Shown here piece by piece: positions 1 to 64,000 of a stretch of 64,000 bases of DNA. This DNA comes from Acidobacteriota bacterium (GTDB taxonomy: Bacteria > Acidobacteriota > UBA6911 > RPQK01 > JAJDTT01), in contig CBDCJH010000002.1 in assembly GCA_965217775.1 (NCBI GenBank), forward strand, positions 2,464,001 through 2,528,000. The letters run 5' to 3'. Positions within the stretch are counted from its first letter, which is position 1. Each line of letters starts with the position of its first letter. The notes beneath the pieces are model-generated. The model ran no database searches. It had not been told where the DNA came from and saw only the letters and a list, made by a program, of their open reading frames with translations. A program made the translations under genes and the position numbers.

Positions 1-2
1 TC

Positions 3-734
3 TGGCGCCGGATCCGCGGCCGGCGCATCGGATACGTCCCTCAGAGCTCCCTGGCCGGACTGAATCCGGTGCTCAAGGTCCGCACTCAGTTGACCGAGGC
101 GATCCATGCGGCCCGGGAGGTTGCCGCCGGGGAAGCGGACGACCAGGCGCTCCAGCTTCTGGAACTGGTGCGGATTCTCCGTCCCGACCAGGTCCTGGAG
201 ATGCGTTCCCATGAGCTCTCCGGCGGAATGCGTCAGCGCGTCATGATCGCGGCGGCCCTCGCTCAGCAGCCCGAGATCCTGATCGCCGACGAGCCGACGA
301 CGGCGCTGGACGTGACGATCCAACGCGAGATCCTGAACTTGATCAACCGCCTGCGAGCACGTCTGAAGATGGCCCTGATCTTCGTCTCCCACGATCTGGC
401 CGTGATCGAGGAAGTCTGTGACAGCGTGATGGTCATGTACGCCGGCGCGTCGGTCGAGAACGGACCCCTGGAGGCGTTGGTCCGTAACCCGCGCCATCCA
501 TACACCCGGGCCTTGCTGGCCTCGCGAGTGGACCTGGCGGTGCCGGGAGAAGATTTGGAGACCATTCCGGGGGATCCGGCATCGGTCGGCGCCTGGCCCT
601 CAGGATGCCGCTTCCGGCCCCGCTGTTCGCTGGCGGACGACGACTGCCGCGGAGGCGCCCAACCGCCTTTGGCGCCTGCCGGACGCCAACGGACGGCGTG
701 TCTTCACCACGACCGGATGGGGTGCGATCCATGA
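3..734 (+). CDS. Oligopeptide/dipeptide ABC transporter ATP-binding subunit (OppD/DppD-like), 5' truncated by window edge
   Basis: LSGGMRQR signature, ILIADEPTTALD Walker B, HPYT and C-terminal GCRF..RC motif; the frame stays open to the window start. Confidence 0.93.
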   Translation, partial: WRRIRGRRIGYVPQSSLAGLNPVLKVRTQLTEAIHAAREVAAGEADDQALQLLELVRILRPDQVLEMRSHELSGGMRQRVMIAAALAQQPEILIADEPTTALDVTIQREILNLINRLRARLKMALIFVSHDLAVIEEVCDSVMVMYAGASVENGPLEALVRNPRHPYTRALLASRVDLAVPGEDLETIPGDPASVGAWPSGCRFRPRCSLADDDCRGGAQPPLAPAGRQRTACLHHDRMGCDP

Positions 735-1549
735 GCGGACCGCTGCTGGAGGGCCGGAACATCACGGTCCGGTTCGGACGGGGTGCGGACGCGTTCGAGG
801 CCGTTCGCGATGCCAGCCTCTCCCTCGATCCGGGTGAGATCGTGGGCGTGGTTGGCGAGAGCGGCAGCGGCAAGACTACCCTTGCCAGGGTACTCGTTGG
901 CCTCCAGCCGGCGGCCTTTGGAACGGTGTTGTGGGAAGGCAAGCAGGTCGCGGAGCCCGACTCGCGAGAGCGCTTCCCCAAGAACGAGCGCTGGAAGGTC
1001 CAGATGGTCTTCCAGGACCCGTATTCGTCCCTCAACCCCCGGATGCGGGCGTGGTCGGCGGTGGCGGAAGCCCTCCAGGTATGGCGCGGGCTGACGCGCA
1101 AACAGGCCCAGGCAGAGTCCTTTTCCCTGCTTCAATCCATCGGCATCGACGAATCCCAGGCCCGAAGGTTTCCCAAGGCACTTTCGGGCGGCCAGCGTCA
1201 GCGGGTCAGCATCGCCCGGGCCCTGGCACCCGAACCGAGGGTCCTGATCGCGGACGAGCCCACGTCCGCAATCGACCAGTCGGCCCAGGCCCGCCTCGCC
1301 AACCTGCTTCGGCGGCTGCGGTCCGAACGGAACCTGGCCATCCTCTTCATCTCCCATGATTTGGCGCTGGTGCGCTACATGACCTCCCGGGTGCACGTAA
1401 TGCGCCGGGGACGCATTGTTGAGGCGGGACCGACGGAGACGGTCTTGCGGAAGCCACGGCATGCGTACACGCGCGTCCTGCTGGACTCGTTGCCGGGACG
1501 CGGCGGGAAGGGAGCGGCGGCTTTCTTGCCGCCGATCCGGGGGGGTTAG
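731..1549 (+). CDS. Oligopeptide/dipeptide ABC transporter ATP-binding subunit (OppF/DppF-like)
   Basis: ATG at 731 overlaps upstream TGA; GESGSGKT Walker A, FQDPYSSLNP, LSGGQRQR, IADEPTS; C-terminus runs into a REP palindrome. Confidence 0.92.
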   Translation: MSGPLLEGRNITVRFGRGADAFEAVRDASLSLDPGEIVGVVGESGSGKTTLARVLVGLQPAAFGTVLWEGKQVAEPDSRERFPKNERWKVQMVFQDPYSSLNPRMRAWSAVAEALQVWRGLTRKQAQAESFSLLQSIGIDESQARRFPKALSGGQRQRVSIARALAPEPRVLIADEPTSAIDQSAQARLANLLRRLRSERNLAILFISHDLALVRYMTSRVHVMRRGRIVEAGPTETVLRKPRHAYTRVLLDSLPGRGGKGAAAFLPPIRGG

Positions 1550-1652
1550 GGGGGACGGCAGTCCCCCCTCTACACTTGCCGCCTGCCGAAGCAACACCGG
1601 AGAGCAGGCGGCAAGAAAACCGCCTGTCCCAGTGGGCGACAAGAAAGTCGCC
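1516..1652. repeat. REP-like palindrome cluster (GGCGRCAAGAAAGYCGCC / GGGGAC..GTCCCC family), left of IS110
   Basis: ggcggctttcttgccgcc 1516-1533, gggggacggcagtccccc, ggcggcaagaaaaccgcc, ggcgacaagaaagtcgcc; related copies at about 3353, 3381, 7399, 11790, 13658, 34549, 44749, 52010, 59085, 63185. Confidence 0.85.
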
Positions 1653-1668
1653 TGTACCCTTTAGGGGA

Positions 1669-1837
1669 CTTCACCCACGGTGGGTGAAGAGGGCCATCCG
1701 GCCGGGAGCGACCCTAAAGTCCCCGCGCCTGAGAGCACCTGGAGGGGATTCGTGCCCCGGCCGGTAGCCGCGATGGAGAACCGGTGGAAAGTCAGCGTCC
1801 TAGAACAGCCAGTACAGGAACCGATCCGAATCGCGGC
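1669..1837 (+). ncRNA. Putative IS110 bridge RNA (5' hairpin, target-binding loop, donor-binding loop)
   Basis: Hairpin cttcaccca/tgggtgaag 1669-1689; stem ccggccggg/cccggccgg (1698-1764) enclosing guides AAAGTCCCC and GGAGGGG that match the target; stem gccgcgat/atcgcggc (1767-1837) enclosing guides GGTGGAAAGTC and GTACAGG that match the donor junction. Confidence 0.8.
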
Positions 1838-1872
1838 GGCCCAACATCCATTTAAGCACTCGGAGGGTCGGG

Positions 1873-3120
1873 ATGAAACAAGATCAATGGTTTGTGGGGG
1901 TCGATTGGGCCTCCCGGTCGCACCAAGTCTGCGTGCTGGACGCGCAAGGCACTTGTCAGGGACAGCGCAGCTTCCCGCATAGCGGTTCGGGCCTCGCCCA
2001 GATGGCCGACTGGATTCTCGAGCAGACGGGAACGAGTGCGGAGGCCGTCTCGGTGGCGATTGAAGTGATCAACGGTCCCGTAGTGGAGTTCCTGATGGGT
2101 CGGCGTTTTGTCGTCTATACCATCAATCCGACACAGTTGGATCGGTTCCGTGACCGCTTCTCGCCGGCCGGAGCGAAGGATGACCGCCGCGATGCCCGGG
2201 TGCTGGCCGACGCCCTGAGAACCGACGGCAATCGCTTGCGACGGCTGGGTCCCGTCGACTCTGAGGTGATCGAGCTGCGCGAGTACTCACGACTGGCCGA
2301 CCAGTTGATCCGCGAGCGGACCCGGCTGGTCAACCGTCTCCACGATCAACTCTGGCGCTACTATCCGCAGTTCCGGGACCTCAGCAAGAATCTCGCCGAG
2401 CCTTGGGTGATGGAAGTGTGGAAGCTGGCCCCGACGCCGGAGGATGCCCGGAAGCTGCGCCCGGTCCGGGTCGCCAAAGTGTTGAAACAACATCGGATCC
2501 GCCGAATCGATGCTCCCGAGGTCCTGCGTCTCTTGCGGGTGCCCTCCTTCCCCCTGGCCGCCGGCACCGTCCAGGCCGCCAAGGTTCACATCGCCAGCTT
2601 GGCGGAGCTCCTCGCTCTGGTCCAGCGCCAACTCCGTGACCTCTCTCGTGAGAGTGCGCGTCTGATCCGGGTTTTGGAGAAGCGGTTAGAGTCGGCGGCG
2701 GGGCCCCAGGGCCCGAGGCAGGACGTGGCGATCCTTGCCTCCCTGCCCGGGGTCGGCACCAGGGTTCTCGCCACACTACTCTCGGAAGCCTACGATGCGG
2801 TGCAACGAAGAGACTATGCCGCCTTGCGTTGTCTGTGCGGGGTCGCCCCCGTGACCCGGCGCTCCGGCAAACACACCCGCGTGGTGCGCCGCCAGGCGGT
2901 TCACCCTCGTCTGCGCGAGGCGGCCTATCATTGGGCCCGGGTATCCGCACAACACGACGCCACCAGCCGAGCCAAATACAAGGCCCTCAGGGAGCGCGGC
3001 CACGGCCATGCGCGGGCCCTGCGGTCCGTGGCTGACCGTCTGCTGGGGGTGGCCTGCACCATGTTGCGAAACCAGACGATGTTCGATGAGAATCATGCGA
3101 GACAGCGCCGTGCCGCTTGA
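1873..3120 (+). CDS. IS110-family DEDD recombinase/transposase
   Basis: N-terminal VGVDWA, E in IEV, KDDRRDA, LPGVG, and GVAPVTRRSGK with the putative catalytic Ser; 415 aa. Confidence 0.95.
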   Translation: MKQDQWFVGVDWASRSHQVCVLDAQGTCQGQRSFPHSGSGLAQMADWILEQTGTSAEAVSVAIEVINGPVVEFLMGRRFVVYTINPTQLDRFRDRFSPAGAKDDRRDARVLADALRTDGNRLRRLGPVDSEVIELREYSRLADQLIRERTRLVNRLHDQLWRYYPQFRDLSKNLAEPWVMEVWKLAPTPEDARKLRPVRVAKVLKQHRIRRIDAPEVLRLLRVPSFPLAAGTVQAAKVHIASLAELLALVQRQLRDLSRESARLIRVLEKRLESAAGPQGPRQDVAILASLPGVGTRVLATLLSEAYDAVQRRDYAALRCLCGVAPVTRRSGKHTRVVRRQAVHPRLREAAYHWARVSAQHDATSRAKYKALRERGHGHARALRSVADRLLGVACTMLRNQTMFDENHARQRRAA

Positions 3121-3342
3121 TGTAGATCCGGCCCGAGGTTCGCTCCAGGCTCCGCCGTGCGCGACCGCGCCTGGGGCTCGAGTGCGAGCCCGCCTTGGCG
3201 AGATCGGTCCGGATCCGGTTCCGTCCTGGGATCTAGCCGCCGTCGTCGAGCCGGTGGGAAAGTGGGAAACATTCCCATGTTTTCCAATTTTCCACGGGCT
3301 CCTGGCTCCTCCCGTGCCCCCTTGATAAAAGGTGGGAAGTCC

Positions 3343-3402
3343 CCTCCCAGTGGGCGACAAGAATGTCCCCCCTCCCAATGGGCGGCAAGAAAGCCGCCCC
3401 TC
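3343..3402. repeat. REP-like palindrome cluster, right of IS110
   Basis: cccagtgggcgacaagaatgtcccccct and cccaatgggcggcaagaaagccgcccct in tandem. Confidence 0.85.
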
Positions 3403-3443
3403 CAGTCGCCCCTCCGGCCACTCCTCATCGACCGGCCTTTACT

Positions 3444-4274
3444 CTACACCGGGCGGATCCGGATGTTCTTCCAGCGGCACTTGGCGCCGGTCGGCCAGCT
3501 CTTTCCGCCGTGGACCTGGACCGCGATGCTGCCGGGTTGGCCGATGCGGTTCACGATCTCCTGGCGGTTGTCGACGTACTTCTGGTTGGTGGTGGTCGGC
3601 CCGTCGAACTCGCAGATCTTCAGGCCGTTGATCCAGGTGGTGACGTGCGGTTCGGTTCCGCTGATGAGGACCCGGGCCGTGTTCCAATCGTCAATCTTGT
3701 AGGCTTCGATGAACTCCTCCGGCGTGCAGGACGAGATCAATCCGGCTTCCTCCAAGGAGCGGCCTCCGATGGGCGTGAGACGAACCAATCGTTGGTCCTG
3801 ATCCAGGATCCCGTTGACCTCGAAGGTTGCGCAGTTGAAGCCGAAGGTCCCTTCTCCGTAGAGGAACCCCATCTTGCCGTTGTCGTGATAGTCGACCATC
3901 ATCTGCACGCACTGGCCCTTGTCGTTGCTGCGCAGAAAGAGCCCCGAGCAGACCCCCCAGTCCGGTTTGATGTCGATGGAGAGTTCAAAGTCCATGAACT
4001 TCTCGTCGGTGAGCAGGATGCCGCCGTTGCCCGAACCGGGGGGATCCTGCTGACCCGTGATGGTCCCATCCTCGACGGCCCACTGCCCACCCGTACCATG
4101 ACCGATCTTCTCCGGATTGGTGTGCCAGCCATTCAGTGAAACCCCGTCGAAAAGGGGCTTCCACTCGGATTGGGTTGAAGGGGCGCAACCCAGCGCCGAG
4201 AGTGCGGGAATGAAGCTGGCGCCCGCTGCGGTTCGAGACACGTTTTCTATGAAACGACGGCGATCAATCTGCAT
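3444..4274 (-). CDS. DUF1080 / 3-keto-disaccharide hydrolase family protein, Tat-exported
   Basis: DRRRFI Tat motif, LFDGVSLNGW, WAVEDG, SGLFLR, IAVQVHG, WKNIRIR. Confidence 0.88.
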   Translation of the reverse strand: MQIDRRRFIENVSRTAAGASFIPALSALGCAPSTQSEWKPLFDGVSLNGWHTNPEKIGHGTGGQWAVEDGTITGQQDPPGSGNGGILLTDEKFMDFELSIDIKPDWGVCSGLFLRSNDKGQCVQMMVDYHDNGKMGFLYGEGTFGFNCATFEVNGILDQDQRLVRLTPIGGRSLEEAGLISSCTPEEFIEAYKIDDWNTARVLISGTEPHVTTWINGLKICEFDGPTTTNQKYVDNRQEIVNRIGQPGSIAVQVHGGKSWPTGAKCRWKNIRIRPV

Positions 4275-4566
4275 GGGTCAGAACCTCCGGATGCATTCGT
4301 TGAAGTCGGTGTCGTCGGCGCCGACCGTTCGGGTTCCGAAATATCGTGGAACAGTCGCAACCGCACGGGTCGCCGACAATAATCGTCTGGATTTCGCGTT
4401 GTTCGGGATTATAGGGTCTGAACAGCGACCAAGACAACGGACTGTCCCGAAGGCAATAGAGACACGGCCGAACCGAGCACCTGCCGCGACACTCAGGTGT
4501 TACGATTGCTCCTTCAGGTCGATTTTTCCTACTACTTTCAAGAATCCGGATGTGGAGAATATTGGT

Positions 4567-4824
4567 ATGGCGCTAAAAATAGATGATGCAGAGACCCATG
4601 GCCTCGCGAAGAGGCTCGCCACGCTGACCGGAAAATCGTTGACCGAGGCGGTCAAACATGCCCTCCAGGCGCGCCTGGAGCAGGTTGAGAAATCGCGTGG
4701 CATATCGCGGCGCGTCGAAGAATTGGATCGCATCGCGCTGGACTGCGCGAAACTACCGAGGCGCGACCAACGAAGTGCCAATGAGATCATCGGTTACGAC
4801 ACTTTGGGCATTTTCGGGGCGTAA
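4567..4824 (+). CDS. vapB: VapB-type antitoxin (Rv0623-like), no intact cognate VapC
   Basis: MALKIDDAETHGLAKRLATLTGKSLTEAV RHH-like N-terminus and C-terminal EIIGYD motif. Confidence 0.8.
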   Translation: MALKIDDAETHGLAKRLATLTGKSLTEAVKHALQARLEQVEKSRGISRRVEELDRIALDCAKLPRRDQRSANEIIGYDTLGIFGA

Positions 4825-4860
4825 GAGGCTGTTGCCGAGCCCGAGAAGGAATTTCTCAAA

Positions 4861-6537
4861 GTGGTAGACACCTCAGCAAATGAGTCTCGTGACGCCGAGT
4901 CGGAGACAGGGAAAGCCCGCGCCAGGTTTTTTCGGGTGACGAAGCGAGCGAAGGAAGCGGCCACTCGGTCCGCGGAAAAGACTCGTGATCGGGCGGCACG
5001 GGTAGCGGCGGGAGCCAAGAATGCTGCGACTCGGTCCGCGGAAAAGACTCGTGACGGGGCGGCGCGGGTTGCGGACGAGGCCAAGGACGCCGCCGCCTGG
5101 TCTGCCGAAAAGGTTCGCGTCGGCACGGCTCGGGTGACGGAGGAAGCCATGCACGCAGCCAATTGGTCCACCAAAAAGACACGGGTTGGGACAACCCACA
5201 TCGCCGAGGGAGCGAAGGATGCGGCCACTCGGTCCGCCGAAAAGGGCCGCGAGGGGGCGGCACAGGTCGCAGACGGAGTCAAGGACGCGGCCGCCTGGTC
5301 CGCCGAGAAGGCACGGGTTGGGGCAACCCACATCGCCGGGGGAACGAAGGATGCAGCCACTCGGTCCGCCGAAAAGACCCGCGAGGGGGCGGCACAGGTC
5401 GCGGACGGAGTCAAGGACGCGGCCGCCTGGTCTGCCGAGAAGGCACAGGTTGGGGCAACCCACATCGCCCAGGGTACTAGGGATGCAGCCGGTTGGTCCG
5501 CCGAGAGGGCTCGCGACGGAGCGGAACAGGTTGTAGAGGGAGTCAAGGACGCGGCCGTCCGGTCCGCGGAGAAGGCTCGTCAAGGGGCTACGGCGGGGCT
5601 GTCCGTTACTCGCTCTTATGGTGCGCCGGTCATCGCCGGTGTGACGGCCGGCGTCTTGGCCGTCTCCGAGAAGGTAAGGGTGACAGATTCCTTCCAGCAG
5701 ATGTTGGCGATTATGCGCGACCCGACTCCGTTCTGGGACGCTTACGGTCACCTTTCGCGCTTTTCACTCAATCTCGACTGGGCGAACTTGGACCCGACGA
5801 AGTATTTGTACGCCGGGACACGGGGCACCTCGCGGGGTCTGGTTGAAGCACAGAGGGTCTGGGAGACGATCCCCGAACAGATCCGGATAGCGGGGCCTGA
5901 GGCCACGGCGAAGTACCTGGAGGGCAAGGACTGGAGCCACATCCGTGCATACAGCGAGGGCGGCAGTCACTCGGCGTCCAATGGCTTGTTCGAAAACTCC
6001 TCCGTGAATCGCGCACGGGGCAGCGATCTAATGACGCCGAGGGAGCTGGAAGCGGCGCAACGGATCCTGCAGAGCGACGCCTTTCACGCGACGCTCCTGG
6101 AGACGGCAAAATGCGCCTTGGAAGGGGCCTTGACCGCCGCGGCGATAGCAGCGGTGATGGCCGTGTTGGAGTACGGGCTCCAGTACCAGAGAAGAGAGAT
6201 AACGGAAGGCGAACTATACCGGGCGATCGGCAAGTCCATCATGGCCGCCGGAATCAGCGGCGCGGCCGTTTCGGGACTTTTGGCGGCGTTGGCGATGGCG
6301 TTTCCGGCAACGGTCCCGGTGATGTCGTTCCTGCTGGTCCCATTGATGGTGATCGGCTTTTCGGTCCTGGGCTTGCGGCTGGCGCGGCTGGGCAAGGGCT
6401 GGTATGAGGTGTATCTAAGCGAACAGCCGCTCAGGCCACTGGCACTTCAGTATTGGCTGGCGAACCAGGCAAGGGCCACAGCCAACTACGTCGGTACGCT
6501 GGCGAGACGGCGTCTGGCCGAAGAAGCCGGGAGGTGA
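4861..6537 (+). CDS. Protein with 22/44-aa amphipathic repeats, a central HNH-like motif and a hydrophobic C-terminus
   Basis: About 9-10 repeats of KDAA(T/A)(R/W)SAEK; DWSHI...GG...N......VNRARG; several hydrophobic segments near the C-terminus. Confidence 0.75.
   Translation: MVDTSANESRDAESETGKARARFFRVTKRAKEAATRSAEKTRDRAARVAAGAKNAATRSAEKTRDGAARVADEAKDAAAWSAEKVRVGTARVTEEAMHAANWSTKKTRVGTTHIAEGAKDAATRSAEKGREGAAQVADGVKDAAAWSAEKARVGATHIAGGTKDAATRSAEKTREGAAQVADGVKDAAAWSAEKAQVGATHIAQGTRDAAGWSAERARDGAEQVVEGVKDAAVRSAEKARQGATAGLSVTRSYGAPVIAGVTAGVLAVSEKVRVTDSFQQMLAIMRDPTPFWDAYGHLSRFSLNLDWANLDPTKYLYAGTRGTSRGLVEAQRVWETIPEQIRIAGPEATAKYLEGKDWSHIRAYSEGGSHSASNGLFENSSVNRARGSDLMTPRELEAAQRILQSDAFHATLLETAKCALEGALTAAAIAAVMAVLEYGLQYQRREITEGELYRAIGKSIMAAGISGAAVSGLLAALAMAFPATVPVMSFLLVPLMVIGFSVLGLRLARLGKGWYEVYLSEQPLRPLALQYWLANQARATANYVGTLARRRLAEEAGR
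4920..5590 (+). repeat. Intragenic tandem repeat with 66-bp units alternating in a 132-bp period
   Basis: gcNgccactcggtccgccgaaaag at 5221 and 5353 (offset 132); gtcaaggacgcggccgcctggtc repeated. Confidence 0.85.
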
Positions 6538-6540
6538 AGG

Positions 6541-7353
6541 ATGGGGCGTTTGGGAGACAAGGTGGCGATCGTAACGGGGGCCGGTCAGGGCTTGGGCGAG
6601 TCTGTGGCCGTGCGGTTCGCGGCGGAGGGCGCCCGGGTGGCGGTCGTAGACGTGAATCCGCAAACGGCCGCGGAGACGGTAGGGAAAATCCGGGAGGCCG
6701 GCGGCGAAGCCATTTCGGTGGTGGCCGACTGCAGCGACGAGCAGGACTGCGAGCGCATGGCGGCGACCACCGTGGAGCAATTCGGCAGGATCGACATCCT
6801 CGTGAACAACGCCGCCATATTCGGCAAAGTGGCGCCTGTGTACGAGATCGATGCAGAGGTCTGGGACCGGGTCATCCGGGTCAACTTGAGCGGCCCGTTC
6901 CTCTGCTCCAAGGCGGTGATCCCCCAGATGAAACGCCAGGGGGCCGGAAGCATCGTCTGCGTCTCGTCGGTGTCGGGCGTGCAGGGCAACGAGAACCAGG
7001 CCGACTACAACACCTCCAAGCATGGCCTAATCGGCCTGACCCGTTGCATCGCCCAGGATTGCGGCCTCGACGGCATCCGGGCCAACGCCGTCTGCCCCAC
7101 CGGCATGAACACGCCCATGATGGCCAATACGCCCGCCGAGAACGTGGCGCCCTATGCGGGCCAGACGCTCATGTCCCGCTTCGCCGAGCCCAGCGAGGTG
7201 GCCAACGCCATCCTGTTCCTGGCCAGCGACGAAGCCTCCTACATCACGGGCGCCGTGCTGATGGTGGACGGCGGGATGACCGCGATCCAACCCTCCGGGC
7301 GGCAGATGGAAGTGGGCCAAGCCAGGTTTCTGGCCCGGTCTGCAAATCAGTAA
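6541..7353 (+). CDS. Short-chain dehydrogenase/reductase (FabG-like)
   Basis: TGAGQGLG, ILVNNA, YNTSKHG (YxxxK), VDGG. Confidence 0.93.
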   Translation: MGRLGDKVAIVTGAGQGLGESVAVRFAAEGARVAVVDVNPQTAAETVGKIREAGGEAISVVADCSDEQDCERMAATTVEQFGRIDILVNNAAIFGKVAPVYEIDAEVWDRVIRVNLSGPFLCSKAVIPQMKRQGAGSIVCVSSVSGVQGNENQADYNTSKHGLIGLTRCIAQDCGLDGIRANAVCPTGMNTPMMANTPAENVAPYAGQTLMSRFAEPSEVANAILFLASDEASYITGAVLMVDGGMTAIQPSGRQMEVGQARFLARSANQ

Positions 7354-7441
7354 GCCGTGCCGGCGAACTTCGGTGGGATCGGAGGACGAGGACGAAGAGG
7401 GGGACAAGACTGTCCCCCTCCTGGCGGGGTCAGGCGCCGGG

Positions 7442-7933
7442 TTACGTGTTCTGGTGGTGCGGCTGCGGCTGGTTCAACTCCAGCAGGTTCCCGTCCGGAT
7501 CGTAGAAGAAGAGGACCACCCATCCCCCTTCCTCCGCCTCCCAGTAGACGGGCGGAGAGACGAATTCGACGCCTTCTCCCTTCAGGAACTCGTGCGTCGC
7601 CTCGATGTCTTCCACGTCGAAGCAGATATGCGCCGAAGGGACGTGGTGCAACGGGTACCGGCCCACGGGGCTCTTGGGAGTGATCCACTCGATCAGATCG
7701 AGGGTCATGCCCGGGTTCTCGGGCATCTTCATGCGATACTCCCGGATTCTCACGTCGGGGAACCGGGTCATCTTGGAGACGCCCTGGATGTTCTCGGACC
7801 CGGGCATCGGGTGCTCGACGTACTCCTCCACCTCCAGGCCCAGCAAGTGGTGATAGAAATGGAACGACCGGTCCAGATCGCGCACCATCAAGGCGATATG
7901 GTCCATCCTCCGGATCTTCTTCATCCCAGCCAT
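7442..7933 (-). CDS. VOC/glyoxalase family protein
   Basis: DHIALMVRDLDRS..FY..LLG, HICFDVED, FFYDPDGNLLEL; start at MAGMKK after a GGAGG RBS. Confidence 0.9.
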   Translation of the reverse strand: MAGMKKIRRMDHIALMVRDLDRSFHFYHHLLGLEVEEYVEHPMPGSENIQGVSKMTRFPDVRIREYRMKMPENPGMTLDLIEWITPKSPVGRYPLHHVPSAHICFDVEDIEATHEFLKGEGVEFVSPPVYWEAEEGGWVVLFFYDPDGNLLELNQPQPHHQNT

Positions 7934-8020
7934 CGTGACACCTCCGTCGGGAAAGGCGGCCCTCCCGGAAATCGGTCGGTACCGAAACACAACGTCATCA
8001 TCTAGAATAAACCCCTATCG

Positions 8021-8040
8021 GGACTGACTACAGTCAGTCC
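8021..8040. promoter_or_regulatory. Palindromic operator candidate between divergent genes
   Basis: GGACTGACT-AC-AGTCAGTCC, perfect 9-bp arms in the intergenic region between the VOC and glycosidase genes. Confidence 0.6.
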
Positions 8041-8079
8041 TCAGATCATGACTCACTCCAACCCGGATGGTGAATCGAA

Positions 8080-10050
8080 ATGCAGATGAAGACAAGTAGA
8101 CTCGGAGTTCCATGGATGGGTGCGGCGATCCTGGCGGCGGCAGTGACGCTGGCGGCCGCCCCTCCGGAAGAGGCCAAGTCGCAGGAGATCGGCTACATCT
8201 CGCCGGAGATTCCCAAGGTAACCTTCCCGGAGCTGAAGGGCGAGTGGCAGGAAGGGCTGGTCCCGGACACCCTGGACCTGGCCGAGCGGGCCCGGCTGTC
8301 CATCAACGCGCTGACCGAGTCGGCGGACCCGGAAGCGGGCTACGAGATCTGGTGGCACGTGCTCCTGAACCGGAAGCCGCCCGTTCTGGTGCACGACTTC
8401 CATGACCTGAACGTCCAGTACAAGTTCCAGGAGGCGCTTCCCCTGCTCCGATACGCCAGCGGCAGCGACCAGAACCTGGAGGTGGATCAGGCCTGGCCGG
8501 AGAACCTGCTTCGCATGCAGGGGGAGGACGGCCTGATCTACATGCCCTTCGAGGGCCGCCCCTGGGCCGGGTTCCATGCCGACTGGCTGGAGCAGAAGGG
8601 ACTCAAGGAGACCCAGTTGGCCAGCACCGTCGCTCAAGGCGGTTGGCTGGGCAACTTCGCCCTCTACTACCTGCTGAGCGGCGACGAGTTCTGGAAGGAA
8701 AGGCTGCAGAAACTGGTCGACGGCGTGGCCCGCCTGATGATCTACAAGGACGACTACTGTTACTTTCCCTTGATGGCGGTCAACCCGGACACCGAGGTTC
8801 CCCGCGACCGGGAGGTCGTCGACCCGGACTGCACCCGGGAAGCCAGCGGGGCCGCCGCGGGTTGGATCATTCAGGGCCTCAGCCAAGCCTACCTGGCCAC
8901 CGGATACCAGCCGGCTCTGGACCTGGCCCGCAAGCTGGCCATCTACATGACCCGGCATTCCGGCTGCTACGACTCGGAAGGACGTTTCCGGGGCGTCCCC
9001 CACACCCACCTGCACACCCGCCCCATCTCCGGACTGCTGGAATTCGCCATGGCCAGCCAGGACCAGGATTTCATCGAGTACTCGAAGAACTCCTACGAAT
9101 ACGCCCGGGACTCCAGCGGCAGCGCCACCGTGGGATTCTTTCCCTCCACTCCCGGTGCCGGGGCGCAGTACTCGGCCAAGACGGTCCAGCAGGTGGCCAG
9201 ATACGGCGTGGAGGGCTGCACGATAGCCGACATGGCGGCGCTGGCCATCAAGCTGAGCCTCGCCGGGGCCGGGGACTACTGGGACGACGCCGACCGCTAT
9301 CTGAGGAACCAATTCGCCGAGATGCAGTTGTTGAAGGAAGACTTCGTCGGCCGGCTCCTGCCCGAGGACCGCTACGAGACCTGGAACCGCCCCGAGTTCG
9401 AGTCCTCCGACCGGACCGTGGAACGGAACATCGGCTCCGCCATGAGCCTGGCCTCCCCCAACGACTTCGTGGGGCATCCACTGACCTGGCCGGACCGCCC
9501 CGATTCCGATCACCTGTTCCTCATGCATTGCTGCACGGGCAACCACGCCCGGGCCATCTGGTACGCCTGGAGGCACCTGCTCCACCACCGGGACGGGGAC
9601 CTGAAGGTCAATCTGCTTCTCAACCGGGTTTCTCCGTGGGCGGACGTCCAGAGCTATATCCCCTACGAAGGACAGGTCGACGTGAAGGTCAAGCAGCCGA
9701 TCCGGCTCCAGGTTCGGATTCCCGATTGGACCGAACCGGAGAAGACGGTCTGCAAGGTGAACCAGCGGACCCGAGAGCTGCGGTGGGAGGGGCGCTACGC
9801 TCAGGTCGGGAGCGTGAAACCGGGGGACGTGGTGGAACTCTCCTTTCCCATCCAGGAGCGCACGGTCAAGGAAAAGATGTGGGGAGTCGACTTCAACCTG
9901 GTCGTGAAGGGAAACAGCGTCGTCTTCATCGACCCACCCGGAAAATACTACCCCTTCTACCAGCGGGACCATTACCGGCAGGACCGGGTCCGATGGGTGA
10001 AGCGCCGGCAATTCGTGGCTACGTCACCTGCTTTGAACTGGCCCTATTGA
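8080..10050 (+). CDS. Secreted GH127/beta-L-arabinofuranosidase-like (alpha/alpha)6 glycosidase
   Basis: Signal peptide; EGC, YLRNQ, CCTGN motifs; C-terminal PYEGQV..VRIPDW..GDVVELSFP. Confidence 0.75.
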   Translation: MQMKTSRLGVPWMGAAILAAAVTLAAAPPEEAKSQEIGYISPEIPKVTFPELKGEWQEGLVPDTLDLAERARLSINALTESADPEAGYEIWWHVLLNRKPPVLVHDFHDLNVQYKFQEALPLLRYASGSDQNLEVDQAWPENLLRMQGEDGLIYMPFEGRPWAGFHADWLEQKGLKETQLASTVAQGGWLGNFALYYLLSGDEFWKERLQKLVDGVARLMIYKDDYCYFPLMAVNPDTEVPRDREVVDPDCTREASGAAAGWIIQGLSQAYLATGYQPALDLARKLAIYMTRHSGCYDSEGRFRGVPHTHLHTRPISGLLEFAMASQDQDFIEYSKNSYEYARDSSGSATVGFFPSTPGAGAQYSAKTVQQVARYGVEGCTIADMAALAIKLSLAGAGDYWDDADRYLRNQFAEMQLLKEDFVGRLLPEDRYETWNRPEFESSDRTVERNIGSAMSLASPNDFVGHPLTWPDRPDSDHLFLMHCCTGNHARAIWYAWRHLLHHRDGDLKVNLLLNRVSPWADVQSYIPYEGQVDVKVKQPIRLQVRIPDWTEPEKTVCKVNQRTRELRWEGRYAQVGSVKPGDVVELSFPIQERTVKEKMWGVDFNLVVKGNSVVFIDPPGKYYPFYQRDHYRQDRVRWVKRRQFVATSPALNWPY

Positions 10051-10095
10051 CGGGTAGGCGACTCTCCGGCCGCAAGCAGAACGGTCGATAACTCC

Positions 10096-11781
10096 ATGGA
10101 ACGAAGGTCGGCAGCACGGCGGCTGGTTTCGATCACCATGGTGGCGCTGTCCGTCCTTTTCCAAGGTCGTCTGACCTCTGCCCCGGAAACGCCCCCGGCA
10201 GAACCACCGCCAGCCCAGGCCACAGGTTCCGAAATGGAGCCGATTCCCTTCCCCAACCTGAGCGCCATGGACGCGAACGTCCGGGAACAACTGGAACGCG
10301 CCCGGGCCGACCTGGAGCAGATAATCCGGCGCCCCGGGGCCGACCCGGAGCAGCGGGCTCGAGCCTACGGGCGAATGGGCCAGATGTTGCAGACCTACGA
10401 CCTCCTGGATGCGTCCGAGTCCTGTTATCGGAACGCCCTGCGGCTGGCGCCCCGAGATTACCGCTGGTCCTACTACCTGGCTCTCGGCTATCGGGCAAGA
10501 GGAGACCTGGAACGGGCCGGCGCCCAGTACGCCCACGTCCTGACCCTGCGCCCCAACGACCTGGCGGCGGTGCTGGGGCTGGCCCGGATCGAGTTGGAGC
10601 AGGGCCGGACGGAGGAGGCAGCGGAACATTTCCAGCGGGCGCTGAAGCTTGACCCGGAATCCGCGGCAGCGATGGCGGGTCTCGGCGAAATCGCGGCCGC
10701 CGGACGCGACTACGCGAAGGCCGTTGAACACTACGAAGAGGCTCTTCGGCGCCAGCCTCAGGCCAGCAGCCTCCACTACCGGCTGGCCATGGCCTACCGC
10801 CAGTTGAGACAGGTGGACAAGGCGCGGCTGCATTTGGGCAAGCAGGGGGACGGCGCCGTGAACTATCCCGATCCTCTGCTGAAAGAGCTGCTGAGAGTGA
10901 AGACGGGACGCTGGCGGCAGCGCGAGCAAGCCAACCGTCTACTCGAGTCCGGACAACACGAGGAGGCCGTGCGGATCTTTCGCGAGATGGTTTCCCAGGA
11001 TCCCAACGACGCCCTCGCCCTGGTGGACTTGGGCACGGCCCTGGCGCAGATGGGCCGCGTGGAGGAGGCCGTCCGGCAATTCGAGGCCGCCCTGCCTCAT
11101 ACCGCCTCCAAGTCCCGGATCCATCTGAACCTGTCCATGGGACTGATCCAGATAGGTCGTGAGGAAGAGGCCCTGGAGCACTGCCGCCAAGCGATCGAAA
11201 CGGATCCCAACTTCACCGAAGCCCATTTCCAGTTGGCCAACCTGCTGATGCGCCGGGAACTCGTCGACGAGGCGATCCCGCACTACGGCAGGGTCATCGA
11301 GTTGGATCCGGGAAATGCCTTCGCCCACTTCATGGGCGCCATGGCCGTGGTGAAGACCCAGAGCTGGAAGGAGGCCCGGTCGCGGTTGGAAGCGGGCCTG
11401 ACCGCTCTGCCCGAGGACACCGATCTGGCCCACGCCATGGCTCGCCTGCTGGCGGCCTGTCCCGACGCCGCCATCCGCAACGGGCAGCAGGCCCTGCGTC
11501 TCCTGCAGAAGGTGTTCGAACGAGTGAAGACCCCCGATTTCGAGCAGGTGGAGACGCTGGCCATGGTCTACGCCGAACTGGGCCTGTTCGATCGGGCCGT
11601 CCAGGTGCAGAGGATGATGATCACCGAAGTGTCCCGGGCCCAACGCTCCATGTTGGCAACGCTGCTACAGGAAAACCTCACCCGGTACCAGCGCAAAGAA
11701 GCCTGCCGGCAACCGTGGCGGGAGAACGATCCCGTGTTTCAGCCGACGCCCCTCCCCTTCTCTCTCCTCACTCTGCAATGA
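10096..11781 (+). CDS. Secreted tetratricopeptide repeat protein
   Basis: Signal peptide; many TPR units (ALRLAP, ALKLDP, AIETDP, VIELDP). Confidence 0.9.
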   Translation: MERRSAARRLVSITMVALSVLFQGRLTSAPETPPAEPPPAQATGSEMEPIPFPNLSAMDANVREQLERARADLEQIIRRPGADPEQRARAYGRMGQMLQTYDLLDASESCYRNALRLAPRDYRWSYYLALGYRARGDLERAGAQYAHVLTLRPNDLAAVLGLARIELEQGRTEEAAEHFQRALKLDPESAAAMAGLGEIAAAGRDYAKAVEHYEEALRRQPQASSLHYRLAMAYRQLRQVDKARLHLGKQGDGAVNYPDPLLKELLRVKTGRWRQREQANRLLESGQHEEAVRIFREMVSQDPNDALALVDLGTALAQMGRVEEAVRQFEAALPHTASKSRIHLNLSMGLIQIGREEEALEHCRQAIETDPNFTEAHFQLANLLMRRELVDEAIPHYGRVIELDPGNAFAHFMGAMAVVKTQSWKEARSRLEAGLTALPEDTDLAHAMARLLAACPDAAIRNGQQALRLLQKVFERVKTPDFEQVETLAMVYAELGLFDRAVQVQRMMITEVSRAQRSMLATLLQENLTRYQRKEACRQPWRENDPVFQPTPLPFSLLTLQ

Positions 11782-11867
11782 CGATGGAGCGGCGACTTTC
11801 TTGTCGCCGATTGGAAGCGACAGTCTTCACCCGCCGGACTCCCATTTAACCATCGGAGATCGGCCGA

Positions 11868-13511
11868 TCAGTTTCCCACGACTCGAAACCGGTCCTCCAG
11901 TTGTACCCGCTCGTCGCTGGAGGAATCCCGGGCCTCGACCTGGGCCAGATAGGTTCCGGGTTCCAGATCGCTCAAGTCCAGCTTCTTGGTCAGGACGACC
12001 CTCTCTTCGGAGAGGAACCGGATCGATTCCCCGGCGCTGTCGGTGACGTCCCGGACCAGTTGGCCGTTCCCGTTTCGGATCCGGTAGGAGACCTCCAGCA
12101 AGGGGGTGTTGGAGGTCTGATCCACCTTGAAATTGTACAGGTGCAGGTAGATCCCGAGGGGGATCTTCCGGGTGAACTTGCGGGCGATGCTGGGCCGGAG
12201 CTTGACGTCTCCGAAGACGAACATCTCGTCGCCTTCCGGCAGCTCCTCCAGTTCCCGCATGTGGTCGGAAAGAACCAGGGAGCTGGCGCTCAGTTTCTGG
12301 GACTCTTTCACGGAAGGGGGTGGTATCAGAGCGTGCCTGACGGCGCCCACGTTGTCGCTGTTGAGGTCCTTGACAATCAAGTCCAGCTTGTAGCGAGTAT
12401 TGTTGTCCAACAGCAGCACCTTCTGGTAGAGGGACCGGCTCTGCCGCCCCAACTCGATCCATCTGTCCGGATAGGCCACGGTCATGTCCTGATCGAATTC
12501 CTGGATGAACTTCTTTCCCATGCTGGTGACGGCGCCGTAGAGGCCGATCTGGGCGTAGTGGGAGGCGCCTTTCTGCTTGAAGGTCATGTCCCGGTTCTGC
12601 AACTCCACGGTGACGGGAATCAGCACCTTGTCCTGGTTCAACCTGAAGTAGTCGCTTCGAACCTGGAACGGGAGATTGGTGTAGTTCACCGTGACTTTGA
12701 CCAGATCCCGGAGGTCGTTGTACTTGATGGGCCGGGCGGCCTGAGCCTTGGCGAAGATCTCGAAACGGGTGAAGGGATGGTCCTGGCGCCGCATGTTCGC
12801 CCGGAGGTAGGGGTTGTGCATCTCGTCGGGATGCAAGCGCCTCCCCTTCTGGGTCAGGCCCAACCTTTCGCTGTCGGTCAGCCCCAACCCGGGCAGGCCG
12901 ATCAGCGCGTCCTTTTCGTCGGGATGAAGGGCGAGACGGTACTCTCCGGTGCGGGATTCGTCCACGAATTCCAGGGTGATGTCGCTCCCGAGCCCGTCGA
13001 TCTTTCGATAACGCCACCGTTCGAAGGGGTGGACGGTGGTGGTTCCCCCGCCTTCGTAGGACTCGCGGACATATTGGCCACCCCCGCCGAAGTCCTCGAT
13101 CTCGTCAGGCGGCCCGTGGATGATGTAGATTCGGCCGCGGTCCGATCTCCAACCCGATTTGCCGCTGTGGAACCGCTCGTTGGCATACGCGATGCGGCGG
13201 TAGTGCTCTTCCTTGAACTCGTTGATGGGGGTCCTGAGGTCCAGGTCCCGCCGATACCAGAACTGCTCGATGAACTGCTCCTTTTCGGCCTCGTTGGTGA
13301 GTCCGTCGAAGACGGCCTTCTCGTCTTCGGTGATGATGTAGATCACGTCCTCGGTGAGCCATTTCCGGAAGTAATCCTGCGACTCCTCGGCCTGTACCCG
13401 GCCGTCATCCTTCCGGTTGTTCTTCTCCTTGGCCCCCGAAGCGGAAAGCGGCGGGGCAAGCAGGGCGAACACGGCCAGGGACAACGGGAAGCGGGATTGG
13501 AAGATGTGCAT
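11868..13511 (-). CDS. GWxTD domain-containing protein
   Basis: WLTEDVIYII, FIEQFWYRRD, EEHYRRIAYANERF, GWRSDRGRIYI.HGPPD. Confidence 0.9.
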   Translation of the reverse strand: MHIFQSRFPLSLAVFALLAPPLSASGAKEKNNRKDDGRVQAEESQDYFRKWLTEDVIYIITEDEKAVFDGLTNEAEKEQFIEQFWYRRDLDLRTPINEFKEEHYRRIAYANERFHSGKSGWRSDRGRIYIIHGPPDEIEDFGGGGQYVRESYEGGGTTTVHPFERWRYRKIDGLGSDITLEFVDESRTGEYRLALHPDEKDALIGLPGLGLTDSERLGLTQKGRRLHPDEMHNPYLRANMRRQDHPFTRFEIFAKAQAARPIKYNDLRDLVKVTVNYTNLPFQVRSDYFRLNQDKVLIPVTVELQNRDMTFKQKGASHYAQIGLYGAVTSMGKKFIQEFDQDMTVAYPDRWIELGRQSRSLYQKVLLLDNNTRYKLDLIVKDLNSDNVGAVRHALIPPPSVKESQKLSASSLVLSDHMRELEELPEGDEMFVFGDVKLRPSIARKFTRKIPLGIYLHLYNFKVDQTSNTPLLEVSYRIRNGNGQLVRDVTDSAGESIRFLSEERVVLTKKLDLSDLEPGTYLAQVEARDSSSDERVQLEDRFRVVGN

Positions 13512-13595
13512 CGTTGCCGATTATTCTACGGGGCACCGGGTCCGGGTTCAACGCGGGCGCGGGGCAACATGCGGGCCGGTGGATTGTCAAGGAGA

Positions 13596-13712
13596 GCACC
13601 CACAAGGGGTGCCCCTACGGTTCCTGTCTGTCATGGAGGAATAAATGAGCAGGAGCGGGGACATTCCTGTCCCCGGTAAACGGAGAGATCGGCGGCTGGA
13701 CAGCCGCCGATC
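13596..13712. repeat. Mixed REP cluster (GTAG-type and GGGGAC/GGCGGC-type palindromes)
   Basis: gcacccacaaggggtgcccctac (GTAG REP on minus), ggggacattcctgtcccc, gatcggcggctggacagccgccgatc. Confidence 0.75.
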
Positions 13713-13832
13713 CCACGGGACACGGACATCCTGAAAACTCTAAAGGGTGGTCCGGACTGAACTACAGGCTTGCCCAACGTGTGTACAACCGCCGAGCCAT
13801 CGACTCCGTCGATTCCCGTATTCACCCTTTAG

Positions 13833-13990
13833 CAGTCCGTGGTGAAAGTCCCGCGAGCACCGAGACCGTTCCTGCGCCCGCCGGACAAGGCGCGATTCGG
13901 GAGCATACCGGGAGTATGTGATCGAATCGCAACGCAGTCCGCCGGGATGCAGGGACGGTCGGATGCCGTGGCGACTTTTGCCACGGGCTG
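13833..13990. mobile_element. 158-bp hairpin MITE, copy 1 (intergenic)
   Basis: TIR cagtccgtggtgaaagtc / gacttttgccacgggctg; TSD TTAG/TTAG. Confidence 0.92.
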
Positions 13991-14022
13991 TTAGGCCGCA
14001 CCTACCCTCCACGCCAAGCCGG

Positions 14023-14895
14023 CTACAGAAAGGATTGATCGCACGCAGCGATGGTGTCCTCATCGGTAGCCCTCTGATCCTCCCACTCGCTGCCCTCGAA
14101 CCAATACTGGCGGCGCTGCTCGAGCCAGCCATTAGACTCGTTGACCGTAATCCAGCCATTGAGGAAATTTAAAATATCGAGATCGCCTTTCCGCACGGCC
14201 ATCGCCAGCGGTTCCAAGGCAAACGGCTCCTCGGAGGGCTGGTGCAGGGTGTCCGGGTTGGCTTCAACCCATGTGGCCCCCGTCGACGCGAACGCTGCCG
14301 CAGCATCGACATCACCGGCAACCACGGCCTCGAGGACGTCGTTGTCGGTATCAAAGAGCTCGATCATGGCACTAGGAAAAACATTCTCGATCGCGGGGAT
14401 GGACGAAGCTCCGCTCCGGGTCCCAATCGTGACATCGGAGCTGTTGAAATCTTCCAGCGTCTCCAAGTCGGTGGTTTCCGCTGTATTCGCCACCAGATAG
14501 ACGCCAGTCAAGTTGTACGGTGACGTGAAATTGACCCTGAGATTACGGCTTGGAAGTATCGTCATACCACTGATGATGGCGTCAAAATCCTTCTCGAGCA
14601 GGGATGTGATGATGTATTTCCAGTTCGCCCGCTCAAATTTAACCTCTACCCTCAGATCCTCGGCCAATTTGGTCGCGACATCGATCTCAAAGCCAATCAG
14701 CTCGCCGTCGGCATTGCAGAGCGACCAAGGCTCGAACAGGCCCAGACCGACTCTGATCGTCCCACGGTCCTGGACCTTCTCAAGAACGCTGTTGTCAAAA
14801 GACCACCAGGGGAAAATCTGGGCCATCACCTGAGGGCTGGCACCGCCCATCAGGACAACAACGACTAAGCCACACACTACTTGCTTGCTTCGCAT
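14023..14895 (-). CDS. Polar amino acid ABC transporter substrate-binding protein (SBP family 3)
   Basis: Signal peptide; GTIRVG, GELIGFEIDVA, FDAIISGMTI..R..VNFT.PY, AVRKGD. Confidence 0.92.
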   Translation of the reverse strand: MRSKQVVCGLVVVVLMGGASPQVMAQIFPWWSFDNSVLEKVQDRGTIRVGLGLFEPWSLCNADGELIGFEIDVATKLAEDLRVEVKFERANWKYIITSLLEKDFDAIISGMTILPSRNLRVNFTSPYNLTGVYLVANTAETTDLETLEDFNSSDVTIGTRSGASSIPAIENVFPSAMIELFDTDNDVLEAVVAGDVDAAAAFASTGATWVEANPDTLHQPSEEPFALEPLAMAVRKGDLDILNFLNGWITVNESNGWLEQRRQYWFEGSEWEDQRATDEDTIAACDQSFL

Positions 14896-15171
14896 CGGAT
14901 ACCTCCTTTGAAGTAAAGATTCGCTCCAACCTTCAGCCCGGAATTCTCACCAGAAATGTTATTGGACACTAAACGAACGGAGCATAAGGAACGTGAACGT
15001 TTATTCACAAACTGTACCAAAAGCGGCGGAACGGATCGAGGCCGAAAGGAGGATTCAAGCGTCCCAACGAGTCCGTGCCGTAGAAGGGCAAGATCGAGTT
15101 AAAGGAAATAACTATTCAAGGAGATCATCCGCCGCCGCTTCCATGTCGACGAATGTCGATCAAACCGCGCG

Positions 15172-16482
15172 TCATGGCTTTTTCTGCAGGAGGCCCTCAG
15201 CAGCGCGCTGCCGCTCTTGGCTCCCCTCCTCTTCCAATCTCTGAAACCGTTCCAGTGAGACGCGAGCATCTTCCATCATCCCCAGCTTCCGGTAGACCTG
15301 GGCCAACTGGTAGTGGGGTTGTGGATCCCCGGGACCCAGTGCGATGGCCCGGTGGAGGGCGCCTTCGGCGGCCCGCAGTCGGCCCTTGGCCTCGTAGGCC
15401 GAAGCCAGAGCCACGTGGGCGTCCGGGAGCCTGACATCCACCTGCAACGCCCTCTCCAGGTGACGAATCGCCTGGTCGAACTGCTGCCGCGAGTTTTTGA
15501 TGATTCCCAATTCCAGGTTGACGATAGGGTGATGCGGATCGATCTTCAGCTCCTTCCGCAGCGCCGGCTCAGCCTTGTCGTATTGCCCCAGACCGAAGTA
15601 GATGTCCCCCAGGGCGAAGTTGACTCCGGGCGCGTCCGGGTTCAGGGCGACCGCTTGCTCGTACGCCTGCGCCGCCTCGTTCAGGTGTCCCCGGGCGGCG
15701 AAAAACTCGGCTCTGAGCTGATGGGACCGGAAGGAATTGGGTTCGACCTCGTCGATCCGGGCGATGGTCCGGTTGAAGCCGTCATCGCCGCCTTTCGTCA
15801 GATAAGCCTGGGCCAGCGTCTGCAAGGCTTCCAACTCCCGAGGATGGCTGCGGGTCAACGCCTCCAGATGTTCGATGCTCTCATCCACCCGTCCCAGCGC
15901 CAGGAAGCAGACGCCCAGATAGACCTGAGCCTTGACGTTCTTCGGGTCACGGGAGATCGCCTCCTGAAGGGCCCCTGCGGCCTCCGGGTACCGGTGGAGG
16001 CCGAAATAGGCGCGCCCCAGATAAAAATGGGCGTCGGGGAGATCGGGGTCGAGGGTCAGGGCACTGTGGATCGCATCGACAGCCGGGCCCAACCTTCCCT
16101 GGTATTGGTAGACCAGCCCCAACCGGACCATGATCTCAACAGTCCGTGGTGAAAGTCGCGCGAGCACCGAGACCGTTCCTGCGCCCGCCGGACAAGGCGC
16201 GATGAGGGAGCATACCGGGAGTATGTGACCGAGTCGCAACGCAGTCCGCCGGGATGCAGGGACGGTCGAATGCCGTGACGACTTTTGCCACGGGCTGTCA
16301 ACCCGTCCCGGCTGTAGTTCCAGGATACTGGTGTAGGACTTCTCGGCGGCTGGCCAATCGCCCCTCGCCTCCGCCTCCACGGCGGTTTGCAGTTGCCTCT
16401 GAACCGGGGTTTCCTGTCCAGCGGCCGATCCGGCCAAGGCCATCAGCGGAATCGTCGAGAGCAATAGCCAGAGACTCACCAT
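15172..16482 (-). CDS. Secreted TPR protein carrying an in-frame 54-aa MITE insertion
   Basis: Signal peptide and TPR repeats; removing 162 bp restores ILELQPGRVEIMVRLGLVYQYQG. Confidence 0.85.
   Translation of the reverse strand: MVSLWLLLSTIPLMALAGSAAGQETPVQRQLQTAVEAEARGDWPAAEKSYTSILELQPGRVDSPWQKSSRHSTVPASRRTALRLGHILPVCSLIAPCPAGAGTVSVLARLSPRTVEIMVRLGLVYQYQGRLGPAVDAIHSALTLDPDLPDAHFYLGRAYFGLHRYPEAAGALQEAISRDPKNVKAQVYLGVCFLALGRVDESIEHLEALTRSHPRELEALQTLAQAYLTKGGDDGFNRTIARIDEVEPNSFRSHQLRAEFFAARGHLNEAAQAYEQAVALNPDAPGVNFALGDIYFGLGQYDKAEPALRKELKIDPHHPIVNLELGIIKNSRQQFDQAIRHLERALQVDVRLPDAHVALASAYEAKGRLRAAEGALHRAIALGPGDPQPHYQLAQVYRKLGMMEDARVSLERFQRLEEEGSQERQRAAEGLLQKKP
16140..16297. mobile_element. 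158-bp hairpin MITE, copy 2 (in frame in TPR gene)
   Basis: Same TIRs; TSD TCAA/TCAA. Confidence 0.93.
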
Positions 16483-16785
16483 GGCATCGAAACCCGAACC
16501 GGTGCGATTCTGTCGCTGCGCTCGGTCTATGGACGCCGGTCCTTTCGGGGCGTTACTCCAAGGAAATCAGAAGCGGCCAGCCTCGTTGAGACTATAAAAC
16601 AGTCAATTCCGGGAACACAGCAGCGACCAATCCGGGCTCGTTCCCAGAAGCACGAGTCCTCATGCCTCGGACTCCAGCGCATACCCTCGAGAACCACTTT
16701 CTCACTCCCTTTCTTGTGGTTTACGTTTATGCTGGCACCATCGAAACCGTCCAACACCCGGTTAGTCCCAACTGGAGGAACGACA

Positions 16786-17199
16786 ATGACCAAGATCTGC
16801 ACCTGCATCACGATAGCGCTTATTTTTTTCGTCCCGAATCTTCTTTCCCAGAAAGAGGAGGCCAGGCAACAAGACAAGTTCCTGCTTCTGGCCACCAGCC
16901 GGACCGGTACCATGGAGAAAGAACTCAACGAAACCGGCTCGCGCGGCTACCGCTTTGCCGGCACCCAGGGGGGCGAGACCGCCTTCGGCGGCAACGAGGT
17001 GGTCGTCATCATGTCGCTGGACCCCGAAGGCCGGCGTTTCCGCTACCTGCTCCTCGCAACCAGCCGGACCAGCACGATGCAAAAAGAGATGAACGAGGCG
17101 CCCCCGGAGTACGAGTTCGCCGGGATGACCGTGTTTCAATCCAGGTTTGGCGGAAAAGAAGCCGCTGTCATCCTCGAGGCGGAGATCAAAGAGGAGTGA
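16786..17199 (+). CDS. Small secreted hypothetical protein with an internal duplication
   Basis: GGAGG RBS, signal-like N-terminus, LLATSRT.TM.KE.NE occurs twice. Confidence 0.75.
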   Translation: MTKICTCITIALIFFVPNLLSQKEEARQQDKFLLLATSRTGTMEKELNETGSRGYRFAGTQGGETAFGGNEVVVIMSLDPEGRRFRYLLLATSRTSTMQKEMNEAPPEYEFAGMTVFQSRFGGKEAAVILEAEIKEE

Positions 17200-17361
17200 C
17201 CGTTGACGTCGGCAACCGGGAATTTACCCAGGGTCAAGTAAACAACCTAGGAGCCTGCGCCGCAGTGCGGCAGCCCGTAGGGTTGTGTCTAGAGAAGTAC
17301 GTTTGGCCTTTGTGAGAATTCCTGATCGGCGATGCTTCTGTTCATCCGTTCCAGTGTTTGA

Positions 17362-17519
17362 CAGTCCGTGGTGAAAGTCCCGCGAGCACCGAGACCGTTC
17401 CTGCGCCCGCCGGACAAGGCGCGATTCGGGTGCATACCGGGAGTATGTGCCCGAATCGCAACGCAGTCCGCCGGGATGCAGGGACGGTCGAATGCCGTGA
17501 CGACTTTTGCCACGGGCTG
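17362..17519. mobile_element. 158-bp hairpin MITE, copy 3 (upstream of vapBC)
   Basis: Same TIRs; TSD TTGA/TTGA. Confidence 0.92.
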
Positions 17520-17580
17520 TTGAAGCCGCGCAAACGTATTGCGCCGCCACCTAACCAGTTCGCCAAGACAATTTCAGTTT

Positions 17581-17609
17581 GATGCTATGATGTGTCGATG
17601 CTACGATGT
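17581..17609 (+). promoter_or_regulatory. Direct-repeat operator candidate for vapBC autoregulation
   Basis: gatgctatgatgt and gatgctacgatgt immediately before the antitoxin start. Confidence 0.5.
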
Positions 17610-17613
17610 TCTC

Positions 17614-17838
17614 ATGAGAACTACAGTCACCATCGACGACGATGTGTTGGCCGTGGCGCGTACTCTTGCAGCAATGAAAGACATCAGTCTGGGGAGCGCT
17701 TTGTCAGACTTGGCGCGGCGCGGCTTCAGGCGAACTCAGACCAGATACGATGACGGCGTTCCCGTATTCCACGTTGACGCCGATGCGGCCCCGATCACGA
17801 GTGAGGACGTACGGAAAGCCCTCAGCGATTGGCCATGA
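17614..17838 (+). CDS. vapB: VapB-type RHH antitoxin
   Basis: MRTTVTIDDDVL..AR.LA......LGSALSDLARRG; ATGA overlap with the toxin. Confidence 0.88.
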   Translation: MRTTVTIDDDVLAVARTLAAMKDISLGSALSDLARRGFRRTQTRYDDGVPVFHVDADAAPITSEDVRKALSDWP

Positions 17839-18269
17839 TCCGCTTGCTCGACGTCAACGTGCTCATTGCGCTGACATGGCCCAACCACGTACACCATGAC
17901 GTAGCGCGGTCGTGGTTTACGGAGGTCCGCACCGACGGATGGGCCACCTGCCCGCTGACCGAAGCCGGATTTGTGCGCATTTCCTGTAACCCGTCTGCCG
18001 TCAAACAGTCCATAACGGCCACCGATGCGATTGCGCTGTTGGCCAAGCTCAGAAAGCTGGAGTCGCATTCCTTCTGGGCCATGGATCTTTCCATCGTCGA
18101 TCTGCCGCCGGGAATCCTCAGGAGGATTCAAGGATACCGCCAGATCACCGACGCTGTTCTCCTGGCCCTTGCAATCCAGTTTGGGGGGCAGCTCGCCACT
18201 TTTGATTCGGGGTTCACCGATCTGTTGGCGCGGGAAGAACTCCAGTCTGTTCGTATGATTCCCATATGA
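17835..18269 (+). CDS. vapC: VapC PIN-domain toxin
   Basis: LLDVNVLIAL..P.HVHH, WATCPLTEAGFVR, QITDAVLLALA, LATFD. Confidence 0.93.
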   Translation: MIRLLDVNVLIALTWPNHVHHDVARSWFTEVRTDGWATCPLTEAGFVRISCNPSAVKQSITATDAIALLAKLRKLESHSFWAMDLSIVDLPPGILRRIQGYRQITDAVLLALAIQFGGQLATFDSGFTDLLAREELQSVRMIPI

Positions 18270-18435
18270 GCAAACAACAATCGATACACCAGACCAGAAT
18301 CGGGGGGCCAATCCGTCACAGCCCGAGAATCGGCGGCTGGGAAGCGCCCGTTCCCAAATCGACCCGGGCGTTTTTGACAGGCCGTCCCCCTTCCCTTATC
18401 TTCTGCGGGCCAATTCTCAAGGGAGGCTCCCTGAC

Positions 18436-19224
18436 GTGAAGGACAATCGGGTACGTCAAAAGATCATCGCGGGCGAAGCGGCCGTCGGATGCTTTCTGGG
18501 ACTGGGCAGTCCCTCGGTGGCCGAGTTGCTGGCCTACTCGGGGTACGAATGGCTGCTGGTCGAAACCGAGCACAACGCCCTGGATTCGGCTCAGGTCGAG
18601 CACATGCTCATGGCCATCGACGGTTCCGGCGCCATGCCCATGGTCCGGGTCCCGCCCTCGGACCTGTTCGCCATACAGAAGGCTCTGGATATAGGCGCCA
18701 TGGGGATCATCGTCCCCATGGTGAAGACCGTGGAGGAGGCGGAGGCGGTGGTGGCCGCCACCCGTTATCCTCCGGAAGGAAAGCGAGGCTTCGGGCCTCT
18801 GCGGGCGTCCCGCTACACCCTCGACTACGAGGACTACCTGGAACGGGCCAACCGGAACATCCTGGTGGGCCTGCTGCTGGAGACCGCCGAGGCAGTGGAG
18901 GACCTGGAGCGGATCGCTTCGGTGCCCGGGGTCGACCTGCTCTACATGGGCATGTGGGACCTGTCGCTGGCTCTGGGCGTGGACCCCAGGCGTCAGCCGA
19001 ATCCCGAGACGGACGCCGTGATCGACAAGGCTCTGCAGGTGGGCCGGGACACCGGCGTGGCCATCGGCATCGGCGTCGGGAGCCCGGAAGACCTGGCGCA
19101 CCGCCTGGAGCAGGGATTCACCTTCCTGGGCTACGGGAGCGACTACAGCCTTCTGCTCGGCGGGGCCAAGTCCGCCTTGGAAACCTTTCGGGCCTCCCAA
19201 TCCGGGAGGCCGGAGAGCGGCTGA
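18436..19224 (+). CDS. HpcH/HpaI aldolase family protein
   Basis: VETEHNA, PMVRVP, LDIGAMGIIVPMV, RYPPEGKRG, ETAEAV. Confidence 0.92.
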   Translation: MKDNRVRQKIIAGEAAVGCFLGLGSPSVAELLAYSGYEWLLVETEHNALDSAQVEHMLMAIDGSGAMPMVRVPPSDLFAIQKALDIGAMGIIVPMVKTVEEAEAVVAATRYPPEGKRGFGPLRASRYTLDYEDYLERANRNILVGLLLETAEAVEDLERIASVPGVDLLYMGMWDLSLALGVDPRRQPNPETDAVIDKALQVGRDTGVAIGIGVGSPEDLAHRLEQGFTFLGYGSDYSLLLGGAKSALETFRASQSGRPESG

Positions 19225-19226
19225 CA
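19094..19226 (+). repeat. 133-bp direct repeat of the aldolase 3' end, copy A (copy B at 21035-21167)
   Basis: Offset 1941 bp; 6 substitutions between the copies. Confidence 0.93.
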
Positions 19227-19261
19227 TCCCGGAACCGGCGGACGCACATAGTGACGCCTAA

Positions 19262-19420
19262 CAGTCCGTGGTGAAAGTCCCGCGAGCACCGAGACCGGTC
19301 CTGCGCCCGCCGGACAAGGCACAACGGAGGGAGTATACCGGGAGGATGTGACCGAGTCGCAACGCAGTCCGCCGGGATGCAGGGACGGTCGAATGCCGCG
19401 ACGACTTTTGCCACGGGCTG
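19262..19420. mobile_element. Hairpin MITE, copy 4 (159 bp, intergenic)
   Basis: Same TIRs; flanks CTAA/TTAA; 1-bp insertion in the central arm. Confidence 0.9.
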
Positions 19421-19449
19421 TTAAGAACGAAACCCGCCCCATCGTTGGA

Positions 19450-19708
19450 TCACGTCGCCGAACGTCGCCAGTGCCGCATGGTTCGAGGACTCATGCCGAT
19501 GATCTCGTCAGCCTGGATCCAGTTGGTCTGCCCACAATTTGCCCCGTGTACGACGTCCTGCACCTTCATCAACCGCTCCACGGCCCGCGGTGAAACCAGC
19601 ACGATGCCCGACGTCTCAACGTCGGGGAAGAATGATCATCCTGATCCCACGCCTGCCGGATCGGACAGGTCACGTGCTGGCGGGACCGGATATTTTGCCT
19701 ACTGACGA
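19450..19708 (-). pseudogene. Remnant of an ISNCY/IS481-like transposase N-terminus plus terminal sequence
   Basis: Translates AVERLMKVQDVV..WIQADEIIGMSPRTMRHWRR*; end-like motif cggacaggtcacgtg..ccggatattttg near 19660-19708. Confidence 0.6.
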
Positions 19709-19788
19709 CCGAGGCAACTCGTTTCGTTGACGATACGGCTGGAAATTAGGTACAATACTTTGTACATTATTGGTGGAGGTGATGCAAC

Positions 19789-20265
19789 GTGGCTGAGGAA
19801 TACATTCCCATAAGCAAGGCGCGGGCCGAGATTGCCAAATGCGCCAACTTAGCTCAAACGCAGATGCGGCGCTATGTGTTAACAACTCAGGGTGACCCAA
19901 AGGTCGTCTTGCTCGGATACGAAGATTACCGTACCCTGAAAGCGACTGCCAGTCTTGCGCGCCGCCCAGAAGTCATCAGGAACATCCGCAATGGAATGGC
20001 TCATATTCGTGAGGGCAAGACGATCCCGCTCGCAGAGTTTGAACGGCAAGCGAAATTCGCCGCTAAACAAGCCCGAGACAGGGTTTTCATCGTCACAGAT
20101 CCATCTGGACACTTCTCACACCAGGACATAGCGTCCGCTTTGGAAGAAATGGGTCTAACGTTGAGTGTTCAAAAGCCTGCAGAGCCCGTTCAGTCGTACT
20201 CAATGGATTTGTTTGCGGAAAGGCCAGCCGCTAGCGCCAAGTCAAGACAAGCTGGCAATAAATGA
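19789..20265 (+). CDS. Phd/YefM-family antitoxin with C-terminal extension
   Basis: IPISKARAEI, YVLTTQGDPKVVLLGYEDY..LKAT, IREGKTIPL; low GC. Confidence 0.8.
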   Translation: MAEEYIPISKARAEIAKCANLAQTQMRRYVLTTQGDPKVVLLGYEDYRTLKATASLARRPEVIRNIRNGMAHIREGKTIPLAEFERQAKFAAKQARDRVFIVTDPSGHFSHQDIASALEEMGLTLSVQKPAEPVQSYSMDLFAERPAASAKSRQAGNK

Positions 20266-20553
20266 GACAGTTGCTCCGAGTAACTGTACACAAAAACCTA
20301 GAAACACCAAGTATAGCCCCAACAACGAGTAGGCACGCCTTTCATCGTTGACCTTGCCAAGCCGAGATGCGATCTCAGCGGAACGGACGACCTCACCTCG
20401 ACCCCTTCGGACCAGCACCCAGACAATACGAATCCCTCGCTTAGCGAAGCCCGGCAACGAAAACGGATGGTATGATCTGGCCATCATCAGCGCGCCCATG
20501 ATTCCGAGGGTCGCACCCGAAATCGAAAAGAAATATCCCAGAGATGCCAACAC
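20242..20553 (-). CDS. Small membrane protein with two hydrophobic segments
   Basis: Hydrophobic N- and C-terminal helices; low-GC islet. Confidence 0.55.
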   Translation of the reverse strand: MLASLGYFFSISGATLGIMGALMMARSYHPFSLPGFAKRGIRIVWVLVRRGRGEVVRSAEIASRLGKVNDERRAYSLLGLYLVFLGFCVQLLGATVSFIASLS

Positions 20554-20574
20554 TTTTATCTGCTCTTTCCCATT

Positions 20575-20817
20575 TTAAGGAAGGTAAATTTCGACGACTT
20601 CCACCGCGTCACTTGTTCTGTATAGTATTGCGAATCTCCCCACATCCAAGCGATAAAGTTGATGCCCCAGTATCGGGTAGCCACTGCGGGATTGCGTTGC
20701 CACACTCCTGAGAGCTGCGCAGACGGAATCGATTTCTTGATCGCTGGGACGGAATTGAATGAACTGCTCAAAGGCACTTTCCGCAACCGTGACCTCTTTG
20801 ACTGAACGTGATGCCAT
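20575..20817 (-). CDS. RelE/ParE-like toxin
   Basis: 80 aa; VTVAESAFEQF, LYRLDVGRFAILYR..VEVVEI. Confidence 0.6.
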   Translation of the reverse strand: MASRSVKEVTVAESAFEQFIQFRPSDQEIDSVCAALRSVATQSRSGYPILGHQLYRLDVGRFAILYRTSDAVEVVEIYLP

Positions 20818-21034
20818 ACTTTTCCTACATAGGGTAATGTTTCGAATGCATTCAGTACAATCGGTGTCCAGGACCCATTCGCTTGTTTTCGGCGCTGGCG
20901 TTCAAGGCCAAGCCAGAGTCCGAAGCACGGACCCGGACGATTGAATTTATCGCCGCTCAATCTCCGAAAGCGTCACCCCAAAGGGGGTGCTGGCCCACAT
21001 CGAGTCTGGCTGGACCGACCCGGGCTCGGGTGAA

Positions 21035-21167
21035 TGGCGCACCGGCTGGAGCAGGGGTTCATCTTCCTGGGCTACGGGAGCGACTACAGCCTTCTGCTCG
21101 GCGGGGCCAAGTCCGCCCTGGAAACCTTTCGGGCCTCCCAATCCGGGAAGGCGGAGAGCGGCTGACA
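21035..21167 (+). repeat. Direct repeat of the aldolase 3' end, copy B (displaced fragment)
   Basis: Encodes AHRLEQGFIFLGYGSDYSLLLGGAKSALETFRASQSGKAESG*. Confidence 0.93.
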
Positions 21168-21181
21168 CCGCGCCAAGCGAT

Positions 21182-22189
21182 TCAACTCCCTTCCTGCCGC
21201 CCCCAGCGGTCGTAGAGGAAGTCGGCCAGGGCGCTGAAGATGAGCAGGGCGCCCACGGCCACCTGCTGCACAAAGACCGAGATGCCCAGGATGTTCAGGG
21301 CATTGCGGACGATCTGAAAGAAGATCACGCCCAACAGCGTCCCCGGCATGGAGCCCCGTCCCCCGTACAGGCTCGTCCCCCCGATGACCACCGCCGCGAT
21401 GACGTCCAGCTCGGCCCCGGTCCCCGCCAGGGTGAGGGCCGAGTTCAGACGGGCCGCCAGCAGAATCCCCGCAAAGGAAGCCAGTCCGCCGCTCAGGGCG
21501 TAGAGCAGGAACTGGTGGCGCTTGACGCGGACCCCCAGGCGGCGGGCCGTTTCGGGATCGTTGCCGATGGCGAAGGTGTAGCGCCCGAAGCGGGTCTTCA
21601 CCAGCACCAGGTGGCCGATCAGGTAGACCGCCGCGGTGATCAACACCAGCACGGGGATCGGACCGATGCGCCCCTTGCCCAGAAACAGGAAGCTCTCCGG
21701 GAGGCCGACGATGGAGTTGCCGCTGGTCAGGAACATGACGGTGCCCCGGGCGACGTTGAGCATCCCCAGGGTCATGATGAAGGCTGGGATTCTGCCGTAG
21801 GCCACGGCGACGCCGTTGACCGCACCGGCGGCGGTCCCCACCAGCAATCCACCCACGATAGCGGCCGGGACCGGGATCCCGGAGACCAGGAGTCCGGCCG
21901 TTCCCATGCTCCCCAGGGCCAGGATCGAGCCCACCGAGAGGTCGATCCCGGCGGCAATGATGACGAAGGTCATACCGGCCGCGACGATGGCGTTGATGGA
22001 GAGCTGTTCCAGGATGTTGAGGAAATTTCGAGTGGTGAGAAAGACGGGAGAGATCATGGACACGACGGCCACCAGAATCAGGGTGGCCGCCAGCAGCGCC
22101 TTGAGCCGGGTGAGCTTCAGCAAGGCGGGATGCAGACCCCGGCTCGTCAAGCGGGAGACCAAAACTTGAAGCGAACGATTCCAATCCAC
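21182..22189 (-). CDS. Sugar ABC transporter permease (RbsC-like)
   Basis: GMTFVIIAAGIDLSVGS, IPAFIMTLG, TRFGRYTFAIG, ELDVIAAVVIGGTSL.GGRG. Confidence 0.93.
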   Translation of the reverse strand: MDWNRSLQVLVSRLTSRGLHPALLKLTRLKALLAATLILVAVVSMISPVFLTTRNFLNILEQLSINAIVAAGMTFVIIAAGIDLSVGSILALGSMGTAGLLVSGIPVPAAIVGGLLVGTAAGAVNGVAVAYGRIPAFIMTLGMLNVARGTVMFLTSGNSIVGLPESFLFLGKGRIGPIPVLVLITAAVYLIGHLVLVKTRFGRYTFAIGNDPETARRLGVRVKRHQFLLYALSGGLASFAGILLAARLNSALTLAGTGAELDVIAAVVIGGTSLYGGRGSMPGTLLGVIFFQIVRNALNILGISVFVQQVAVGALLIFSALADFLYDRWGRQEGS

Positions 22190-22196
22190 GGGCCGG

Positions 22197-23003
22197 TCAA
22201 CTCCTGGACGGAAGCGGGCCCTTCAGCATCAGGTCGACGACCTCGTCCTGGTTCGTGGAACGGGTCCTCAGGTCGGCCACCGTCGCCCCCTTCCTCATGA
22301 CCACGATCCGGTCGGCGATGGAGAAGATGTCGTCCAACTCGTGACCGATCACGATCAGGGAGACTCCCTCGTCCCGAAACCTCCGGATCAGGTCCAGCGT
22401 CTTTCGGGTCTCCGCGACCCCCAGGGCCGCCGTCGGTTCGTCCATCAGGATCAGCTTGGCGCGGGCCAGTAGGGCACGGGCCAGGGCTACCGCCTGGCGC
22501 TGTCCCCCCGAAAGGTAACGCACCCGGGTTGAGGCGCGGAAGTCGTAGCCGAGCCTGCGGATCAACTCTTCCGCCTTGGCCTTCATGGACTTCTCCGCCA
22601 GCCAGCGGAGCCCGGGGACGCCCCGGCGCCACTCCCGTCCCATGAAGATGTTGGCGGTCACGTCCAGTTCGCCCAGGAGCGCCAGGTCCTGGTACACCGT
22701 CTCGATCCCATGGTGACGGGCCTCGGCGGGGCTTCCCGTTCGAAGCGGCCGGCCTTCCATGAGGAACCGTCCCCCATCGGGTCGATCGACGCCGGAGATG
22801 AGGTGGATCAGTGTCGATTTTCCGGCCCCGTTGCCGCCCACCAGGCCCACGATCTCAGCCCGGCCGACGGTGAGATCGGCGCCGTCGACCGCCGTCAGCG
22901 CGCCGAATCGTTTGGTGATACCCACCGCCTCCAGGAGAGCTGCGCGGCCGGCCCCGCCAGCGGGTCCGGTCGCGGTTCCGGAGGCGCTTTCCGGCTCGCT
23001 CAC
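22197..23003 (-). CDS. Sugar ABC transporter ATP-binding protein
   Basis: GTG overlaps the SBP stop; GGNGAGKST, GIETVYQDLAL, LSGGQRQ, MDEPTAALG. Confidence 0.92.
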   Translation of the reverse strand: MSEPESASGTATGPAGGAGRAALLEAVGITKRFGALTAVDGADLTVGRAEIVGLVGGNGAGKSTLIHLISGVDRPDGGRFLMEGRPLRTGSPAEARHHGIETVYQDLALLGELDVTANIFMGREWRRGVPGLRWLAEKSMKAKAEELIRRLGYDFRASTRVRYLSGGQRQAVALARALLARAKLILMDEPTAALGVAETRKTLDLIRRFRDEGVSLIVIGHELDDIFSIADRIVVMRKGATVADLRTRSTNQDEVVDLMLKGPLPSRS

Positions 23004-24130
23004 AGGAGCGGCTCCCCGCTCTCGATCTGCCGGATGAACTCGTCCACGTTCTCCCTCGTCACCAGGACCACGCCGGTGTCGGTGAAGGGTGTAGATTCGA
23101 TGCCGCGGCGGAATTTGACCAGACTGTCGACGCCGGAATAGCCCATCTTGGCGGGAAACTGGGCGACCATGGCGTCCAGCTCGCCACGCTTGACCGCCTC
23201 CAGGTCCCCCAACCCCGCTTTGCCGATGGAACCGCGGCCCACTACCATCAGATCCTCGCCCAGGTTCTTTCCGAAGGCCCCGGCCGCCTGGGTGGCGCAG
23301 AGAACCGCGGGACCACCGAAGATGTAGAGACCGGCCAGATCGGGATGCGCCGTCAGCAGATCGGTGGTGGCGTTGAAGGACTGGTCGCAGAAGGGAACTC
23401 CCAGCGGAGACCCCACCATTTCCAGGTCGGGATACTTGCGCAGGCCTTCCACGAAACCGTTCATGATTTCCCGGCAGGGCAGAATGCTGGGCGGACAGGC
23501 GATGACGCCGACCTTCCCTCGATCCGAAAGGCGGTCGGCCAGCCGGTCGGCGGCCACGGTGCCGCAAAGGACATTGTCGGTGGCGGCGAAAGTGACGATA
23601 TCCCCCTCGGCGATCCCGGTGTCGATGACGGTGATGGGAATCCCGGCCTGGTTCACCTTCGACACGGCAGGCGACAGGGCGTTGGAATCGCAGGGCGCCA
23701 GCACGATGCCGTCCACTTCCAACTGAATCATGTTCTCCACGATCTGGACCTGATCCACGACATGAGTCTCGCTCTTGGCGGCGTGCAACAGCAGTTCCAC
23801 CCCCAGCTCCTCTGCCGCCCGTTGGGCGCCGTCGATGGCGTCCAGCCAGAAGGGATCGGTGTAGGACTTGGAGATGAAGGCGATCCTCAGCCGTCCGTCG
23901 CGGGAGGGATCGGGAACCGGCGCCGCGCAGGCCCAGAGCAGCAGCAGCGGGAGCAGGATCGCTAGCAGTCCGTGGGAAAAGTCCCATGAGCACCGAGACC
24001 GTTCCTGCGCCCGCCGGACAAGGCGCGATGAGGGAGCGTATGTGACCGAGTCGTAACGCAGTCCGCCGGGATGCAGGGACGGTCGAATGCCGTGACGACT
24101 TTTTCCACGGGCTGCTTGGCATCGGGTCAT
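23000..24130 (-). CDS. Sugar ABC substrate-binding lipoprotein (RbsB-like) with an in-frame 51-aa MITE insertion in its signal peptide
   Basis: DPFW, VDGIVLAP, GIPITVID, ATDN, QFPAKMG; removing 153 bp gives MTRC(L/Q)AILLPLLLLWAC with a lipobox. Confidence 0.85.
   Translation of the reverse strand: MTRCQAARGKSRHGIRPSLHPGGLRYDSVTYAPSSRLVRRAQERSRCSWDFSHGLLAILLPLLLLWACAAPVPDPSRDGRLRIAFISKSYTDPFWLDAIDGAQRAAEELGVELLLHAAKSETHVVDQVQIVENMIQLEVDGIVLAPCDSNALSPAVSKVNQAGIPITVIDTGIAEGDIVTFAATDNVLCGTVAADRLADRLSDRGKVGVIACPPSILPCREIMNGFVEGLRKYPDLEMVGSPLGVPFCDQSFNATTDLLTAHPDLAGLYIFGGPAVLCATQAAGAFGKNLGEDLMVVGRGSIGKAGLGDLEAVKRGELDAMVAQFPAKMGYSGVDSLVKFRRGIESTPFTDTGVVLVTRENVDEFIRQIESGEPLL
23966..24114. mobile_element. 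Hairpin MITE, copy 5 (149 bp, in frame in SBP gene)
   Basis: Same TIRs; flanks CTAG/CTTG; 9-bp deletion (ataccggga) at the hairpin tip. Confidence 0.9.
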
Positions 24131-24338
24131 GACGAGCCGGACACTAACACGTTCCGGGAGCCCCTTGCAGGATTCCCCGGACGGCGATACGGCTTGCCTC
24201 ACGGCATCGGATTCAATACCTTAAGTCGAGTGCCGGAGGGCTTGGCCACGTGGGCCAGGCCGACCGGTCTGGGAGTCGAATCCATTGATTGGAACGCCCA
24301 CTCGTTCCACAACGAGCGGCGCGGAAGAGGAAAGCAGC

Positions 24339-25088
24339 ATGCCCGGAAAACTGGACGGCAGGGTGGCGATCATCACCGGCGGCGGTAGCGGCTTGGGCGC
24401 GTCCACGGCCAGACTCTTCGCGGCCGAAGGGGCCAAAGTGGTCATCGCCGACGTCAACGTCGATGCGGGAACAGGGGTGGTCCGATCCCTCCAGGATGAC
24501 GGGACCGAAGCCCTCTTCGTCAAGACCGATGTCTCGTCGGCGGCCGACGCCCGCAACCTGATGGAGGAGACCGTCGCCCGGTTCGGCCGGATCGACATCC
24601 TCGTCAACAACGCCGGCGTCCAAGTGGAAAAGGCGGTGCCCGAAACCACCGAGGAGGATTGGGACTTCGTCCTGGGCGTCAATCTGAAGGGGCCGTTCCT
24701 CTGCTCCAAATACGCCATCCGGCAGATGCGCAAGCAGAAATCGGGGAACATCGTCTGCATCTCGTCCCTCTCCGGCGTGGTTTCCAACGGAGAACAGGCT
24801 TCCTACAACGCCTCCAAACACGGCCTCATCGGCCTGGCCAAGTGCATGGCCCACGACCACGCCCTGGAGGGCATCCGGGTGAACACGGTCTGTCCCGGCT
24901 CCATGAACACACCCATGCTGGACGGGGTGCCGGAGGAACACCTGGCGCCCTACCGCAAGAGCAACCTGCTGGAGAGGTTCGCCGATCCGGGAGAGGTGGC
25001 CAACTGCATTCTCTTTCTGGTGAGCGACGATGCCTCCTTCGTCACCGGCTCGGTTCTGGTGGCCGACGGGGGCTATACCACCAAGTGA
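24339..25088 (+). CDS. Short-chain dehydrogenase/reductase
   Basis: TGGGSGLG, ILVNNAG, YNASKHG, ADGG; paralogue of 6541-7353. Confidence 0.93.
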   Translation: MPGKLDGRVAIITGGGSGLGASTARLFAAEGAKVVIADVNVDAGTGVVRSLQDDGTEALFVKTDVSSAADARNLMEETVARFGRIDILVNNAGVQVEKAVPETTEEDWDFVLGVNLKGPFLCSKYAIRQMRKQKSGNIVCISSLSGVVSNGEQASYNASKHGLIGLAKCMAHDHALEGIRVNTVCPGSMNTPMLDGVPEEHLAPYRKSNLLERFADPGEVANCILFLVSDDASFVTGSVLVADGGYTTK

Positions 25089-25152
25089 TGCCGGACCGTC
25101 CGGCTGCCGAGGCCGGCGCCCCGGAGATACGAACCGAAAGGAGTCAAATCGG

Positions 25153-25662
25153 ATGTACCTGAAGAAGATCGACCACATCGCCGTCATGGTGAGCGACATC
25201 GAGAAATCCCTGCACTTCTATCGCGATCTGCTGGGCCTGGAGGTGGTGACTCCGGAAGAGCACATCGCGGGTCCGGTGGCGGAGATGGTGGACAAACCGG
25301 GCTGCCACATGCGCGAGTACCGCATGCGGGCTCCGGAGGGCGTCCAGGGCTACGACCGGAACGACGAAGGGGTGGCGTTGACCTTCGACATCATCCAGTG
25401 GTTGAAACCGGAGAGCCCCCAGGCGAGATACGAGGTCCACCACGTGCCCAGCGCGCACATCTGTTTCGGAGTGGAGAACCTGCCCGCGATCTACGAACGA
25501 TTGAAGGCGGAGGGCGTCGAGTTCATCTCGCCTCCGGTCCGCTTCTCGGGTGAGGGGGACTGGCACGTGCTCTTCTTCTACGATCCCGACGGGAACCTCC
25601 TGGAGCTGAACGAGACCGGCACCGGAGGCCAGATCGTGCACGATTTCGAGTGGAGCGAATAA
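25153..25662 (+). CDS. VOC/glyoxalase family protein
   Basis: IDHIAVMVSD, HHVPSAHICF, FFYDPDGNLLEL; paralogue of 7442-7933. Confidence 0.9.
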   Translation: MYLKKIDHIAVMVSDIEKSLHFYRDLLGLEVVTPEEHIAGPVAEMVDKPGCHMREYRMRAPEGVQGYDRNDEGVALTFDIIQWLKPESPQARYEVHHVPSAHICFGVENLPAIYERLKAEGVEFISPPVRFSGEGDWHVLFFYDPDGNLLELNETGTGGQIVHDFEWSE

Positions 25663-25918
25663 CGTCGGGGCAACCCTCGGGGTTGCCCTTCCTTTACGTG
25701 CGCCGTGGACTTCTCCTGACCCACCGCGACCGGACACACCCACCGGCCATGGCGTGTCGATATCGCGGTGACCGTTGCGGTTGCCCGGGTCCGGCAGGCG
25801 GGCAGAATCAATCCGGCCCCATGAGTTCGTCGCCGGGCGGCGAGTCTGAACGACTCGAGCTCCACGATTGGAGTGATTACCCGGGTTCATCGACTTGGCG
25901 CGGCGTGGCGGGGACGGA

Positions 25919-26800
25919 TCATTCGACCCTCAGGAGGCGGAAACCCAGGTAGTGGTAGCGATTGCCGGGGACGACGCCGGCGCGATACGCCGACCGGCTG
26001 CCGAGAGCGTCGTGGCTCCAACCGCCCCCTCGACGGACCCGAAGGGAGCCCGTCGCAGGGCCCTTGGGATCTGTGACACTGCCTCCCGGGTACTCCCCGT
26101 AGCGGTCCTCTACCCACTCCCACGCGTTCCCCAGCATGTCGTGCAGCCCGAAATCATTCGCAGCCTTCTCCCCCACCGGATGGGTCCCGCACCAAGTTGA
26201 CGGGTACTGCTTTTCCTTCCAGTCCGAACAATCGACCCCGCCCTCGTACCTCACCCCGCTGTTGCCGCCGTACCACGCGATCCTGTCCAACATCGGCACG
26301 TTGTTGACCCCCGCCAAATCCAAATCTCCTGCCGGCGTGTCCGTTCGAGTTCCCGCCCGCGCCGCGTACTCCCACTCGGCCTCCGTCGGCAACCGGTACC
26401 TCGCACCTTCCCCCATGCCGTTCAGCTTCCTGACGAACTGCTGCACGTCGTCCCACGAAACACTCTCCACCGGGCAATCTCGACCGCAGTTCTTGAAATC
26501 CGAGGGATTCGATCCCATCACCGCCTCCCATTGACCCTGAGTCACCTCGTATTTCCCCAGATAAAACGCCCGGCTGATCTTCACCCGAGTCACCGGTCTC
26601 TCGTCATCGTCCGCCAACCCGCTCTCCGACCCCATCCGGAACTCGCCGGCCGGTACCCGCACGAACTCCATTCCGAGGCTGTTGCTCCACTTTGCCGGCG
26701 TTGAGGCTTCTTCCTGAGCCGCCAGGCCCCCAGCAAGGAGGAGGACAGTCCACCCGGCCGCGGTCCCACGCCGACACCATGAAAACAAGTTTCCGATCAT
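25919..26800 (-). CDS. FGE-sulfatase (formylglycine-generating enzyme-like, CLec fold) domain protein
   Basis: GEFRMGS, KYEVTQGQW, PVESVSW, YRLPTEAEWEYAARAG, FGLHDMLGNAWEW, RVRRGGGW, LGFRL. Confidence 0.93.
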   Translation of the reverse strand: MIGNLFSWCRRGTAAGWTVLLLAGGLAAQEEASTPAKWSNSLGMEFVRVPAGEFRMGSESGLADDDERPVTRVKISRAFYLGKYEVTQGQWEAVMGSNPSDFKNCGRDCPVESVSWDDVQQFVRKLNGMGEGARYRLPTEAEWEYAARAGTRTDTPAGDLDLAGVNNVPMLDRIAWYGGNSGVRYEGGVDCSDWKEKQYPSTWCGTHPVGEKAANDFGLHDMLGNAWEWVEDRYGEYPGGSVTDPKGPATGSLRVRRGGGWSHDALGSRSAYRAGVVPGNRYHYLGFRLLRVE

Positions 26801-26846
26801 GTTTCCTCCGCTCGGCTCCGGTTGGTATTCGTTGGCCTGCTATTAA

Positions 26847-27004
26847 CAGCCCGTGGCAAAAGTCATCACGGCATTCGACCGTCCCTGCATCCCGGCGGAC
26901 GGCGTTGCGATTCGGGCACATACTCCCGGTATGCACCCGAATCGCGCCTTGTCCGGCGGGCGCAGGAACGGTCTCGGTGCTCGCGGGACTTTCACCACGG
27001 ACTG
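26847..27004. mobile_element. 158-bp hairpin MITE, copy 6 (opposite orientation)
   Basis: cagcccgtggcaaaagtc...gactttcaccacggactg; TSD TTAA/TTAA. Confidence 0.92.
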
Positions 27005-27045
27005 TTAAATCCCAAAATCCCGGATGTCGTTTGCGCGATCCCGGT

Positions 27046-27300
27046 TCACGGGTCCATGACCTCGAACCGGATGTCCAGGAGCCCGCTCGGATCCTGAGTG
27101 AGTTGCCGGATGATCCGCGCCAGGTTCAGCTCGGTGACCGGTTCCAGACCTCGCGCATCCAACCGGACATTGCAGTGGGGGCAATGATCGCTCGCCGGAA
27201 TGTGTTTCGGGAAGAGGATCTCTTCGTTGCAACTGAGGCAGATCAAGCGGATCGCTTGGATGTCATCCAAGCCGAACAGCTTTCGATTCTCCGACATCAT
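27046..27300 (-). CDS. Small Zn-ribbon hypothetical protein
   Basis: CLSC ... CPHC; 84 aa. Confidence 0.5.
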   Translation of the reverse strand: MMSENRKLFGLDDIQAIRLICLSCNEEILFPKHIPASDHCPHCNVRLDARGLEPVTELNLARIIRQLTQDPSGLLDIRFEVMDP

Positions 27301-27602
27301 CGTACTTCCAAATATTGATTCAGCGTCCGGCCGACTCATCCAACCTCGCCGGCCCAATTCAGCCGGCACTGCCAGAACAGCCAGCTTCATTCCTGCAGTT
27401 GGGTGTGGATCTGGTCGGTCGGTGATACCGGCGCCGAACTAATCTATGCGCCGCCGGCAACTTGCAGGAGGAGTGGCACCAGGAGGAACCCGTAACGGCC
27501 AGCTCCAGTGTAGGTCCCTGAATGTCTCGAAAGTCGATCTTGAAGATGACGTCGCCAACCGGAGACAAACGGGCACTTTTCCTGCCACCACTTTGGAGAG
27601 GA

Positions 27603-27724
27603 CGTCCTATGCTGGACTGAAACCGGATTCCGGGTCGAGTAGAATAAGACTCAGGCTGGCTCTTCCTCCAGCATAGGACGAGTTGGTTTAGAGCCAGCCG
27701 GGTGTTGCCGCATCCGGCTGGCTC
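27603..27724. other. Two strong inverted-repeat pairs, possible structured RNA or leader
   Basis: cgtcctatgctgga (27603-16) / tccagcataggacg (27667-80); gagccagccgg (27691-701) / ccggctggctc (27714-24). Confidence 0.55.
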
Positions 27725-28213
27725 GCGCACAGCCATCACCATACACTAGAAGCCCCTTTCGGACAAGGTCTGCCCCTCACTTTGCCTAATTGGAAATTAT
27801 CCTTTTGTTGTAGTAGTTTGGACTGTTCATTGTTTTCCATAAACCAGACCATTCAGAGGCTGGAATGTCCTCAACCTGCGTTCATCCCCGGCATACTGAG
27901 CATATGACAATAGTCATAATGCGCCTGTGATTAAGCGATTAAAGGTAAGAGATTTTCGGGCACCGGCGAGATAAGCCCGATCCACTTAAGACAATTTTCT
28001 TACAATCGTCTCGACAGTTTCGAAACCATCAAGACATCCGATACCGGCGTCTCGCGGGTGACTACGGTCAGCACGCCGTTGATCCGTTGCGCGGTGTCTC
28101 CGGCTCTCAGCGTAGCGGCGATGTAATGGGCGGCAAGTTTGACCTGGACGGCCATGAGTTCGGCGGACCTGCCCGTGTGGGTTTGTTCTGTGAGCGGCAT
28201 TGTGGGTCCGATC

Positions 28214-29938
28214 CTATCTCGGCTCGTCCCATTTTTCCCCGCTGCCTTCCCTGAGCGTGACGTAACGGCCGGTTTCGATGCCGGTCCACTCCTCCACCAG
28301 ACCACTCGGCCAGTGGGCCCGAACTCGGATCATGTCGGCGGAATCGTCCAATCCCACGAGGACTCGGGGATCGTTGGATGAGGCATAGCTGCCGTCGGTC
28401 CGGACGCGGCGCCAGAGCGTCGGCTTGCCCTCCCTGAACACACCGACCCAGGTTCCCAAGGCGTCCCGATTGCTTTCACGGCCGACAAATCGCAGCCCCA
28501 GCCACCGATTCTCCGTACCGACACGGTTGATCAGCAGCCGGGTGCGTCCGTTGTTGTTGAAGAGCAGCACGTCCGTGTCCCCGTCGTTGTCCACGTCGCC
28601 GAAGGCCGCGCCGCGGCTGACTTCCGAGAGCCGGAACACCGATCCCGCCTCACCGGTCACTTCCTGGAATCGCCCGTCGCCCAGGTTGCGAAAGAGCTGG
28701 TTCGGCTGATGCAGAGGATACGGATCGCCCCGTCTCGCCAGGACCTCGATGGTTCTGACCTCCCCATTGGCGGCGAACAAGTCCAGCCAGCCGTCGTTGT
28801 CGTAGTCGAAGAATCGCGTGCCGAAGGCGGTGAACGGGAGGCTGGAGACGGCCAGGTTGGCTTCCAATGAGGCGTCCTTGAAAAATCCGGTGCCGTCATT
28901 CGTGTAGAGGGTGTTCTTCTCGCTCTTGAGATGGGTCGTGAAGAGGTCTTCGTCGCCGTCGTTGTCGAAATCCGCCGCGTCCACTCCCATGCTGGACTCG
29001 GCCATCCCGTCCCGGTTGAAGGCGGCGCCGGCCAGCAGCGACTCGTTCACGAAGGTCCCGTCCTTCCGGTTGATCCAGAGATCGTTGGGTCTCTGGTCGT
29101 TGGCCACGTAGACGTCCGGCCATCCGTCGGAGTTCAGGTCGGCCGCCACCACGCCCAACGCTCCGTGGTATTCCCTCGAGATCTGGCTCCTGGCCGACAC
29201 GTCCTCGAAGCTTCCGTCCCGCCGGTTTCGATAAAGGCGATTGGGTACCGGCTCATAACCCATGGGGCCACAGTAGTCGACCGCTCCGCTGGGAGCGTGG
29301 CACAGCTTCTGGTTGGAGAACCTGAAATCGACGTAGTTGCCCAGGAAGAGGTCGAGCCAACCGTCCCGGTCGTAGTCCAGGAAAGCCGCACTCACCCCCC
29401 ATCTCCCGTCGCCGGTGCCGGTCCGCGCGGTGACGTCCATGAAGGTGCCGTCCCCCCGGTTCCGATACATCTGATTGGGACCGAAGTTCAAGACGTAGAG
29501 GTCGACCCAGCCGTCGTTGTCGAAGTCCGCGGCAGCCGCGCCCATCCCGTAGCCCAGCGCCCGAATCCCGCTGGAGGCGGTGACGTCGGTAAAGCGGACC
29601 CGGCGGGTTCCGTCCGGTTGCACGATCAGATCGTTGCGGTAGAGCCGGTCCATGGGAGCCGGCCCAGCCCGGGAAACGCCGGTGCCGCCTGACGGTTCGC
29701 CCTCCCCCAGCAGATGCCCCTGGACCACGTAGAGGTCCAGGTCGCCGTCGTTGTCGTAGTCGAACAGGGCGCCGCCTCCGCCCACCATCTCGCAGTAGTA
29801 GAACTTGCCCGACATCCCGTTGAAGTGGACGAAGTCGAGGCCCGCCTGGTCCGTTTCGTCGGAGAAAATGCCGTTTGTGTCGTCTTGGGACTGCGAGTAT
29901 CCGGTGAGAAATCCGGCGTGAATCAGCAGGATCAGCAA
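28214..29938 (-). CDS. CRTAC1/ASPIC-UnbV family FG-GAP/VCBS repeat protein (start uncertain)
   Basis: Many DYDNDGxxDL repeats, SRGAAFGDVDNDGD, NRDALG, GSYASSNDPR. Confidence 0.92.
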   Translation of the reverse strand: MLILLIHAGFLTGYSQSQDDTNGIFSDETDQAGLDFVHFNGMSGKFYYCEMVGGGGALFDYDNDGDLDLYVVQGHLLGEGEPSGGTGVSRAGPAPMDRLYRNDLIVQPDGTRRVRFTDVTASSGIRALGYGMGAAAADFDNDGWVDLYVLNFGPNQMYRNRGDGTFMDVTARTGTGDGRWGVSAAFLDYDRDGWLDLFLGNYVDFRFSNQKLCHAPSGAVDYCGPMGYEPVPNRLYRNRRDGSFEDVSARSQISREYHGALGVVAADLNSDGWPDVYVANDQRPNDLWINRKDGTFVNESLLAGAAFNRDGMAESSMGVDAADFDNDGDEDLFTTHLKSEKNTLYTNDGTGFFKDASLEANLAVSSLPFTAFGTRFFDYDNDGWLDLFAANGEVRTIEVLARRGDPYPLHQPNQLFRNLGDGRFQEVTGEAGSVFRLSEVSRGAAFGDVDNDGDTDVLLFNNNGRTRLLINRVGTENRWLGLRFVGRESNRDALGTWVGVFREGKPTLWRRVRTDGSYASSNDPRVLVGLDDSADMIRVRAHWPSGLVEEWTGIETGRYVTLREGSGEKWDEPR

Positions 29939-29967
29939 AACGAGCTGCAGAGTCGACCTCCGCGAAT

Positions 29968-30021
29968 TTGGCCTCAGGACTCCGCCTCGCCGGCGGATTC
30001 GATGGATTCCTTGAGGGTCTG
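29968..30021 (-). repeat. Direct repeat of the E2 gene 3' end (partner at 30680-30730)
   Basis: QTLKESIESAGEAES* versus QTLKESIESAAAES*; abuts the antitoxin stop codon. Confidence 0.88.
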
Positions 30022-30276
30022 CTATGTATCTTTTGCGCCAAGCTCCTCAGCGTATTGTTCTATCGGAGTCGCACCTTCCTCGCGTGAGCGGTCCTCAAGA
30101 AACTTCATGAACACATCGCTATTGCCAAGTTCGGTCGCTTCGCGCTCGAAGCCATCAGCCTCTTCCAAAACGAAGCTAGTGCCATCCTTCGAGATTAGCA
30201 AAACGACTTCACGGCGAGCGATGGCGAGGAGATCGTCCACCGAACGTGCTTTCTCATCTAGGTTTATGGTCTTCAT
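30022..30276 (-). CDS. Putative antitoxin
   Basis: 84 aa, acidic; ATGA overlap downstream of a RelE-like toxin. Confidence 0.7.
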   Translation of the reverse strand: MKTINLDEKARSVDDLLAIARREVVLLISKDGTSFVLEEADGFEREATELGNSDVFMKFLEDRSREEGATPIEQYAEELGAKDT

Positions 30277-30566
30277 AGATCAACCTTCCTTCCTCGGATG
30301 AATAGCACATTGTGTTGTTTGTTGCCCACCGCGACAACTTTTACCTTGTTATCTTCTTCAATCATATAGAAGACACGAAATCTATCAATACGTAGCTCCC
30401 AAGGAGAAATCGGATTCCGTCGTAAAGGTTTCTTTCTCCTTGTCCGGACCTCTGCATCCACTCCAAGGTGAGCCATTATTCCTGCGGCAATGAGGCGCTG
30501 GTCGTATACGTCACAATGGCCCAGGTCTTGCTTTGCACTTTCCGTCAACGAGATCCTATACTCCAT
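30273..30566 (-). CDS. RelE/ParE-family toxin
   Basis: YRISLTESAKQDL, RKKPLRRNP..WELRIDRFRVFY, VVAVGNK; low GC. Confidence 0.85.
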   Translation of the reverse strand: MEYRISLTESAKQDLGHCDVYDQRLIAAGIMAHLGVDAEVRTRRKKPLRRNPISPWELRIDRFRVFYMIEEDNKVKVVAVGNKQHNVLFIRGRKVDL

Positions 30567-30685
30567 TATCGGCTCGATTCAACGTCAGATCGTGAGTTAG
30601 TTCGACGGTGACGACATCACGTCGGACGGAGTGAGGCCTTGCTGCGCGATGTCGAGCACCGAGTTCCACATCGGTGACGTTGGCC

Positions 30686-31852
30686 TCAGGACTCCGCGGC
30701 GGCGGATTCGATGGACTCCTTGAGGGTCTGTAGGAACTGGGCCGCCACCGCGCCGTCCACGGCACGGTGATCGGCGTTCACGGTCACCTGCATCCTGGAA
30801 CGGACGGCGACCTGCCCGCCCACCACCACCGGCACGGAGCGGACGGTCCCTACCGAGAGGATCCCGACTTCGGGCGGATTCAGGATGGAGGTGAACTGCT
30901 CGATGCCGTACATGCCCAGGTTGGAGACCGAGAAGGTGCTTCCCTTCATCTCGTCAGGCTGGAGCCTCCGCTTTCGGGATCGATCGGCCAGATCCGCCAG
31001 TTCTGTCTGGATCCGTTCGATTCCCTTCTGCTCCACGTTCCGCAGAACCGGAACCACGAGCCCGTCTTCCAGAGAGACGGCGACCCCAAGATGAACCGCC
31101 CTGAACTCGCGGATCTCCTCCTCCACCAGATGGGCGTTCAGACGGGGATGCTTCAAGAGAGCATCGGCCACCGCTTTCAGCAGGCAGGGCGTGAGACGGC
31201 GGCGTGGGGTCGTCCGGGCCTGCAGGTCCGTGACGTCCAGCGAGAGGGAGAGAGAAATGTGGGGGGCGTTCCGGTAGCTGTCGCTGGTGCGACGGGCGAT
31301 GGAGCGCCGCGTTCCCTGGATGGGAATAACGCGATATTCCAATTCCGCAGCGGCGTCTCTTTTGGAAGCCGCCTCGTGCGCCTCAAGATCCCGGGGAAGG
31401 ATGGCGCCCTTGGGGCCGGATCCGGTGACGGTGGCCAGATCGATGCCCAACTTGCGGGCCATCTTCCTGGCTCGGGGGGACGCCCGTACCCTTCCCCGCC
31501 GGGAGCGAGTGCGGGTTCCGGTCTTTGTACCGCGTGCGCGGCGGGCGGCTGCGGGGCGAGTGGACGGTCGCTGCTTTCCGGGCGCACCGGCCGCCGGCGA
31601 GGGGGCTGCTTCACCTTCGCTCAGGAGCCACGCGATCCCCTGCCCCACCGGGATCTCGTCCCCCTCCCGGGCCATGACGTTGGACAGGACCCCGGATCCG
31701 GCGGCTTCGATCTCCATGACCGCCTTGTCGGTCTCGATCTCCATCAGCGGCTCGCCCCGGGCCACGAACTCCCCCTCGGACTTGAGCCAACGCACCAGGA
31801 CGCCCTGCTCCTGGGACATCTCCAGCGCAGGCATGATCACTTCAGTGGCCAC
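30686..31852 (-). CDS. Dihydrolipoamide acyltransferase (E2)
   Basis: Lipoyl EIETDKA, ASPRARKMA subunit-binding domain, FSVSNLG, DHRAVDG. Confidence 0.95.
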   Translation of the reverse strand: MATEVIMPALEMSQEQGVLVRWLKSEGEFVARGEPLMEIETDKAVMEIEAAGSGVLSNVMAREGDEIPVGQGIAWLLSEGEAAPSPAAGAPGKQRPSTRPAAARRARGTKTGTRTRSRRGRVRASPRARKMARKLGIDLATVTGSGPKGAILPRDLEAHEAASKRDAAAELEYRVIPIQGTRRSIARRTSDSYRNAPHISLSLSLDVTDLQARTTPRRRLTPCLLKAVADALLKHPRLNAHLVEEEIREFRAVHLGVAVSLEDGLVVPVLRNVEQKGIERIQTELADLADRSRKRRLQPDEMKGSTFSVSNLGMYGIEQFTSILNPPEVGILSVGTVRSVPVVVGGQVAVRSRMQVTVNADHRAVDGAVAAQFLQTLKESIESAAAES

Positions 31853-31920
31853 AAATCCTCTCCGAATTGGAATCGATGGAAAGTTCCCGGCAATGGCGAG
31901 GCCCGGTTGTAGACGACCGG

Positions 31921-32922
31921 TCAGTCTTCGAACATCCGGCGGGCGATCTCGACGATCTGCTCCTTGCGGGGAATGGTCAGGTCCTCCAGCGACGGCGAGA
32001 AAGGAACCGGAACGTCCATGGCGCCGAGCCGGCGAACCGGCGCCTCCAGGTCGTAGAACAGATTCTCGCCGACCAGAGCCGCAATCTCGGCTCCCGCCCC
32101 GTAGCGCTGGTAGCCCTCGTCGATCACCAGGCAGCGGGCCGTCTTTCGGACCGAGTTCAGCAGTGTCTCTTCGTCCAGCGGCGCCAGCGTGCGCGGGTCG
32201 ACGACCTCCGAGTCGATGCCCTCGCCCGCCAATTCCGAAGCCGCGTCCAGAGCCTGCCAGACCATGCTGGAGGTGGCGATCAGGGTCAGATCTTCCCCCT
32301 CCCGCTTCACGTCGGCGCGACCGAAGGGAATGGTGTACTCGTGGGAAGGATCGGGAACCGGACCCTTCCGGTAGATGTCCACCTTGTCCTGCAGGAAGAC
32401 CACTGGATTCTCGTCCCGGATGGCGGTCTTCATCAGGCCCTTCGCATCGTGGGGGCTCGACGGCAGCACCACCTTCAACCCGGGGATATGGGCGAACCAG
32501 GCTTGCAGGCTTTGAGAGTGCTGAGCCGCCAAACGGCGCCCGGCGCCCATGGAGGTGAGGAAGACCATGGGGACGCTGGTCATCCCGCCCGACATGTAAT
32601 ACGTCTTGGCCGCCTGGTTGACGATCTGATCCGAGGCGAGCGGCAGAAAGTCTCCGAACATGATCTCGACGATGGGCCGCAGACCGGTCATGGCCGCCCC
32701 CACGCCCAGGCCGGCGATTCCGGCTTCGGAGATGGGCGTATCCAGGACTCGTTCCGCCCCGAACCGGTCCAGGAGTCCTTCGGTCACCTTCCAGACCCCG
32801 CCGGCCGCCGCCACGTCCTCACCGAACAGGATCACCCGGTGGTCGCGATCCATCTCCTCCCGGATCGCCTCGTTGACGGCCTGGCTGAAGGTGAGTTGGC
32901 GAGTTTCAGTCTGCGAAGACAT
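31921..32922 (-). CDS. 2-oxoacid/acetoin dehydrogenase E1 beta subunit
   Basis: GEDV, RVLDTPISE, GLRPIVEIMF.DF, AAQHSQS, VVDPRTLAPLD. Confidence 0.95.
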   Translation of the reverse strand: MSSQTETRQLTFSQAVNEAIREEMDRDHRVILFGEDVAAAGGVWKVTEGLLDRFGAERVLDTPISEAGIAGLGVGAAMTGLRPIVEIMFGDFLPLASDQIVNQAAKTYYMSGGMTSVPMVFLTSMGAGRRLAAQHSQSLQAWFAHIPGLKVVLPSSPHDAKGLMKTAIRDENPVVFLQDKVDIYRKGPVPDPSHEYTIPFGRADVKREGEDLTLIATSSMVWQALDAASELAGEGIDSEVVDPRTLAPLDEETLLNSVRKTARCLVIDEGYQRYGAGAEIAALVGENLFYDLEAPVRRLGAMDVPVPFSPSLEDLTIPRKEQIVEIARRMFED

Positions 32923-33901
32923 GTCGGTCCACCTCTTCCGGATCCGGGAACGGCGCTTCCTGCGCCAATCGTGCGGCTTCCTCCACCTCGGCCCGGACCT
33001 CCTCTCCAACGGTATCCAGTTCCGGTTCGGTGTAGTGCCCGGCCTCCAGCAGTTGCCGCCTCAATCGCTCGACGGGGTCCCGCCGGCTCCGCCAATCGTC
33101 CTCTTCCTCCCGCGAGCGGTAGGGCCGGGTTCGATCCGACATGCCGTGACCCAGGTAGCGGTAGGTGTCGAAAACGAAGAAGCTGGGGCCACCACCCTCT
33201 CTTGCGCGCTGAACCGCCGCATACGTGGCGTCGTAGACGGCCAGGACGTCCATGCCGTCCACCTCTGCTGAGGGAATGTCGAAAGCTTCGCCGCGGAGCG
33301 TGAGACGGCCGGCCGTGACCTGCTCCGTGGGCGTGTACTCCCCGTAGTGATTGTTCTCGCAGGCGAAGATGGCGGGCAGATTCCAGATGGCGGCCAGGTT
33401 CATCGACTCCAGCAGGATGCCCTCGTTGAGGGCTCCGTCACCGAAGAAAGAGACGCCGACGCCCCGGTTCCGGAGCACCTTGGCCGAGAGGGCCGCGCCG
33501 GTCGCCAGCGGAATGCCGCCGCCGATGATGGCGTTGGCTCCCAGGTGGCCCGTCTCCCGGTCGGCGATGTGCATGGACCCGCCCTTGCCGCGGCAGTATC
33601 CGTTCGCCTTACCCAGCAATTCGCCGAACATGGGCACCAGATCGGCTCCTTTGGCGTAACAGTGGCCGTGCCCGCGATGCGTGCTGGTGATGTAGTCGTT
33701 GTGGTTCAAGTGGGCGCAGACGCCGACGGCCACCGCCTCCTGTCCGATGGAGAGATGGGTGATGCCCGGCATCTCGGCCCGTTCGTAGAATTCCCCCACC
33801 CGGTATTCGAACGCCCGAATCGTGAGCATCTGGCGCAGGAGGTCGAGCCGGGCGGTGGCATCGAGGCCTTGGGAGGGGGTCGTTTCAGTTGTCAACGCCA
33901 T
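32906..33901 (-). CDS. 2-oxoacid/acetoin dehydrogenase E1 alpha subunit
   Basis: HLSIGQEA, STHRGHGH, GKGGSMH, FGDGA..N TPP motif, TYRYLGH. Confidence 0.95.
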   Translation of the reverse strand: MALTTETTPSQGLDATARLDLLRQMLTIRAFEYRVGEFYERAEMPGITHLSIGQEAVAVGVCAHLNHNDYITSTHRGHGHCYAKGADLVPMFGELLGKANGYCRGKGGSMHIADRETGHLGANAIIGGGIPLATGAALSAKVLRNRGVGVSFFGDGALNEGILLESMNLAAIWNLPAIFACENNHYGEYTPTEQVTAGRLTLRGEAFDIPSAEVDGMDVLAVYDATYAAVQRAREGGGPSFFVFDTYRYLGHGMSDRTRPYRSREEEDDWRSRRDPVERLRRQLLEAGHYTEPELDTVGEEVRAEVEEAARLAQEAPFPDPEEVDRHVFAD

Positions 33902-34036
33902 GAGCGCCTCTGGTGTTGGATGGGATTCGCTCCGAGCCGTCATCACGCCGGCGACCGCCCGCTGGAAACCCGGCGAGACTAACAGGAAACCTGGATAAAG
34001 TCGATTCTGCCACGCCGCGGCATTTGCCCAGATCCT

Positions 34037-34366
34037 TCAACCTACGAACTGAAGCTTCACGCCACAGGCGGACGCGATCTTGGTCACCGTGCCCGGCCGA
34101 GGATCCCTCCTGCCCGACAGGCTGCGTGAGAGGCCCACACGGTCGATATCGGCTCGACGTGCGATCTCGGAGACGCCCCCCTGCGCCGCCACCACGTTAC
34201 GGAAGGCTTTCATCAACAATCGAGGATCGCCGTCGAACTCCTCGATCGCAGCGTTCAGATACGCGGCGATGTCTTCCGGTGTCTGAAGGTATCGGTCAGC
34301 TCTGTGCTCTTTCAGGGGCATGTAGTCCGTTCCGTCTTCCGCCACGTAGTGGACGACCCTGATCAT
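34037..34366 (-). CDS. Addiction-module antidote (HigA-like HTH), orphan
   Basis: DRYLQTPEDIAAYLNAAIE, AFRNVVAAQGGVSEIAR, LS...DPR..TV.KI..ACGVKL. Confidence 0.82.
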   Translation of the reverse strand: MIRVVHYVAEDGTDYMPLKEHRADRYLQTPEDIAAYLNAAIEEFDGDPRLLMKAFRNVVAAQGGVSEIARRADIDRVGLSRSLSGRRDPRPGTVTKIASACGVKLQFVG

Positions 34367-34644
34367 GCCAATATTGTAGCCAATTGACTACAGACCTTGA
34401 CGGGAATAATCCAGCCAGGGATCTGCCGGGAACTGACGGTTGGGGAAGCTCCTCTTTCCTCCTTTCTCATCTACATCTCTCTCTAACTTGTTTATTTTCA
34501 AGTAGCGGAAGTGTTCAGGCTATCCTACCCACGGACCACCGGCGTGCGACGGCAAGAAAGCCGCCGCCATCAGCAAGTCCTGCCTGGACTTGGTAGACTG
34601 TTGCTGCTGTAGACAGACCTATTTCCGGCGCCGGAATCGAATCC

Positions 34645-37266
34645 ATGATCAACCGGCTTTATGCTTTCCTGGCCATCGTGTTCTGGTCGCTGCCATTCCT
34701 GACCGGTAGTACTATCGCTACGGAATCGGACGGATCGGTGGTGGGGGCCGCTCTTGAGATTCTGGAGCGGGACTGCCTTGCCTGCCATGGCGTGGCGCGC
34801 CAGGGGGGACTTGATCTGAGCGGGAGGCAAACTCTGCTGGAAGGCGGCCAGCGGGGTCCGGCGGCGATTCCCGGAGACGCCGGCTCAAGCCTGCTGTTTC
34901 TGGCCGCATCCCATGACGGCGAACTGAAAATGCCCCCGGGCGGCTCTCCGCTGACGGCGGCGGATCTGGAGGTCTTGCGCCGCTGGATCGACGCCGGCCT
35001 TCCTTGGACCGGCGTCCGGGAAGACGGCCCCTCCCCACCCTCCTGGTGGTCGTTCCGGAAGCTCCGGCGGCCACCCGTTCCAGAGACGGAAGCGGACGGC
35101 TGGGTCCGGAACCCCATCGATGCATTCGTGCTGGCCCGGCTTCAGAAAAAGGGCTTGAAACCGGCGCCCGAGGCCGACCGGCGAACCCTGATCCGAAGGG
35201 CCTACTTCGATCTCATCGGACTTCCGCCGACGCCGGAGCAGGTGGACCGGCACCTGGAAGACGACTCGCCCGAGGCCTACGGCAAGATGGTGGGCGAGCT
35301 GCTGGAATCGCCACGCTACGGCGAGCGCTGGGCCCGGCACTGGCTGGACGTGGTCCGCTATGCCGACAGCAGCGGATACGAGTCGGACCACTACTACCCC
35401 AACGCCTGGCGGTATCGGGACTACGTCATCAAGTCGTTCAACGAGGACAAGCCCTACGACCGTTTCCTGCAGGAGCAGGTCGCAGGCGACGAGCTCTGGC
35501 CCCAACGATTCGAGCTCCTGGGGAGCCGGACCATTCCCCTGAAGAAGAACGAATACCTGGAAGCACGGGTCGGAACCGGCCTCTACACATTCGGGCCCGA
35601 GGTGCTGGAGTCGATGCAGGACGCCCAGCAGTTGCGCGCCGAGGAACTGACCGATTGGGCGGACACCACCGGCGCCGCTTTTCTGGGGCTCACTCTGGGC
35701 TGCGCCCGCTGTCACGATCACAAAGCAGACCCCATCAGCCAGAGGGACTACTACGCCTTCCAGGCCCTGTTCGCCAACAGCCACAAGGTCGACGTCCCCA
35801 TCATGAGTCCCATTCAGGCGGTCTCGCGGAACATCGACTACCCCGCCGTCATCGCGGTCGACGAAAGGCGTTCCGCTTACCGCCGATTCGAGAAACGGGT
35901 CAAAAAGAGGATCGAACAGGAGAAGAAGGCGCAATTTCCACCGGAAGTGGTGGAAGCCTACGAGACGGACAAGGATCGGCGGACCCCGGAGCAGGAAGAA
36001 TTGGCCAAACCCCTGATGGAGGCGGTCCGTGCCGTCAAATTCGAGGAGGCTCTGACCGAGCCGGAGCAGGACGAACACCAAAAATTGCTTTTCGGGCTGG
36101 CCCGGGCCGTACTCAAGGTCTCCGAGATCGAGGGCTCCAATCTGGTCCGGTTCGAAGGACTGCTTGAGTTACCGACCGCTTCAGTGCTGGATCATTACGA
36201 TCGGGAGGCTTCCGCACCCGTTCACGTCTTGAGTCGAGGCGAGTTCAGACGCAAGGAGGAACGGGTCGGACCCGGCTTGCCGGCGGTGCTGAGCCGGGAG
36301 ACCGATCCCCATGGCGTCTTCTCGGGATCAATGGGGAACCGCCCCCGCAAGCAGTTGGCGCTCTGGCTGAGCCGTCCGGACCACCCTCTCACCGCTCGGG
36401 TCATGGTGAACCGGCTCTGGCAATGGCATTTCGGACTAGGACTGGTGAGAACTCCCAACGACTACGGCCGCCAGGGAGAGACGCCCAGCCATCCGCAACT
36501 CCTGGATTGGCTGGCCGTCGAGTTCACGGCCCGGAACTGGAGCCTCAAGGCGATGCACTGGCTGATCCTGAACTCCAGCACCTACCGCATGTCCAGCTTG
36601 CACGGCGACCCGGCCGCTTACTCGCTGGATCCCGAAAACCGTCTCCTCTGGAGGATGAACCGGCGGCGGTTGGAAGCGGAAATCCTCTGGGACGCCACAC
36701 TTGCGGTGGCCGGCACCCTGAATCTCGGGGTGTACGGCCGTCCGGCGGCGCCGCCACTGGGAGCTGAAGAGATGGAAAGCCTGGGAGGTCCCAAAGGTTG
36801 GCTGACCGTCGCGGACCCCCTCTCCCAATTCCGCCGGGGCGTCTATATCCTCAGCCGCCGCAATCTCCGGTTTCCCATGTTCGACGTCTTCGACAGCCCC
36901 CAGAACGCCGTGAGTTGCCCCCGCCGTGACGTCACCACGGTGGCGCCGCAGGCCCTCTGGTTCCTCAACAACCGGATGGCGTTCCGGCAGGCAGTGGCCT
37001 TTGCGTCCCGACTGGTGGAGAGCGAGGGGGACGACCCGGGAGCCTGGGTGGAGAAGGCGTGGCGGCTTGCCCTGAGCCGGGCGCCGTCCGCCACGGAGAA
37101 GAAGGAAGCCCTGGAACTGCTGTCGGCCCGAGCCCGCGAGGTGAAGGTAGAGAAATGGTTCGAGCTTCCGGCCCAGCTCGAGAAGATTCCACGGCGGCGG
37201 GCCGCAGCCTTGACCCAGTTCTGCCTGGGACTGTTTAATGTCAACGAGTTCAGCCATATTGATTGA
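34645..37266 (+). CDS. Planctomycete cytochrome c / DUF1549 / DUF1553 (PSD1) protein
   Basis: CLACH, NPIDAFV, YGERWARHWLDVVRYADS, CARCHDHK, PLTARVMVNRLWQWHFG, PSHPQLLDWLA. Confidence 0.93.
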   Translation: MINRLYAFLAIVFWSLPFLTGSTIATESDGSVVGAALEILERDCLACHGVARQGGLDLSGRQTLLEGGQRGPAAIPGDAGSSLLFLAASHDGELKMPPGGSPLTAADLEVLRRWIDAGLPWTGVREDGPSPPSWWSFRKLRRPPVPETEADGWVRNPIDAFVLARLQKKGLKPAPEADRRTLIRRAYFDLIGLPPTPEQVDRHLEDDSPEAYGKMVGELLESPRYGERWARHWLDVVRYADSSGYESDHYYPNAWRYRDYVIKSFNEDKPYDRFLQEQVAGDELWPQRFELLGSRTIPLKKNEYLEARVGTGLYTFGPEVLESMQDAQQLRAEELTDWADTTGAAFLGLTLGCARCHDHKADPISQRDYYAFQALFANSHKVDVPIMSPIQAVSRNIDYPAVIAVDERRSAYRRFEKRVKKRIEQEKKAQFPPEVVEAYETDKDRRTPEQEELAKPLMEAVRAVKFEEALTEPEQDEHQKLLFGLARAVLKVSEIEGSNLVRFEGLLELPTASVLDHYDREASAPVHVLSRGEFRRKEERVGPGLPAVLSRETDPHGVFSGSMGNRPRKQLALWLSRPDHPLTARVMVNRLWQWHFGLGLVRTPNDYGRQGETPSHPQLLDWLAVEFTARNWSLKAMHWLILNSSTYRMSSLHGDPAAYSLDPENRLLWRMNRRRLEAEILWDATLAVAGTLNLGVYGRPAAPPLGAEEMESLGGPKGWLTVADPLSQFRRGVYILSRRNLRFPMFDVFDSPQNAVSCPRRDVTTVAPQALWFLNNRMAFRQAVAFASRLVESEGDDPGAWVEKAWRLALSRAPSATEKKEALELLSARAREVKVEKWFELPAQLEKIPRRRAAALTQFCLGLFNVNEFSHID

Positions 37267-37281
37267 GAAGCGGTTTATTCC

Positions 37282-38751
37282 ATGAATCCCTTCCACTGCC
37301 ATCGCCATGAACCGGCCGGCTCACGACGCGAGTTCCTGAGCAAGTGGGGAATGGGCTTCGGCTCCCTGCCGCTGATCCATCTGCTGGAGCGGGAATCCTT
37401 CTTCCGGACGGCCTCCGCCAAGGGGACCCGGGAATCGATTCCGCACCCGCTCGCACCCAAGCCTCCTCACCAGAGCGCAAGTGGCCGCAACGTGGTCTTC
37501 ATCTATCTCCAGGGAGGCGCCAGCCATGTGGACACCCTGGATCCGAAGCCGGCTCTGACGCGCTACGACGGCCAGAACCTTCCCCAGAGCTTCGCCTCGG
37601 GCGATCTCAATTTCGCCAATATCGCCGCCGGCGAGGCCAAGCTGATGGGTTCGGACATCCCCTTTCGCAGGTACGGGGAGTCGGGGCTGGAGATTTCGGA
37701 TCTCATGCGGAAGGTGGCCACGCACGCCGACGACCTGGCAGTGGTCCGCTCCTGCTACCATGATTCCTTCGTCCACGGTCCGGCGACCAACTACCTCTGC
37801 ACCGGTTCCATCCTCACGGGACATCCCAGCGTCGGGTCCTGGATCCTGTACGGCCTGGGGAGCGAGAACGACAATCTTCCCGCCTACATGGTGATGACCG
37901 ACGGCAACTTGTGGGGCCGGACCAACCGGAACCACTTCGGCTCCGGGTTCCTGCCCGCCATCTACCAGGGCACCCTGCTGCGCTCCGAGGGCGCCCCCCT
38001 CAAGGACCTGACTCCTCCCCAGGAGATGACCCCGGCGGATCAGCGGAACCTCCTGGACTGGATCCGGAAGTCGAACCGGCGGCACTTTCAGAGCCGCTCC
38101 GACGATACCGGGCTGGCGGCTCGCATCTCCAACTATGAGCTGGCTTTCCGCATGCAGACCGCCGCGCCGGAACTCGTCGACCTTTCCGCGGAGCCCGACC
38201 ACATCCGCCGGCTATATGGCCTGGACCAGGAAAAGAGCCGGAAATTCGGGCGGATGTGCCTGCTGACCCGGCGCATGTTGGAACGCGGCGTCCGCTTCGT
38301 ACACCTGATCAGCACCGACTGGGACGGCCACGAGCAATGTTCCCGGAACCATTGGGACAACTCCAGGAAGGTGGACCAGCCCATCGCGGGCCTGCTGCAG
38401 GATCTCAAGCAGCGGGGGCTGATGGAGAGCACCCTGGTGTTCTGTTCGGGTGAGTTCGGGCGGACTCCGTTCGTGCAGGGAAAACTCGGCCGGGATCATC
38501 ACCCGTACGGATTCTCATGTTGGATGACGGGAGCCGGAATCCAGGGAGGGAAGGCCATCGGCGCCACCGACGATCTGGGAATGAAGGCGACCGAGGACAA
38601 GGTTCACGTCCACGACCTGCACGCCACCATCCTCTCATTGCTGGGCCTGGACCACGAAGGACTCACCTACTTCTTCCAGGGACGAGACCGGCGGCTCACT
38701 GACGTGGGCGGATACAACGACCTCTCACGGCAACTACTCCAGCGAAGTTGA
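37282..38751 (+). CDS. DUF1501 family protein
   Basis: SRREFL, GGASHVDTLDPKP, YELAFRMQ, ERGVRFV, WDGH, GEFGRTP, GRDH, HDLHATIL. Confidence 0.93.
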   Translation: MNPFHCHRHEPAGSRREFLSKWGMGFGSLPLIHLLERESFFRTASAKGTRESIPHPLAPKPPHQSASGRNVVFIYLQGGASHVDTLDPKPALTRYDGQNLPQSFASGDLNFANIAAGEAKLMGSDIPFRRYGESGLEISDLMRKVATHADDLAVVRSCYHDSFVHGPATNYLCTGSILTGHPSVGSWILYGLGSENDNLPAYMVMTDGNLWGRTNRNHFGSGFLPAIYQGTLLRSEGAPLKDLTPPQEMTPADQRNLLDWIRKSNRRHFQSRSDDTGLAARISNYELAFRMQTAAPELVDLSAEPDHIRRLYGLDQEKSRKFGRMCLLTRRMLERGVRFVHLISTDWDGHEQCSRNHWDNSRKVDQPIAGLLQDLKQRGLMESTLVFCSGEFGRTPFVQGKLGRDHHPYGFSCWMTGAGIQGGKAIGATDDLGMKATEDKVHVHDLHATILSLLGLDHEGLTYFFQGRDRRLTDVGGYNDLSRQLLQRS

Positions 38752-38768
38752 CCTCCAGTCCGGAAGCC

Positions 38769-39125
38769 ACAGGCACTTTCAGTTCCCTACTCTCAAAATC
38801 TTGTGCAAATGGACGAAAAATTATTGGTAGGGACACCCCTTGTGGGTGCCCTCTTCGCTCCAAACCGGAGCAAGACGCGGCCAATTGAAGGTCCGGGAGC
38901 TGGAACGCCGCCGCTCCGGCGAAGACATTTTGGTCTCGGCTACGCCAGGTTGGGGATGGGTAGGCGGACAGCGCCGGATCGTGCCGGTACCCGGAAAGCA
39001 CCACGGACTGACAGGCACTTTCAGTTCTCTACTCTCAAGATCTTGTGCAAATGGACGAAGAATTATTGGTAGGGGCGCCCCTTGTGGGTGCCCTCTTCGC
39101 TCCAAACCGGAGCAAGACGCGGCCA
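38769..39125 (+). repeat. 115-bp direct repeat x2 (38769-38883, 39011-39125) containing a GTAG-type REP
   Basis: Offset 242; each copy has gtagggRcRccccttgtgggtgccct. Confidence 0.85.
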
Positions 39126-39314
39126 GGGGAGGTTCGGGCGCGGCGGCTTTCAGCAGCCGAACGCCAGAGCAATCGGAAGGCGAAGCCGGACCGGCGACTG
39201 GGAAGTCACCTCTCTGGCACCCCCACTTGTTGCTAAGAAGGACGGCGAAAATGTACGAATCGTCACCTCGTGAACGATCCGCCGGCATTCAGGTTCTCCA
39301 AAAGTGTAGTTCCG

Positions 39315-39674
39315 TCAGGGACGCGCAGGAAGGTGACGTTGGAATGAAAACCCTCGAAATCGCCCGGCTGCGCCTCGACGGCAAGACCACCAGGTCGCGA
39401 ACCGGAGCTTGGCGCGAAGATGCCATGGGGACTTGCGCGCCAAGAACTGGCTTTGTTCTTGGGTCGGAAACTCGGCGACCCTCTCCAAGTAAAGGTCGAT
39501 ACAGATGGAGAGCGATTTTTTGACTTCGTCGAGAGACTGACCGAACGTCGCAATATCCATGTCAACACAGATTGCCTCCCAAGCATCACCTACGCGGTAA
39601 GCATGGCATTTGAGGTCAAGGATCACTTTCGACTCCCTGGATTCCGCGTGATCAAGAGCGACATTTCCCGTCAA
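39315..39674 (-). CDS. HicB-like protein
   Basis: WEAICVDMDIATFGQSLDEVKKSL..CIDLYL. Confidence 0.65.
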   Translation of the reverse strand: MTGNVALDHAESRESKVILDLKCHAYRVGDAWEAICVDMDIATFGQSLDEVKKSLSICIDLYLERVAEFPTQEQSQFLARKSPWHLRAKLRFATWWSCRRGAAGRFRGFSFQRHLPARP

Positions 39675-39790
39675 ATTAACACGGCTCGCCTATCCCTGCA
39701 TGGCGAGTCGCCTCACGAGCCCGATGAGATTCCATCTGAGGGCCAAATCTTCCTTTGACCCGAGGGGCGATATTTTGGGAGACTTCGACG

Positions 39791-40006
39791 GTGAAGAATC
39801 AGTTCACGTCCATTATCGAGCGCGACGGAGAGTGGCACATCGCCCATTGCGCTGAAATCCCTGGCGCCAACGGTCAGGGCAAGTCCAAGGTTGAGGCTCG
39901 TGACAACCTGGCGGATGCCATAGCGCTCATCCTCAAGGAACGCCGCGACGAAGGATTGCGCGGTGTGCCCCCTGAGGCCATGCGAGAAACGGTCATCGTC
40001 TCATGA
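39791..40006 (+). CDS. hicB: HicB-family antitoxin, no HicA seen
   Basis: FTSIIERDGEWHIAHCAEIPGANGQGKSKVEARDNLADAI. Confidence 0.85.
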   Translation: MKNQFTSIIERDGEWHIAHCAEIPGANGQGKSKVEARDNLADAIALILKERRDEGLRGVPPEAMRETVIVS

Positions 40007-40545
40007 ATGGGACCCGTCTACTCCGATGTCGGCAATTCGTCGCCGGAATCCACCTGATTGCGATCCTGGCTGCAGGCGTGGGGCAGGTGCGGGCAGCCGC
40101 CGAGGTCTATTTGACCGAGATCCGGCTGGATCGGGATCTCTACACCGAGGACGGCCGGCGGTTGGACCGGGGTGGCTTCGATCTGGAAGTCCGGCGCGAG
40201 GAGGAAGGCTGTTCTCTGGTCTTTCTGAAGGGCGAGAAGGTTGTCGCCACCGTCGCCGGCGAAGAGCGCACTGAAACGGAGACGGACCGAATCATTCCCA
40301 TCGTCGGAACCCTTTATCTGCGGTCGACGGCCGTCCCGATAGGGACGGCTGAAGAAAGGCAACTGAGCAAGACGGGCCGGCCCCAATATCAGGACCAGGT
40401 GCAGAACTGGGAGAACACGCTTCGGGCCTTTCGCGGCACGGAAGACGCGGAGGTCCACTTTCTCTTCCAGAGGAGAAAGAACTGGGGTGAATGGGAACAG
40501 GTTCGCTTCAGGCTATACCTGGAGGATCCGGGCGCTGGCCGCTGA
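40003..40545 (+). CDS. Secreted hypothetical protein
   Basis: ATGA overlap with hicB, signal-like N-terminus, host-like codon usage. Confidence 0.6.
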   Translation: MNGTRLLRCRQFVAGIHLIAILAAGVGQVRAAAEVYLTEIRLDRDLYTEDGRRLDRGGFDLEVRREEEGCSLVFLKGEKVVATVAGEERTETETDRIIPIVGTLYLRSTAVPIGTAEERQLSKTGRPQYQDQVQNWENTLRAFRGTEDAEVHFLFQRRKNWGEWEQVRFRLYLEDPGAGR

Positions 40546-40554
40546 CCGCTCCCG

Positions 40555-43308
40555 CTATCTCTCCGGCGCCAGCAAAGTCAGGAATGCGGACTGCATGGGA
40601 TCTTTCGCCAGGAAACGCCGCACCCACCACTGACCGGACTCCGAGGCCACGGCTTCACCGAACATTCTGGCGTCGTTGTCCATGCCTCGGGCGAACCCGT
40701 GTTCGTAGCCGAACCGCAGGGCCGTCAGCGCCAACCGGGCTGCGAACTCGCGAGCAGTCCGCAGATCCTCTGCCGAATCGCCGACGGGCGTCGGTGATTG
40801 CAGGATTCCGTTCACGGCATCGCTTCCGTAAAGCGCGTCCAACTCCCGGCTCTGACTCGTAGCGAGTCGATCCCAATCGGACGCCTGAAATCGGCGCACA
40901 CCGGACCGGAGCTCTTCGGCCACGCGGAACGCCTTGGCAAGAGCGGTGCCGGAGGGATGGAACTGGTGGGCCAGCCCGATCCGCACCGCCGTTCGTCCGT
41001 CCACCGACTCTCCGTTGACCGCCATTTCGGCGGCTCGCCGCGGCCCCACGAGTCTCGGAAGCCTCTGCATACCTCCGTATCCGGGGATGATGCCGAGCTT
41101 CACCTCCGGCTGCCCGATGACGGCATTTTCGGTGACGATTCGATAGTGGGTGCTCATGGCCAGCTCGTTGCCGCCCCCCAGCGCGAAGCCGTCCACGATC
41201 GACACAACAGGAAGCGGCAGGGTTTCCAGCCGCCGGAAAAGCGCCATGTTCTCCGCCGCCAGACGCCGGATAGACTCCGCGTCCCCGCCCACGAAGCCTT
41301 GGACGTCGGCCCCCGCCACGAAGGCCCGTCCCGAGCCGCGCAGAATCAGGGCGGTCGTCTTTTCTCCGTGGAGGGTTCCGTTCGCTCCGAGCTCTTCTGT
41401 CAGTTGGGCAAGCTGGTCCAGAAGTTCCTGATTGAGGGCGTTCAAGGCGTCCGGCCGCTGGAGGGTGAGGATTCCCACTTCGTCGATCAGGCTCAAGGCG
41501 ATGAACCGGCCGTTTTCCGGGTCGGCCTCGCGGAGCGTCTTGCCCAGGTACTCGGCTTCGTAGTCGGAGATCCTCCGGCCTGCGGCGTCCGCCTGAACCA
41601 GCGCCACCCCCTTGGGTTTCGCCATGGTGCCGTCCAGCATCTTCTGCTGGATCTCCGGCAGTCCGGAAAGGCTCACCACCTCCAGGTCCTCCTGGTCCAT
41701 GACGATTCGATTCCGGGCCAGCAGTCGGACCGTCTCCCGAGCCTGGGCCGCTCGATACATGTGGGAGCCGGAGACGGTCAGGTCGTACGACCCGCGGGCG
41801 ACGACGACGCCGCACGACATCTCGTCCTTCTCGTCATGGTCCCTCAGCAGGAATGTGCTCACGTGCAGCGTACTCTGATCGGGCCGCTCCACGATGAAGT
41901 CCGGATTGACCCGGGGACCGAAGACCGCCCAAATGGCCCGCCCGAGAGCGCGGGCGTCCAGCATGAAGTCCGACATGTAGGCGGGATTCGGGGTTCCCTC
42001 GCCGGTCAAGGGGTCCGGCATGTCGGCGGGTAGACGGAACCGATCGCGATCGATGACCTGCGACTCGGTGAGGCCCAGCCGGTACAGAGCGGCCAGCCCC
42101 TCCGCTTCCCGGGAACGAGAGGCGACCACCACCAGGTCCGCCCGCCGCTGCAGCGCCGCCTCGACGAACTCCCGCGCGTACCGGTCGGCGCCCCAGACCA
42201 GCCCTCTTCGCCCCGGCAGCAGGCCGATCTCCGAGAAGATCTCCGCCGGGGTCCCGCTCCGAAAGAGGACCTGTTTCTGGCGCATCCAGACCCAGCGGGC
42301 ATCCAGAACGAAGCGCCGTCCGTCGTAGAAGAAGGTCTCCTTGTACTCCCCCTTGAGGCCCCGCCCGGTGGCGCCGAAGAAGGCGAGTCGTCCATTCGGG
42401 CCGAGAACCGATACCAGAAGAGGAAAGTTGGCGCCCCCGGTATGCTCGAAGACCGTGTCCACCGGCCGGCCTTCGTTGGCGGCCAGCACGATCCGGCGAA
42501 AGGGCTCGGTCCGGGCATGCCACCGGTCATACTCCTCCTCCACGTCGACCACACCGAAGACTTCGGCGGGGATCTGCCGCCGGTCGACGAAGGCGTCGGC
42601 GATTCCCCGTTCGATGAGGGATCGGCCCAACTTCGGATTGGAACCCATCAGGACGACGCGGGCTCCGAGGGCCTTTCCCAGTTGCGCCGCGGCGAAGCTG
42701 GTTCCCTTCCCGCCTCCCAGGACCAACATCGAATCTCCCGGACCGACGGCCAGACGTTCCACGACGGTGCGGTAGGCCGTTCCGTACGTGAGCAGCATGG
42801 CCGAAAGCTGCTCGGGACTGTGGCCGCCGAGGGACGGAGGGACCGGTATGGCCCGCTCCTCGTCCACCAAGGCGAACTGGGCGTTGAAGCCGTCGTGGGT
42901 CTCGTAGCCGCGGATGTTGTGGCCGGTCCAGGAATCGAGAATGACGGCCTGTCCCACCTTCACCGACCGGACCGCCGGGCCCGCATCCACCACGATGCCC
43001 AGGGCGTCGCTTCCCGGAATGTGCAGGGTGGCGCTGTCGCCCCGGCCGAAGACGGGAACCGGCAGCCCCAGAGCCGCGAAATTGGTATTGAAGTTGGGTC
43101 CGCTGGCCAGCACGGATACGAGGACACCCCGGGCGTCGGCGGAGCTCAGGCGCGGAACCTCGACCTGCTCCAGGCGGACCACGTCCCGGGGCGGACCGTA
43201 TCGGTCCCGGTACAGGGTCAGCGCGTGCATCCGTTTCGGAATGGACCGGGCCAGAGTCGGACAGAAGCCCAGCGGCCAGGGCGTATCGGGGCGATCAGCG
43301 GCGGTCAC
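40555..43308 (-). CDS. Fusion of a CCR/acrylyl-CoA-reductase-like MDR domain and an enoyl-CoA hydratase
   Basis: PNFNTNFA, HIPGSD, GYETHDG, TYGTAYR, FEHTG, WMRQK, GSHM; then AFVAGAD, ALGGGNELAM, GQPEVKLGIIPGYGGMQRL. Confidence 0.85.
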   Translation of the reverse strand: MTAADRPDTPWPLGFCPTLARSIPKRMHALTLYRDRYGPPRDVVRLEQVEVPRLSSADARGVLVSVLASGPNFNTNFAALGLPVPVFGRGDSATLHIPGSDALGIVVDAGPAVRSVKVGQAVILDSWTGHNIRGYETHDGFNAQFALVDEERAIPVPPSLGGHSPEQLSAMLLTYGTAYRTVVERLAVGPGDSMLVLGGGKGTSFAAAQLGKALGARVVLMGSNPKLGRSLIERGIADAFVDRRQIPAEVFGVVDVEEEYDRWHARTEPFRRIVLAANEGRPVDTVFEHTGGANFPLLVSVLGPNGRLAFFGATGRGLKGEYKETFFYDGRRFVLDARWVWMRQKQVLFRSGTPAEIFSEIGLLPGRRGLVWGADRYAREFVEAALQRRADLVVVASRSREAEGLAALYRLGLTESQVIDRDRFRLPADMPDPLTGEGTPNPAYMSDFMLDARALGRAIWAVFGPRVNPDFIVERPDQSTLHVSTFLLRDHDEKDEMSCGVVVARGSYDLTVSGSHMYRAAQARETVRLLARNRIVMDQEDLEVVSLSGLPEIQQKMLDGTMAKPKGVALVQADAAGRRISDYEAEYLGKTLREADPENGRFIALSLIDEVGILTLQRPDALNALNQELLDQLAQLTEELGANGTLHGEKTTALILRGSGRAFVAGADVQGFVGGDAESIRRLAAENMALFRRLETLPLPVVSIVDGFALGGGNELAMSTHYRIVTENAVIGQPEVKLGIIPGYGGMQRLPRLVGPRRAAEMAVNGESVDGRTAVRIGLAHQFHPSGTALAKAFRVAEELRSGVRRFQASDWDRLATSQSRELDALYGSDAVNGILQSPTPVGDSAEDLRTAREFAARLALTALRFGYEHGFARGMDNDARMFGEAVASESGQWWVRRFLAKDPMQSAFLTLLAPER

Positions 43309-43321
43309 AACGCGCGAATCG

Positions 43322-44668
43322 TCAGATCAATTCCGGGATGGGCTGCCCCATGGTGTCGTCGAAACCGTTGGCGATGTAGACGGGACGTCCAACGGGAGCC
43401 ATGTAGGTCTTGGTCCAATCGATACCCAGCGCCTTGTAGATGGTGGCGTAGAGGTCGCCGATGGAGATCGGGCGTTCCGCAACGAAGGCGGCCCGGTCGT
43501 CGCTGACGCCGATGACCTGCCCCCCTTGGATACCGCCGCCTCCCAGGGCCAACGACCAGCAGTGGGGCCAGTGATCCCGACCCAGGCCGGGATTGATGTG
43601 GGGAGTCCGCCCGAACTCACCCATGACCAGCACCACCGTCGATTCCCACAGACCCCTCTGTTCCAAATCTTCCAACAGCGCGGAGAGCGCCTGGTCCAGG
43701 GGAGGCGTCAGGTCTTCCTTGAGCCGCTTGTCGTTGCTCCCGTGGGTGTCCCACTGCCCGTGCTTGTAACCGGCCGCCGTGACGAAGCGGCACCCGGCCT
43801 CCACCAGGCGGCGGGCCATCAGCACGCTCTGGCCGACGCGGTGGCGTCCGTACGCGTCCCTGGTCTTCTCCGATTCGCTGGAGAGGTCGAACGCCTTCTG
43901 GACGTGAGACGAGAGGATCATGCCCAGTGCCTGCTCGCGGTAAGTGTCCATCTTGCCGAACTCGGCCACCTCCTGGGTGGCCCGGTAATGCCGGTCCACG
44001 ATGCTGAGCAGGGTCTTCCGGTCTTCGATGGCCGCGGCGGAGACCGATTTGGGCAACCGGAGGTCGGGTACGACATATTCCTCGCCGCTGGGATCCGGCA
44101 GGACCATGGCGTCGTACTCGGCGCCGATGTACGAGCCCTTGAAGGCCTCCTCGTAGTTGTAGAAGTCGTTTTCCCAAGGCATGGGGACCGTGGTGAACGG
44201 CGGCATGCCGTTGCGGGGACCCATTTCCTTGGCCACGATCGAGCCGACCCCGGGGAACTTCATGGTGGGGCTGGGCCGATGGCCGGTGAGGGACTCGATG
44301 GTTCCCTGGGGGTGGTTGGTCTCCTGCGTCCGCATGGACCGGATCAGCGAGAGCTTGTCCAGGTGCCCGGCCGTCCGGGGCAGGAGTTCGGAGATGCGGA
44401 TGCCGTCGACGTTGGTGTCGATGGAGCCGAAGTTGGTGTTCCCCTTGGGGTCCCAGGTGTCCATCTGGCTGGGGCCGCCCTCCAGGAAGAGGAGAATGCA
44501 CGCCTGCGCCTGGCCCGCGGGAGGTTTGGCGCCGGCCGCTGCCTGGAGACGTTCCAGACTGAGGAGGTCGCCGGCGTTCATCCCGAGAAAGCTCAGGGAA
44601 CCTACGCGGAGGAAGTCGCGGCGCCCGAGTTTGGTCCGCCTGCATTGGAAACATCTATATTCGTTCAA
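43322..44668 (-). CDS. DUF1501 family protein
   Basis: RRDFL, GGPSQMDTWDPK, ARRLVEAG, WDTH, GEFGRTP, GRDHW. Confidence 0.92.
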   Translation of the reverse strand: MNEYRCFQCRRTKLGRRDFLRVGSLSFLGMNAGDLLSLERLQAAAGAKPPAGQAQACILLFLEGGPSQMDTWDPKGNTNFGSIDTNVDGIRISELLPRTAGHLDKLSLIRSMRTQETNHPQGTIESLTGHRPSPTMKFPGVGSIVAKEMGPRNGMPPFTTVPMPWENDFYNYEEAFKGSYIGAEYDAMVLPDPSGEEYVVPDLRLPKSVSAAAIEDRKTLLSIVDRHYRATQEVAEFGKMDTYREQALGMILSSHVQKAFDLSSESEKTRDAYGRHRVGQSVLMARRLVEAGCRFVTAAGYKHGQWDTHGSNDKRLKEDLTPPLDQALSALLEDLEQRGLWESTVVLVMGEFGRTPHINPGLGRDHWPHCWSLALGGGGIQGGQVIGVSDDRAAFVAERPISIGDLYATIYKALGIDWTKTYMAPVGRPVYIANGFDDTMGQPIPELI

Positions 44669-44777
44669 CTTTCCTTCTCCGTCAGTCCTTGGAGGGGCGA
44701 CGTTGCGGTCGTCCGTTCCTTATTTGGCCCATTGTTGCATTGGAGTCCGGCGGCAAGAAAGCCGCCGCTCCCGTTCC

Positions 44778-47363
44778 TCAATGATTGTATGCAAACTCCC
44801 GCGAGCTGATTAGGGCCCACATCAGGTTCGCCAGTTGCTCCGGCCGCGGGGAGGACCCCTCTCGGACATACGCTTCCAGGTCGGATCTTTCCCGTTCGGT
44901 CGGATAGCGCGAAAGCGCTGCCAGGTAGAAGTCTTCGATGATCCGGGCATCGGACAGGCCTTCCCGCAGCGCCCGGTCGAGACGTCCGCCCTCCTGGGTG
45001 ATTTTGGTCGTATAAGTCGACCCCGCCCACATGTGCAGGGCCTGGGTCAAGGTCAGGGACGGCTTTTCCGGAAGCGACTTGCGCATGGACCGTCCGTAGA
45101 CGTTGAGGAAATGGCAGGGAAACAGTTCGGGAATCAGGTCGATGGCGCGGGCCCCCGGACGAGCCGCGCCGGTGCGCACGGTCTTGGGGTGCACCGGGAA
45201 CTCCTCCGGGACCCCGGTGGCGTGGGAGATGGCGTCCAACAGGACGGTGGCCTGCAACGGCCGGGCCAAAGCCCGCGCATAGTTGATTCCATCTTCCTGG
45301 TTGGTCCGGTTGGGGACTCCCGAAGTCTGGTAGGTCCGCGACCGGACGATCCGCCTCATCAGGTGCTTCAGGTCGTAGCCGTGCTCCACGAAGTCTTCCG
45401 CCAGCGCCGACAGCAGCTCGGGATGGGTCGGCGGGTTGGATACCTTGAAATCGTCCACAGGGTCCACGACTCCCCGGCCGAAGTAATAGCCCCAGACCCG
45501 GTTCACGACGGTCCGGGCGAAGGCGGGCTGGGCGATGATCCAGTCGGCCAGAGCCAGGCGCGGATCGCGCTCCTGTTCCCCTGTCGGGAATGACCCGTCC
45601 AGGAACCCGGCCCGGACTTCTTCCTTCCGGCGTGGATGGACGGTTTTGATGCCCTCCCGTTTCAAGTCGTAGGATCGCCCACCCTCCGGATTGTCGAAAA
45701 CCAATTGGGAATCCAGAAGTTGCGTGACGTTGCCGAAAAAGGCGGTCATTCCCCAGAACTGGTCCTGGCTCCAGGTCTCGAAGGGATGGTTGTGGCACTG
45801 GGCGCAATCCAGCCGGCGCCCCATGAAGACGCGGACCTGCTCGGCCATGATCTCGTGCGGCACGACCAGTTCGGTATAACGAAAAAAGTGACGGGTGGGA
45901 GCCGCGTACCCCTGAGCGGCGATACGTTCCCGCGCCATGCGGTCGTAGGGCTTGTTCTGGAGGATGCCGTTGCGGACCCAGTCGCCGTATGCCTTGACCT
46001 CCTTGAGCGAGCCCACGGAGGTGTAGGTCACCCGGAACAGGTCCCCGAACAGGAAACTCCAATAGTCCACGTACTGGGGAGAGTCCAGGAGAGTCTCGAT
46101 GAGCTTGTCCCGTTTCCGCGGGTCGCGGTCGGCCAGGAATTCCCGGACGCGATCCGGCGGCGGAAGGGTGCCGGTGATGTCCATACAGACGCGGCGCAGG
46201 AATTCCGAATCGCTGGAAAGCGCAGAAGGACGGATCTGGAACTTTCGCAGTTTGGCGAAGACGTGCTCGTCGATGAGATTGCGGGGCTCGATTCTGAAGT
46301 CGACTGGGGCCGACGCATCCACGACTCCGAAGCGTGCGCTGACGGCATGACCGGCGGTGCGGACCAGCACCGTCGTCTCTCCCCTTCCGGCGGCCGTGAC
46401 CCGGCCGTTTTCGTCGACCGTCACGACGTGGGGGTTCTGGGAGACGTAGCGAGCCTGGTGACTGATGTCCTCGCCACGGCCGTCGGGTCCGTAGGCGGTC
46501 ACCAGAAGCTGCTGGACACCCTTGCCGTCCAAGACGGATTCCTGCGGGAAGACCGTCACCCGGACTATCCGCCCAGCTTCATTTCGGTCGCCATATTCGG
46601 CCCCTTCCCGGATCCAATCCAGAAGGGCGGCGTAGTCCGCAGAGCCGGCGTCGAGGCGCTCACCGCCGCCGTGGATCACCTGCATGGCGGCCTTTTGCAG
46701 CAGCAGGCTCTCCTCCGGACGCTCCGGATTCACGCGCGGCACCCGCGGACCGCCCGATTCCATGACCAGGACCTGGTAGATCCCCCCTTTCACGATCCAC
46801 TCGTGGTCCTCTTCCGGATAGAGAGCGTCGAGGGAGAGCTTGAGACCTCCCTTTCCCTTGACGCTGCCGTGGCACTCGCTGGCGTTGCAGCCCCGTTTGG
46901 TCAGTATGGAGGCGATATCGCGGTCGAAACGGAAGGGTCTCTGAGCCGCGCCGGGATCGATTCGAATCCGGGACTGGGCCTCGCGCCCCCCGATCCGGGC
47001 CCGGAGAGTCACCTCGCCCGGCGCCAGGGCGACGACCCTGCCGGCGTCACCCACGCGCGCCAGTTCGGGATCGGAAATTCGAAGCCGGCTGTCCGAGGTC
47101 AGATCCCTCTCCAGACCATCGGCGAACGTCCCCATGACGACGAAACGCCGGGCAGCCTCCGGACCCGTCAAGTGCGCCTGCTCCGGGACCAATCTCAGAG
47201 CGAGCAGTGTCGGGGAGTGGCTCGGCGCCGGCGCCTCGAAGGCGGCCATCGCGCAAACCAGGACTGAGGAAACGACGATGACCGTCGAGCAGAGAATGGG
47301 GCCGGGCCTCCGCCCGCATCGATTCCATTGGGAAGTGATCCAATCGGACACCTGGACCTTCAT
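44778..47363 (-). CDS. Ig-like (Big_2) + DUF1549/DUF1553 protein
   Basis: GCNASECHG, NLIDEHVFAKL, FLRRV.MDITGTLP, CAQCHNHPF, NPPTHPELL; ATG overlaps the upstream stop. Confidence 0.9.
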   Translation of the reverse strand: MKVQVSDWITSQWNRCGRRPGPILCSTVIVVSSVLVCAMAAFEAPAPSHSPTLLALRLVPEQAHLTGPEAARRFVVMGTFADGLERDLTSDSRLRISDPELARVGDAGRVVALAPGEVTLRARIGGREAQSRIRIDPGAAQRPFRFDRDIASILTKRGCNASECHGSVKGKGGLKLSLDALYPEEDHEWIVKGGIYQVLVMESGGPRVPRVNPERPEESLLLQKAAMQVIHGGGERLDAGSADYAALLDWIREGAEYGDRNEAGRIVRVTVFPQESVLDGKGVQQLLVTAYGPDGRGEDISHQARYVSQNPHVVTVDENGRVTAAGRGETTVLVRTAGHAVSARFGVVDASAPVDFRIEPRNLIDEHVFAKLRKFQIRPSALSSDSEFLRRVCMDITGTLPPPDRVREFLADRDPRKRDKLIETLLDSPQYVDYWSFLFGDLFRVTYTSVGSLKEVKAYGDWVRNGILQNKPYDRMARERIAAQGYAAPTRHFFRYTELVVPHEIMAEQVRVFMGRRLDCAQCHNHPFETWSQDQFWGMTAFFGNVTQLLDSQLVFDNPEGGRSYDLKREGIKTVHPRRKEEVRAGFLDGSFPTGEQERDPRLALADWIIAQPAFARTVVNRVWGYYFGRGVVDPVDDFKVSNPPTHPELLSALAEDFVEHGYDLKHLMRRIVRSRTYQTSGVPNRTNQEDGINYARALARPLQATVLLDAISHATGVPEEFPVHPKTVRTGAARPGARAIDLIPELFPCHFLNVYGRSMRKSLPEKPSLTLTQALHMWAGSTYTTKITQEGGRLDRALREGLSDARIIEDFYLAALSRYPTERERSDLEAYVREGSSPRPEQLANLMWALISSREFAYNH

Positions 47364-49276
47364 GACGACGATTGGGAGTCCCCTTCCCCGGAGTTGCTCT
47401 CCGGATCGGCCGGTGCGACCACCATCAGCGGAACTTCCAAGACGGGCAGGTCCGCGCCGACCCGTCCTCCGACCACGGGTCTGGCGGTGATCCGAATCCA
47501 CTCGGGCATGCGGGTCACCGGAGCATCCGGTTCGGCCAGAAGGACCAGGGTCGTCTTCTGTATTCCGGGCAGGAAACTTTCCTCCTGTTTGCTGACGGGT
47601 GCGGAACTCTTCTTCTCCACGTCGGCACCCGGGAAGACCTGGACACCGGGCGGCAGGTTGGAACAGGCGAAGAGGACTTCACCGGCAAAGCCTTCTTCCT
47701 GGTGAGTGACGATGCTCAGCTTTCTGGCTATTCCCGGGACCAGGTTGATGCGTTCGACGGGGTCCACGTCGAAGGCCCCGACATGGGGAATCGGGGTTCG
47801 AACCAGCAACCGGTACTCGTAGTCCGGGCCGCCGTACCGCGAGGTGACGTCGCGAACCTCCACAAAGAACCGGCCGCTTCGCTCCAGCGTGTAGGCCATC
47901 TTGGGTTCGACCGTCTTCAAGAAGGAACTCGGAATACCGCCGCCGTTGTAGATCGTTCCATACTTGTGGACGTTGGCCAGCACCGAACCACCCTGGTCTT
48001 CGTACAGCTCCACGCGCGGATTGAAATGGGGCGGCCCCACCCGCGGCGTCGCCAGCTCGAGAATCAGTTGGGTGCCCGCCTCCCCCTCGAAGCTGTAGGT
48101 GTCGCGGTCGCCCGGGGCGCCGATAGTGCCGTCGATGAGCTCCCCTATGGAAGCCGGCAACGCCTGTCCGCGCAGCTCGTTGGGCTCCCGCTCCAGCAGC
48201 CGGGCCAGACCCTGGGGGGTTCGATCCGTCGCCGACGGCGTAGCATCCGGGGAGACCGCCAGGCTGCCGGCCCCGGTGGCCGTCTCGCGGCCTTGGGAAC
48301 GCGGCTGCTCCTGGAGGACGGTCCGGGATCGGAGACGGTCGGTCCAATCGGCCTCGATCTTCCGGGTGAAGTGCCGTTCGGTCCATGTGGGTTCAGACGT
48401 TGCCTGTGGAGCCGGGCCGGCGGTCAGAACCCGAAGCTGATAGCCACAGTCGGGGCCCCCTTTTCCCAAGAGCGACGCAACCTCCAACAGGTAGCGTCCC
48501 GACTCCGCCACACGGTAGGAGAAACGGTGCCGAACCGGAATCAGGTCGGAAGACACCTGCTCCCGGAAAAGGAGCCGGGTGGGACGGTCGGGATCGAGCC
48601 AGCTCCCGGTCGGCCGGTAAAGGGCAACCCGGGGCTCGAAGTGTGCGGCCTGGGTGATTACGAAGGTCAGCTCCTGACCGGCAACCGCGTCGAACCGATA
48701 GGCGTCCAGTTCGCCATGCTCGCCGATACGGCCGTTGACGATGACAGGGAGGTCGATCTCCTGCGCCTGCCGGGCCGATGGATGTGGGGTTTCGATCTCG
48801 CTGGTGACGGTGTCTTCGTCGACCCGGAAATGGAGCGCGTTGGAAACCCCTCGAGGAGAAACCAAGCGAAACCGATGGGTTCCGGCGGGAACCGACGAGT
48901 CCACGGTGAGGTGCGCCGTCACTCGAAAGAGGGGGTACGATTTCTTCTTGGGAGACGGGCGTGCCGGTTCCCGCCTCTCAAGCTGCTCGACTTCGCCGAC
49001 CTGAGCCTCCAAGCCGGCGGAACCGAAGACAACCGAATAGGCGCCGTCCAGCGCTTCCCCCCGGATCTCGAGTTCGATCCGGGATCCCTGCTGCCCGCCG
49101 GGAGGAAAGACCGAGATCAACGTCGGCTCGGGAAGGGCCTCATCGCCGGAGGATTGCGCCTGGAGTCGGCCCGTGGACGAAACGAACCACAACAGCGCGA
49201 TACAAGCCACCCCGAAGAAAAACGAACCGAGTCCGGAGAACCTGGGACGGTTGCAGTGTTGCCGGCGTTTCACCAC
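47360..49276 (-). CDS. PPC (pre-peptidase C-terminal) domain protein typical of DUF1549/1553 loci
   Basis: SVFPPGGQQG, GVSNAL.F, PVIVNGRI..GELDAYRF, EREPN, GDRDTYSF, YRLLVR. Confidence 0.82.
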   Translation of the reverse strand: MVKRRQHCNRPRFSGLGSFFFGVACIALLWFVSSTGRLQAQSSGDEALPEPTLISVFPPGGQQGSRIELEIRGEALDGAYSVVFGSAGLEAQVGEVEQLERREPARPSPKKKSYPLFRVTAHLTVDSSVPAGTHRFRLVSPRGVSNALHFRVDEDTVTSEIETPHPSARQAQEIDLPVIVNGRIGEHGELDAYRFDAVAGQELTFVITQAAHFEPRVALYRPTGSWLDPDRPTRLLFREQVSSDLIPVRHRFSYRVAESGRYLLEVASLLGKGGPDCGYQLRVLTAGPAPQATSEPTWTERHFTRKIEADWTDRLRSRTVLQEQPRSQGRETATGAGSLAVSPDATPSATDRTPQGLARLLEREPNELRGQALPASIGELIDGTIGAPGDRDTYSFEGEAGTQLILELATPRVGPPHFNPRVELYEDQGGSVLANVHKYGTIYNGGGIPSSFLKTVEPKMAYTLERSGRFFVEVRDVTSRYGGPDYEYRLLVRTPIPHVGAFDVDPVERINLVPGIARKLSIVTHQEEGFAGEVLFACSNLPPGVQVFPGADVEKKSSAPVSKQEESFLPGIQKTTLVLLAEPDAPVTRMPEWIRITARPVVGGRVGADLPVLEVPLMVVAPADPESNSGEGDSQSSS

Positions 49277-49475
49277 TCGGAGCTTTCCGGTTGTTGACTG
49301 AGAAGTGATTTCGAATCATACCACTTTGCCCCGGCAACAGCGAATTTCCAGGACTTTCCCCATTTTTTTGGGGGAACTCCTGTGAATTTCGCCGGGACCG
49401 AAGATGCGTTATCTTCATCCAAAACCGACGGGCGTGAGCCTCTTTTCTCCGATTTCTCGCCTTCAGGGACAGAAG

Positions 49476-52001
49476 ATGAGTCACACGACGGCTTGGCGAG
49501 GATGGTTTCCTTCCACTGCGGGATGGATCCTTACGCTGGTTCTTCTTCTAACGACCGGAAATCCCCTGGTGCAGGCCTGCGACGACGGCCGGGCGGTGCC
49601 GAATCCGAAGAGTAATCCCGGCCTGGTCGAGGACTGCAAAGCTCTGCTGGCCGCTCGTGACAAGTTGGACGGGGCTGGATCCCTGAACTGGAACGCGGGT
49701 TTGCCCATTAACGATTGGGAAGGAATCAGGGCCACGGGGACGCCGGCACGCGTCACCAGGATTGAGATCTTCGGCAACCGGTTGAGGGGACGGATCCCGC
49801 CGGAACTGAGCCGACTGTCCCATCTGCGGTATTTGGATATCTCCGACCATCAGTTGACGGGAGGGATCCCGGCAGAACTTGGACAACTGTCCCGGCTCAC
49901 GAGTTTACTGCTCAACTCCAACGGACTGACCGGAGAGATCCCAGTCGAGTTGGGCCAGTTGTCTCAGCTAGGGCAGTTGTGGATCTACGAAAACCAGCTA
50001 ACGGGAGGGATCCCAGTCGAGTTGGGGGAACTCACGCGGATGAACGCGTTGAACCTCTCCGACAACCAACTGACGGGACCGATCCCGGCGGAGTTGGGTC
50101 AACTGTCCCGGCTACACAGTATGCGGCTCGGTGAAAACCGGCTCACGGGACCGATTCCGGGTGAATTGGGTCAACTGTCCCGATTGCTGGTGTTGCACCT
50201 TTTCTCGAACCGGCTGACGGGACGAATTCCGCCGGAGTTGGGTCAAGTGACGGGGATGACCTGGCTGGAGCTTCACGACAATCGTCTGACGGGACCGATC
50301 CCGAAGGAGTTGGGGCGGTTGAACAATCTGTCCTCAATCGATCTGTCGTCGAACCAGTTGACGGGAGCGATTCCACCGGAGTTGGGCCAGATGACCCGGT
50401 TGGGGGGATTGAATCTCTCCGACAACCGGCTGACCGGATCGCTCCCGGGCGAGTTGAGCCAGTTGACCCGTCTCGGTTCGTTGAATCTCTCCCACAACCA
50501 GTTGACGGGACCGATCCCGGCCGAGTTCGGCCAACTGACCAATCTGGCTTACCTGGACCTCTCCGACAACCTGTTGACGGGACCGATCCCACCGGAGCTG
50601 GGTGGCCTCACCCGGTTGGAGTGGTTGCACCTCCACAACAACCGACTGTCGGGGTCGATTCCTCCGGAACTGGGCCAACTGACCGGACTCTGGCAGTTGC
50701 ACCTCCAGCACAACCGGCTGACCGGACCGTTCCCGGCTGAGCTGGGCCGACTGACCCGGCTGCAGGAGTTCAGCTATCTGGGCAACCAATTGACGGGACC
50801 GGTTCCCGCACGGCTGAGACATCTGCCCGACCTGTACGTGTTGAACTTGAAGGCGAACTGGGTGGGTCCGGGCCGCGTAAAGGTGACCTGGGACGACCCC
50901 GGCGATCCCACGGTCACCTACGAGTTCCGTCTCTGGTCCCTGACCCTCCGGGACTGGATCCCCAGGAAGGAGATTCCGGAGACGGCGTTGACGGCCGGGG
51001 AAGGCTTGACCATCGAATCCACATTGACGGATCTGCCGGCCGCTGCCCGCTACACCACCATCGCGGTGCGGGCGATCAACAAGGACGGTCCCGGCCGGGA
51101 AGCACGGGCCCCGGTGGAATCGCGCGAGATTCTCGACGACACGGACGACGACACGAGTCAGGAGCCGGACGCGGACCCCTATTGCCGCTCCCTGTGGGAC
51201 GGGGAGCCCTGTGCCACTGCCGCCGTCCTTCCCCACGTCTTCATGGGGCCTCTCGGGGAGAACGTCGCCGAAGCTGAAATACTCATCACCCACCGGAGTC
51301 TTGAGCCTCAGGCCTGCGACGTCGCATTGCTCTTTCATCGGGGGACGTCCGATGCTCCGGAGATCCTTTTCGACCACCAGACGATTGCAGGGAATCTTCT
51401 CCAAGCCACCGTTCCAGCGGGAGGAGCCCGAATCCTGACCTTGACGGCGGATGCGGCGGACCTGGTGGTCGGCGCGGTCTCGGTTTTCGTCCGCTCTCCT
51501 TGTGCGGCCGACTCGCTGCAGGTTCAGGGATGCTACCTGGTGGAGAACCCGGCGGGGGGCGAGATTCAGGAGGTCTTTTCCGTTTCGGGCCAATCTCCCG
51601 AGGAATGGCTGCGAGACGGGGACTGCCAGGTCTTGACCGGAGTCTTCGGCCCCGGACGGGATCTGGGTCTCGCTTACGTGACCACCGATCCCCAGCGAGA
51701 AGCTCCCGAAGGCGCTCGACTCCTTTTTCGCTCCTTCGATCTGGAAGGGAACCCCCTGGACCACCCGTTCAGTAGCCTGGAGATCACCGGGGAACAGACC
51801 GCTTCGTTTCCGTGGAGCTTCGGGGAGCCCACCATCATCGAGATCTGCCTGGAGGTTCCGGGAACGGACAGCGAATTCCGGATCTCCACCATCGCCATCG
51901 GAATCGTCCGGAAGGGAGGCAACGTGCAGTGGAGTGATGAAGCCGTCGTGGACAGGTACGGGTCGGAAAACCCCTCGGCGTGGTCGGAATCCGGACGTTG
52001 A
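49476..52001 (+). CDS. Secreted plant-type LRR protein (15 LRRs) with FN3-like and C-terminal domains
   Basis: 24-aa LxxLxLxxNxLTGPIPxELGQL repeats, LRRNT-like cap with C/W, VTWDDPGDP, C-terminal domain shared with the paralogue. Confidence 0.92.
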   Translation: MSHTTAWRGWFPSTAGWILTLVLLLTTGNPLVQACDDGRAVPNPKSNPGLVEDCKALLAARDKLDGAGSLNWNAGLPINDWEGIRATGTPARVTRIEIFGNRLRGRIPPELSRLSHLRYLDISDHQLTGGIPAELGQLSRLTSLLLNSNGLTGEIPVELGQLSQLGQLWIYENQLTGGIPVELGELTRMNALNLSDNQLTGPIPAELGQLSRLHSMRLGENRLTGPIPGELGQLSRLLVLHLFSNRLTGRIPPELGQVTGMTWLELHDNRLTGPIPKELGRLNNLSSIDLSSNQLTGAIPPELGQMTRLGGLNLSDNRLTGSLPGELSQLTRLGSLNLSHNQLTGPIPAEFGQLTNLAYLDLSDNLLTGPIPPELGGLTRLEWLHLHNNRLSGSIPPELGQLTGLWQLHLQHNRLTGPFPAELGRLTRLQEFSYLGNQLTGPVPARLRHLPDLYVLNLKANWVGPGRVKVTWDDPGDPTVTYEFRLWSLTLRDWIPRKEIPETALTAGEGLTIESTLTDLPAAARYTTIAVRAINKDGPGREARAPVESREILDDTDDDTSQEPDADPYCRSLWDGEPCATAAVLPHVFMGPLGENVAEAEILITHRSLEPQACDVALLFHRGTSDAPEILFDHQTIAGNLLQATVPAGGARILTLTADAADLVVGAVSVFVRSPCAADSLQVQGCYLVENPAGGEIQEVFSVSGQSPEEWLRDGDCQVLTGVFGPGRDLGLAYVTTDPQREAPEGARLLFRSFDLEGNPLDHPFSSLEITGEQTASFPWSFGEPTIIEICLEVPGTDSEFRISTIAIGIVRKGGNVQWSDEAVVDRYGSENPSAWSESGR

Positions 52002-52003
52002 AC

Positions 52004-52133
52004 TGGGAGGGGGGACATCCCTGTCCCCCTCTTCATCCCCGGCGCGAAACCGGCGGCTGGAAAGGTAGTGGGAGGGGGGACATCCCTGTCCCCCTCTTCA
52101 TCCCCGGTGCGGAACCGGCGGCTGGAAAGGTAG
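52004..52133. repeat. 65-bp tandem repeat x2 containing a REP palindrome
   Basis: tgggaggggggacatccctgtccccctcttcatcccc...ggaaaggtag twice. Confidence 0.85.
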
Positions 52134-52146
52134 CGTAACCTGAACA

Positions 52147-54744
52147 ATGACTCTACCGATGCCATCGCGAATCGCAGTCCCGGCTTCCATCGGAACCACC
52201 TCGTTGTGGAGCCTCGCATTCGTCCTCCTGCTCACGATGGGCAATGCTCGTCTGCTGGCCTGCGATGAGGGCACGGCCGTACCCGATCCGGACAAGAACC
52301 GCGGCTTGGTCGCAGACTGCAAAGTCCTGTTGGGGCTGCGCGACGAGTTGGCCGGATCCGGCTCCCTGAACTGGGATGCCGAATTGGCAATCTCCGACTG
52401 GCAAGGAATCACCATCTCCGGATCGCCAGGTCGAGTGTCCGCCTTGAAACTCAGAGAAACCCAGTTGACGGGCCAAGTTCCGGCAGAACTGGCAAAACTG
52501 ACCCAATTACAGGAGTTGCACCTTTACTACAACCAGTTGACGGGCACGATTCCACGACAACTCGGCGGAATGACCCGACTGCAATCGTTGGGACTCACCG
52601 CAAATCAATTGAACGGACCGATCCCGGTCGAACTGGCCCAACTGAAGAGATTGGAAAGGATGTCCCTGAGCCAAAACCAGTTGACCGGGCCGATACCGAA
52701 AGAACTGGCTCAACTTTCCCATTTAGAACACCTGAGCCTGGGCCAGAACCAACTGACGGGACCGATCCCGGCGGAACTGGGCCAACTGTCCCAATTGCAG
52801 TCATTGTACCTGGCGGACAACCACCTGACGGGTCCGATACCCAACGAACTCGCCCAACTGTCCCGACTTCAATGGCTGGTGCTCGGCGGCAACCGGCTGA
52901 CGGGACCGATTCCACCCCAGCTCGCCGAACTGTCCCGCTTACGATGGCTGTTGCTCGGTGAAAACCGGTTGACCGGTCCGATTCCGGTCGAGTTGGCCCG
53001 ACTCTCCCGGCTGGATTGGCTGCGGCTCCATCACAACCGCCTGACGGGGCCCATCCCGGCCGAGTTGGCCCGGCTTTCCCGGTTGGAATGGTCGCGCCTC
53101 GAACACAATGTCCTGACGGGTCCGATTCCGCTCGAACTGGGCCAACTGTCCCGACTCGTAGGGTTGCGCCTGGACCACAACCGGCTGACGGGCCCCATCC
53201 CGAACGAGCTGGGCCAACTGTACGGGTTGGCATGGTTGCGCCTCGATCACAATGTCCTGACAGGTCCGATTCCACCCGAACTGGGTCAACTGTTCCAGTT
53301 GGGATGGTTACATTTGGACCACAATCGGCTGACGGGTTCCATCCCGATCGAGCTGGGCCAATTGTTCCGGCTGGGCACCTTGCACCTCGACCACAACCGG
53401 CTGACGGGGCCCATCCCGGCTGTACTGGGTCAACTGTCGGAGCTGTTGTTCCTGCATCTCCAGCACAACCGGTTGAGCGGTCCCTTTCCGGCCGAGTTGG
53501 GGCAACTGTCCACCCTGTGGCAGTTCAGCTTTCGGGGAAACCGATTGACGGGACCTGTACCTCCGGAGCTGAGTCGTCTGCCCGACCTGTACGTGTTGAA
53601 CTTGGACGCACGCTGGGTCGGGCCGGACCGGATCAGGGTGACCTGGGACGATCCCGGCGACCCCACCGCCGTTTACCGGTACCGCCTTCGGGGATTCGAT
53701 TTCGAGATCCTGGTCGACAGCACGGAGATCTCCAAGACCTGGTTGAGACCGGGCAAGGGAGTGACCATCGAGTGGACCTTGACGGGTCTCCCCACGGAGG
53801 TCGCGTACAAGTCGATCGAGTTACGGGCCTCGAACAGCGACGGTTCATCTCCGGCAGCGGTCGCCGACGTGAGATCGTCGCGGCCTCCCGGTGACATCGA
53901 TCAAGAGCGCTATCCCCCTCCGTACTGCCTCTCCCTGTGGGACGGTGATCCCTGTGCTACCGCAGCCGTTCTGCCCCATGTCTTCATGGGCCCTCTCGGG
54001 GTGAACACCGCCGAAGCTGAAATCCTGATTACCAACCGGGACCCTGATCCCCAATCCTGCGAAATGGCGCTGCTGTTTCACACGGGAAGGTCCGCAGCTC
54101 CCGAGATCCTCTTCGACGACGAGCCGGCTGTAGGAAACCTGTACCAAGCTACTGTTCCCAGAGGTGGAGCCCGAGTCCTGACCTTGACGGCGGACTCGGA
54201 GGAACTGGTGGTTGGAGCCGTTTCCGTGTTTGTCCGCTCGCCTTGCACGGTCGACTCGCTGCGGGTTCAAGGGCGGTACTTGGTGGAGGAAGAGCCAAAC
54301 GGAGATATTCAGGAGGTATTTTCCGTCTCGGGCCAGACCCCGCGTGAGTGGCTGGGGGACGGGGACTGCCAGGACATCACCGGCGTCTTCGGCGCCGGAA
54401 GGGATCTTGGTTTCGCCTCGGTGACCGCCGAGCCGGAACGCGGCGCCCCGGCCGGCACTCGACTCTATTTCCGCTCCTTCGATCTGAAGGGGAATCCGAC
54501 GGCAGAATCACCCGGCAGCTTGGAGATCACGGGAGAACAGGCGACGTCTTTTCCCTGGAACTTCCAGGAACCCACAATCCTGGAGATGTGCCTGGACGTA
54601 CCGGAAGAAAACAGCGACTTCAAGCTCTCCACCATTGCCATTGGGATCGTGCAAAAGGGCGGGAACGTGCAATGGAGTGACGAAGCGTTTACCCGTCTTG
54701 ATTCTTCGAATGATTCTTCGGCTGTTTCCGACTCCAGTCCTTGA
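52147..54744 (+). CDS. Secreted plant-type LRR protein (16 LRRs), tandem paralogue
   Basis: Same architecture as 49476-52001. Confidence 0.92.
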   Translation: MTLPMPSRIAVPASIGTTSLWSLAFVLLLTMGNARLLACDEGTAVPDPDKNRGLVADCKVLLGLRDELAGSGSLNWDAELAISDWQGITISGSPGRVSALKLRETQLTGQVPAELAKLTQLQELHLYYNQLTGTIPRQLGGMTRLQSLGLTANQLNGPIPVELAQLKRLERMSLSQNQLTGPIPKELAQLSHLEHLSLGQNQLTGPIPAELGQLSQLQSLYLADNHLTGPIPNELAQLSRLQWLVLGGNRLTGPIPPQLAELSRLRWLLLGENRLTGPIPVELARLSRLDWLRLHHNRLTGPIPAELARLSRLEWSRLEHNVLTGPIPLELGQLSRLVGLRLDHNRLTGPIPNELGQLYGLAWLRLDHNVLTGPIPPELGQLFQLGWLHLDHNRLTGSIPIELGQLFRLGTLHLDHNRLTGPIPAVLGQLSELLFLHLQHNRLSGPFPAELGQLSTLWQFSFRGNRLTGPVPPELSRLPDLYVLNLDARWVGPDRIRVTWDDPGDPTAVYRYRLRGFDFEILVDSTEISKTWLRPGKGVTIEWTLTGLPTEVAYKSIELRASNSDGSSPAAVADVRSSRPPGDIDQERYPPPYCLSLWDGDPCATAAVLPHVFMGPLGVNTAEAEILITNRDPDPQSCEMALLFHTGRSAAPEILFDDEPAVGNLYQATVPRGGARVLTLTADSEELVVGAVSVFVRSPCTVDSLRVQGRYLVEEEPNGDIQEVFSVSGQTPREWLGDGDCQDITGVFGAGRDLGFASVTAEPERGAPAGTRLYFRSFDLKGNPTAESPGSLEITGEQATSFPWNFQEPTILEMCLDVPEENSDFKLSTIAIGIVQKGGNVQWSDEAFTRLDSSNDSSAVSDSSP

Positions 54745-54813
54745 GATGAATTAAGGAGAGAAAGAAAGGGCAGGTATCGACACTTCGGCAGCAGTCCCTG
54801 CCGTAAGCCCTCG

Positions 54814-55443
54814 TCAATGTCCGTCCAACTCTTTAACGTAAATGTTCTTGAACCACAGCGGCCAACCATGATGCTGGAGCACGATCGGGCCTTCGGCCCG
54901 TTTGAAGTCGGCCGCAAACCTGTCGATCATAAGCTGGTCGTTGAGATGCACGGTGACGGTTTCATTCTGGACGCGGATCTCAAAGTGGTTCCACTCTCCC
55001 AGCGGACGGTCGACTGTCCGTAGTGGGTCTTGTCCCTTGCTGGTGTAACCCACAATTCCACCCGACCCGTGGGGAGATGAGTAAACGACTGCCGTTCTGT
55101 CCCAGATCTCCACTTGCAGCTCGCCACGCAGAAAGATTCCACTATTGCCGTCTTTCTCAATCTTCCAATCGATGAGAAAAATGAAATCGCCGTACTCCTT
55201 TTCCGTGCTCAAATTGCGCTCGAACACCGTCTTGGGTGCAGGTTCCCAGCCTCCGCCGTCGTAAAGAATCATGCCGTTCTCGGCCCGCCAGTGCCCGCTG
55301 CCATCATCCTTCCAACCGGTCAGATCGTGGCCGTTGAACAGCTTCGTAAATCCATCGGGCGGCGAGTCGTGCGATGGCGTTGCACATCCTGGAGCCAGGG
55401 CGAGCACCGCGGCCATAGACAGCAATTTCAGGATTCGCATCAT
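54814..55443 (-). CDS. DUF1080 lipoprotein
   Basis: Lipobox APGC, LFNGHDLTGW, GNSGIFLR, GEWNHF, IVLQHHG, FKNIYVKEL. Confidence 0.88.
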   Translation of the reverse strand: MMRILKLLSMAAVLALAPGCATPSHDSPPDGFTKLFNGHDLTGWKDDGSGHWRAENGMILYDGGGWEPAPKTVFERNLSTEKEYGDFIFLIDWKIEKDGNSGIFLRGELQVEIWDRTAVVYSSPHGSGGIVGYTSKGQDPLRTVDRPLGEWNHFEIRVQNETVTVHLNDQLMIDRFAADFKRAEGPIVLQHHGWPLWFKNIYVKELDGH

Positions 55444-58079
55444 TGCTCCTCAGGTTTTGAATGTAGAGTGTGGAAGGCCGGATCTTCCGGATTCCCGCCC
55501 GACCTTATATAAGCCACCAAATCCAGAATTTCTTCCTCGGAAAAGATATCGAGCAGTCCTTCGGGCATCTCTGAAATTTTCGAGACCGTGCGGGTTTTTA
55601 TCCGGTCCGCGGCAACTTCGGTCACCTTTTGGGTAAACGGATTCCCGCGAACCCGCAGCAGTTTTCCATCGTCGTAAACGACCCGGCCAACATGCAAACG
55701 ACCGTCTTCCATCTCGATCGATTCGTTGAAGAAGCGATCGGCGACCACCTTGGAGGGATCGAGCAGCGACTCCATCAGGTACTGCTCATCGAAACGATTT
55801 CCGGCTGTAGTGATGTCCGGCCCCGTGGTGCCTCCCTGGTCGCCAAAGCGGTGACATCGGGCGCATTCCGCGGCCTCGTAGGCAAACTTGCCCTGCTCGT
55901 AGGAGCGGCCGCTCTTCACCTGCTCGAGCCGGGGCAGAAAGTCGGCAACCCGCCAGGTGCGCACGAATCCACGGGACGGACCCTCATCAGCGTCCCTCAA
56001 AAACCGTTGATCTTCGATGATCTCCTCCAGTGCCTGGAGTTCCTCTTCGCTGAGGGTTTCAACGGCAGCTTGCCGCAGGTTTTGAATCGTGTAGATGAAA
56101 CGGCTGTTCAGACCCTTCCTCCCGAGTGTCTTCTCGGCACGAAGATACTCCCCCTGGGACAAATTCAGTGCACGGAAGTAGGTTTGGCGCTGGGGCAGCG
56201 TCCAACCCTCTCCGAGATGACTCAAGGCGGCGAAATAAAACAGCTTATCTTGTCGCGCGCCGGATTCGATCAGTCTCAAAGACTTGTCGATGACACCCGG
56301 ATCCTTCAAGTAGACCAGGAGCCGGCAAAGCTCCTGGTTCAGTGTCCGGCTGGAGGAGGGAAAAAGACGTCCCAGCCGTTTGACGGCCCGTTGCCCCAAT
56401 CCGTTGCGCCGGCCGCCCATCCGGACAAAGGCCAGACTATAGGCGCGTAGCGCCTCCAGAAGTTGATCCTCGGGAAGTTGCTCCAGAGGGAGCCGGCCGA
56501 GCCTCGCCAAGACCGCCTCCTGCAGCTCCGGCCGACCGGTTCGCGCCAGGGCCAGCATGGCCTGGATCGACGCGACGGTGTCGTTCTCGCGCAGCGCGCG
56601 ATCCTGCCACTCTGCAAGATCCTGACGCTCGATGGCGACACGCGCCGCATAGCGAAGTGTGCGATCCGGGCTGGCCAGGTGAGGCCACGCCTCCGCCGCT
56701 GCGCGACGGTCCTCTTGACCATGGAACTGCTCCAAGCGGCTTCGAATTCGCCGTGCCCGCTCCGCTGCGGGATCGTCGACGGGATCGGCCGGATCGGTGA
56801 CTTCGTCTCCCCGATAGCGGATTCGAAAAAGACCCGACTTGGCCTCCCTCCCGCCCACCGTGAAATACATGTCTCCATCCCGGTTGATCACGACGTCGGT
56901 CACGGGCACGGCACTTCCCGTCAGAAACGGTTCGAAGCTCGCCGTATAACCCGCCCCCTGCGGTTTCAGGTGAACGGCATAGATCTTCCCCGACGCCCAA
57001 TCGCACGCGAACAACGCCCGCTGATACCTGACCGGAAAACGAGCCCGGGTCCCAAAAACCAGGCCGGTCGGCGACCCGAACCCGATATCGACTACGCTGC
57101 CGACACTGTCGGGGTAGTATTCAGGCCACTTTCCATAAGGTGTCCAACGCCCGGTGTCGTAGCGCCAGCCATACTCCCCTCCCGAAACCACCTGGTTGAT
57201 TCGAGTGGGGCGGTACCAGGGCTTGCCGATGCCGGCTTCGCTGTCCGCATCGAAGGCGAACAGCTCGCCGTCGGGGTTGAATGCCAGGTCGTAGGGGTTC
57301 CGGAAACCTGCGGCAATCAATTCCCAGACAGAACCTGTTTCGTCGGTACGGGCAACCCAACCGGCCGGCACAAATCCCGGCTCGCGGGGGATCAGCAGAT
57401 CGTTGGCCCAATTCCGGAACGGAGAGGTTCGCGCCAACCCTTCCGGAACCTTGGTGCCGTTGCCCGCCACGAGATAGATGAGACCGTCGGGGCCGAGCAC
57501 CGCGGCGTGGGGCCCGTGCTCGCCATGCCCATTCTCGTTGTCCACGGCCTCCAACCGTTTCAACAGCCTGACCTCGTCGAACCGATCGTCTCCATCGGTG
57601 TCCAGCACCCGATAGAACCCACTGCCTTGCGCGACTTTCTCCTTCGAGGTCCGGTACAGGTTGACCGTGACATAGAGACTGTCATAGGCGTAGAGAAGCC
57701 CCTGGGCGTGCCCGACGGGAAGCTTCAACTTCTCGACTCTTGTGCCGGAATCTCCAGCTCCGAGAGTCACCCGGTAAAGACTCCCGAATTGATCCGCGGT
57801 GATGAACCGCCCTGCGGAATCCGGCGTCAACGCGACCCAGGAACCCTGTTCCTCCAGCGGCACCGAATAGACCAGCTCCACCTCAAATCCCTCCGGCACC
57901 TGAAGCTGCCGGGAGACGTCCAACAGGCCTTGGTCGTGGGTTGTTTTTGGATCCTCCTGTTGGGAAGGATCGGGCTGGCTCTGACAGGAAAAGGAAATGC
58001 CGGACACGATCCAGATGACAATGGCGGCCAAGTGCTGCCACCAGCCATTTTGATGATCCTTGATTGAAAACCCAGGCAT
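55440..58079 (-). CDS. PVC-type heme-binding protein (beta-propeller, HEAT repeats, cytochrome c); start uncertain
   Basis: VPEGFEVEL, DTDGDD, GEHGPH, GFRNPYD, GSPTG, CARCH, GPDIT, SEMPEGL. Confidence 0.88.
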   Translation of the reverse strand: MPGFSIKDHQNGWWQHLAAIVIWIVSGISFSCQSQPDPSQQEDPKTTHDQGLLDVSRQLQVPEGFEVELVYSVPLEEQGSWVALTPDSAGRFITADQFGSLYRVTLGAGDSGTRVEKLKLPVGHAQGLLYAYDSLYVTVNLYRTSKEKVAQGSGFYRVLDTDGDDRFDEVRLLKRLEAVDNENGHGEHGPHAAVLGPDGLIYLVAGNGTKVPEGLARTSPFRNWANDLLIPREPGFVPAGWVARTDETGSVWELIAAGFRNPYDLAFNPDGELFAFDADSEAGIGKPWYRPTRINQVVSGGEYGWRYDTGRWTPYGKWPEYYPDSVGSVVDIGFGSPTGLVFGTRARFPVRYQRALFACDWASGKIYAVHLKPQGAGYTASFEPFLTGSAVPVTDVVINRDGDMYFTVGGREAKSGLFRIRYRGDEVTDPADPVDDPAAERARRIRSRLEQFHGQEDRRAAAEAWPHLASPDRTLRYAARVAIERQDLAEWQDRALRENDTVASIQAMLALARTGRPELQEAVLARLGRLPLEQLPEDQLLEALRAYSLAFVRMGGRRNGLGQRAVKRLGRLFPSSSRTLNQELCRLLVYLKDPGVIDKSLRLIESGARQDKLFYFAALSHLGEGWTLPQRQTYFRALNLSQGEYLRAEKTLGRKGLNSRFIYTIQNLRQAAVETLSEEELQALEEIIEDQRFLRDADEGPSRGFVRTWRVADFLPRLEQVKSGRSYEQGKFAYEAAECARCHRFGDQGGTTGPDITTAGNRFDEQYLMESLLDPSKVVADRFFNESIEMEDGRLHVGRVVYDDGKLLRVRGNPFTQKVTEVAADRIKTRTVSKISEMPEGLLDIFSEEEILDLVAYIRSGGNPEDPAFHTLHSKPEEQ

Positions 58080-58153
58080 TAGATTCCAGTCACCTTTGCT
58101 TCAACTTTCGCCACGGACTGCTAGGATACCCAGAATTGGAAGGAGAGACTCCC

Positions 58154-59041
58154 GTGCCAGAGAACGCATACCGTGTGGCTCCACCAGGTTTCACTCCGGA
58201 TCAATGGGAAGAATTCCAGGAAAACGGGATTCTGGTCTTGGAGAACGTCATTCCTCAGGAGGACGTGGACCGCTATGTCGAGGCCATCGATCGCGTTGCC
58301 GCCTCCGATCCGAACTATGCTCCCGGCAAGGATTTCAGGCAGCCTCACTGCGTCGCTGCGGATCCGGTTTTGAGCGCGCTCATCGATCATCCCCGCCACG
58401 TGGGCTACGGCTACGATCTCTACGGCGAGCTCTTGAAGCTCCACCGCTCGGATATCTTCATCCGGCCCCGGGACTACAAGGACGAGTCCATGTGGCACCC
58501 CGACTCGCCTCGGCCCACACCCTATGCCGTATTCTCGACGGAACTCCCTCTGCGTCTCTGCGTCGGCCTCTGGCTCACGGATCTGCCGCATGCCGGAATG
58601 GGGAACTTCATCTACATGCCGGGCAGTCATCGAAACCAGGAATTCGACCAGTACTACACTCACGAGAGCGTCCCGGGGGAAGTCCCCCTGGTGGTTCCTG
58701 CCGGAAGCATGACGGTGATGCACTGCGGGACCTGGCACCGGGTCGACGTCAACGAGACGGACGTGATCCGAAAGAACATCTTCGTGAGTTACTGCCCCTC
58801 CTGGCTCTGGGAGGGAGACCGGCGGCAATGCGATCCCCAGTGGATCGAGACCTTGAACCGGGAGCAGCGGATCATCATGCGCAGCTTTCCCACGGCCCAT
58901 GACCGAACCAATCCCCCGGCGGAGGACGTGCCCCTCTTCCTGGCTCGGGAGACGGAGGCCGACTCGGACGCCGATGCCAACTTCCGGGTCCCGCTTCGGA
59001 TCCGGAAACGCAGAACGATGCCGGAAAAACTGGCGAGCTGA
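58154..59041 (+). CDS. Phytanoyl-CoA dioxygenase (PhyH) family Fe/2OG oxygenase
   Basis: GTG after GAAGGAG; WHPD, MPGSH, GTWH, RKNIFVSY. Confidence 0.88.
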   Translation: MPENAYRVAPPGFTPDQWEEFQENGILVLENVIPQEDVDRYVEAIDRVAASDPNYAPGKDFRQPHCVAADPVLSALIDHPRHVGYGYDLYGELLKLHRSDIFIRPRDYKDESMWHPDSPRPTPYAVFSTELPLRLCVGLWLTDLPHAGMGNFIYMPGSHRNQEFDQYYTHESVPGEVPLVVPAGSMTVMHCGTWHRVDVNETDVIRKNIFVSYCPSWLWEGDRRQCDPQWIETLNREQRIIMRSFPTAHDRTNPPAEDVPLFLARETEADSDADANFRVPLRIRKRRTMPEKLAS

Positions 59042-59076
59042 CCCTCCGGCTGCGGGAGAAGGGCATCAGGCCGGAA

Positions 59077-59141
59077 ATGAAGAGGGGGACAAGATGTCCC
59101 CCCTCCTCGTATGAAGAGGGGGACAAAATGTCCCCCCTCCT
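59077..59141. repeat. 34-bp tandem REP x2
   Basis: atgaagagggggacaaRatgtcccccctcct twice. Confidence 0.8.
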
Positions 59142-59166
59142 GGTTCACGAAAGGAAATTGGGAATC

Positions 59167-60720
59167 ATGATCAAGAAGCTGTTGCTGACGACGGTCCTTA
59201 CTGCGCTCTTCTCAAGCTTGGGTTGGGCCAAGCATTCCGACCAGGTGGTTGACGTCGGAACCGCCAAGCAACTGTTCGTCGATGATGCCGTCATTGGCTC
59301 CATGGAACGAGCCTATCGGGTGCTGAATCAACCGGTGAAGTACGAGGGGAATCCGGTTCTCGAGCTGAAGCCGGAGCAGAAGGTCGGAGGCCAGGACCTG
59401 GTGGTCGTCATGGGAAACGTCATCTACGACGCCGAAGAGCGGATCTTCAAGATGTGGTACGACGCGGCCGTCTACGACTGGAGCAAGGTCTTCCTCGGTT
59501 ACGCGACCTCGAAGGACGGCATTCGCTGGGAACTGCCCAACCTGGGGCTGTTGGAACACCAGGGATCCAAGGACAACAACCTGGTCTTCACCGCCGGAAG
59601 GGGCGAGGTTGCAGGAGGCGTCTTCAAGGACGCAGTCGAAACCGACCCGGAGCGCCGCTACAAGATGATCTACCACATGCACGGTTCTCCGGGATTGGAA
59701 TCCTCGGGCAACGGCATCGGCATCGCCTTCTCCCCGGATGGGATTCACTGGAAGCGGGCCACCGGCAAACCGGTGATTCCCATGGCCGACAGCCCGAATT
59801 CGGTGATGTGGGATCCGCGATTGGGCAAGTACGTCGCCCACACCCGGGTCAATCCCGTCTACCTTCCACCGGACTGGAAGCTCCGCCGAGACCTCCGCGA
59901 TGAGTTGTGGCCCGGCGTGGAGGGAAGCTTCCTGCGGCGGGAGGTTCTGCAGAGCGAGAGTGACGACTTCCTCAAATGGGAGCCCCGGGGCGTGATCATG
60001 AGCGCCGACCGGGAAGATCCGCCTTGGAACCAGCAGTTCTACAACATGGAGTGGATGCCGTACGGCGACGTGTACTTCGGCTTCATCGCGGTCTACCACA
60101 CGCTGCCCGGACTGGAGACCGCAACCTCACGGCAGATCGAATCCGGACCCGACTGGCTGGACACGGTCGACATCCAGTTGGCTTTCAGCCGGGACGGCCG
60201 GACCTGGGAACGCGCCGGAGGACGCAACGTCTTCCTGCCTCTGGGGACCCAGCCCGAAGCCTTTGACCGCAGCATGGTCTACGTGATGCAGCACCCGCTC
60301 GTGGTGGAGGATGAGATCCGGATCTACTACGTTGGCTTCAGTGGTCTCCACTGGGCGACCCGCCGGGAAGAGGTCCAGGGAGGCAAGGTGGGTCTGGCAA
60401 AACTTCGCCTGGACGGTTTCGTGTCTATCGACGCCGGGAACGGAGTCTTGACCACCAAGCCGATCCGGATGTCCGGAGCGCGGCTCCTGGTCAATGCCGA
60501 TGCCGGTGAAGGGTCGGTCGCGGTTGAGATTCTGGAACCCGGGGGAACACCGATCGAGGGATTCGGCCGGAAAGACGCGGTGGCGGCCAAGGGTGACAGC
60601 CTGCGGCATACCATGAAGTGGACCCAGGGCTCGGACGTCGGTGGCTTGAAAGGGCGCTCCATCGTGCTGAAGTTCCACCTCGACCGGAGCAGGCTCTTTT
60701 CATTTCGTTTCGGCGATTGA
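59167..60720 (+). CDS. Secreted five-bladed beta-propeller glycosidase-like protein (GH32/GH43 clan)
   Basis: Signal peptide, QLFVDD, GNPVL, YATSKDGI.W, SPDGIHW, SRDGRTW, LRLDGFVS. Confidence 0.8.
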   Translation: MIKKLLLTTVLTALFSSLGWAKHSDQVVDVGTAKQLFVDDAVIGSMERAYRVLNQPVKYEGNPVLELKPEQKVGGQDLVVVMGNVIYDAEERIFKMWYDAAVYDWSKVFLGYATSKDGIRWELPNLGLLEHQGSKDNNLVFTAGRGEVAGGVFKDAVETDPERRYKMIYHMHGSPGLESSGNGIGIAFSPDGIHWKRATGKPVIPMADSPNSVMWDPRLGKYVAHTRVNPVYLPPDWKLRRDLRDELWPGVEGSFLRREVLQSESDDFLKWEPRGVIMSADREDPPWNQQFYNMEWMPYGDVYFGFIAVYHTLPGLETATSRQIESGPDWLDTVDIQLAFSRDGRTWERAGGRNVFLPLGTQPEAFDRSMVYVMQHPLVVEDEIRIYYVGFSGLHWATRREEVQGGKVGLAKLRLDGFVSIDAGNGVLTTKPIRMSGARLLVNADAGEGSVAVEILEPGGTPIEGFGRKDAVAAKGDSLRHTMKWTQGSDVGGLKGRSIVLKFHLDRSRLFSFRFGD

Positions 60721-60745
60721 GCCGGACTGCTTGGACCTGGCCGGC

Positions 60746-60960
60746 ATGGAGTCTGCGCGGTAGGGGGTAAGGAGCCGCAGTTGCCGGCGGCTTTCGCCAT
60801 CTTGCCGGTGCCTCAGTCTCCACCGTGACCCCGCTTCCCCTCCCCGCTCATCGAACCGGATGTGCCCTTTCCGGGCATCCGGCCCTCGGACGAGGTCATA
60901 CGCGCGCCCACGGAAAGCTTGCCGTTCGCTGTCCCAGACACGTGAGCCCCTCGCGAGGAC
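60746..60960 (-). mobile_element. Group II intron 3' fragment (end of RT ORF, domains V and VI)
   Basis: Minus strand agggccggatgcccggaaagggcacatccggttcgatgagcgggg (DV-like), gaggcaccggc..gaaagccgccggcaac (DVI-like), end gactccAT; upstream GLTCLGQRTASFPWARV*. Confidence 0.8.
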
Positions 60961-60998
60961 CTGAACGGATCCGGTCACCAACTCTCCGGGTCCGGAAT

Positions 60999-61562
60999 CT
61001 GGACACGGTCGACATCCAGTTGGCTTTCAGCCGGGACGGCCGGACCTGGGAACGCGCCGGAGGACGCAACGTCTTCCTGCCTCTGGGGACCCAGCCCGAA
61101 GCCTTTGACCGCAGCATGGTCTACGTGATGCAGCACCCGCTCGTGGTGGAGGATGAGATCCGGATCTACTACGTCGGCTTCAGCGGCCTCCACTGGGCGA
61201 CCCGCCGGGAAGAGGTCCAGGGAGGCAAGGTGGGTCTGGCAAAACTTCGCCTGGACGGTTTCGTGTCCATCGACGCCGGGAACGGAGTCTTGACCACCAA
61301 GCCGATCCGGATGTCCGGAGAAAGGCTCCTGGTCAATGCCGATGCCGGTGAAGGGTCGGTCGCGGTTGAGATTCTGGAGCCCGGGGGAACACCGATCGAG
61401 GGATTCGGCCGGAAAGACGCGGTGGCAGCCAAGGGTGACAGCCTGCGGCATACCATGAAGTGGACCCAGGGCTCGGACGTCGGTGGCTTGAAAGGGCGCT
61501 CCATCGTGCTGAAGTTCCACCTCGACCGCAGCAGGCTCTTTTCATTTCGTTTCGCCGATTGA
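60999..61562 (+). pseudogene. Duplicated 3' fragment of the glycosidase gene
   Basis: LDTVDIQLAF...FRFAD*, no native start. Confidence 0.88.
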
Positions 61563-61587
61563 GCCGGACTGCTTGGACCTGGCCGGC

Positions 61588-61690
61588 ATGGAGTCTGCGC
61601 GGTAGGGGGTAAGGAGCCGCAGTTGCCGGCGGCTTTCGCCATCTTGCCGGTGCCTCAGTCTCCACCGTGACCCCGCTTCCCCTCCCCGCT
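61588..61690 (-). mobile_element. Second group II intron terminus (domain VI only; domain V lost)
   Basis: Same sequence as 60746-60848, then breaks at CTAG 61689-92. Confidence 0.75.
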
Positions 61691-61921
61691 AGAAAGCGGG
61701 ACCGAGAAAGGGACAGTCTATTTTTTTCGCGGCCTGCCGCGAGCACGACTACACCGCGGCGGACATCAAGCCGTTGCTCCGATCCCACCGGACGGAGGTG
61801 CTGGTGGCCTGGGATCGTCCTCCCGAGGCCGTCGAGTCGATCCTACCGCCCTACGGACATGTTCAAACGACGCCACGGAATCATGGACAACCGGTCCGGT
61901 CCCTCCAGCCAGCGTTTCGGG

Positions 61922-62272
61922 TCAGGAGAAGAACCCGCGCACCGACTGCAGGACTTCCTCCATCTTCTCGATCCGGAGAGCACAGATTCGCTTGGCAATT
62001 AGCGACGAGTGCATCGTGAACCGCTTCGTCGTCTTCACCATCGACGCCTTGGGAAGCCCACCTTGCGCGAAGTCGCCGCGCCGGAGATGCACCGAGTTCG
62101 GATCATACGTGATGTACGAGGTAACGGCTGCCAGCACGAGATCCTCTCCGGAGGCGTTGAAGGAATCCGGGGAAAGGACCAGCGCGGGGCGTCTCTTGGA
62201 TGAAGTGAGATCGGTGAAGGGAAAGGATACGAGAACGATGTCGCCCTGCCTATAGGCTATCGTAGACGGCAT
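61922..62272 (-). CDS. PemK/MazF-family toxin
   Basis: GDIVLVSFPFTDLTSSKRRPALVLS, LAAVTS, GGLPKASMVK. Confidence 0.92.
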   Translation of the reverse strand: MPSTIAYRQGDIVLVSFPFTDLTSSKRRPALVLSPDSFNASGEDLVLAAVTSYITYDPNSVHLRRGDFAQGGLPKASMVKTTKRFTMHSSLIAKRICALRIEKMEEVLQSVRGFFS

Positions 62273-62450
62273 CCTCCTCGTTCTCCCAGAACTCGAAGCT
62301 GCGCTCCGAACCCTTCAACCACGGAACATCCGCCGCAAGCCGTTTCAACTCGCTCTCTGAGAGGACTTGGTAGACCTCATCGGGTGTGGGTCCCTCCACC
62401 TCCTGAAGGGGCGCGAAGACCCCATCCCGGTATTCTACCTTGATGCTCAT
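62250..62450 (-). CDS. Antitoxin (AF2212/DUF104-like N-terminus)
   Basis: IKVEYRDGVFAPL; acidic tail FWENEEDAVYDSL; overlaps the toxin. Confidence 0.78.
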   Translation of the reverse strand: MSIKVEYRDGVFAPLQEVEGPTPDEVYQVLSESELKRLAADVPWLKGSERSFEFWENEEDAVYDSL

Positions 62451-62466
62451 GGTCCATTCACTCTAG

Positions 62467-62803
62467 CAGTAAACGGGCAGCACCGCCAGACTTCCCCGGA
62501 GTGCCCACTGGCCCCGTTCGAGCCCGCGGCCGTTCCGCCACGGTGGCGGAGGAATCCGGCCGGTGCACGTGACCGATGCGCTGGCTTGTGACCCGCTACC
62601 GGTCACAAACCAGCCTACCCCATTCCTCCTCCGGTCGCGGTCCCTCCACATGTTTCCGACCGCGCCGGATGGCAGCGTCCGTGTCCACAGTGCGCCACCG
62701 CCTCCTCCCGCGTATCACCAGCCGGACTCGCGGGCTGACAAGCCACGGCCATAGCTGGTTGCTTTCGCGTGCGCGCTCCTTCGGGCACGTGCCTTTGATG
62801 CAC
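62467..62803 (-). mobile_element. Probable group II intron 5' fragment (domain I)
   Basis: Starts GTGCATCAAAGGCACGTG (GUGYG-like); ggaggcggtggcg, atccggcgcggtcgg..gggaccgcgac, cccgtttactg resemble domain I motifs recalled from bacterial group II introns; no credible ORF. Confidence 0.55.
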
Positions 62804-62909
62804 ATTGAGTTTTCGCACGCGGCACACAGCACGCGCGAGTCGCTTGGGTGACGAGCGTCGAGATCGGAAGGCTTAGCTATCAGCCCGTGGCAAGATTCCG
62901 GGAAATAAC

Positions 62910-63140
62910 GCCAGACCTCTGACACAAAAAAACCAATTGCAGCCTCATCGAAAGAAGTAATGGCGGATCCCGCTCCGGGGCAGCGCCGCATTCCCAGCCT
63001 GGCCAAGATGCAACGCGAGATCGAGGCTTGGGTCCTGGATCGGAATCAACGCCAAACCGAGATCAACTGGCAGTTCAAGACGGAGGATGCACGGATCAAG
63101 CTGAAGAGCCTGTATCCACAACTTTAAGAGTTAACGGAGC
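62910..63140 (+). pseudogene. Internally deleted IS630-family transposase remnant
   Basis: KKNQLQPHRKK*WRIP at a poly-A run, joined to RRIPSL..W..DRN....INWQFKTEDARIKLKSLYPQL*. Confidence 0.8.
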
Positions 63141-63442
63141 GGCGGTTTGTCACCGCCGACTTGCGAACGGGACTCTGGGGAATGGGGGACAAGAATGTCC
63201 CCTCCTATCAGTTGGAGGCTTTTTCACGTTGTTCTTCCGGCACGACACCAACAAATGTCAATTTTTGGCTGGAATGGGCTCACCGAGGCCGGGAACAGCC
63301 ACGGCACATGGAGATTCGGACCGGGTGGGAAGAGTCGGGAGAAGTCCCTTCATTTCAGTTGACCAATGTCCTCCGGAATATCGCCGTTCGCAATCGATCG
63401 AGGGGTTCAGGAGGGGATGTCCTTTCAACTACTCTCGGCGGG

Positions 63443-64000
63443 TCATCTTTGAATCGGCACCACCGGCAGGGTGGTGAAGATCCGGTTGCCGGTGTCCAGT
63501 TCCACCGCGACTCCGGTGAACATGGCTTCCCCGGCCGCCGTGCATCTCACCGATCCGACGAAGTCTCTGGTATCCGTCCGGGTGAAGACCTCTTCGATGA
63601 AACTGGCTTGCTGTCCGTGGGCGTCGAGACGGACGTCCACCTCTTCCAGCGCCTCGCCCCCGCTCATCAACCGGCACCGCACCGTTGCGCGCTGCGCCGC
63701 CAGGTTGCGGATCGCCGCCGCGGTGCGGATCCCGGCTGGCTGCCGGCGCGCCGGGAACAGGGCGTCCACCGTGGGTTGACTCGCTCCCACTCCGGCCACG
63801 CCGACGCCGGGAATGTCGAAGCGCAGGACGCCGCCGATGGGCCCGTTCGCCACCACCCGCACCGATCCGGTCACCACGTCTCCGCGGCCGTGGGTCGAGA
63901 TCGTCAGCTCGCCCAGACGGGCCATGGCGGTTCGCAGGGTCAGACCTCCGTCCTCTCGGACGAGAAGATGGTCTTCGACCTCCACCATCGATTCCGGCTC
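63443..64000 (-). CDS. C-terminal beta-rich domain of a large surface protein, 5' part outside the window
   Basis: Open frame with host-like codon usage; GSVRVV..GPIGGVLRF..GVAGVG, ends FTTLPVVPIQR. Confidence 0.7.
   Translation of the reverse strand, partial: EPESMVEVEDHLLVREDGGLTLRTAMARLGELTISTHGRGDVVTGSVRVVANGPIGGVLRFDIPGVGVAGVGASQPTVDALFPARRQPAGIRTAAAIRNLAAQRATVRCRLMSGGEALEEVDVRLDAHGQQASFIEEVFTRTDTRDFVGSVRCTAAGEAMFTGVAVELDTGNRIFTTLPVVPIQR

Follow-up and report, generated by a model that had tools for sequence, protein, structure and literature searches.

The insertion of a transposable element at the 3′ base of a host REP-like hairpin raises the question of where exactly the element ends and how its site was chosen. 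The locus lies in a 64,000-nt stretch of an Acidobacteriota bacterium (GCA_965217775.1, contig CBDCJH010000002.1, 2,464,001–2,528,000), here called the window, to which all coordinates below refer. An IS110-family element of 1690 bp occupies positions 1653–3342 and comprises a 220-nt left end, a gene for a 415-aa transposase and a right end of 222 nt, and is bordered by CC on either side. With high probability the locus holds an intact IS110-group insertion sequence whose left end encodes a bridge RNA. RNA-guided transposition is a known mechanism, and the element does not reveal a new one.

Element boundaries, copies and core

The features of the element and its flanks are as follows.

1644–1650, + strand: left target half (LT), AAAGTCG; loop end and 3′ arm of the REP-like hairpin GGCGAC-AAGAAA-GTCGCC
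1651–1652, + strand: left CC core; 2-bp CC duplication, filled versus empty sites
1653–1872, + strand: left end (LE), 220 nt, non-coding, with the predicted bridge RNA; starts with TGTAC (right donor half, RD); identity between copies starts at 1653
1655–1660, + strand: −10-like hexamer TACCCT; TACNNT, 2 nt into LE, in all variants seen
1873–3120, + strand: IS110-family RNA-guided transposase, 415 aa; RBS GGAGGG at 1862–1867
3121–3342, + strand: right end (RE), 222 nt, core included
3248–3301, no strand: long palindrome in RE with 25-nt arms; complementarity 84% (window copy) and 96% (copy B)
3322–3327, + strand: −35-like hexamer TTGATA, 15 nt from the element end; TTGNNN at the same distance in all variants seen
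3334–3340, + strand: left donor half (LD), GGGAAGT
3341–3342, + strand: right CC core; 2-bp CC duplication, filled versus empty sites
3343–3347, + strand: right target half (RT), CCTCC
3348–3420, + strand: two further REP-like units directly downstream, with unoccupied near-targets at 3362 and 3390

The transposase contains the Pfam domains DEDD_Tnp_IS110 (1.4e-36) and Transposase_20 (7.9e-16) and scores 181.5 bits against NCBIfam NF033542, 'IS110 family RNA-guided transposase' (cutoff 140). A search with the single protein returned only two related loci, and the homologue set was supplied by a genome search. Residues D11, D104, D107 and S331-G332 align with D11, D102, D105 and S241-G242 of IS621 and are invariant across 13 homologues; E64 is also invariant, and was placed by its IE motif because the HMMER alignment is shifted by a few residues there. 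The first-pass annotation had called the element an IS621-type ortholog, of which membership of the IS110 family holds but close kinship does not: the family profile matches IS621 (8wt6_A) at E 8e-19, phmmer with the single transposase against solved structures gave no match at E 0.001, and the protein has 415 residues versus about 326, with the extra length lying between the two aligned domains.

Three copies of the element are present in the host genome. The window copy (A) and copy B lie at unrelated sites and share 1588 bp with 100% identity; copy B is disrupted by an IS4-like insertion. Copy B shares the element ends and is flanked by AAAGTCC and CCTCC (AAAGTCC-CC at the left junction, CC-CCTCC at the right), where its guides match 9/9 and 7/7. 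There are no terminal inverted repeats, and two pairs of filled and empty sites indicate a conservative insertion that adds one core dinucleotide. The left end is reported to be typically the longer one in the IS110 group, as a tendency and not a requirement; here it is not longer than the right end (220 versus 222 nt).

Since AAGTC(G/C)CCT is present at both junctions, several registers of the crossover are possible from the letters alone. A CT crossover as in IS621, which would place the element at 1654–3345 and give the empty site AAAGTCGC-CT-CC, reads equally well in variants whose left target guide ends in CCCU. The empty sites argue against it. In a sister genome the site of copy B is empty and reads AAAGTCCCCCCTCC, exactly the target predicted for a CC core, with six C where the filled site has 4+4; in a second pair, whose flanks are 100% identical, the empty site has five C and the filled one 3+4. 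A CT core predicts four and three C, respectively. The junctions of two relatives have only CC in common (TA-CC-TG/GT-CC-CA and CA-CC-TG/GT-CC-CA), both right guides end in GG in 12/12 variants, and the empty site expected under the CT model is rare (two copies, versus 17 occurrences of AAAGTCGCCCCTCC in the genome). The CT core was rejected on these four grounds and is very improbable. CC is the core dinucleotide of the element and of each of the 14 variants compared; the assembled contigs of four public runs contained no empty allele of the window copy.

The insertion point coincides with the 3′ base of the REP-like hairpin (−6.5 kcal/mol), whose stem ends at CC, and at all ten sites of the element's clade LT plus core forms the 3′ arm of a REP hairpin. 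REP-like sites that had been pointed out near 3361, 59090 and 59120 are present at 3362, 59093 and 59127, with one, two and one mismatches to the 14-mer target; others in the window lie at 3390 and, on the minus strand, at 52006, 52071, 44691, 13652 and 11786. The target belongs, as proposed, to a family of host REP-like hairpins. No free perfect target was found in the host genome, but two targets with one mismatch occur in 17 and 29 copies, and copy A occupies one such site. Targeting of this kind accounts for REP-like hairpins being insertion hot spots in this genus.

The left-end RNA and its guides

In the fold of the left end, a 5′ hairpin precedes two stem-loops with internal loops, and the following parts can be assigned.

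1669–1689, + strand: 5′ hairpin; 9-bp stem, CGG loop
1697–1765, + strand: target-binding stem-loop; basal stem 1697–1709/1754–1765, distal stem-loop 1725–1738
1716–1724, + strand: left target guide (LTG), AAAGUCCCC; same sense as LT plus core, predicted to pair with the bottom strand
1739–1747, + strand: right target guide (RTG), CUGGAGGGG; last 7 nt (1741–1747) complementary to CC+CCTCC, 7/7
1748–1749, + strand: putative target-loop handshake, AU; complements T at donor position 7 and, by a U·G wobble, G at position 6
1767–1837, + strand: donor-binding stem-loop; basal stem 1767–1774/1830–1837, inner helix 1778–1781/1823–1826, distal stem-loop 1795–1809
1786–1794, + strand: left donor guide (LDG), GGAAAGUCA; 9-mer in the family register, 7/9 to GGGAAGT+CC
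1812–1818, + strand: right donor guide (RDG), GUACAGG; complementary to CC+TGTAC, 7/7
1819–1820, + strand: putative donor-loop handshake, AA; no pairing with base 7 of the target (G at the site of the window copy, C at that of copy B)

The fold and covariance check proposed for the left ends yielded compensatory changes that support an RNA structure. Over 12 variants, 93.8% of cells in the 35 tested pairs are paired and 11 pairs show compensatory changes, while registers shifted by 1–3 columns give 29–45%. In the basal stem of the target loop 98.6% of cells are paired and four of the 12 pairs carry compensatory changes, as do three of the four pairs in the distal stem of the donor loop. Pairs called by RNAalifold within guide segments were excluded from the tested structure because their columns do not vary or belong to the guides. 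In the host genome the covariance model picks out exactly the three copies; the match in the window (1692–1842) lies upstream of the transposase gene and ends 31 nt before its ATG. Three further matches, each directly upstream of a transposase gene, occur in two relatives outside the training set (protein identity 37–41%). The RNA argument rests on covariation and not on folding energy: folding of the single sequence is unexceptional (z −1.2 and −1.6), and in the minimum-energy fold the C-run of LTG is partly paired with the G-run of RTG. A search of 1400–3600 for Rfam families at E up to 1 returned none and is uninformative.

All strings quoted in the first-pass annotation lie at their given positions: AAAGTCG-CC-TGTACC at 1644–1658, GGTGGGAAGT-CC-CCTCC at 3331–3347, AAAGTCCCC at 1716–1724, GGAGGGG at 1741–1747, GGTGGAAAGTC at 1783–1793 and GTACAGG at 1812–1818. 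LTG matches 8/9 at the site of the window copy and 9/9 at that of copy B; for LT itself the match is 6/7, position 7 being G and the guide base C. Right guides of 7 nt were borne out for both loops, and the donor loop matches the joined RE-CC-LE junction by the same scheme as the target loop matches its site. The left donor match had been given as an 11-mer, which does agree 10/11 with 3331–3341, but the register shared by the family is the 9-mer at 1786–1794. Its two mismatches are with LD position 3 and the second base of the core; the internal one (A for G, opposite C at donor position 3) is absent from 11 of the 12 variants, and such guide mismatches are poorly tolerated according to the IS621 paper. 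Among 20,000 dinucleotide-preserving shuffles of 1653–1872, a target pair as good as that of the window copy (at least 15/16) arose in 12, one equal to that of copy B (16/16) in two, and a donor pair of at least 14/16 in 124; none had target and donor pairs together.

The role of 1748–1749 as a handshake is assigned by analogy with IS621, as described in PMC11208158. Its first base is A in 12/12 variants, and donor position 7 is always T. The donor-loop handshake is paired at 12/12 sites of six distant variants and at 0/10 sites of the element's own clade.

Covariation of the guides with targets and donors among homologues had been named beforehand as a check able to overturn the whole reading, and it was found. 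Relatives with different guides occupy correspondingly different sites, and when nine distinct guide pairs are permuted over their sites, the true assignment scores better than every other one of the 362,880 permutations. Of 21 sites, RTG matches 19 at 7/7 and the other two at 6/7; LTG matches at least 7/9 at 15 of 22 sites, and five more give 8–9 in the +1 register. Each of the donor classes GGGAAGT, GGGGAGT and GGAGAGT is accompanied by a matching LDG. In two relatives left out of the RNA model, guides read by eye fit equally well.

Proposed transposition cycle and alternative readings

By analogy with the biochemistry and structures of IS621, the element would excise as a circle whose junction places TTGATA and TACCCT side by side as a promoter for the bridge RNA and the transposase. 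The spacing claimed earlier is correct: joining the ends over a single CC leaves 17 bp between the two hexamers. The −10 hexamer agrees with the consensus at only 3/6 positions, the joined promoter (8/12) falls under the scan threshold, and a promoter scan of the integrated sequence found none. A recombinase tetramer would then act through the DEDD residues (D11, E64, D104 and D107) and Ser331, with strands exchanged at the CC core, probably top strands before bottom strands.

Could the matches in the left end instead be DNA-level subterminal repeats that are bound by the transposase? The sole trace of RNA is a 170-nt contig from an RNA library, spanning 1667–1836, which cannot prove transcription; a contig from a DNA run starts at the same base, so the boundary at 1667 is an assembly artefact and not a transcript end, and depth in the assembled public contigs cannot rank parts of the element. 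Yet the helices around the motifs are preserved by compensatory changes, which are expected of an RNA and not of protein-binding repeats. The left motifs are moreover same-sense and the right ones antisense, like those of IS621, and PMC11208160 reports a biochemical demonstration of the family mechanism. Subterminal repeats are therefore scarcely credible as an explanation, and a bridge RNA is retained as the reading.

A different question is whether this genuine bridge-RNA variant still works as a mobile element or is crippled or dormant in this host. The derived mismatch in its left donor guide, the unpaired donor-loop handshake base, the lack of free perfect targets and the splitting of copy B by the IS4-like insertion would all fit dormancy, as would the absence of a circle junction: in the assembled contigs of four public runs (22 listed), none joins 3342 to 1653. 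The many contigs that appear to skip the element start or end in REP units, have short sides (20–25 nt) and often contain different letters between them; they are read as other REP copies and not as excision products. Against dormancy, the identity of A and B at unrelated sites points to recent movement of a variant in which the guide mismatch was already present. The element is also intact, as had been claimed, with no damage to its ORF, its catalytic residues, either end or any helix, and the 17 and 29 one-mismatch targets remain on offer, with copy A sitting in one of them. Dormancy is accordingly judged unlikely, with an appreciable chance of being right; activity, earlier called probable, we only infer.

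Relation to known bridge-RNA systems

The enterobacterial elements IS621 and IS622 (ISCro4) likewise combine a DEDD RuvC-like domain with a Tnp domain that provides a serine nucleophile, and likewise have a left-end bridge RNA with 5′ hairpin, target loop and donor loop. They share with the element the guide format (7+2 left, 2+5 right; 14-nt site; 2-bp core), a REP hairpin as natural target, a −35 in RE and a −10 in LE that are joined in the circle, and a handshake base in the target loop that complements donor position 7. The present element differs in its unpaired donor-loop handshake, its equally long ends and its host, an Acidobacteriota genome with 62% G+C. Its core is CC, whereas IS621 and close orthologues typically have CT; position 9, the second base of the core, is described for IS621-like elements as an almost invariant T that is read by a main-chain amide (PMC11208158). 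In the Acidobacteriota clade this base may be C instead. We tentatively suggest, as something close to an even call, that this clade consists of natural CC-core bridge recombinases whose RNA tolerates a target-guide overlap of 2 or 3 nt and, in the subclade of the present element, functions with the donor-loop handshake base unpaired. The phrase 'CC core' was not found in eight papers that mention IS110 or 'core dinucleotide'; supplementary tables of IS110 surveys may well list such cores.

A CC core differs from the CT and GT cores employed in bridge editing so far, and an enzyme that requires or accepts CC would broaden the set of addressable cores. If the proposal for the clade is true, four left guides that are 1–3 bases apart in one genus would provide a naturally reprogrammed series for specificity studies. 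The locus itself is a clean, fully dissectable natural case of bridge-RNA targeting outside Enterobacteria, with verified empty sites and guides that have been reprogrammed naturally across sister genomes, and for genome annotation the exact ends, target and RNA of such an element can be read from the sequence.

Insertion of ISPpu10 and ISPpu9 in Pseudomonas putida, which target REPs or stem-loops, is reported to be likewise tied to a GC-rich hairpin. The IS1111 group with its seekRNA likewise couples a DEDD transposase to RNA-guided site choice. There the RNA follows the transposase gene and the ends bear subterminal inverted repeats; in the present element the RNA precedes the gene, and the donor is flanked by no more than an inverted repeat of about 5 bp.

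An IS110 element with a CC core

Re-reading of the window reproduced the first-pass description of the region exactly, and the 1690-bp element at 1653-3342 (copy A) is very probably an intact bridge-RNA IS110 element. It lies between ordinary genes:

605-1549, ABC-transporter ATPase
1644-1652, end of the left flank, AAAGTCG-CC
1653, start of the element, TGTACCC
1862-1867, ribosome-binding site GGAGGG, 5' of the transposase ORF
1873-3120, transposase, single long ORF, 415 aa
ending at 3342, element end GGTGGGAAGT-CC; the right flank then begins CCTCC
3444-4274, minus strand, 3-keto-disaccharide hydrolase family protein

Further along, at 4861-6537 (+), the N-terminal half of a 558-aa ORF consists of ~20-residue tandem repeats (...KDAA-RSAEK-R-GA-...), after which come a non-repetitive domain and hydrophobic segments; the reverse strand is also open across the repeats.

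The transposase contains the Pfam domains DEDD_Tnp_IS110 (1.4e-36) and Transposase_20 (7.9e-16), and scores 181.5 bits (cutoff 140) against the NCBIfam equivalog NF033542, "IS110 family RNA-guided transposase". The single sequence retrieved no solved structures; a profile of 13 homologues retrieved IS621 (8wt6_A, E 8e-19) and ISCro4 (E 2e-17) over both domains. Residues D11, D104, D107 and S331-G332, which are invariant in the family, align with D11, D102, D105 and S241-G242 of IS621, and the invariant E64 (motif AIEV) adjoins the position of IS621 CIEA (E60), where the HMMER alignment is offset. Compared with IS621, the protein is ~90 residues longer, with the extra residues between the two aligned blocks, and the left end (LE) and right end (RE) of the element are equally long.

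Three copies of the element occur in the host genome (6.43 Mb, 2 contigs, 62.3% G+C). Copy B is 100% identical to copy A over element positions 1-1588 and is then interrupted, its last 113 bp (96% identical) lying 2.46 kb beyond the interruption; copy C is 82% identical to copy A. The flanks of copy B (...AAAGTCC|CC|TGTACC... and ...GGGAAGT|CC|CCTCCTATCC) indicate the target AAAGTCC-CC-CCTCC, which both target guides match perfectly. In a genome of the same genus this locus is empty (AAAGT-CCCCCC-TCCTATCC; flanks 93% identical), with six C when empty versus 4+4 C when filled. The second pair compares a variant in the sister genome with a site that is empty in the host genome; the flanks are 100% identical, with 5 C when empty versus 3+4 C when filled. 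Insertion is thus conservative in both pairs, with one extra CC. Together with the junctions of two more distant relatives, which have only CC in common, these pairs bear out the CC core that had been read from copy A. A CT core in the IS621 register was rejected, since it predicts 4 and 3 C at the empty sites, where 6 and 5 are observed. The core here is CC, whereas IS621 and its related orthologues have T as second core base, described as "almost invariant" and read by a main-chain amide (PMC11208158).

The interruption of copy B is a 2.46-kb insertion (L002 ~3089 to L004 ~1500; host contig 2, G000:C2:4641958-4644421) that codes for an IS4-like transposase of 415 aa (DDE_Tnp_1 + Tnp_DNA_bind). 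It has terminal inverted repeats (CTGCCCTTTACCCACA... / ...TGTGGGTATAGGGCAG), and 8 bp, ATCTAGCC, are apparently duplicated. Because both IS110 ends remain, the two elements together could in principle be mobilised as a single composite.

Bridge RNA structure and guides

The last ~205 nt of the LE were aligned for 12 distinct variants, whose proteins are 52-100% identical to the window's transposase, and a six-helix structure with 35 pairs was tested. Standard pairs occupied 93.8% of cells across the 12 variants (shuffled mean 85.1%; the observed value was reached by 0 of 500 shuffles), 11 of the 35 pairs had changes on both sides, and sliding the 3' partners by 1-3 columns as a control left 29-45% paired. 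In copy A, the structured parts and the guides, placed in the family register (left guides directly 5' of the distal stem, right guides directly 3'), are:

1669-1689, 5' hairpin
1697-1765, target stem-loop, whose internal loop surrounds a small distal hairpin (1725-1738)
1767-1837, donor stem-loop, of the same build
1716-1724, left target guide (LTG), AAAGUCCCC
1739-1747, right target guide (RTG), (CU)GGAGGGG
1786-1794, left donor guide (LDG), GGAAAGUCA
1810-1818, right donor guide (RDG), (CA)GUACAGG

The left guides have top-strand sense and thus pair with the bottom strand, the right guides are antisense, and the core lies within all four; this orientation is the same as in IS621 (PMC11208160). 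Among 20,000 dinucleotide shuffles of the LE, 12 contained a target pair of at least 15/16 and 124 a donor pair of at least 14/16, but none contained both.

A covariance model built from the 12 LE rows matched exactly the three element copies in the host genome and revealed no orphan bridge RNA there. Matches occurred in 4 of 151 genomes of the phylum. Three fell in two genomes whose elements were outside the model (proteins 37-41% identical), each directly upstream of the element's transposase gene.

Guide covariation and REP-like targets

Analysis of 22 insertions of the 12 variants revealed that the guides covary with targets and donors among homologues. The right flank is visible at 21 sites; RTG matched core plus right target half 7/7 at 19 of them and 6/7 at the other 2. 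RDG matched 7/7 at 21 of 22 insertions. In the standard register, 15 of 22 sites had an LTG match of at least 7/9 to left target half plus core; reading one base further 3' brought five more sites to 8-9, and one remained at 6. The targets differ widely (AAAGTCC-CC-CCTCC, ACAGTCC-CC-CCTCC, AAAGCCG-CC-CCTCC, GTGGACG-CC-TCCCC, CGGCGTA-CC-CAGCA, CGGCGCA-CC-CAGTG and GGGGTC-CC-TTTTC). For nine distinct guide pairs, excluding the site without a visible right flank, the true guide-to-site assignment scored 134.9/144 and was unmatched among 362,880 permutations, a rank that is not a probability, as the variants are related, although the diagonal is clear. LDG matches its class of donor end (GGGAAGT, GGGGAGT or GGAGAGT), the sole exception being the window's variant, whose LDG carries A in place of G at donor position 3. 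In the two relatives outside the RNA model the guides also fit by eye: their LTG UGCAUUC pairs, two U.G wobbles included, with CGCACTC in their own target, and their RTGs pair with CC+AGACC or CC+AAAGC.

Two further features differ from IS621. In variants with an LTG ending CCCU, the left and right target guides share 3 nt of the target instead of 2, leaving sites one base "short" (L020, L010, L021, L023, L013), which the 5-C empty site confirmed for one variant. The handshake bases also differ. The base 3' of RTG is A in 12/12 variants, opposite donor position 7, which is T throughout. Target position 7 is paired by the base 3' of RDG at 12/12 sites of the six distant variants (G-C, C-G, U-A), whereas the window's clade has an unpaired A there, facing C or G, at 10/10 sites.

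A short hairpin (GGCGAC-AAGAAA-GTCGCC and variants) takes the end of its loop and its 3' arm from the left target half and core, and the predicted stem ends at the core in 10/10 sites of the window's clade. A loose pattern found 894 REP-like hairpins in the host genome. The 14-mers AAAGTCGCCCCTCC (the kind occupied by copy A) and AATGTCCCCCCTCC have 17 and 29 copies there, and the perfect 14-mer AAAGTCCCCCCTCC has 0 free copies; near-targets occur at window 3362, 3390, 59093 and 59127 and elsewhere. This makes "programmed against the host REP family" an apt wording. Members of this family have 6-8-bp stems (G[GC]G[AG]C-N5-7-G[TC]C[GC]C), often in tandem ~30-bp units and often followed by CCCTCC, and occur at window 3343-3420, 52006, 52071, 59093 and 59127 and genome-wide.

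Two species (window 1600-3450 and sister-genome L034/L036) carry an IS110 copy in the same REP unit of a shared intergenic array. The proteins are only ~80% identical, and the LTGs differ, each fitting the local REP variant (GTCGCC or GCCGCC); this could mean that a hot spot received two insertions, or that one variant displaced another. In one relative (L011/L021 with L049/L050) the RE lies ~2.3 kb past the transposase stop, giving a ~3.8-kb element with passenger DNA. In another (L012/L022/L030 with L051-L053), three IS copies lie within a longer repeat, which terminates with the IS's own left target in inverted orientation (GGCGTCCAC); the IS seems to have inserted into a terminal repeat belonging to another mobile element and to be copied together with it.

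Possible current activity and joined ends

Judged from sequence, the element may well be currently active: two identical copies occupy unrelated sites, the ORF, ends and helices are intact, and near-targets are many. Against this stand the LDG mismatch at donor position 3, the unpaired handshake base, the absence of a free perfect target from the genome, and a search of public assembled contigs that did not find the circle junction. The kind is already known, as the NCBI annotation model names the protein an RNA-guided transposase, and bridge RNAs have been predicted by large surveys in most IS110 elements (85.7%; PMC11208160); the CC core, natural guide series and register variation are variations within it.

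The putative junction promoter has the suggested layout. Joining the ends with one CC kept places TTGATA (3322-3327) 17 bp from TACCCT (1655-1660), and the TTG is equidistant from the RE tip in every variant, with TACNNT in every LE. The -10 hexamer is weak, however, at only 3/6 to consensus, and its conservation is not independent evidence because it overlaps the right donor half. A promoter scan of the integrated sequence gave no match, which agrees with the IS621 model of expression mainly from the circle (PMC11208158; PMC13626964).

Once the ends are joined, a short inverted repeat, AAAGG ... CCTTT (3328-3332 / 1658-1662), flanks the 15-nt donor site. It is present in several relatives too and is similar to the subterminal inverted repeat of 2-3 bp reported in the IS110 group. 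The RE also contains a palindrome with 25-nt arms (GAGCCGGTGGGAAAGTGGGAAACAT / complement; window 3248-3301, L004 1519-1572 in copy B), which the sister-genome variant has as well. The arms are complementary to 84% in copy A and to 96% in copy B. The palindrome's arm resembles the donor end and LDG (GGTGGGAAAGT), and similar GGGAAAC...GTTTTCC hairpins occur in the long LEs of two distant relatives.

Follow-up and report, generated by a model that had tools for sequence, protein, structure and literature searches.

The analysed window, 64,000 nucleotides from the genome of an uncultured member of the Acidobacteriota, carries within 13 kb six copies of a hairpin-forming MITE (a small, multi-copy element without a transposase gene). 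Copy 1 (13833-13990, plus strand, 158 nt, duplication TTAG/TTAG) is intergenic, between a GWxTD-domain gene (11868-13511, minus strand) and an SBP_bac_3 gene (14023-14895, minus strand), and its site is precisely empty in the congener G007. Copy 2 (16140-16297, plus strand, 158 nt, TCAA/TCAA) is located in the gene of a secreted TPR-repeat protein (15172-16482, minus strand). Copy 3 (17362-17519, plus strand, 158 nt, TTGA/TTGA) is intergenic, belongs to a TGC subfamily and is absent in G007; an RNA-library contig of run X18 joins position 17357 to 17520, skipping 162 nt, and represents the empty-site allele. Copy 4 (19262-19420, plus strand, 159 nt, flanks CTAA/TTAA), intergenic and downstream of an HpcH/HpaI aldolase gene, is part of a 1.9-kb segment with 138-nt direct repeats (repeat family D8) at its borders, all of which G007 lacks and a contig of run X16 leaves out. 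Copy 5 (23966-24114, plus strand), a 149-nt deletion variant with flanks CTAG/CTTG, lies in the gene of a periplasmic sugar-binding lipoprotein (23000-24130, minus strand). Copy 6 (26847-27004, minus strand, 158 nt, TTAA/TTAA) is intergenic, upstream of an FGE-sulfatase gene (25919-26800, minus strand), and its site is likewise precisely empty in G007.

The six hairpin copies with four perfect and two imperfect 4-mer pairs at their flanks are thus as described in an earlier note on this sequence, which had also named an acidobacterium as the probable host. The note's statement that the family occurs nowhere else in the window holds for full copies, as no seventh was found in the 64,000 nt, and has to be amended for a solitary 18-nt terminal-repeat remnant (approximately 58103-58120, minus strand; two mismatches to the MITE end), which is followed by CTAG and is without an element body. 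The six copies form the densest cluster of the genome; 6.3% of random placements reach six, and the clustering is not significant.

The element starts with CAG and ends with CTG, has imperfect inverted repeats of about 18 bp (15 of 18 positions matching, conserved across copies), and its consensus folds as one rod, a near-perfect hairpin with RNA minimum free energies of -106 and -90 kcal/mol for the two strands. Together with the duplication the unit is 162 bp (158+4), or 54 codons, and 149 of the 214 full-length copies in the genome are 158 nt long. These features agree with the earlier description, including copy 4 as an intergenic 159-bp variant; the length of copy 5 was corrected to 149 nt, which with its flank (149+4 = 153) is still divisible by three. 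In the consensus one strand is open in all three frames and the other in one frame. Counted per copy, all three frames of one strand are open in 182/214 full copies, and frames +0 and +2 together with all three minus-strand frames in 73/214. Copy 3 does have five of six frames open, as had been noticed, because its TGC variant leaves frame +2 without a stop; the variant site is in the stem near the hairpin tip. Among dinucleotide shuffles 11% had one fully open strand, as had 15% of the 158-mers drawn at random from the genome, and at least four open frames were obtained in 14-26% of these controls, in agreement with the caution that high GC makes open frames likelier by chance. Neither the open frames nor the 162-bp length exceeds chance expectation, divisibility by three being a 1-in-3 event. 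At least five open frames were rarer (1.8% of shuffles, 5.4% of genomic 158-mers), so that some selection on the element itself may exist.

Two of the window copies lie in genes, in the stop-free orientation and in different frames, and both reading frames remain open, as had been reported; comparison with empty orthologous sites showed that both in-frame insertions are real. Copy 2 is an in-frame 54-codon insertion (frame -1) in a predicted protein of 436 aa including the insert, which was characterized by Pfam, translation and orthologue alignment. The insert separates the signal peptide, on its upstream side, from the TPR repeats, which are downstream and match Pfam TPR families from approximately residue 133. 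Exactly the 54 insert residues are missing in the orthologues from G007, G008, G004 and G006, which are 80-85% identical over the full alignment.

Copy 5 adds 51 codons in frame (frame -2) to the gene of a Peripla_BP_4 lipoprotein (376 aa including the insert; Pfam) in an ABC-transporter operon; it follows the first few codons and precedes the hydrophobic part of the signal peptide. The insertion is shared with G007, where it is 158 nt long, and the site is empty in G006, G005, G002 and G003. Orthologues of the lipoprotein are present in all eight congeners. The 320 codons downstream of the insert have a dN/dS of 0.22 relative to G007, i.e., the host gene has been under purifying selection since the insertion. 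The MITE-coded block itself has an omega of about 1.2 and a 9-nt (three-codon) indel between the two species. From the ancestral start up to the hydrophobic core no in-frame ATG, GTG or TTG was found.

Genome-wide, 270 MITE loci were identified in 6.43 Mb, of which 214 are full length, with a mean identity to the consensus of 96.6%. Perfect 4-bp duplications flank 154 of the 214 full copies at NTAN targets (T present in 91% and A in 86% of sites). Congeners have precisely empty sites at the positions of window copies 1, 2, 3 and 6, and also at several other loci. These data bear out the proposal of a MITE with 4-bp duplications. The family was detected in 8/8 congeners searched, in 0/6 genomes of the sister genus and in 0/26 other genomes of the order, and is confined to a single genus of uncultured Acidobacteriota.

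An autonomous IS5/IS1182-like element with the same ends, for which the earlier note had suggested a search, is present in the genome and makes the same 4-bp duplication. Three full copies of this element of about 1.48 kb (1475-1476 bp) are located at C2:310455-311929, 316892-318366 and 2325898-2327373, all with ends that match the MITE. Their terminal repeats (CAGYCCGTGG...AAAGTC) are identical to the right end of the MITE, and their duplications are CTAG or TCAA. The transposase matches the Pfam models DUF772 (60 bits, cut-off 23.1) and DDE_Tnp_1_6 (26.7 bits, cut-off 25.1), and its best NCBIfam model is IS1182 (E-value 3.5e-50), with 171 bits against a curated cut-off of 270. A short duplication at a TA-centred target is a trait of the IS1182/IS5 family, and the partner element shows it. 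Among related loci in other genomes 75/79 have the same ends, and 61 of these 75 are flanked by perfect 4-bp duplications, mostly YTAR. In the genome studied here, two of the three full insertion-sequence copies have a frameshift downstream of approximately residue 332. The resemblance between MITE and insertion sequence is limited to the terminal 17-18 nt; since the interiors are unrelated, the MITE as a simple internal-deletion derivative of the element was ruled out.

For the comparison of genic and intergenic copies the MITEs were removed from the genome before genes were called with a simple, purpose-made gene finder, so that the calls are blind to orientation, and the expectation was derived from random sites matched for the duplicated 4-mer. 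The class counts are approximate because the gene finder produced at least three false genic calls, in which the MITE lies upstream of the true start (a GAPDH gene, L012; an AlgH-like gene, L030; and the first copy in L020). Of the 214 full copies 151 are intergenic, compared to 78 expected, and 20 lie in gene interiors, compared to about 115 expected, corresponding to a survival of about 9% relative to intergenic sites. The family therefore does not mainly insert peptides into host proteins, as the earlier note had it. About 11 in-frame insertions were verified, i.e., about 5% of full copies, with about 9% located in predicted gene interiors.

A frame-preserving length is found in 19/20 interior and 101/151 intergenic copies (Fisher p = 0.008). 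In the single genome analysed, and with samples of only 36 and 13 copies, interior and N-terminal copies are oriented 25 stop-free to 11 stop-bearing (binomial p = 0.029) and copies in the last 25 codons 2 stop-free to 11 stop-bearing (p = 0.022), the contrast between the two classes being supported by Fisher p = 0.0011. Intergenic copies showed no orientation bias at any distance from genes. The census of orientation and length modulo three that had been proposed hence revealed a non-random distribution of genic copies in both, and not the random one that the earlier note had named as speaking against its view. In seven of the 20 interior cases the frame does not stay open: five reach a stop within the inserted block or at its border, and two continue in another frame. 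The open in-frame copies use frames -0, -1, -2, +0 and +2; all three stop-free frames are thus in use, and there is no single conserved peptide. Genic open copies and intergenic copies have mean consensus identities of 0.968 and 0.966, respectively (p = 0.74); the former are no younger and are not visibly on their way out.

We consider it probable, at about three in four, that the frame-preserving appearance of the family reflects a selection filter acting on an ordinary MITE and is not a function of the element. The 158-bp element, a non-autonomous DNA transposon, would be cut and pasted in trans by an IS1182/IS5-like DDE transposase, for which the 1.48-kb insertion sequence, with the same terminal repeats, the same 4-bp duplication and the same C-NTAR-G-like target, is the candidate source. 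Insertion itself may be close to random, with most genic insertions subsequently removed by selection. Three properties acquired by chance would permit survival in genes, namely the 54-codon unit, the stop-free strand and an early stop on the other strand. Surviving genic copies would then encode basic, probably unstructured inserts of a predicted 54 residues. They occupy permissive sites, separating TPR repeats, lengthening linkers of domains or preceding the core of signal peptides in their N-terminal part, and close to the 3' end of genes the survivors are mostly stop-bearing copies, which would end the protein after a short tail.

A contrasting interpretation is that the element itself is adapted to genes, its length, stop-free strand and flexible basic peptides being adaptive as in the palindromic elements of Rickettsia (RPEs), and that some inserts might have been co-opted, e.g., as extended N-regions of signal peptides or as linkers. 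Such an adaptation could account for the 162-bp unit in 149/214 copies, the open strand in 182/214 and the additional open frames +0 and +2 in 73/214, given that five or more open frames occur in only 1.8-5.4% of controls; one open strand or four of six open frames, however, occur in 11-26% of them, and frame +2 is opened by a variant in the stem, close to the hairpin tip, for which a structural cause is possible. Signal peptides carry three separate insertions in their N-terminal part (copy 5, L029 and L031), genic open copies do not differ in age from intergenic ones, and one in-frame copy was kept open in two species with a 9-nt indel, yet the MITE-coded block of this copy 5 has an omega of about 1.2. 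Gene interiors are depleted to 20 copies where about 115 are expected (survival of about 9% when intergenic sites are taken as the reference), insertions occur in all three frames with no one peptide conserved, and only about 5% of copies are verified in-frame insertions, compared to nearly half of the copies in RPE families according to the portion of the source available (PMC10969869). Selection removing disruptive insertions explains the bias better than an element built for coding tolerance, and we regard it as unlikely that protein-coding palindromes have arisen a second time, independently and outside Rickettsia, in this family, with selected stop-free frames and a selected 54-codon unit and with some basic, flexible peptides kept by the host.

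It is rather improbable that the genic copies are irrelevant to proteins because host genes no longer function or are decaying, or because the true start lies downstream of the MITE, open frames being a by-product of a stop-free strand in a genome of 62% GC. This does apply to L012, L030 and the first copy in L020, and two verified in-frame hosts are truncated, a sulfatase (L018) without the N-terminal part present in the 745-aa ORF of G007 and a copper amine oxidase (L017) that ends early relative to 679-aa orthologues; the seven interior cases that are not open also fit, and in congeners 6/8 long MITE-spanning ORFs are ambiguous since the MITE precedes the first Pfam domain or the protein has no Pfam match. 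For copy 2, L019, the second copy in L020, L021 and L022, on the other hand, both flanks match one contiguous gene in relatives and the G000 ORF is intact. The host of copy 5 is conserved in 8/8 congeners, has had an omega of 0.22 since the insertion and offers no alternative start before the hydrophobic core, and neither the position-dependent orientation bias nor the length bias is expected if the coding context is irrelevant.

Read as the product of a selection filter, the family provides a clean and countable example, in a little-studied uncultured phylum, of a burst of small transposons in which about nine in ten gene-interior insertions would have been lost and the fate of the rest would depend on frame, orientation and position in the gene. 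Copy 5, kept across two species, offers a simple test of the tolerance of signal peptides to extra sequence. The false genic calls are a warning for annotation, as the stop-free strand of a repeat in GC-rich genomes can stretch ORFs upstream and thereby mimic genic insertions.

The acidobacterial element resembles MITEs of the IS5/IS1182 type in its small size (158 bp), terminal inverted repeats shared with a resident insertion sequence, 4-bp TA-centred duplication, hundreds of mostly intergenic copies, rod-like hairpin and differences in presence among species, and differs from them in that only the terminal 17-18 nt are IS-like. Rfam contained no match at gathering level, its one match (E-value 0.94) being an unrelated viral stem-loop, and the excerpts of literature on MITEs in Acidobacteria among the matches listed contain no description of this family. 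REP/BIME palindromes are without duplications and are mobilised by RAYT. They are given as 20-40 bp long in the part of the source available (PMC3733652), and identity with them was ruled out by the 158-bp length, the 4-bp duplications and the DDE-type ends.

Similarities to known genic behaviour are found elsewhere. Intragenic ERIC and Correia elements, together with QMITE1 and QMITE2 of Coxiella burnetii, are described as mostly intergenic or at gene 3' ends, with some copies overlapping ORF ends or lying in frame within ORFs (PMC5896051; PMC10969869). They differ from the acidobacterial MITE in sequence, duplication length, host phylum and partner insertion sequence. The QMITE2 palindrome is the target of IS1111, an IS110-family element, according to an excerpt of the former (PMC5896051), and an IS110-family element likewise occupies one fixed position near the hairpin tip in four acidobacterial copies, a natural case of a site-specific, RNA-guided transposase with a MITE as its landing pad. 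RPEs, again from the part available of the source, are palindromic repeats of about 150 bp that lie in frame inside genes, add a peptide and leave the ORF open, each family with its conserved peptide (PMC10969869). The earlier note's likening of the element to RPEs stands for the in-frame copies in open genes and fails for a large genic share and one conserved peptide: the acidobacterial MITE is strongly depleted in gene interiors, uses all three stop-free frames, and is further set apart by clear terminal repeats, by duplications and by a candidate transposase. The family is new among MITEs, but its behaviour in genes is of a known type, RPE-like although much rarer, and does not amount to a new kind of system.

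The repeat family was recovered in the window using a repeat finder, and a genome-wide profile search then gave the exact positions of its members: copy 1 (13833-13990), copy 2 (16140-16297), copy 3 (17362-17519), copy 4 (19262-19420, 159 nt), copy 5 (23966-24114, 149 nt), and copy 6 (26847-27004, on the strand opposite to copies 1-5). All six copies of the 158-bp hairpin MITE reported in the earlier note were thus recovered exactly, together with their CAG...CTG ends, the imperfect inverted repeats of about 18 nt, and flanking 4-mers that are perfect in four copies and imperfect in two. The consensus RNA folds as the single rod described there (minimum free energy of -106 kcal/mol for one strand and -90 kcal/mol for the other), and one strand of the consensus is indeed open in all three frames (-0, -1, and -2; the stop-free strand). 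The opposite strand is open in frame 0 only, frame 1 having two stops and frame 2 one. In a per-copy tally +0, +2, and the entire minus strand were open in 73 of 214 copies. No Rfam family was found at the gathering level for copy 1 and its flanks. The six copies within 13.2 kb represent the genome maximum, a density reached in 6.3% of random placements, and the local cluster is not significant.

The source genome (6.43 Mb, 62% GC, two contigs) was searched with nhmmer using a profile built from 212 copies, and the 369 hits were resolved into 270 non-overlapping loci (265 on contig C2, which carries the window at 2464001-2528000, and 5 on contig C1). Full-length elements were found at 214 loci (149 of 158 nt, 35 of 159 nt, 20 of 160 nt, and 10 of other lengths), with perfect 4-bp duplications at 154 of them. 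The target is NTAR between C and G (C/NTAR/G), with T in 91% and A in 86% of the perfect sites, and no AT-richness was seen in the target flanks. Mean identity to the consensus was 96.6% for the 149 copies of 158 nt. A 434-bp repeat elsewhere in the genome, the ends of which look similar, was rejected as a diverged tandem repeat.

The genic census was performed with a home-made gene finder (dicodon log-odds model, iterative training on long ORFs, greedy selection), which returned 4590 genes at 85% coding density. An initial classifier, for which the 80-codon flanks on both sides had to be coding, placed only 7 of 214 copies in genes and missed copies 2 and 5, and it was therefore replaced by gene calling on a genome from which the full MITEs and one duplication copy each had been removed, so that the calls were blind to MITE orientation. 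Expected counts were obtained from random sites matched on the duplicated 4-mer for the 214 full copies; since the census is based on one genome and a home-made gene caller, the class counts are approximate. Observed and expected counts were 151 and 78 for intergenic copies, 14 and 4.4 for copies on a stop codon (the stop being kept by the duplication), 13 and 9.0 for the last 25 codons (the C-terminal class), 16 and 7.1 for the first 12 codons (the N-terminal class), and 20 and 115 for the gene interior. Survival of interior insertions is hence about 9% relative to intergenic sites.

The interior copies that are retained differ from the intergenic ones in length, element plus duplication being divisible by three in 19 of 20 vs. 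101 of 151 (Fisher p = 0.008). Orientation was biased as well: 25 of the 36 interior and N-terminal copies have the stop-free strand aligned with the gene, against 11 placed the other way (binomial p = 0.029), whereas the last-25-codon copies show the reverse (2 and 11; p = 0.022), and the contrast between these two groups is significant (Fisher p = 0.0011). Genic copies are thus non-random in both orientation and length modulo three, which is what the earlier note had set out as a genome-wide check of its reading. In most of the 11 stop-bearing C-terminal copies the protein terminates at a stop within the element. No orientation bias with respect to neighboring genes was detected at any distance for the intergenic copies, which are distributed over tandem, divergent, and convergent spacers (85/39/27) close to expectation (83/38/30). 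The predicted ORF was left open and in frame by 24 of the 63 copies in the coding-sequence classes (13 interior, 8 N-terminal, 3 C-terminal). Between them, these open copies are read in all three stop-free frames as well as in +0 and +2; their peptides have a basic pI (10.6-12.0) and a high content of Pro, Gly, and Ser. Seven of the 20 interior copies are not open in frame; five of them have a stop in the inserted block or at its edge, and two are read through into a different frame, one owing to its length of 159 nt and the other to the presence of a second MITE in the same low-scoring ORF.

By homology and Pfam curation 11 in-frame inserts were verified, and 9 of these are read on the stop-free strand. 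Both genic copies of the window that were claimed to leave their ORFs open were upheld. Copy 2 resides in a secreted TPR protein, where the insert is placed between two repeats, and four orthologues (80-85% identity over the full alignment) lack exactly these 54 residues and are otherwise colinear. Copy 5 resides in a Peripla_BP_4 lipoprotein a few codons past the start, before the hydrophobic core and the lipobox, and in-frame ATG, GTG, and TTG codons are absent from the ancestral start to the hydrophobic core. Flanks on both sides of the insert match one contiguous gene in relatives at loci L018, L019, L020 (second copy), L021, and L022. The Pfam match of a TonB-dependent-type outer-membrane barrel (L015) extends to the insert, and the N2 domain of a copper amine oxidase (L017) is split by it. 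In an outer-membrane efflux protein (L029) and a PQQ beta-propeller (L031) the insert falls in the N-terminal part of the signal peptide, and both sites are empty in five congeners. Two of the host genes look like decaying genes: L018 lacks the N-terminal part present in a 745-aa ORF of the congener G007, and L017 ends prematurely compared to its 679-aa orthologues. For the putative gene L014 (784 aa) no homologue was found in five congeners at an E-value of 1e-35. L013, L016, and L023 were also examined and are not among the 11 verified inserts.

Several candidates were rejected during curation. Upstream of the true start lie the MITEs of L012 (GAPDH gene) and L030 (AlgH-like gene) as well as the first L020 copy. 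Of the long MITE-spanning ORFs at eight loci in congeners, six were left out as genic cases, the MITE preceding the first Pfam domain or the protein having no match. At 22197-24130 an ABC ATPase ORF (22197-24122, minus strand) shares most of its upstream part with the binding-protein gene, which is read in another frame. The Pfam ATPase domain of the former is confined to residues 413-565, which places the true start far downstream and makes this ORF a further case of GC-driven over-extension.

The MITE was present in all eight other species of the genus searched and in none of six sister-genus genomes or 26 further genomes searched from the order. The region of G007 that is syntenic to the window precisely lacks copies 1, 2, 3, and 6, contains copy 5, and has a private MITE copy near window position 15100. 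These differences in presence and absence show the family to be recently active. G007 also lacks a segment of 1.9 kb that includes copy 4 and a Phd/YefM-type antitoxin ORF; this segment is flanked by 138-nt direct repeats (19094-19231 and 21035-21172, 94% identical) and is likewise left out of an RNA-library contig (run X16). At the copy 6 site (26847-27004) a 160-nt MITE abuts the same right flank in the congener G006 (L139), while the site is precisely empty in G007, pointing to either an old shared copy lost in G007 or one target used repeatedly.

The source genome and G007 share copy 5 in both its site and its private variants, and it is thus a single ancestral insertion; four further congeners (G006, G005, G002, and G003) have an empty site. 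The copy in G007 has the 158-nt form and differs by a 9-nt indel, both forms being in frame. Over the 320 codons past the insert dS was 0.115 and dN 0.025 (omega 0.22), compared to 2 synonymous and 6 non-synonymous changes in the MITE-coded block (omega about 1.2). By these substitution patterns, the host gene has remained under purifying selection with the insert retained, and the sequence of the insert itself is unconstrained. Open genic copies were similar in age to intergenic ones as measured by identity to the consensus (0.968 vs. 0.966, p = 0.74).

A partner IS was defined by paired terminal motifs located outside MITEs. The search for an autonomous element with the same ends, suggested in the earlier note, returned an IS1182-like element of 1475-1476 bp in three full copies, two of which are identical (C2:310455-311929 and C2:316892-318366) and 84% identical to the third (C2:2325898-2327373). 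Duplications are CTAG or TCAA, and the IS ends equal the MITE right end. The 452-aa ORF has the Pfam domains DUF772 and DDE_Tnp_1_6, and its best NCBIfam model is IS1182 (E-value 3.5e-50; 171 bits, under the curated 270). Similarity between the two identical copies and the third is lost past about residue 332, indicating a frameshift in the former. Relatives of the transposase are common in uncultured Acidobacteriota, as judged from record titles. The same ends were found at 75 of 79 fetched loci, with perfect 4-bp duplications in 61 of those 75, and both MITE end variants are represented. Resemblance of the MITE to the IS is confined to its outermost 17-18 nt. We infer mobilization of the MITE in trans by the IS transposase.

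Elements of 1.67-1.75 kb with MITE ends were rejected as the autonomous parent, being MITEs that carry an IS110-family insertion. All four copies of this 1.5-kb element (NCBIfam 'IS110 family RNA-guided transposase', 217 bits vs. a cut-off of 140) lie inside MITEs outside the window, at the same position (70/71) near the hairpin tip (C2:1656568-1658241, in L002; 3134809-3136482; 5760147-5761892; 6039542-6041287). Perfect MITE-type 4-bp duplications surround three of the four composites, which may thus also move as units, and in two of the composites 72 nt of the IS 3' end are duplicated.

It could be argued that the element itself is adapted to coding sequence. Copies in which +0 and +2 are both open are perhaps an exception to chance; the coding properties are otherwise unremarkable. 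Dinucleotide shuffles of the consensus had one fully open strand in 11%, at least four of six frames open in 14%, and at least five of six in 1.8% of cases, and for random genomic 158-mers the values were 15, 26, and 5.4%, respectively; one length in three is divisible by three a priori. By these controls neither the open frames nor the length stands out, and we consider adaptation at the level of the element unlikely. Chance-level properties combined with strong interior depletion make selection acting on an ordinary MITE, a minority of whose genic insertions are let through owing to those properties, the best reading.

Parts of the window are present in four metatranscriptome runs as assembled contigs that break at the MITE repeat; contigs of 2074 and 2296 nt from X16 and X17 stop at 23962, on the border of copy 5. 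RNA-library contigs of X15 and X18, labeled 'sponge metagenome', match parts of the window with at least 95% identity (at least 99% for more than half of them), a hint that sponges may be the habitat of this organism or of a close relative. A second small palindromic repeat, unrelated to the MITE (core GGGGGACA...TGTCCCCC), occurs at 7383-7422, 52004-52133, and 59068-59141 and includes a tandem pair of 65-nt units. Long tandem arrays of 66-nt and 72-nt units with 60-72% identity (4877-5602; 49783-50828 and 52466-53511) probably encode repeat-domain proteins, the region at 49.8-54.2 kb being itself duplicated (about 76% identity), and a repeat of at least 300 nt (60157-60456 and 60999-61298) is 99% identical at a spacing of 842 nt.

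Nothing on this MITE family appeared among the literature matches listed for MITE terms combined with 'Acidobacteria'. In-frame fusions from intragenic MITEs are described as not unusual in a passage of a 2024 review, in which Rickettsia palindromic elements are the extreme case, nearly half of the copies of coding families being located in ORFs (PMC10969869). The QMITEs of Coxiella provide a further likeness, in that, according to a passage of the corresponding report (PMC5896051), MITEs overlap ORF ends, occasional copies are in frame, and a MITE palindrome serves as a target of IS1111.
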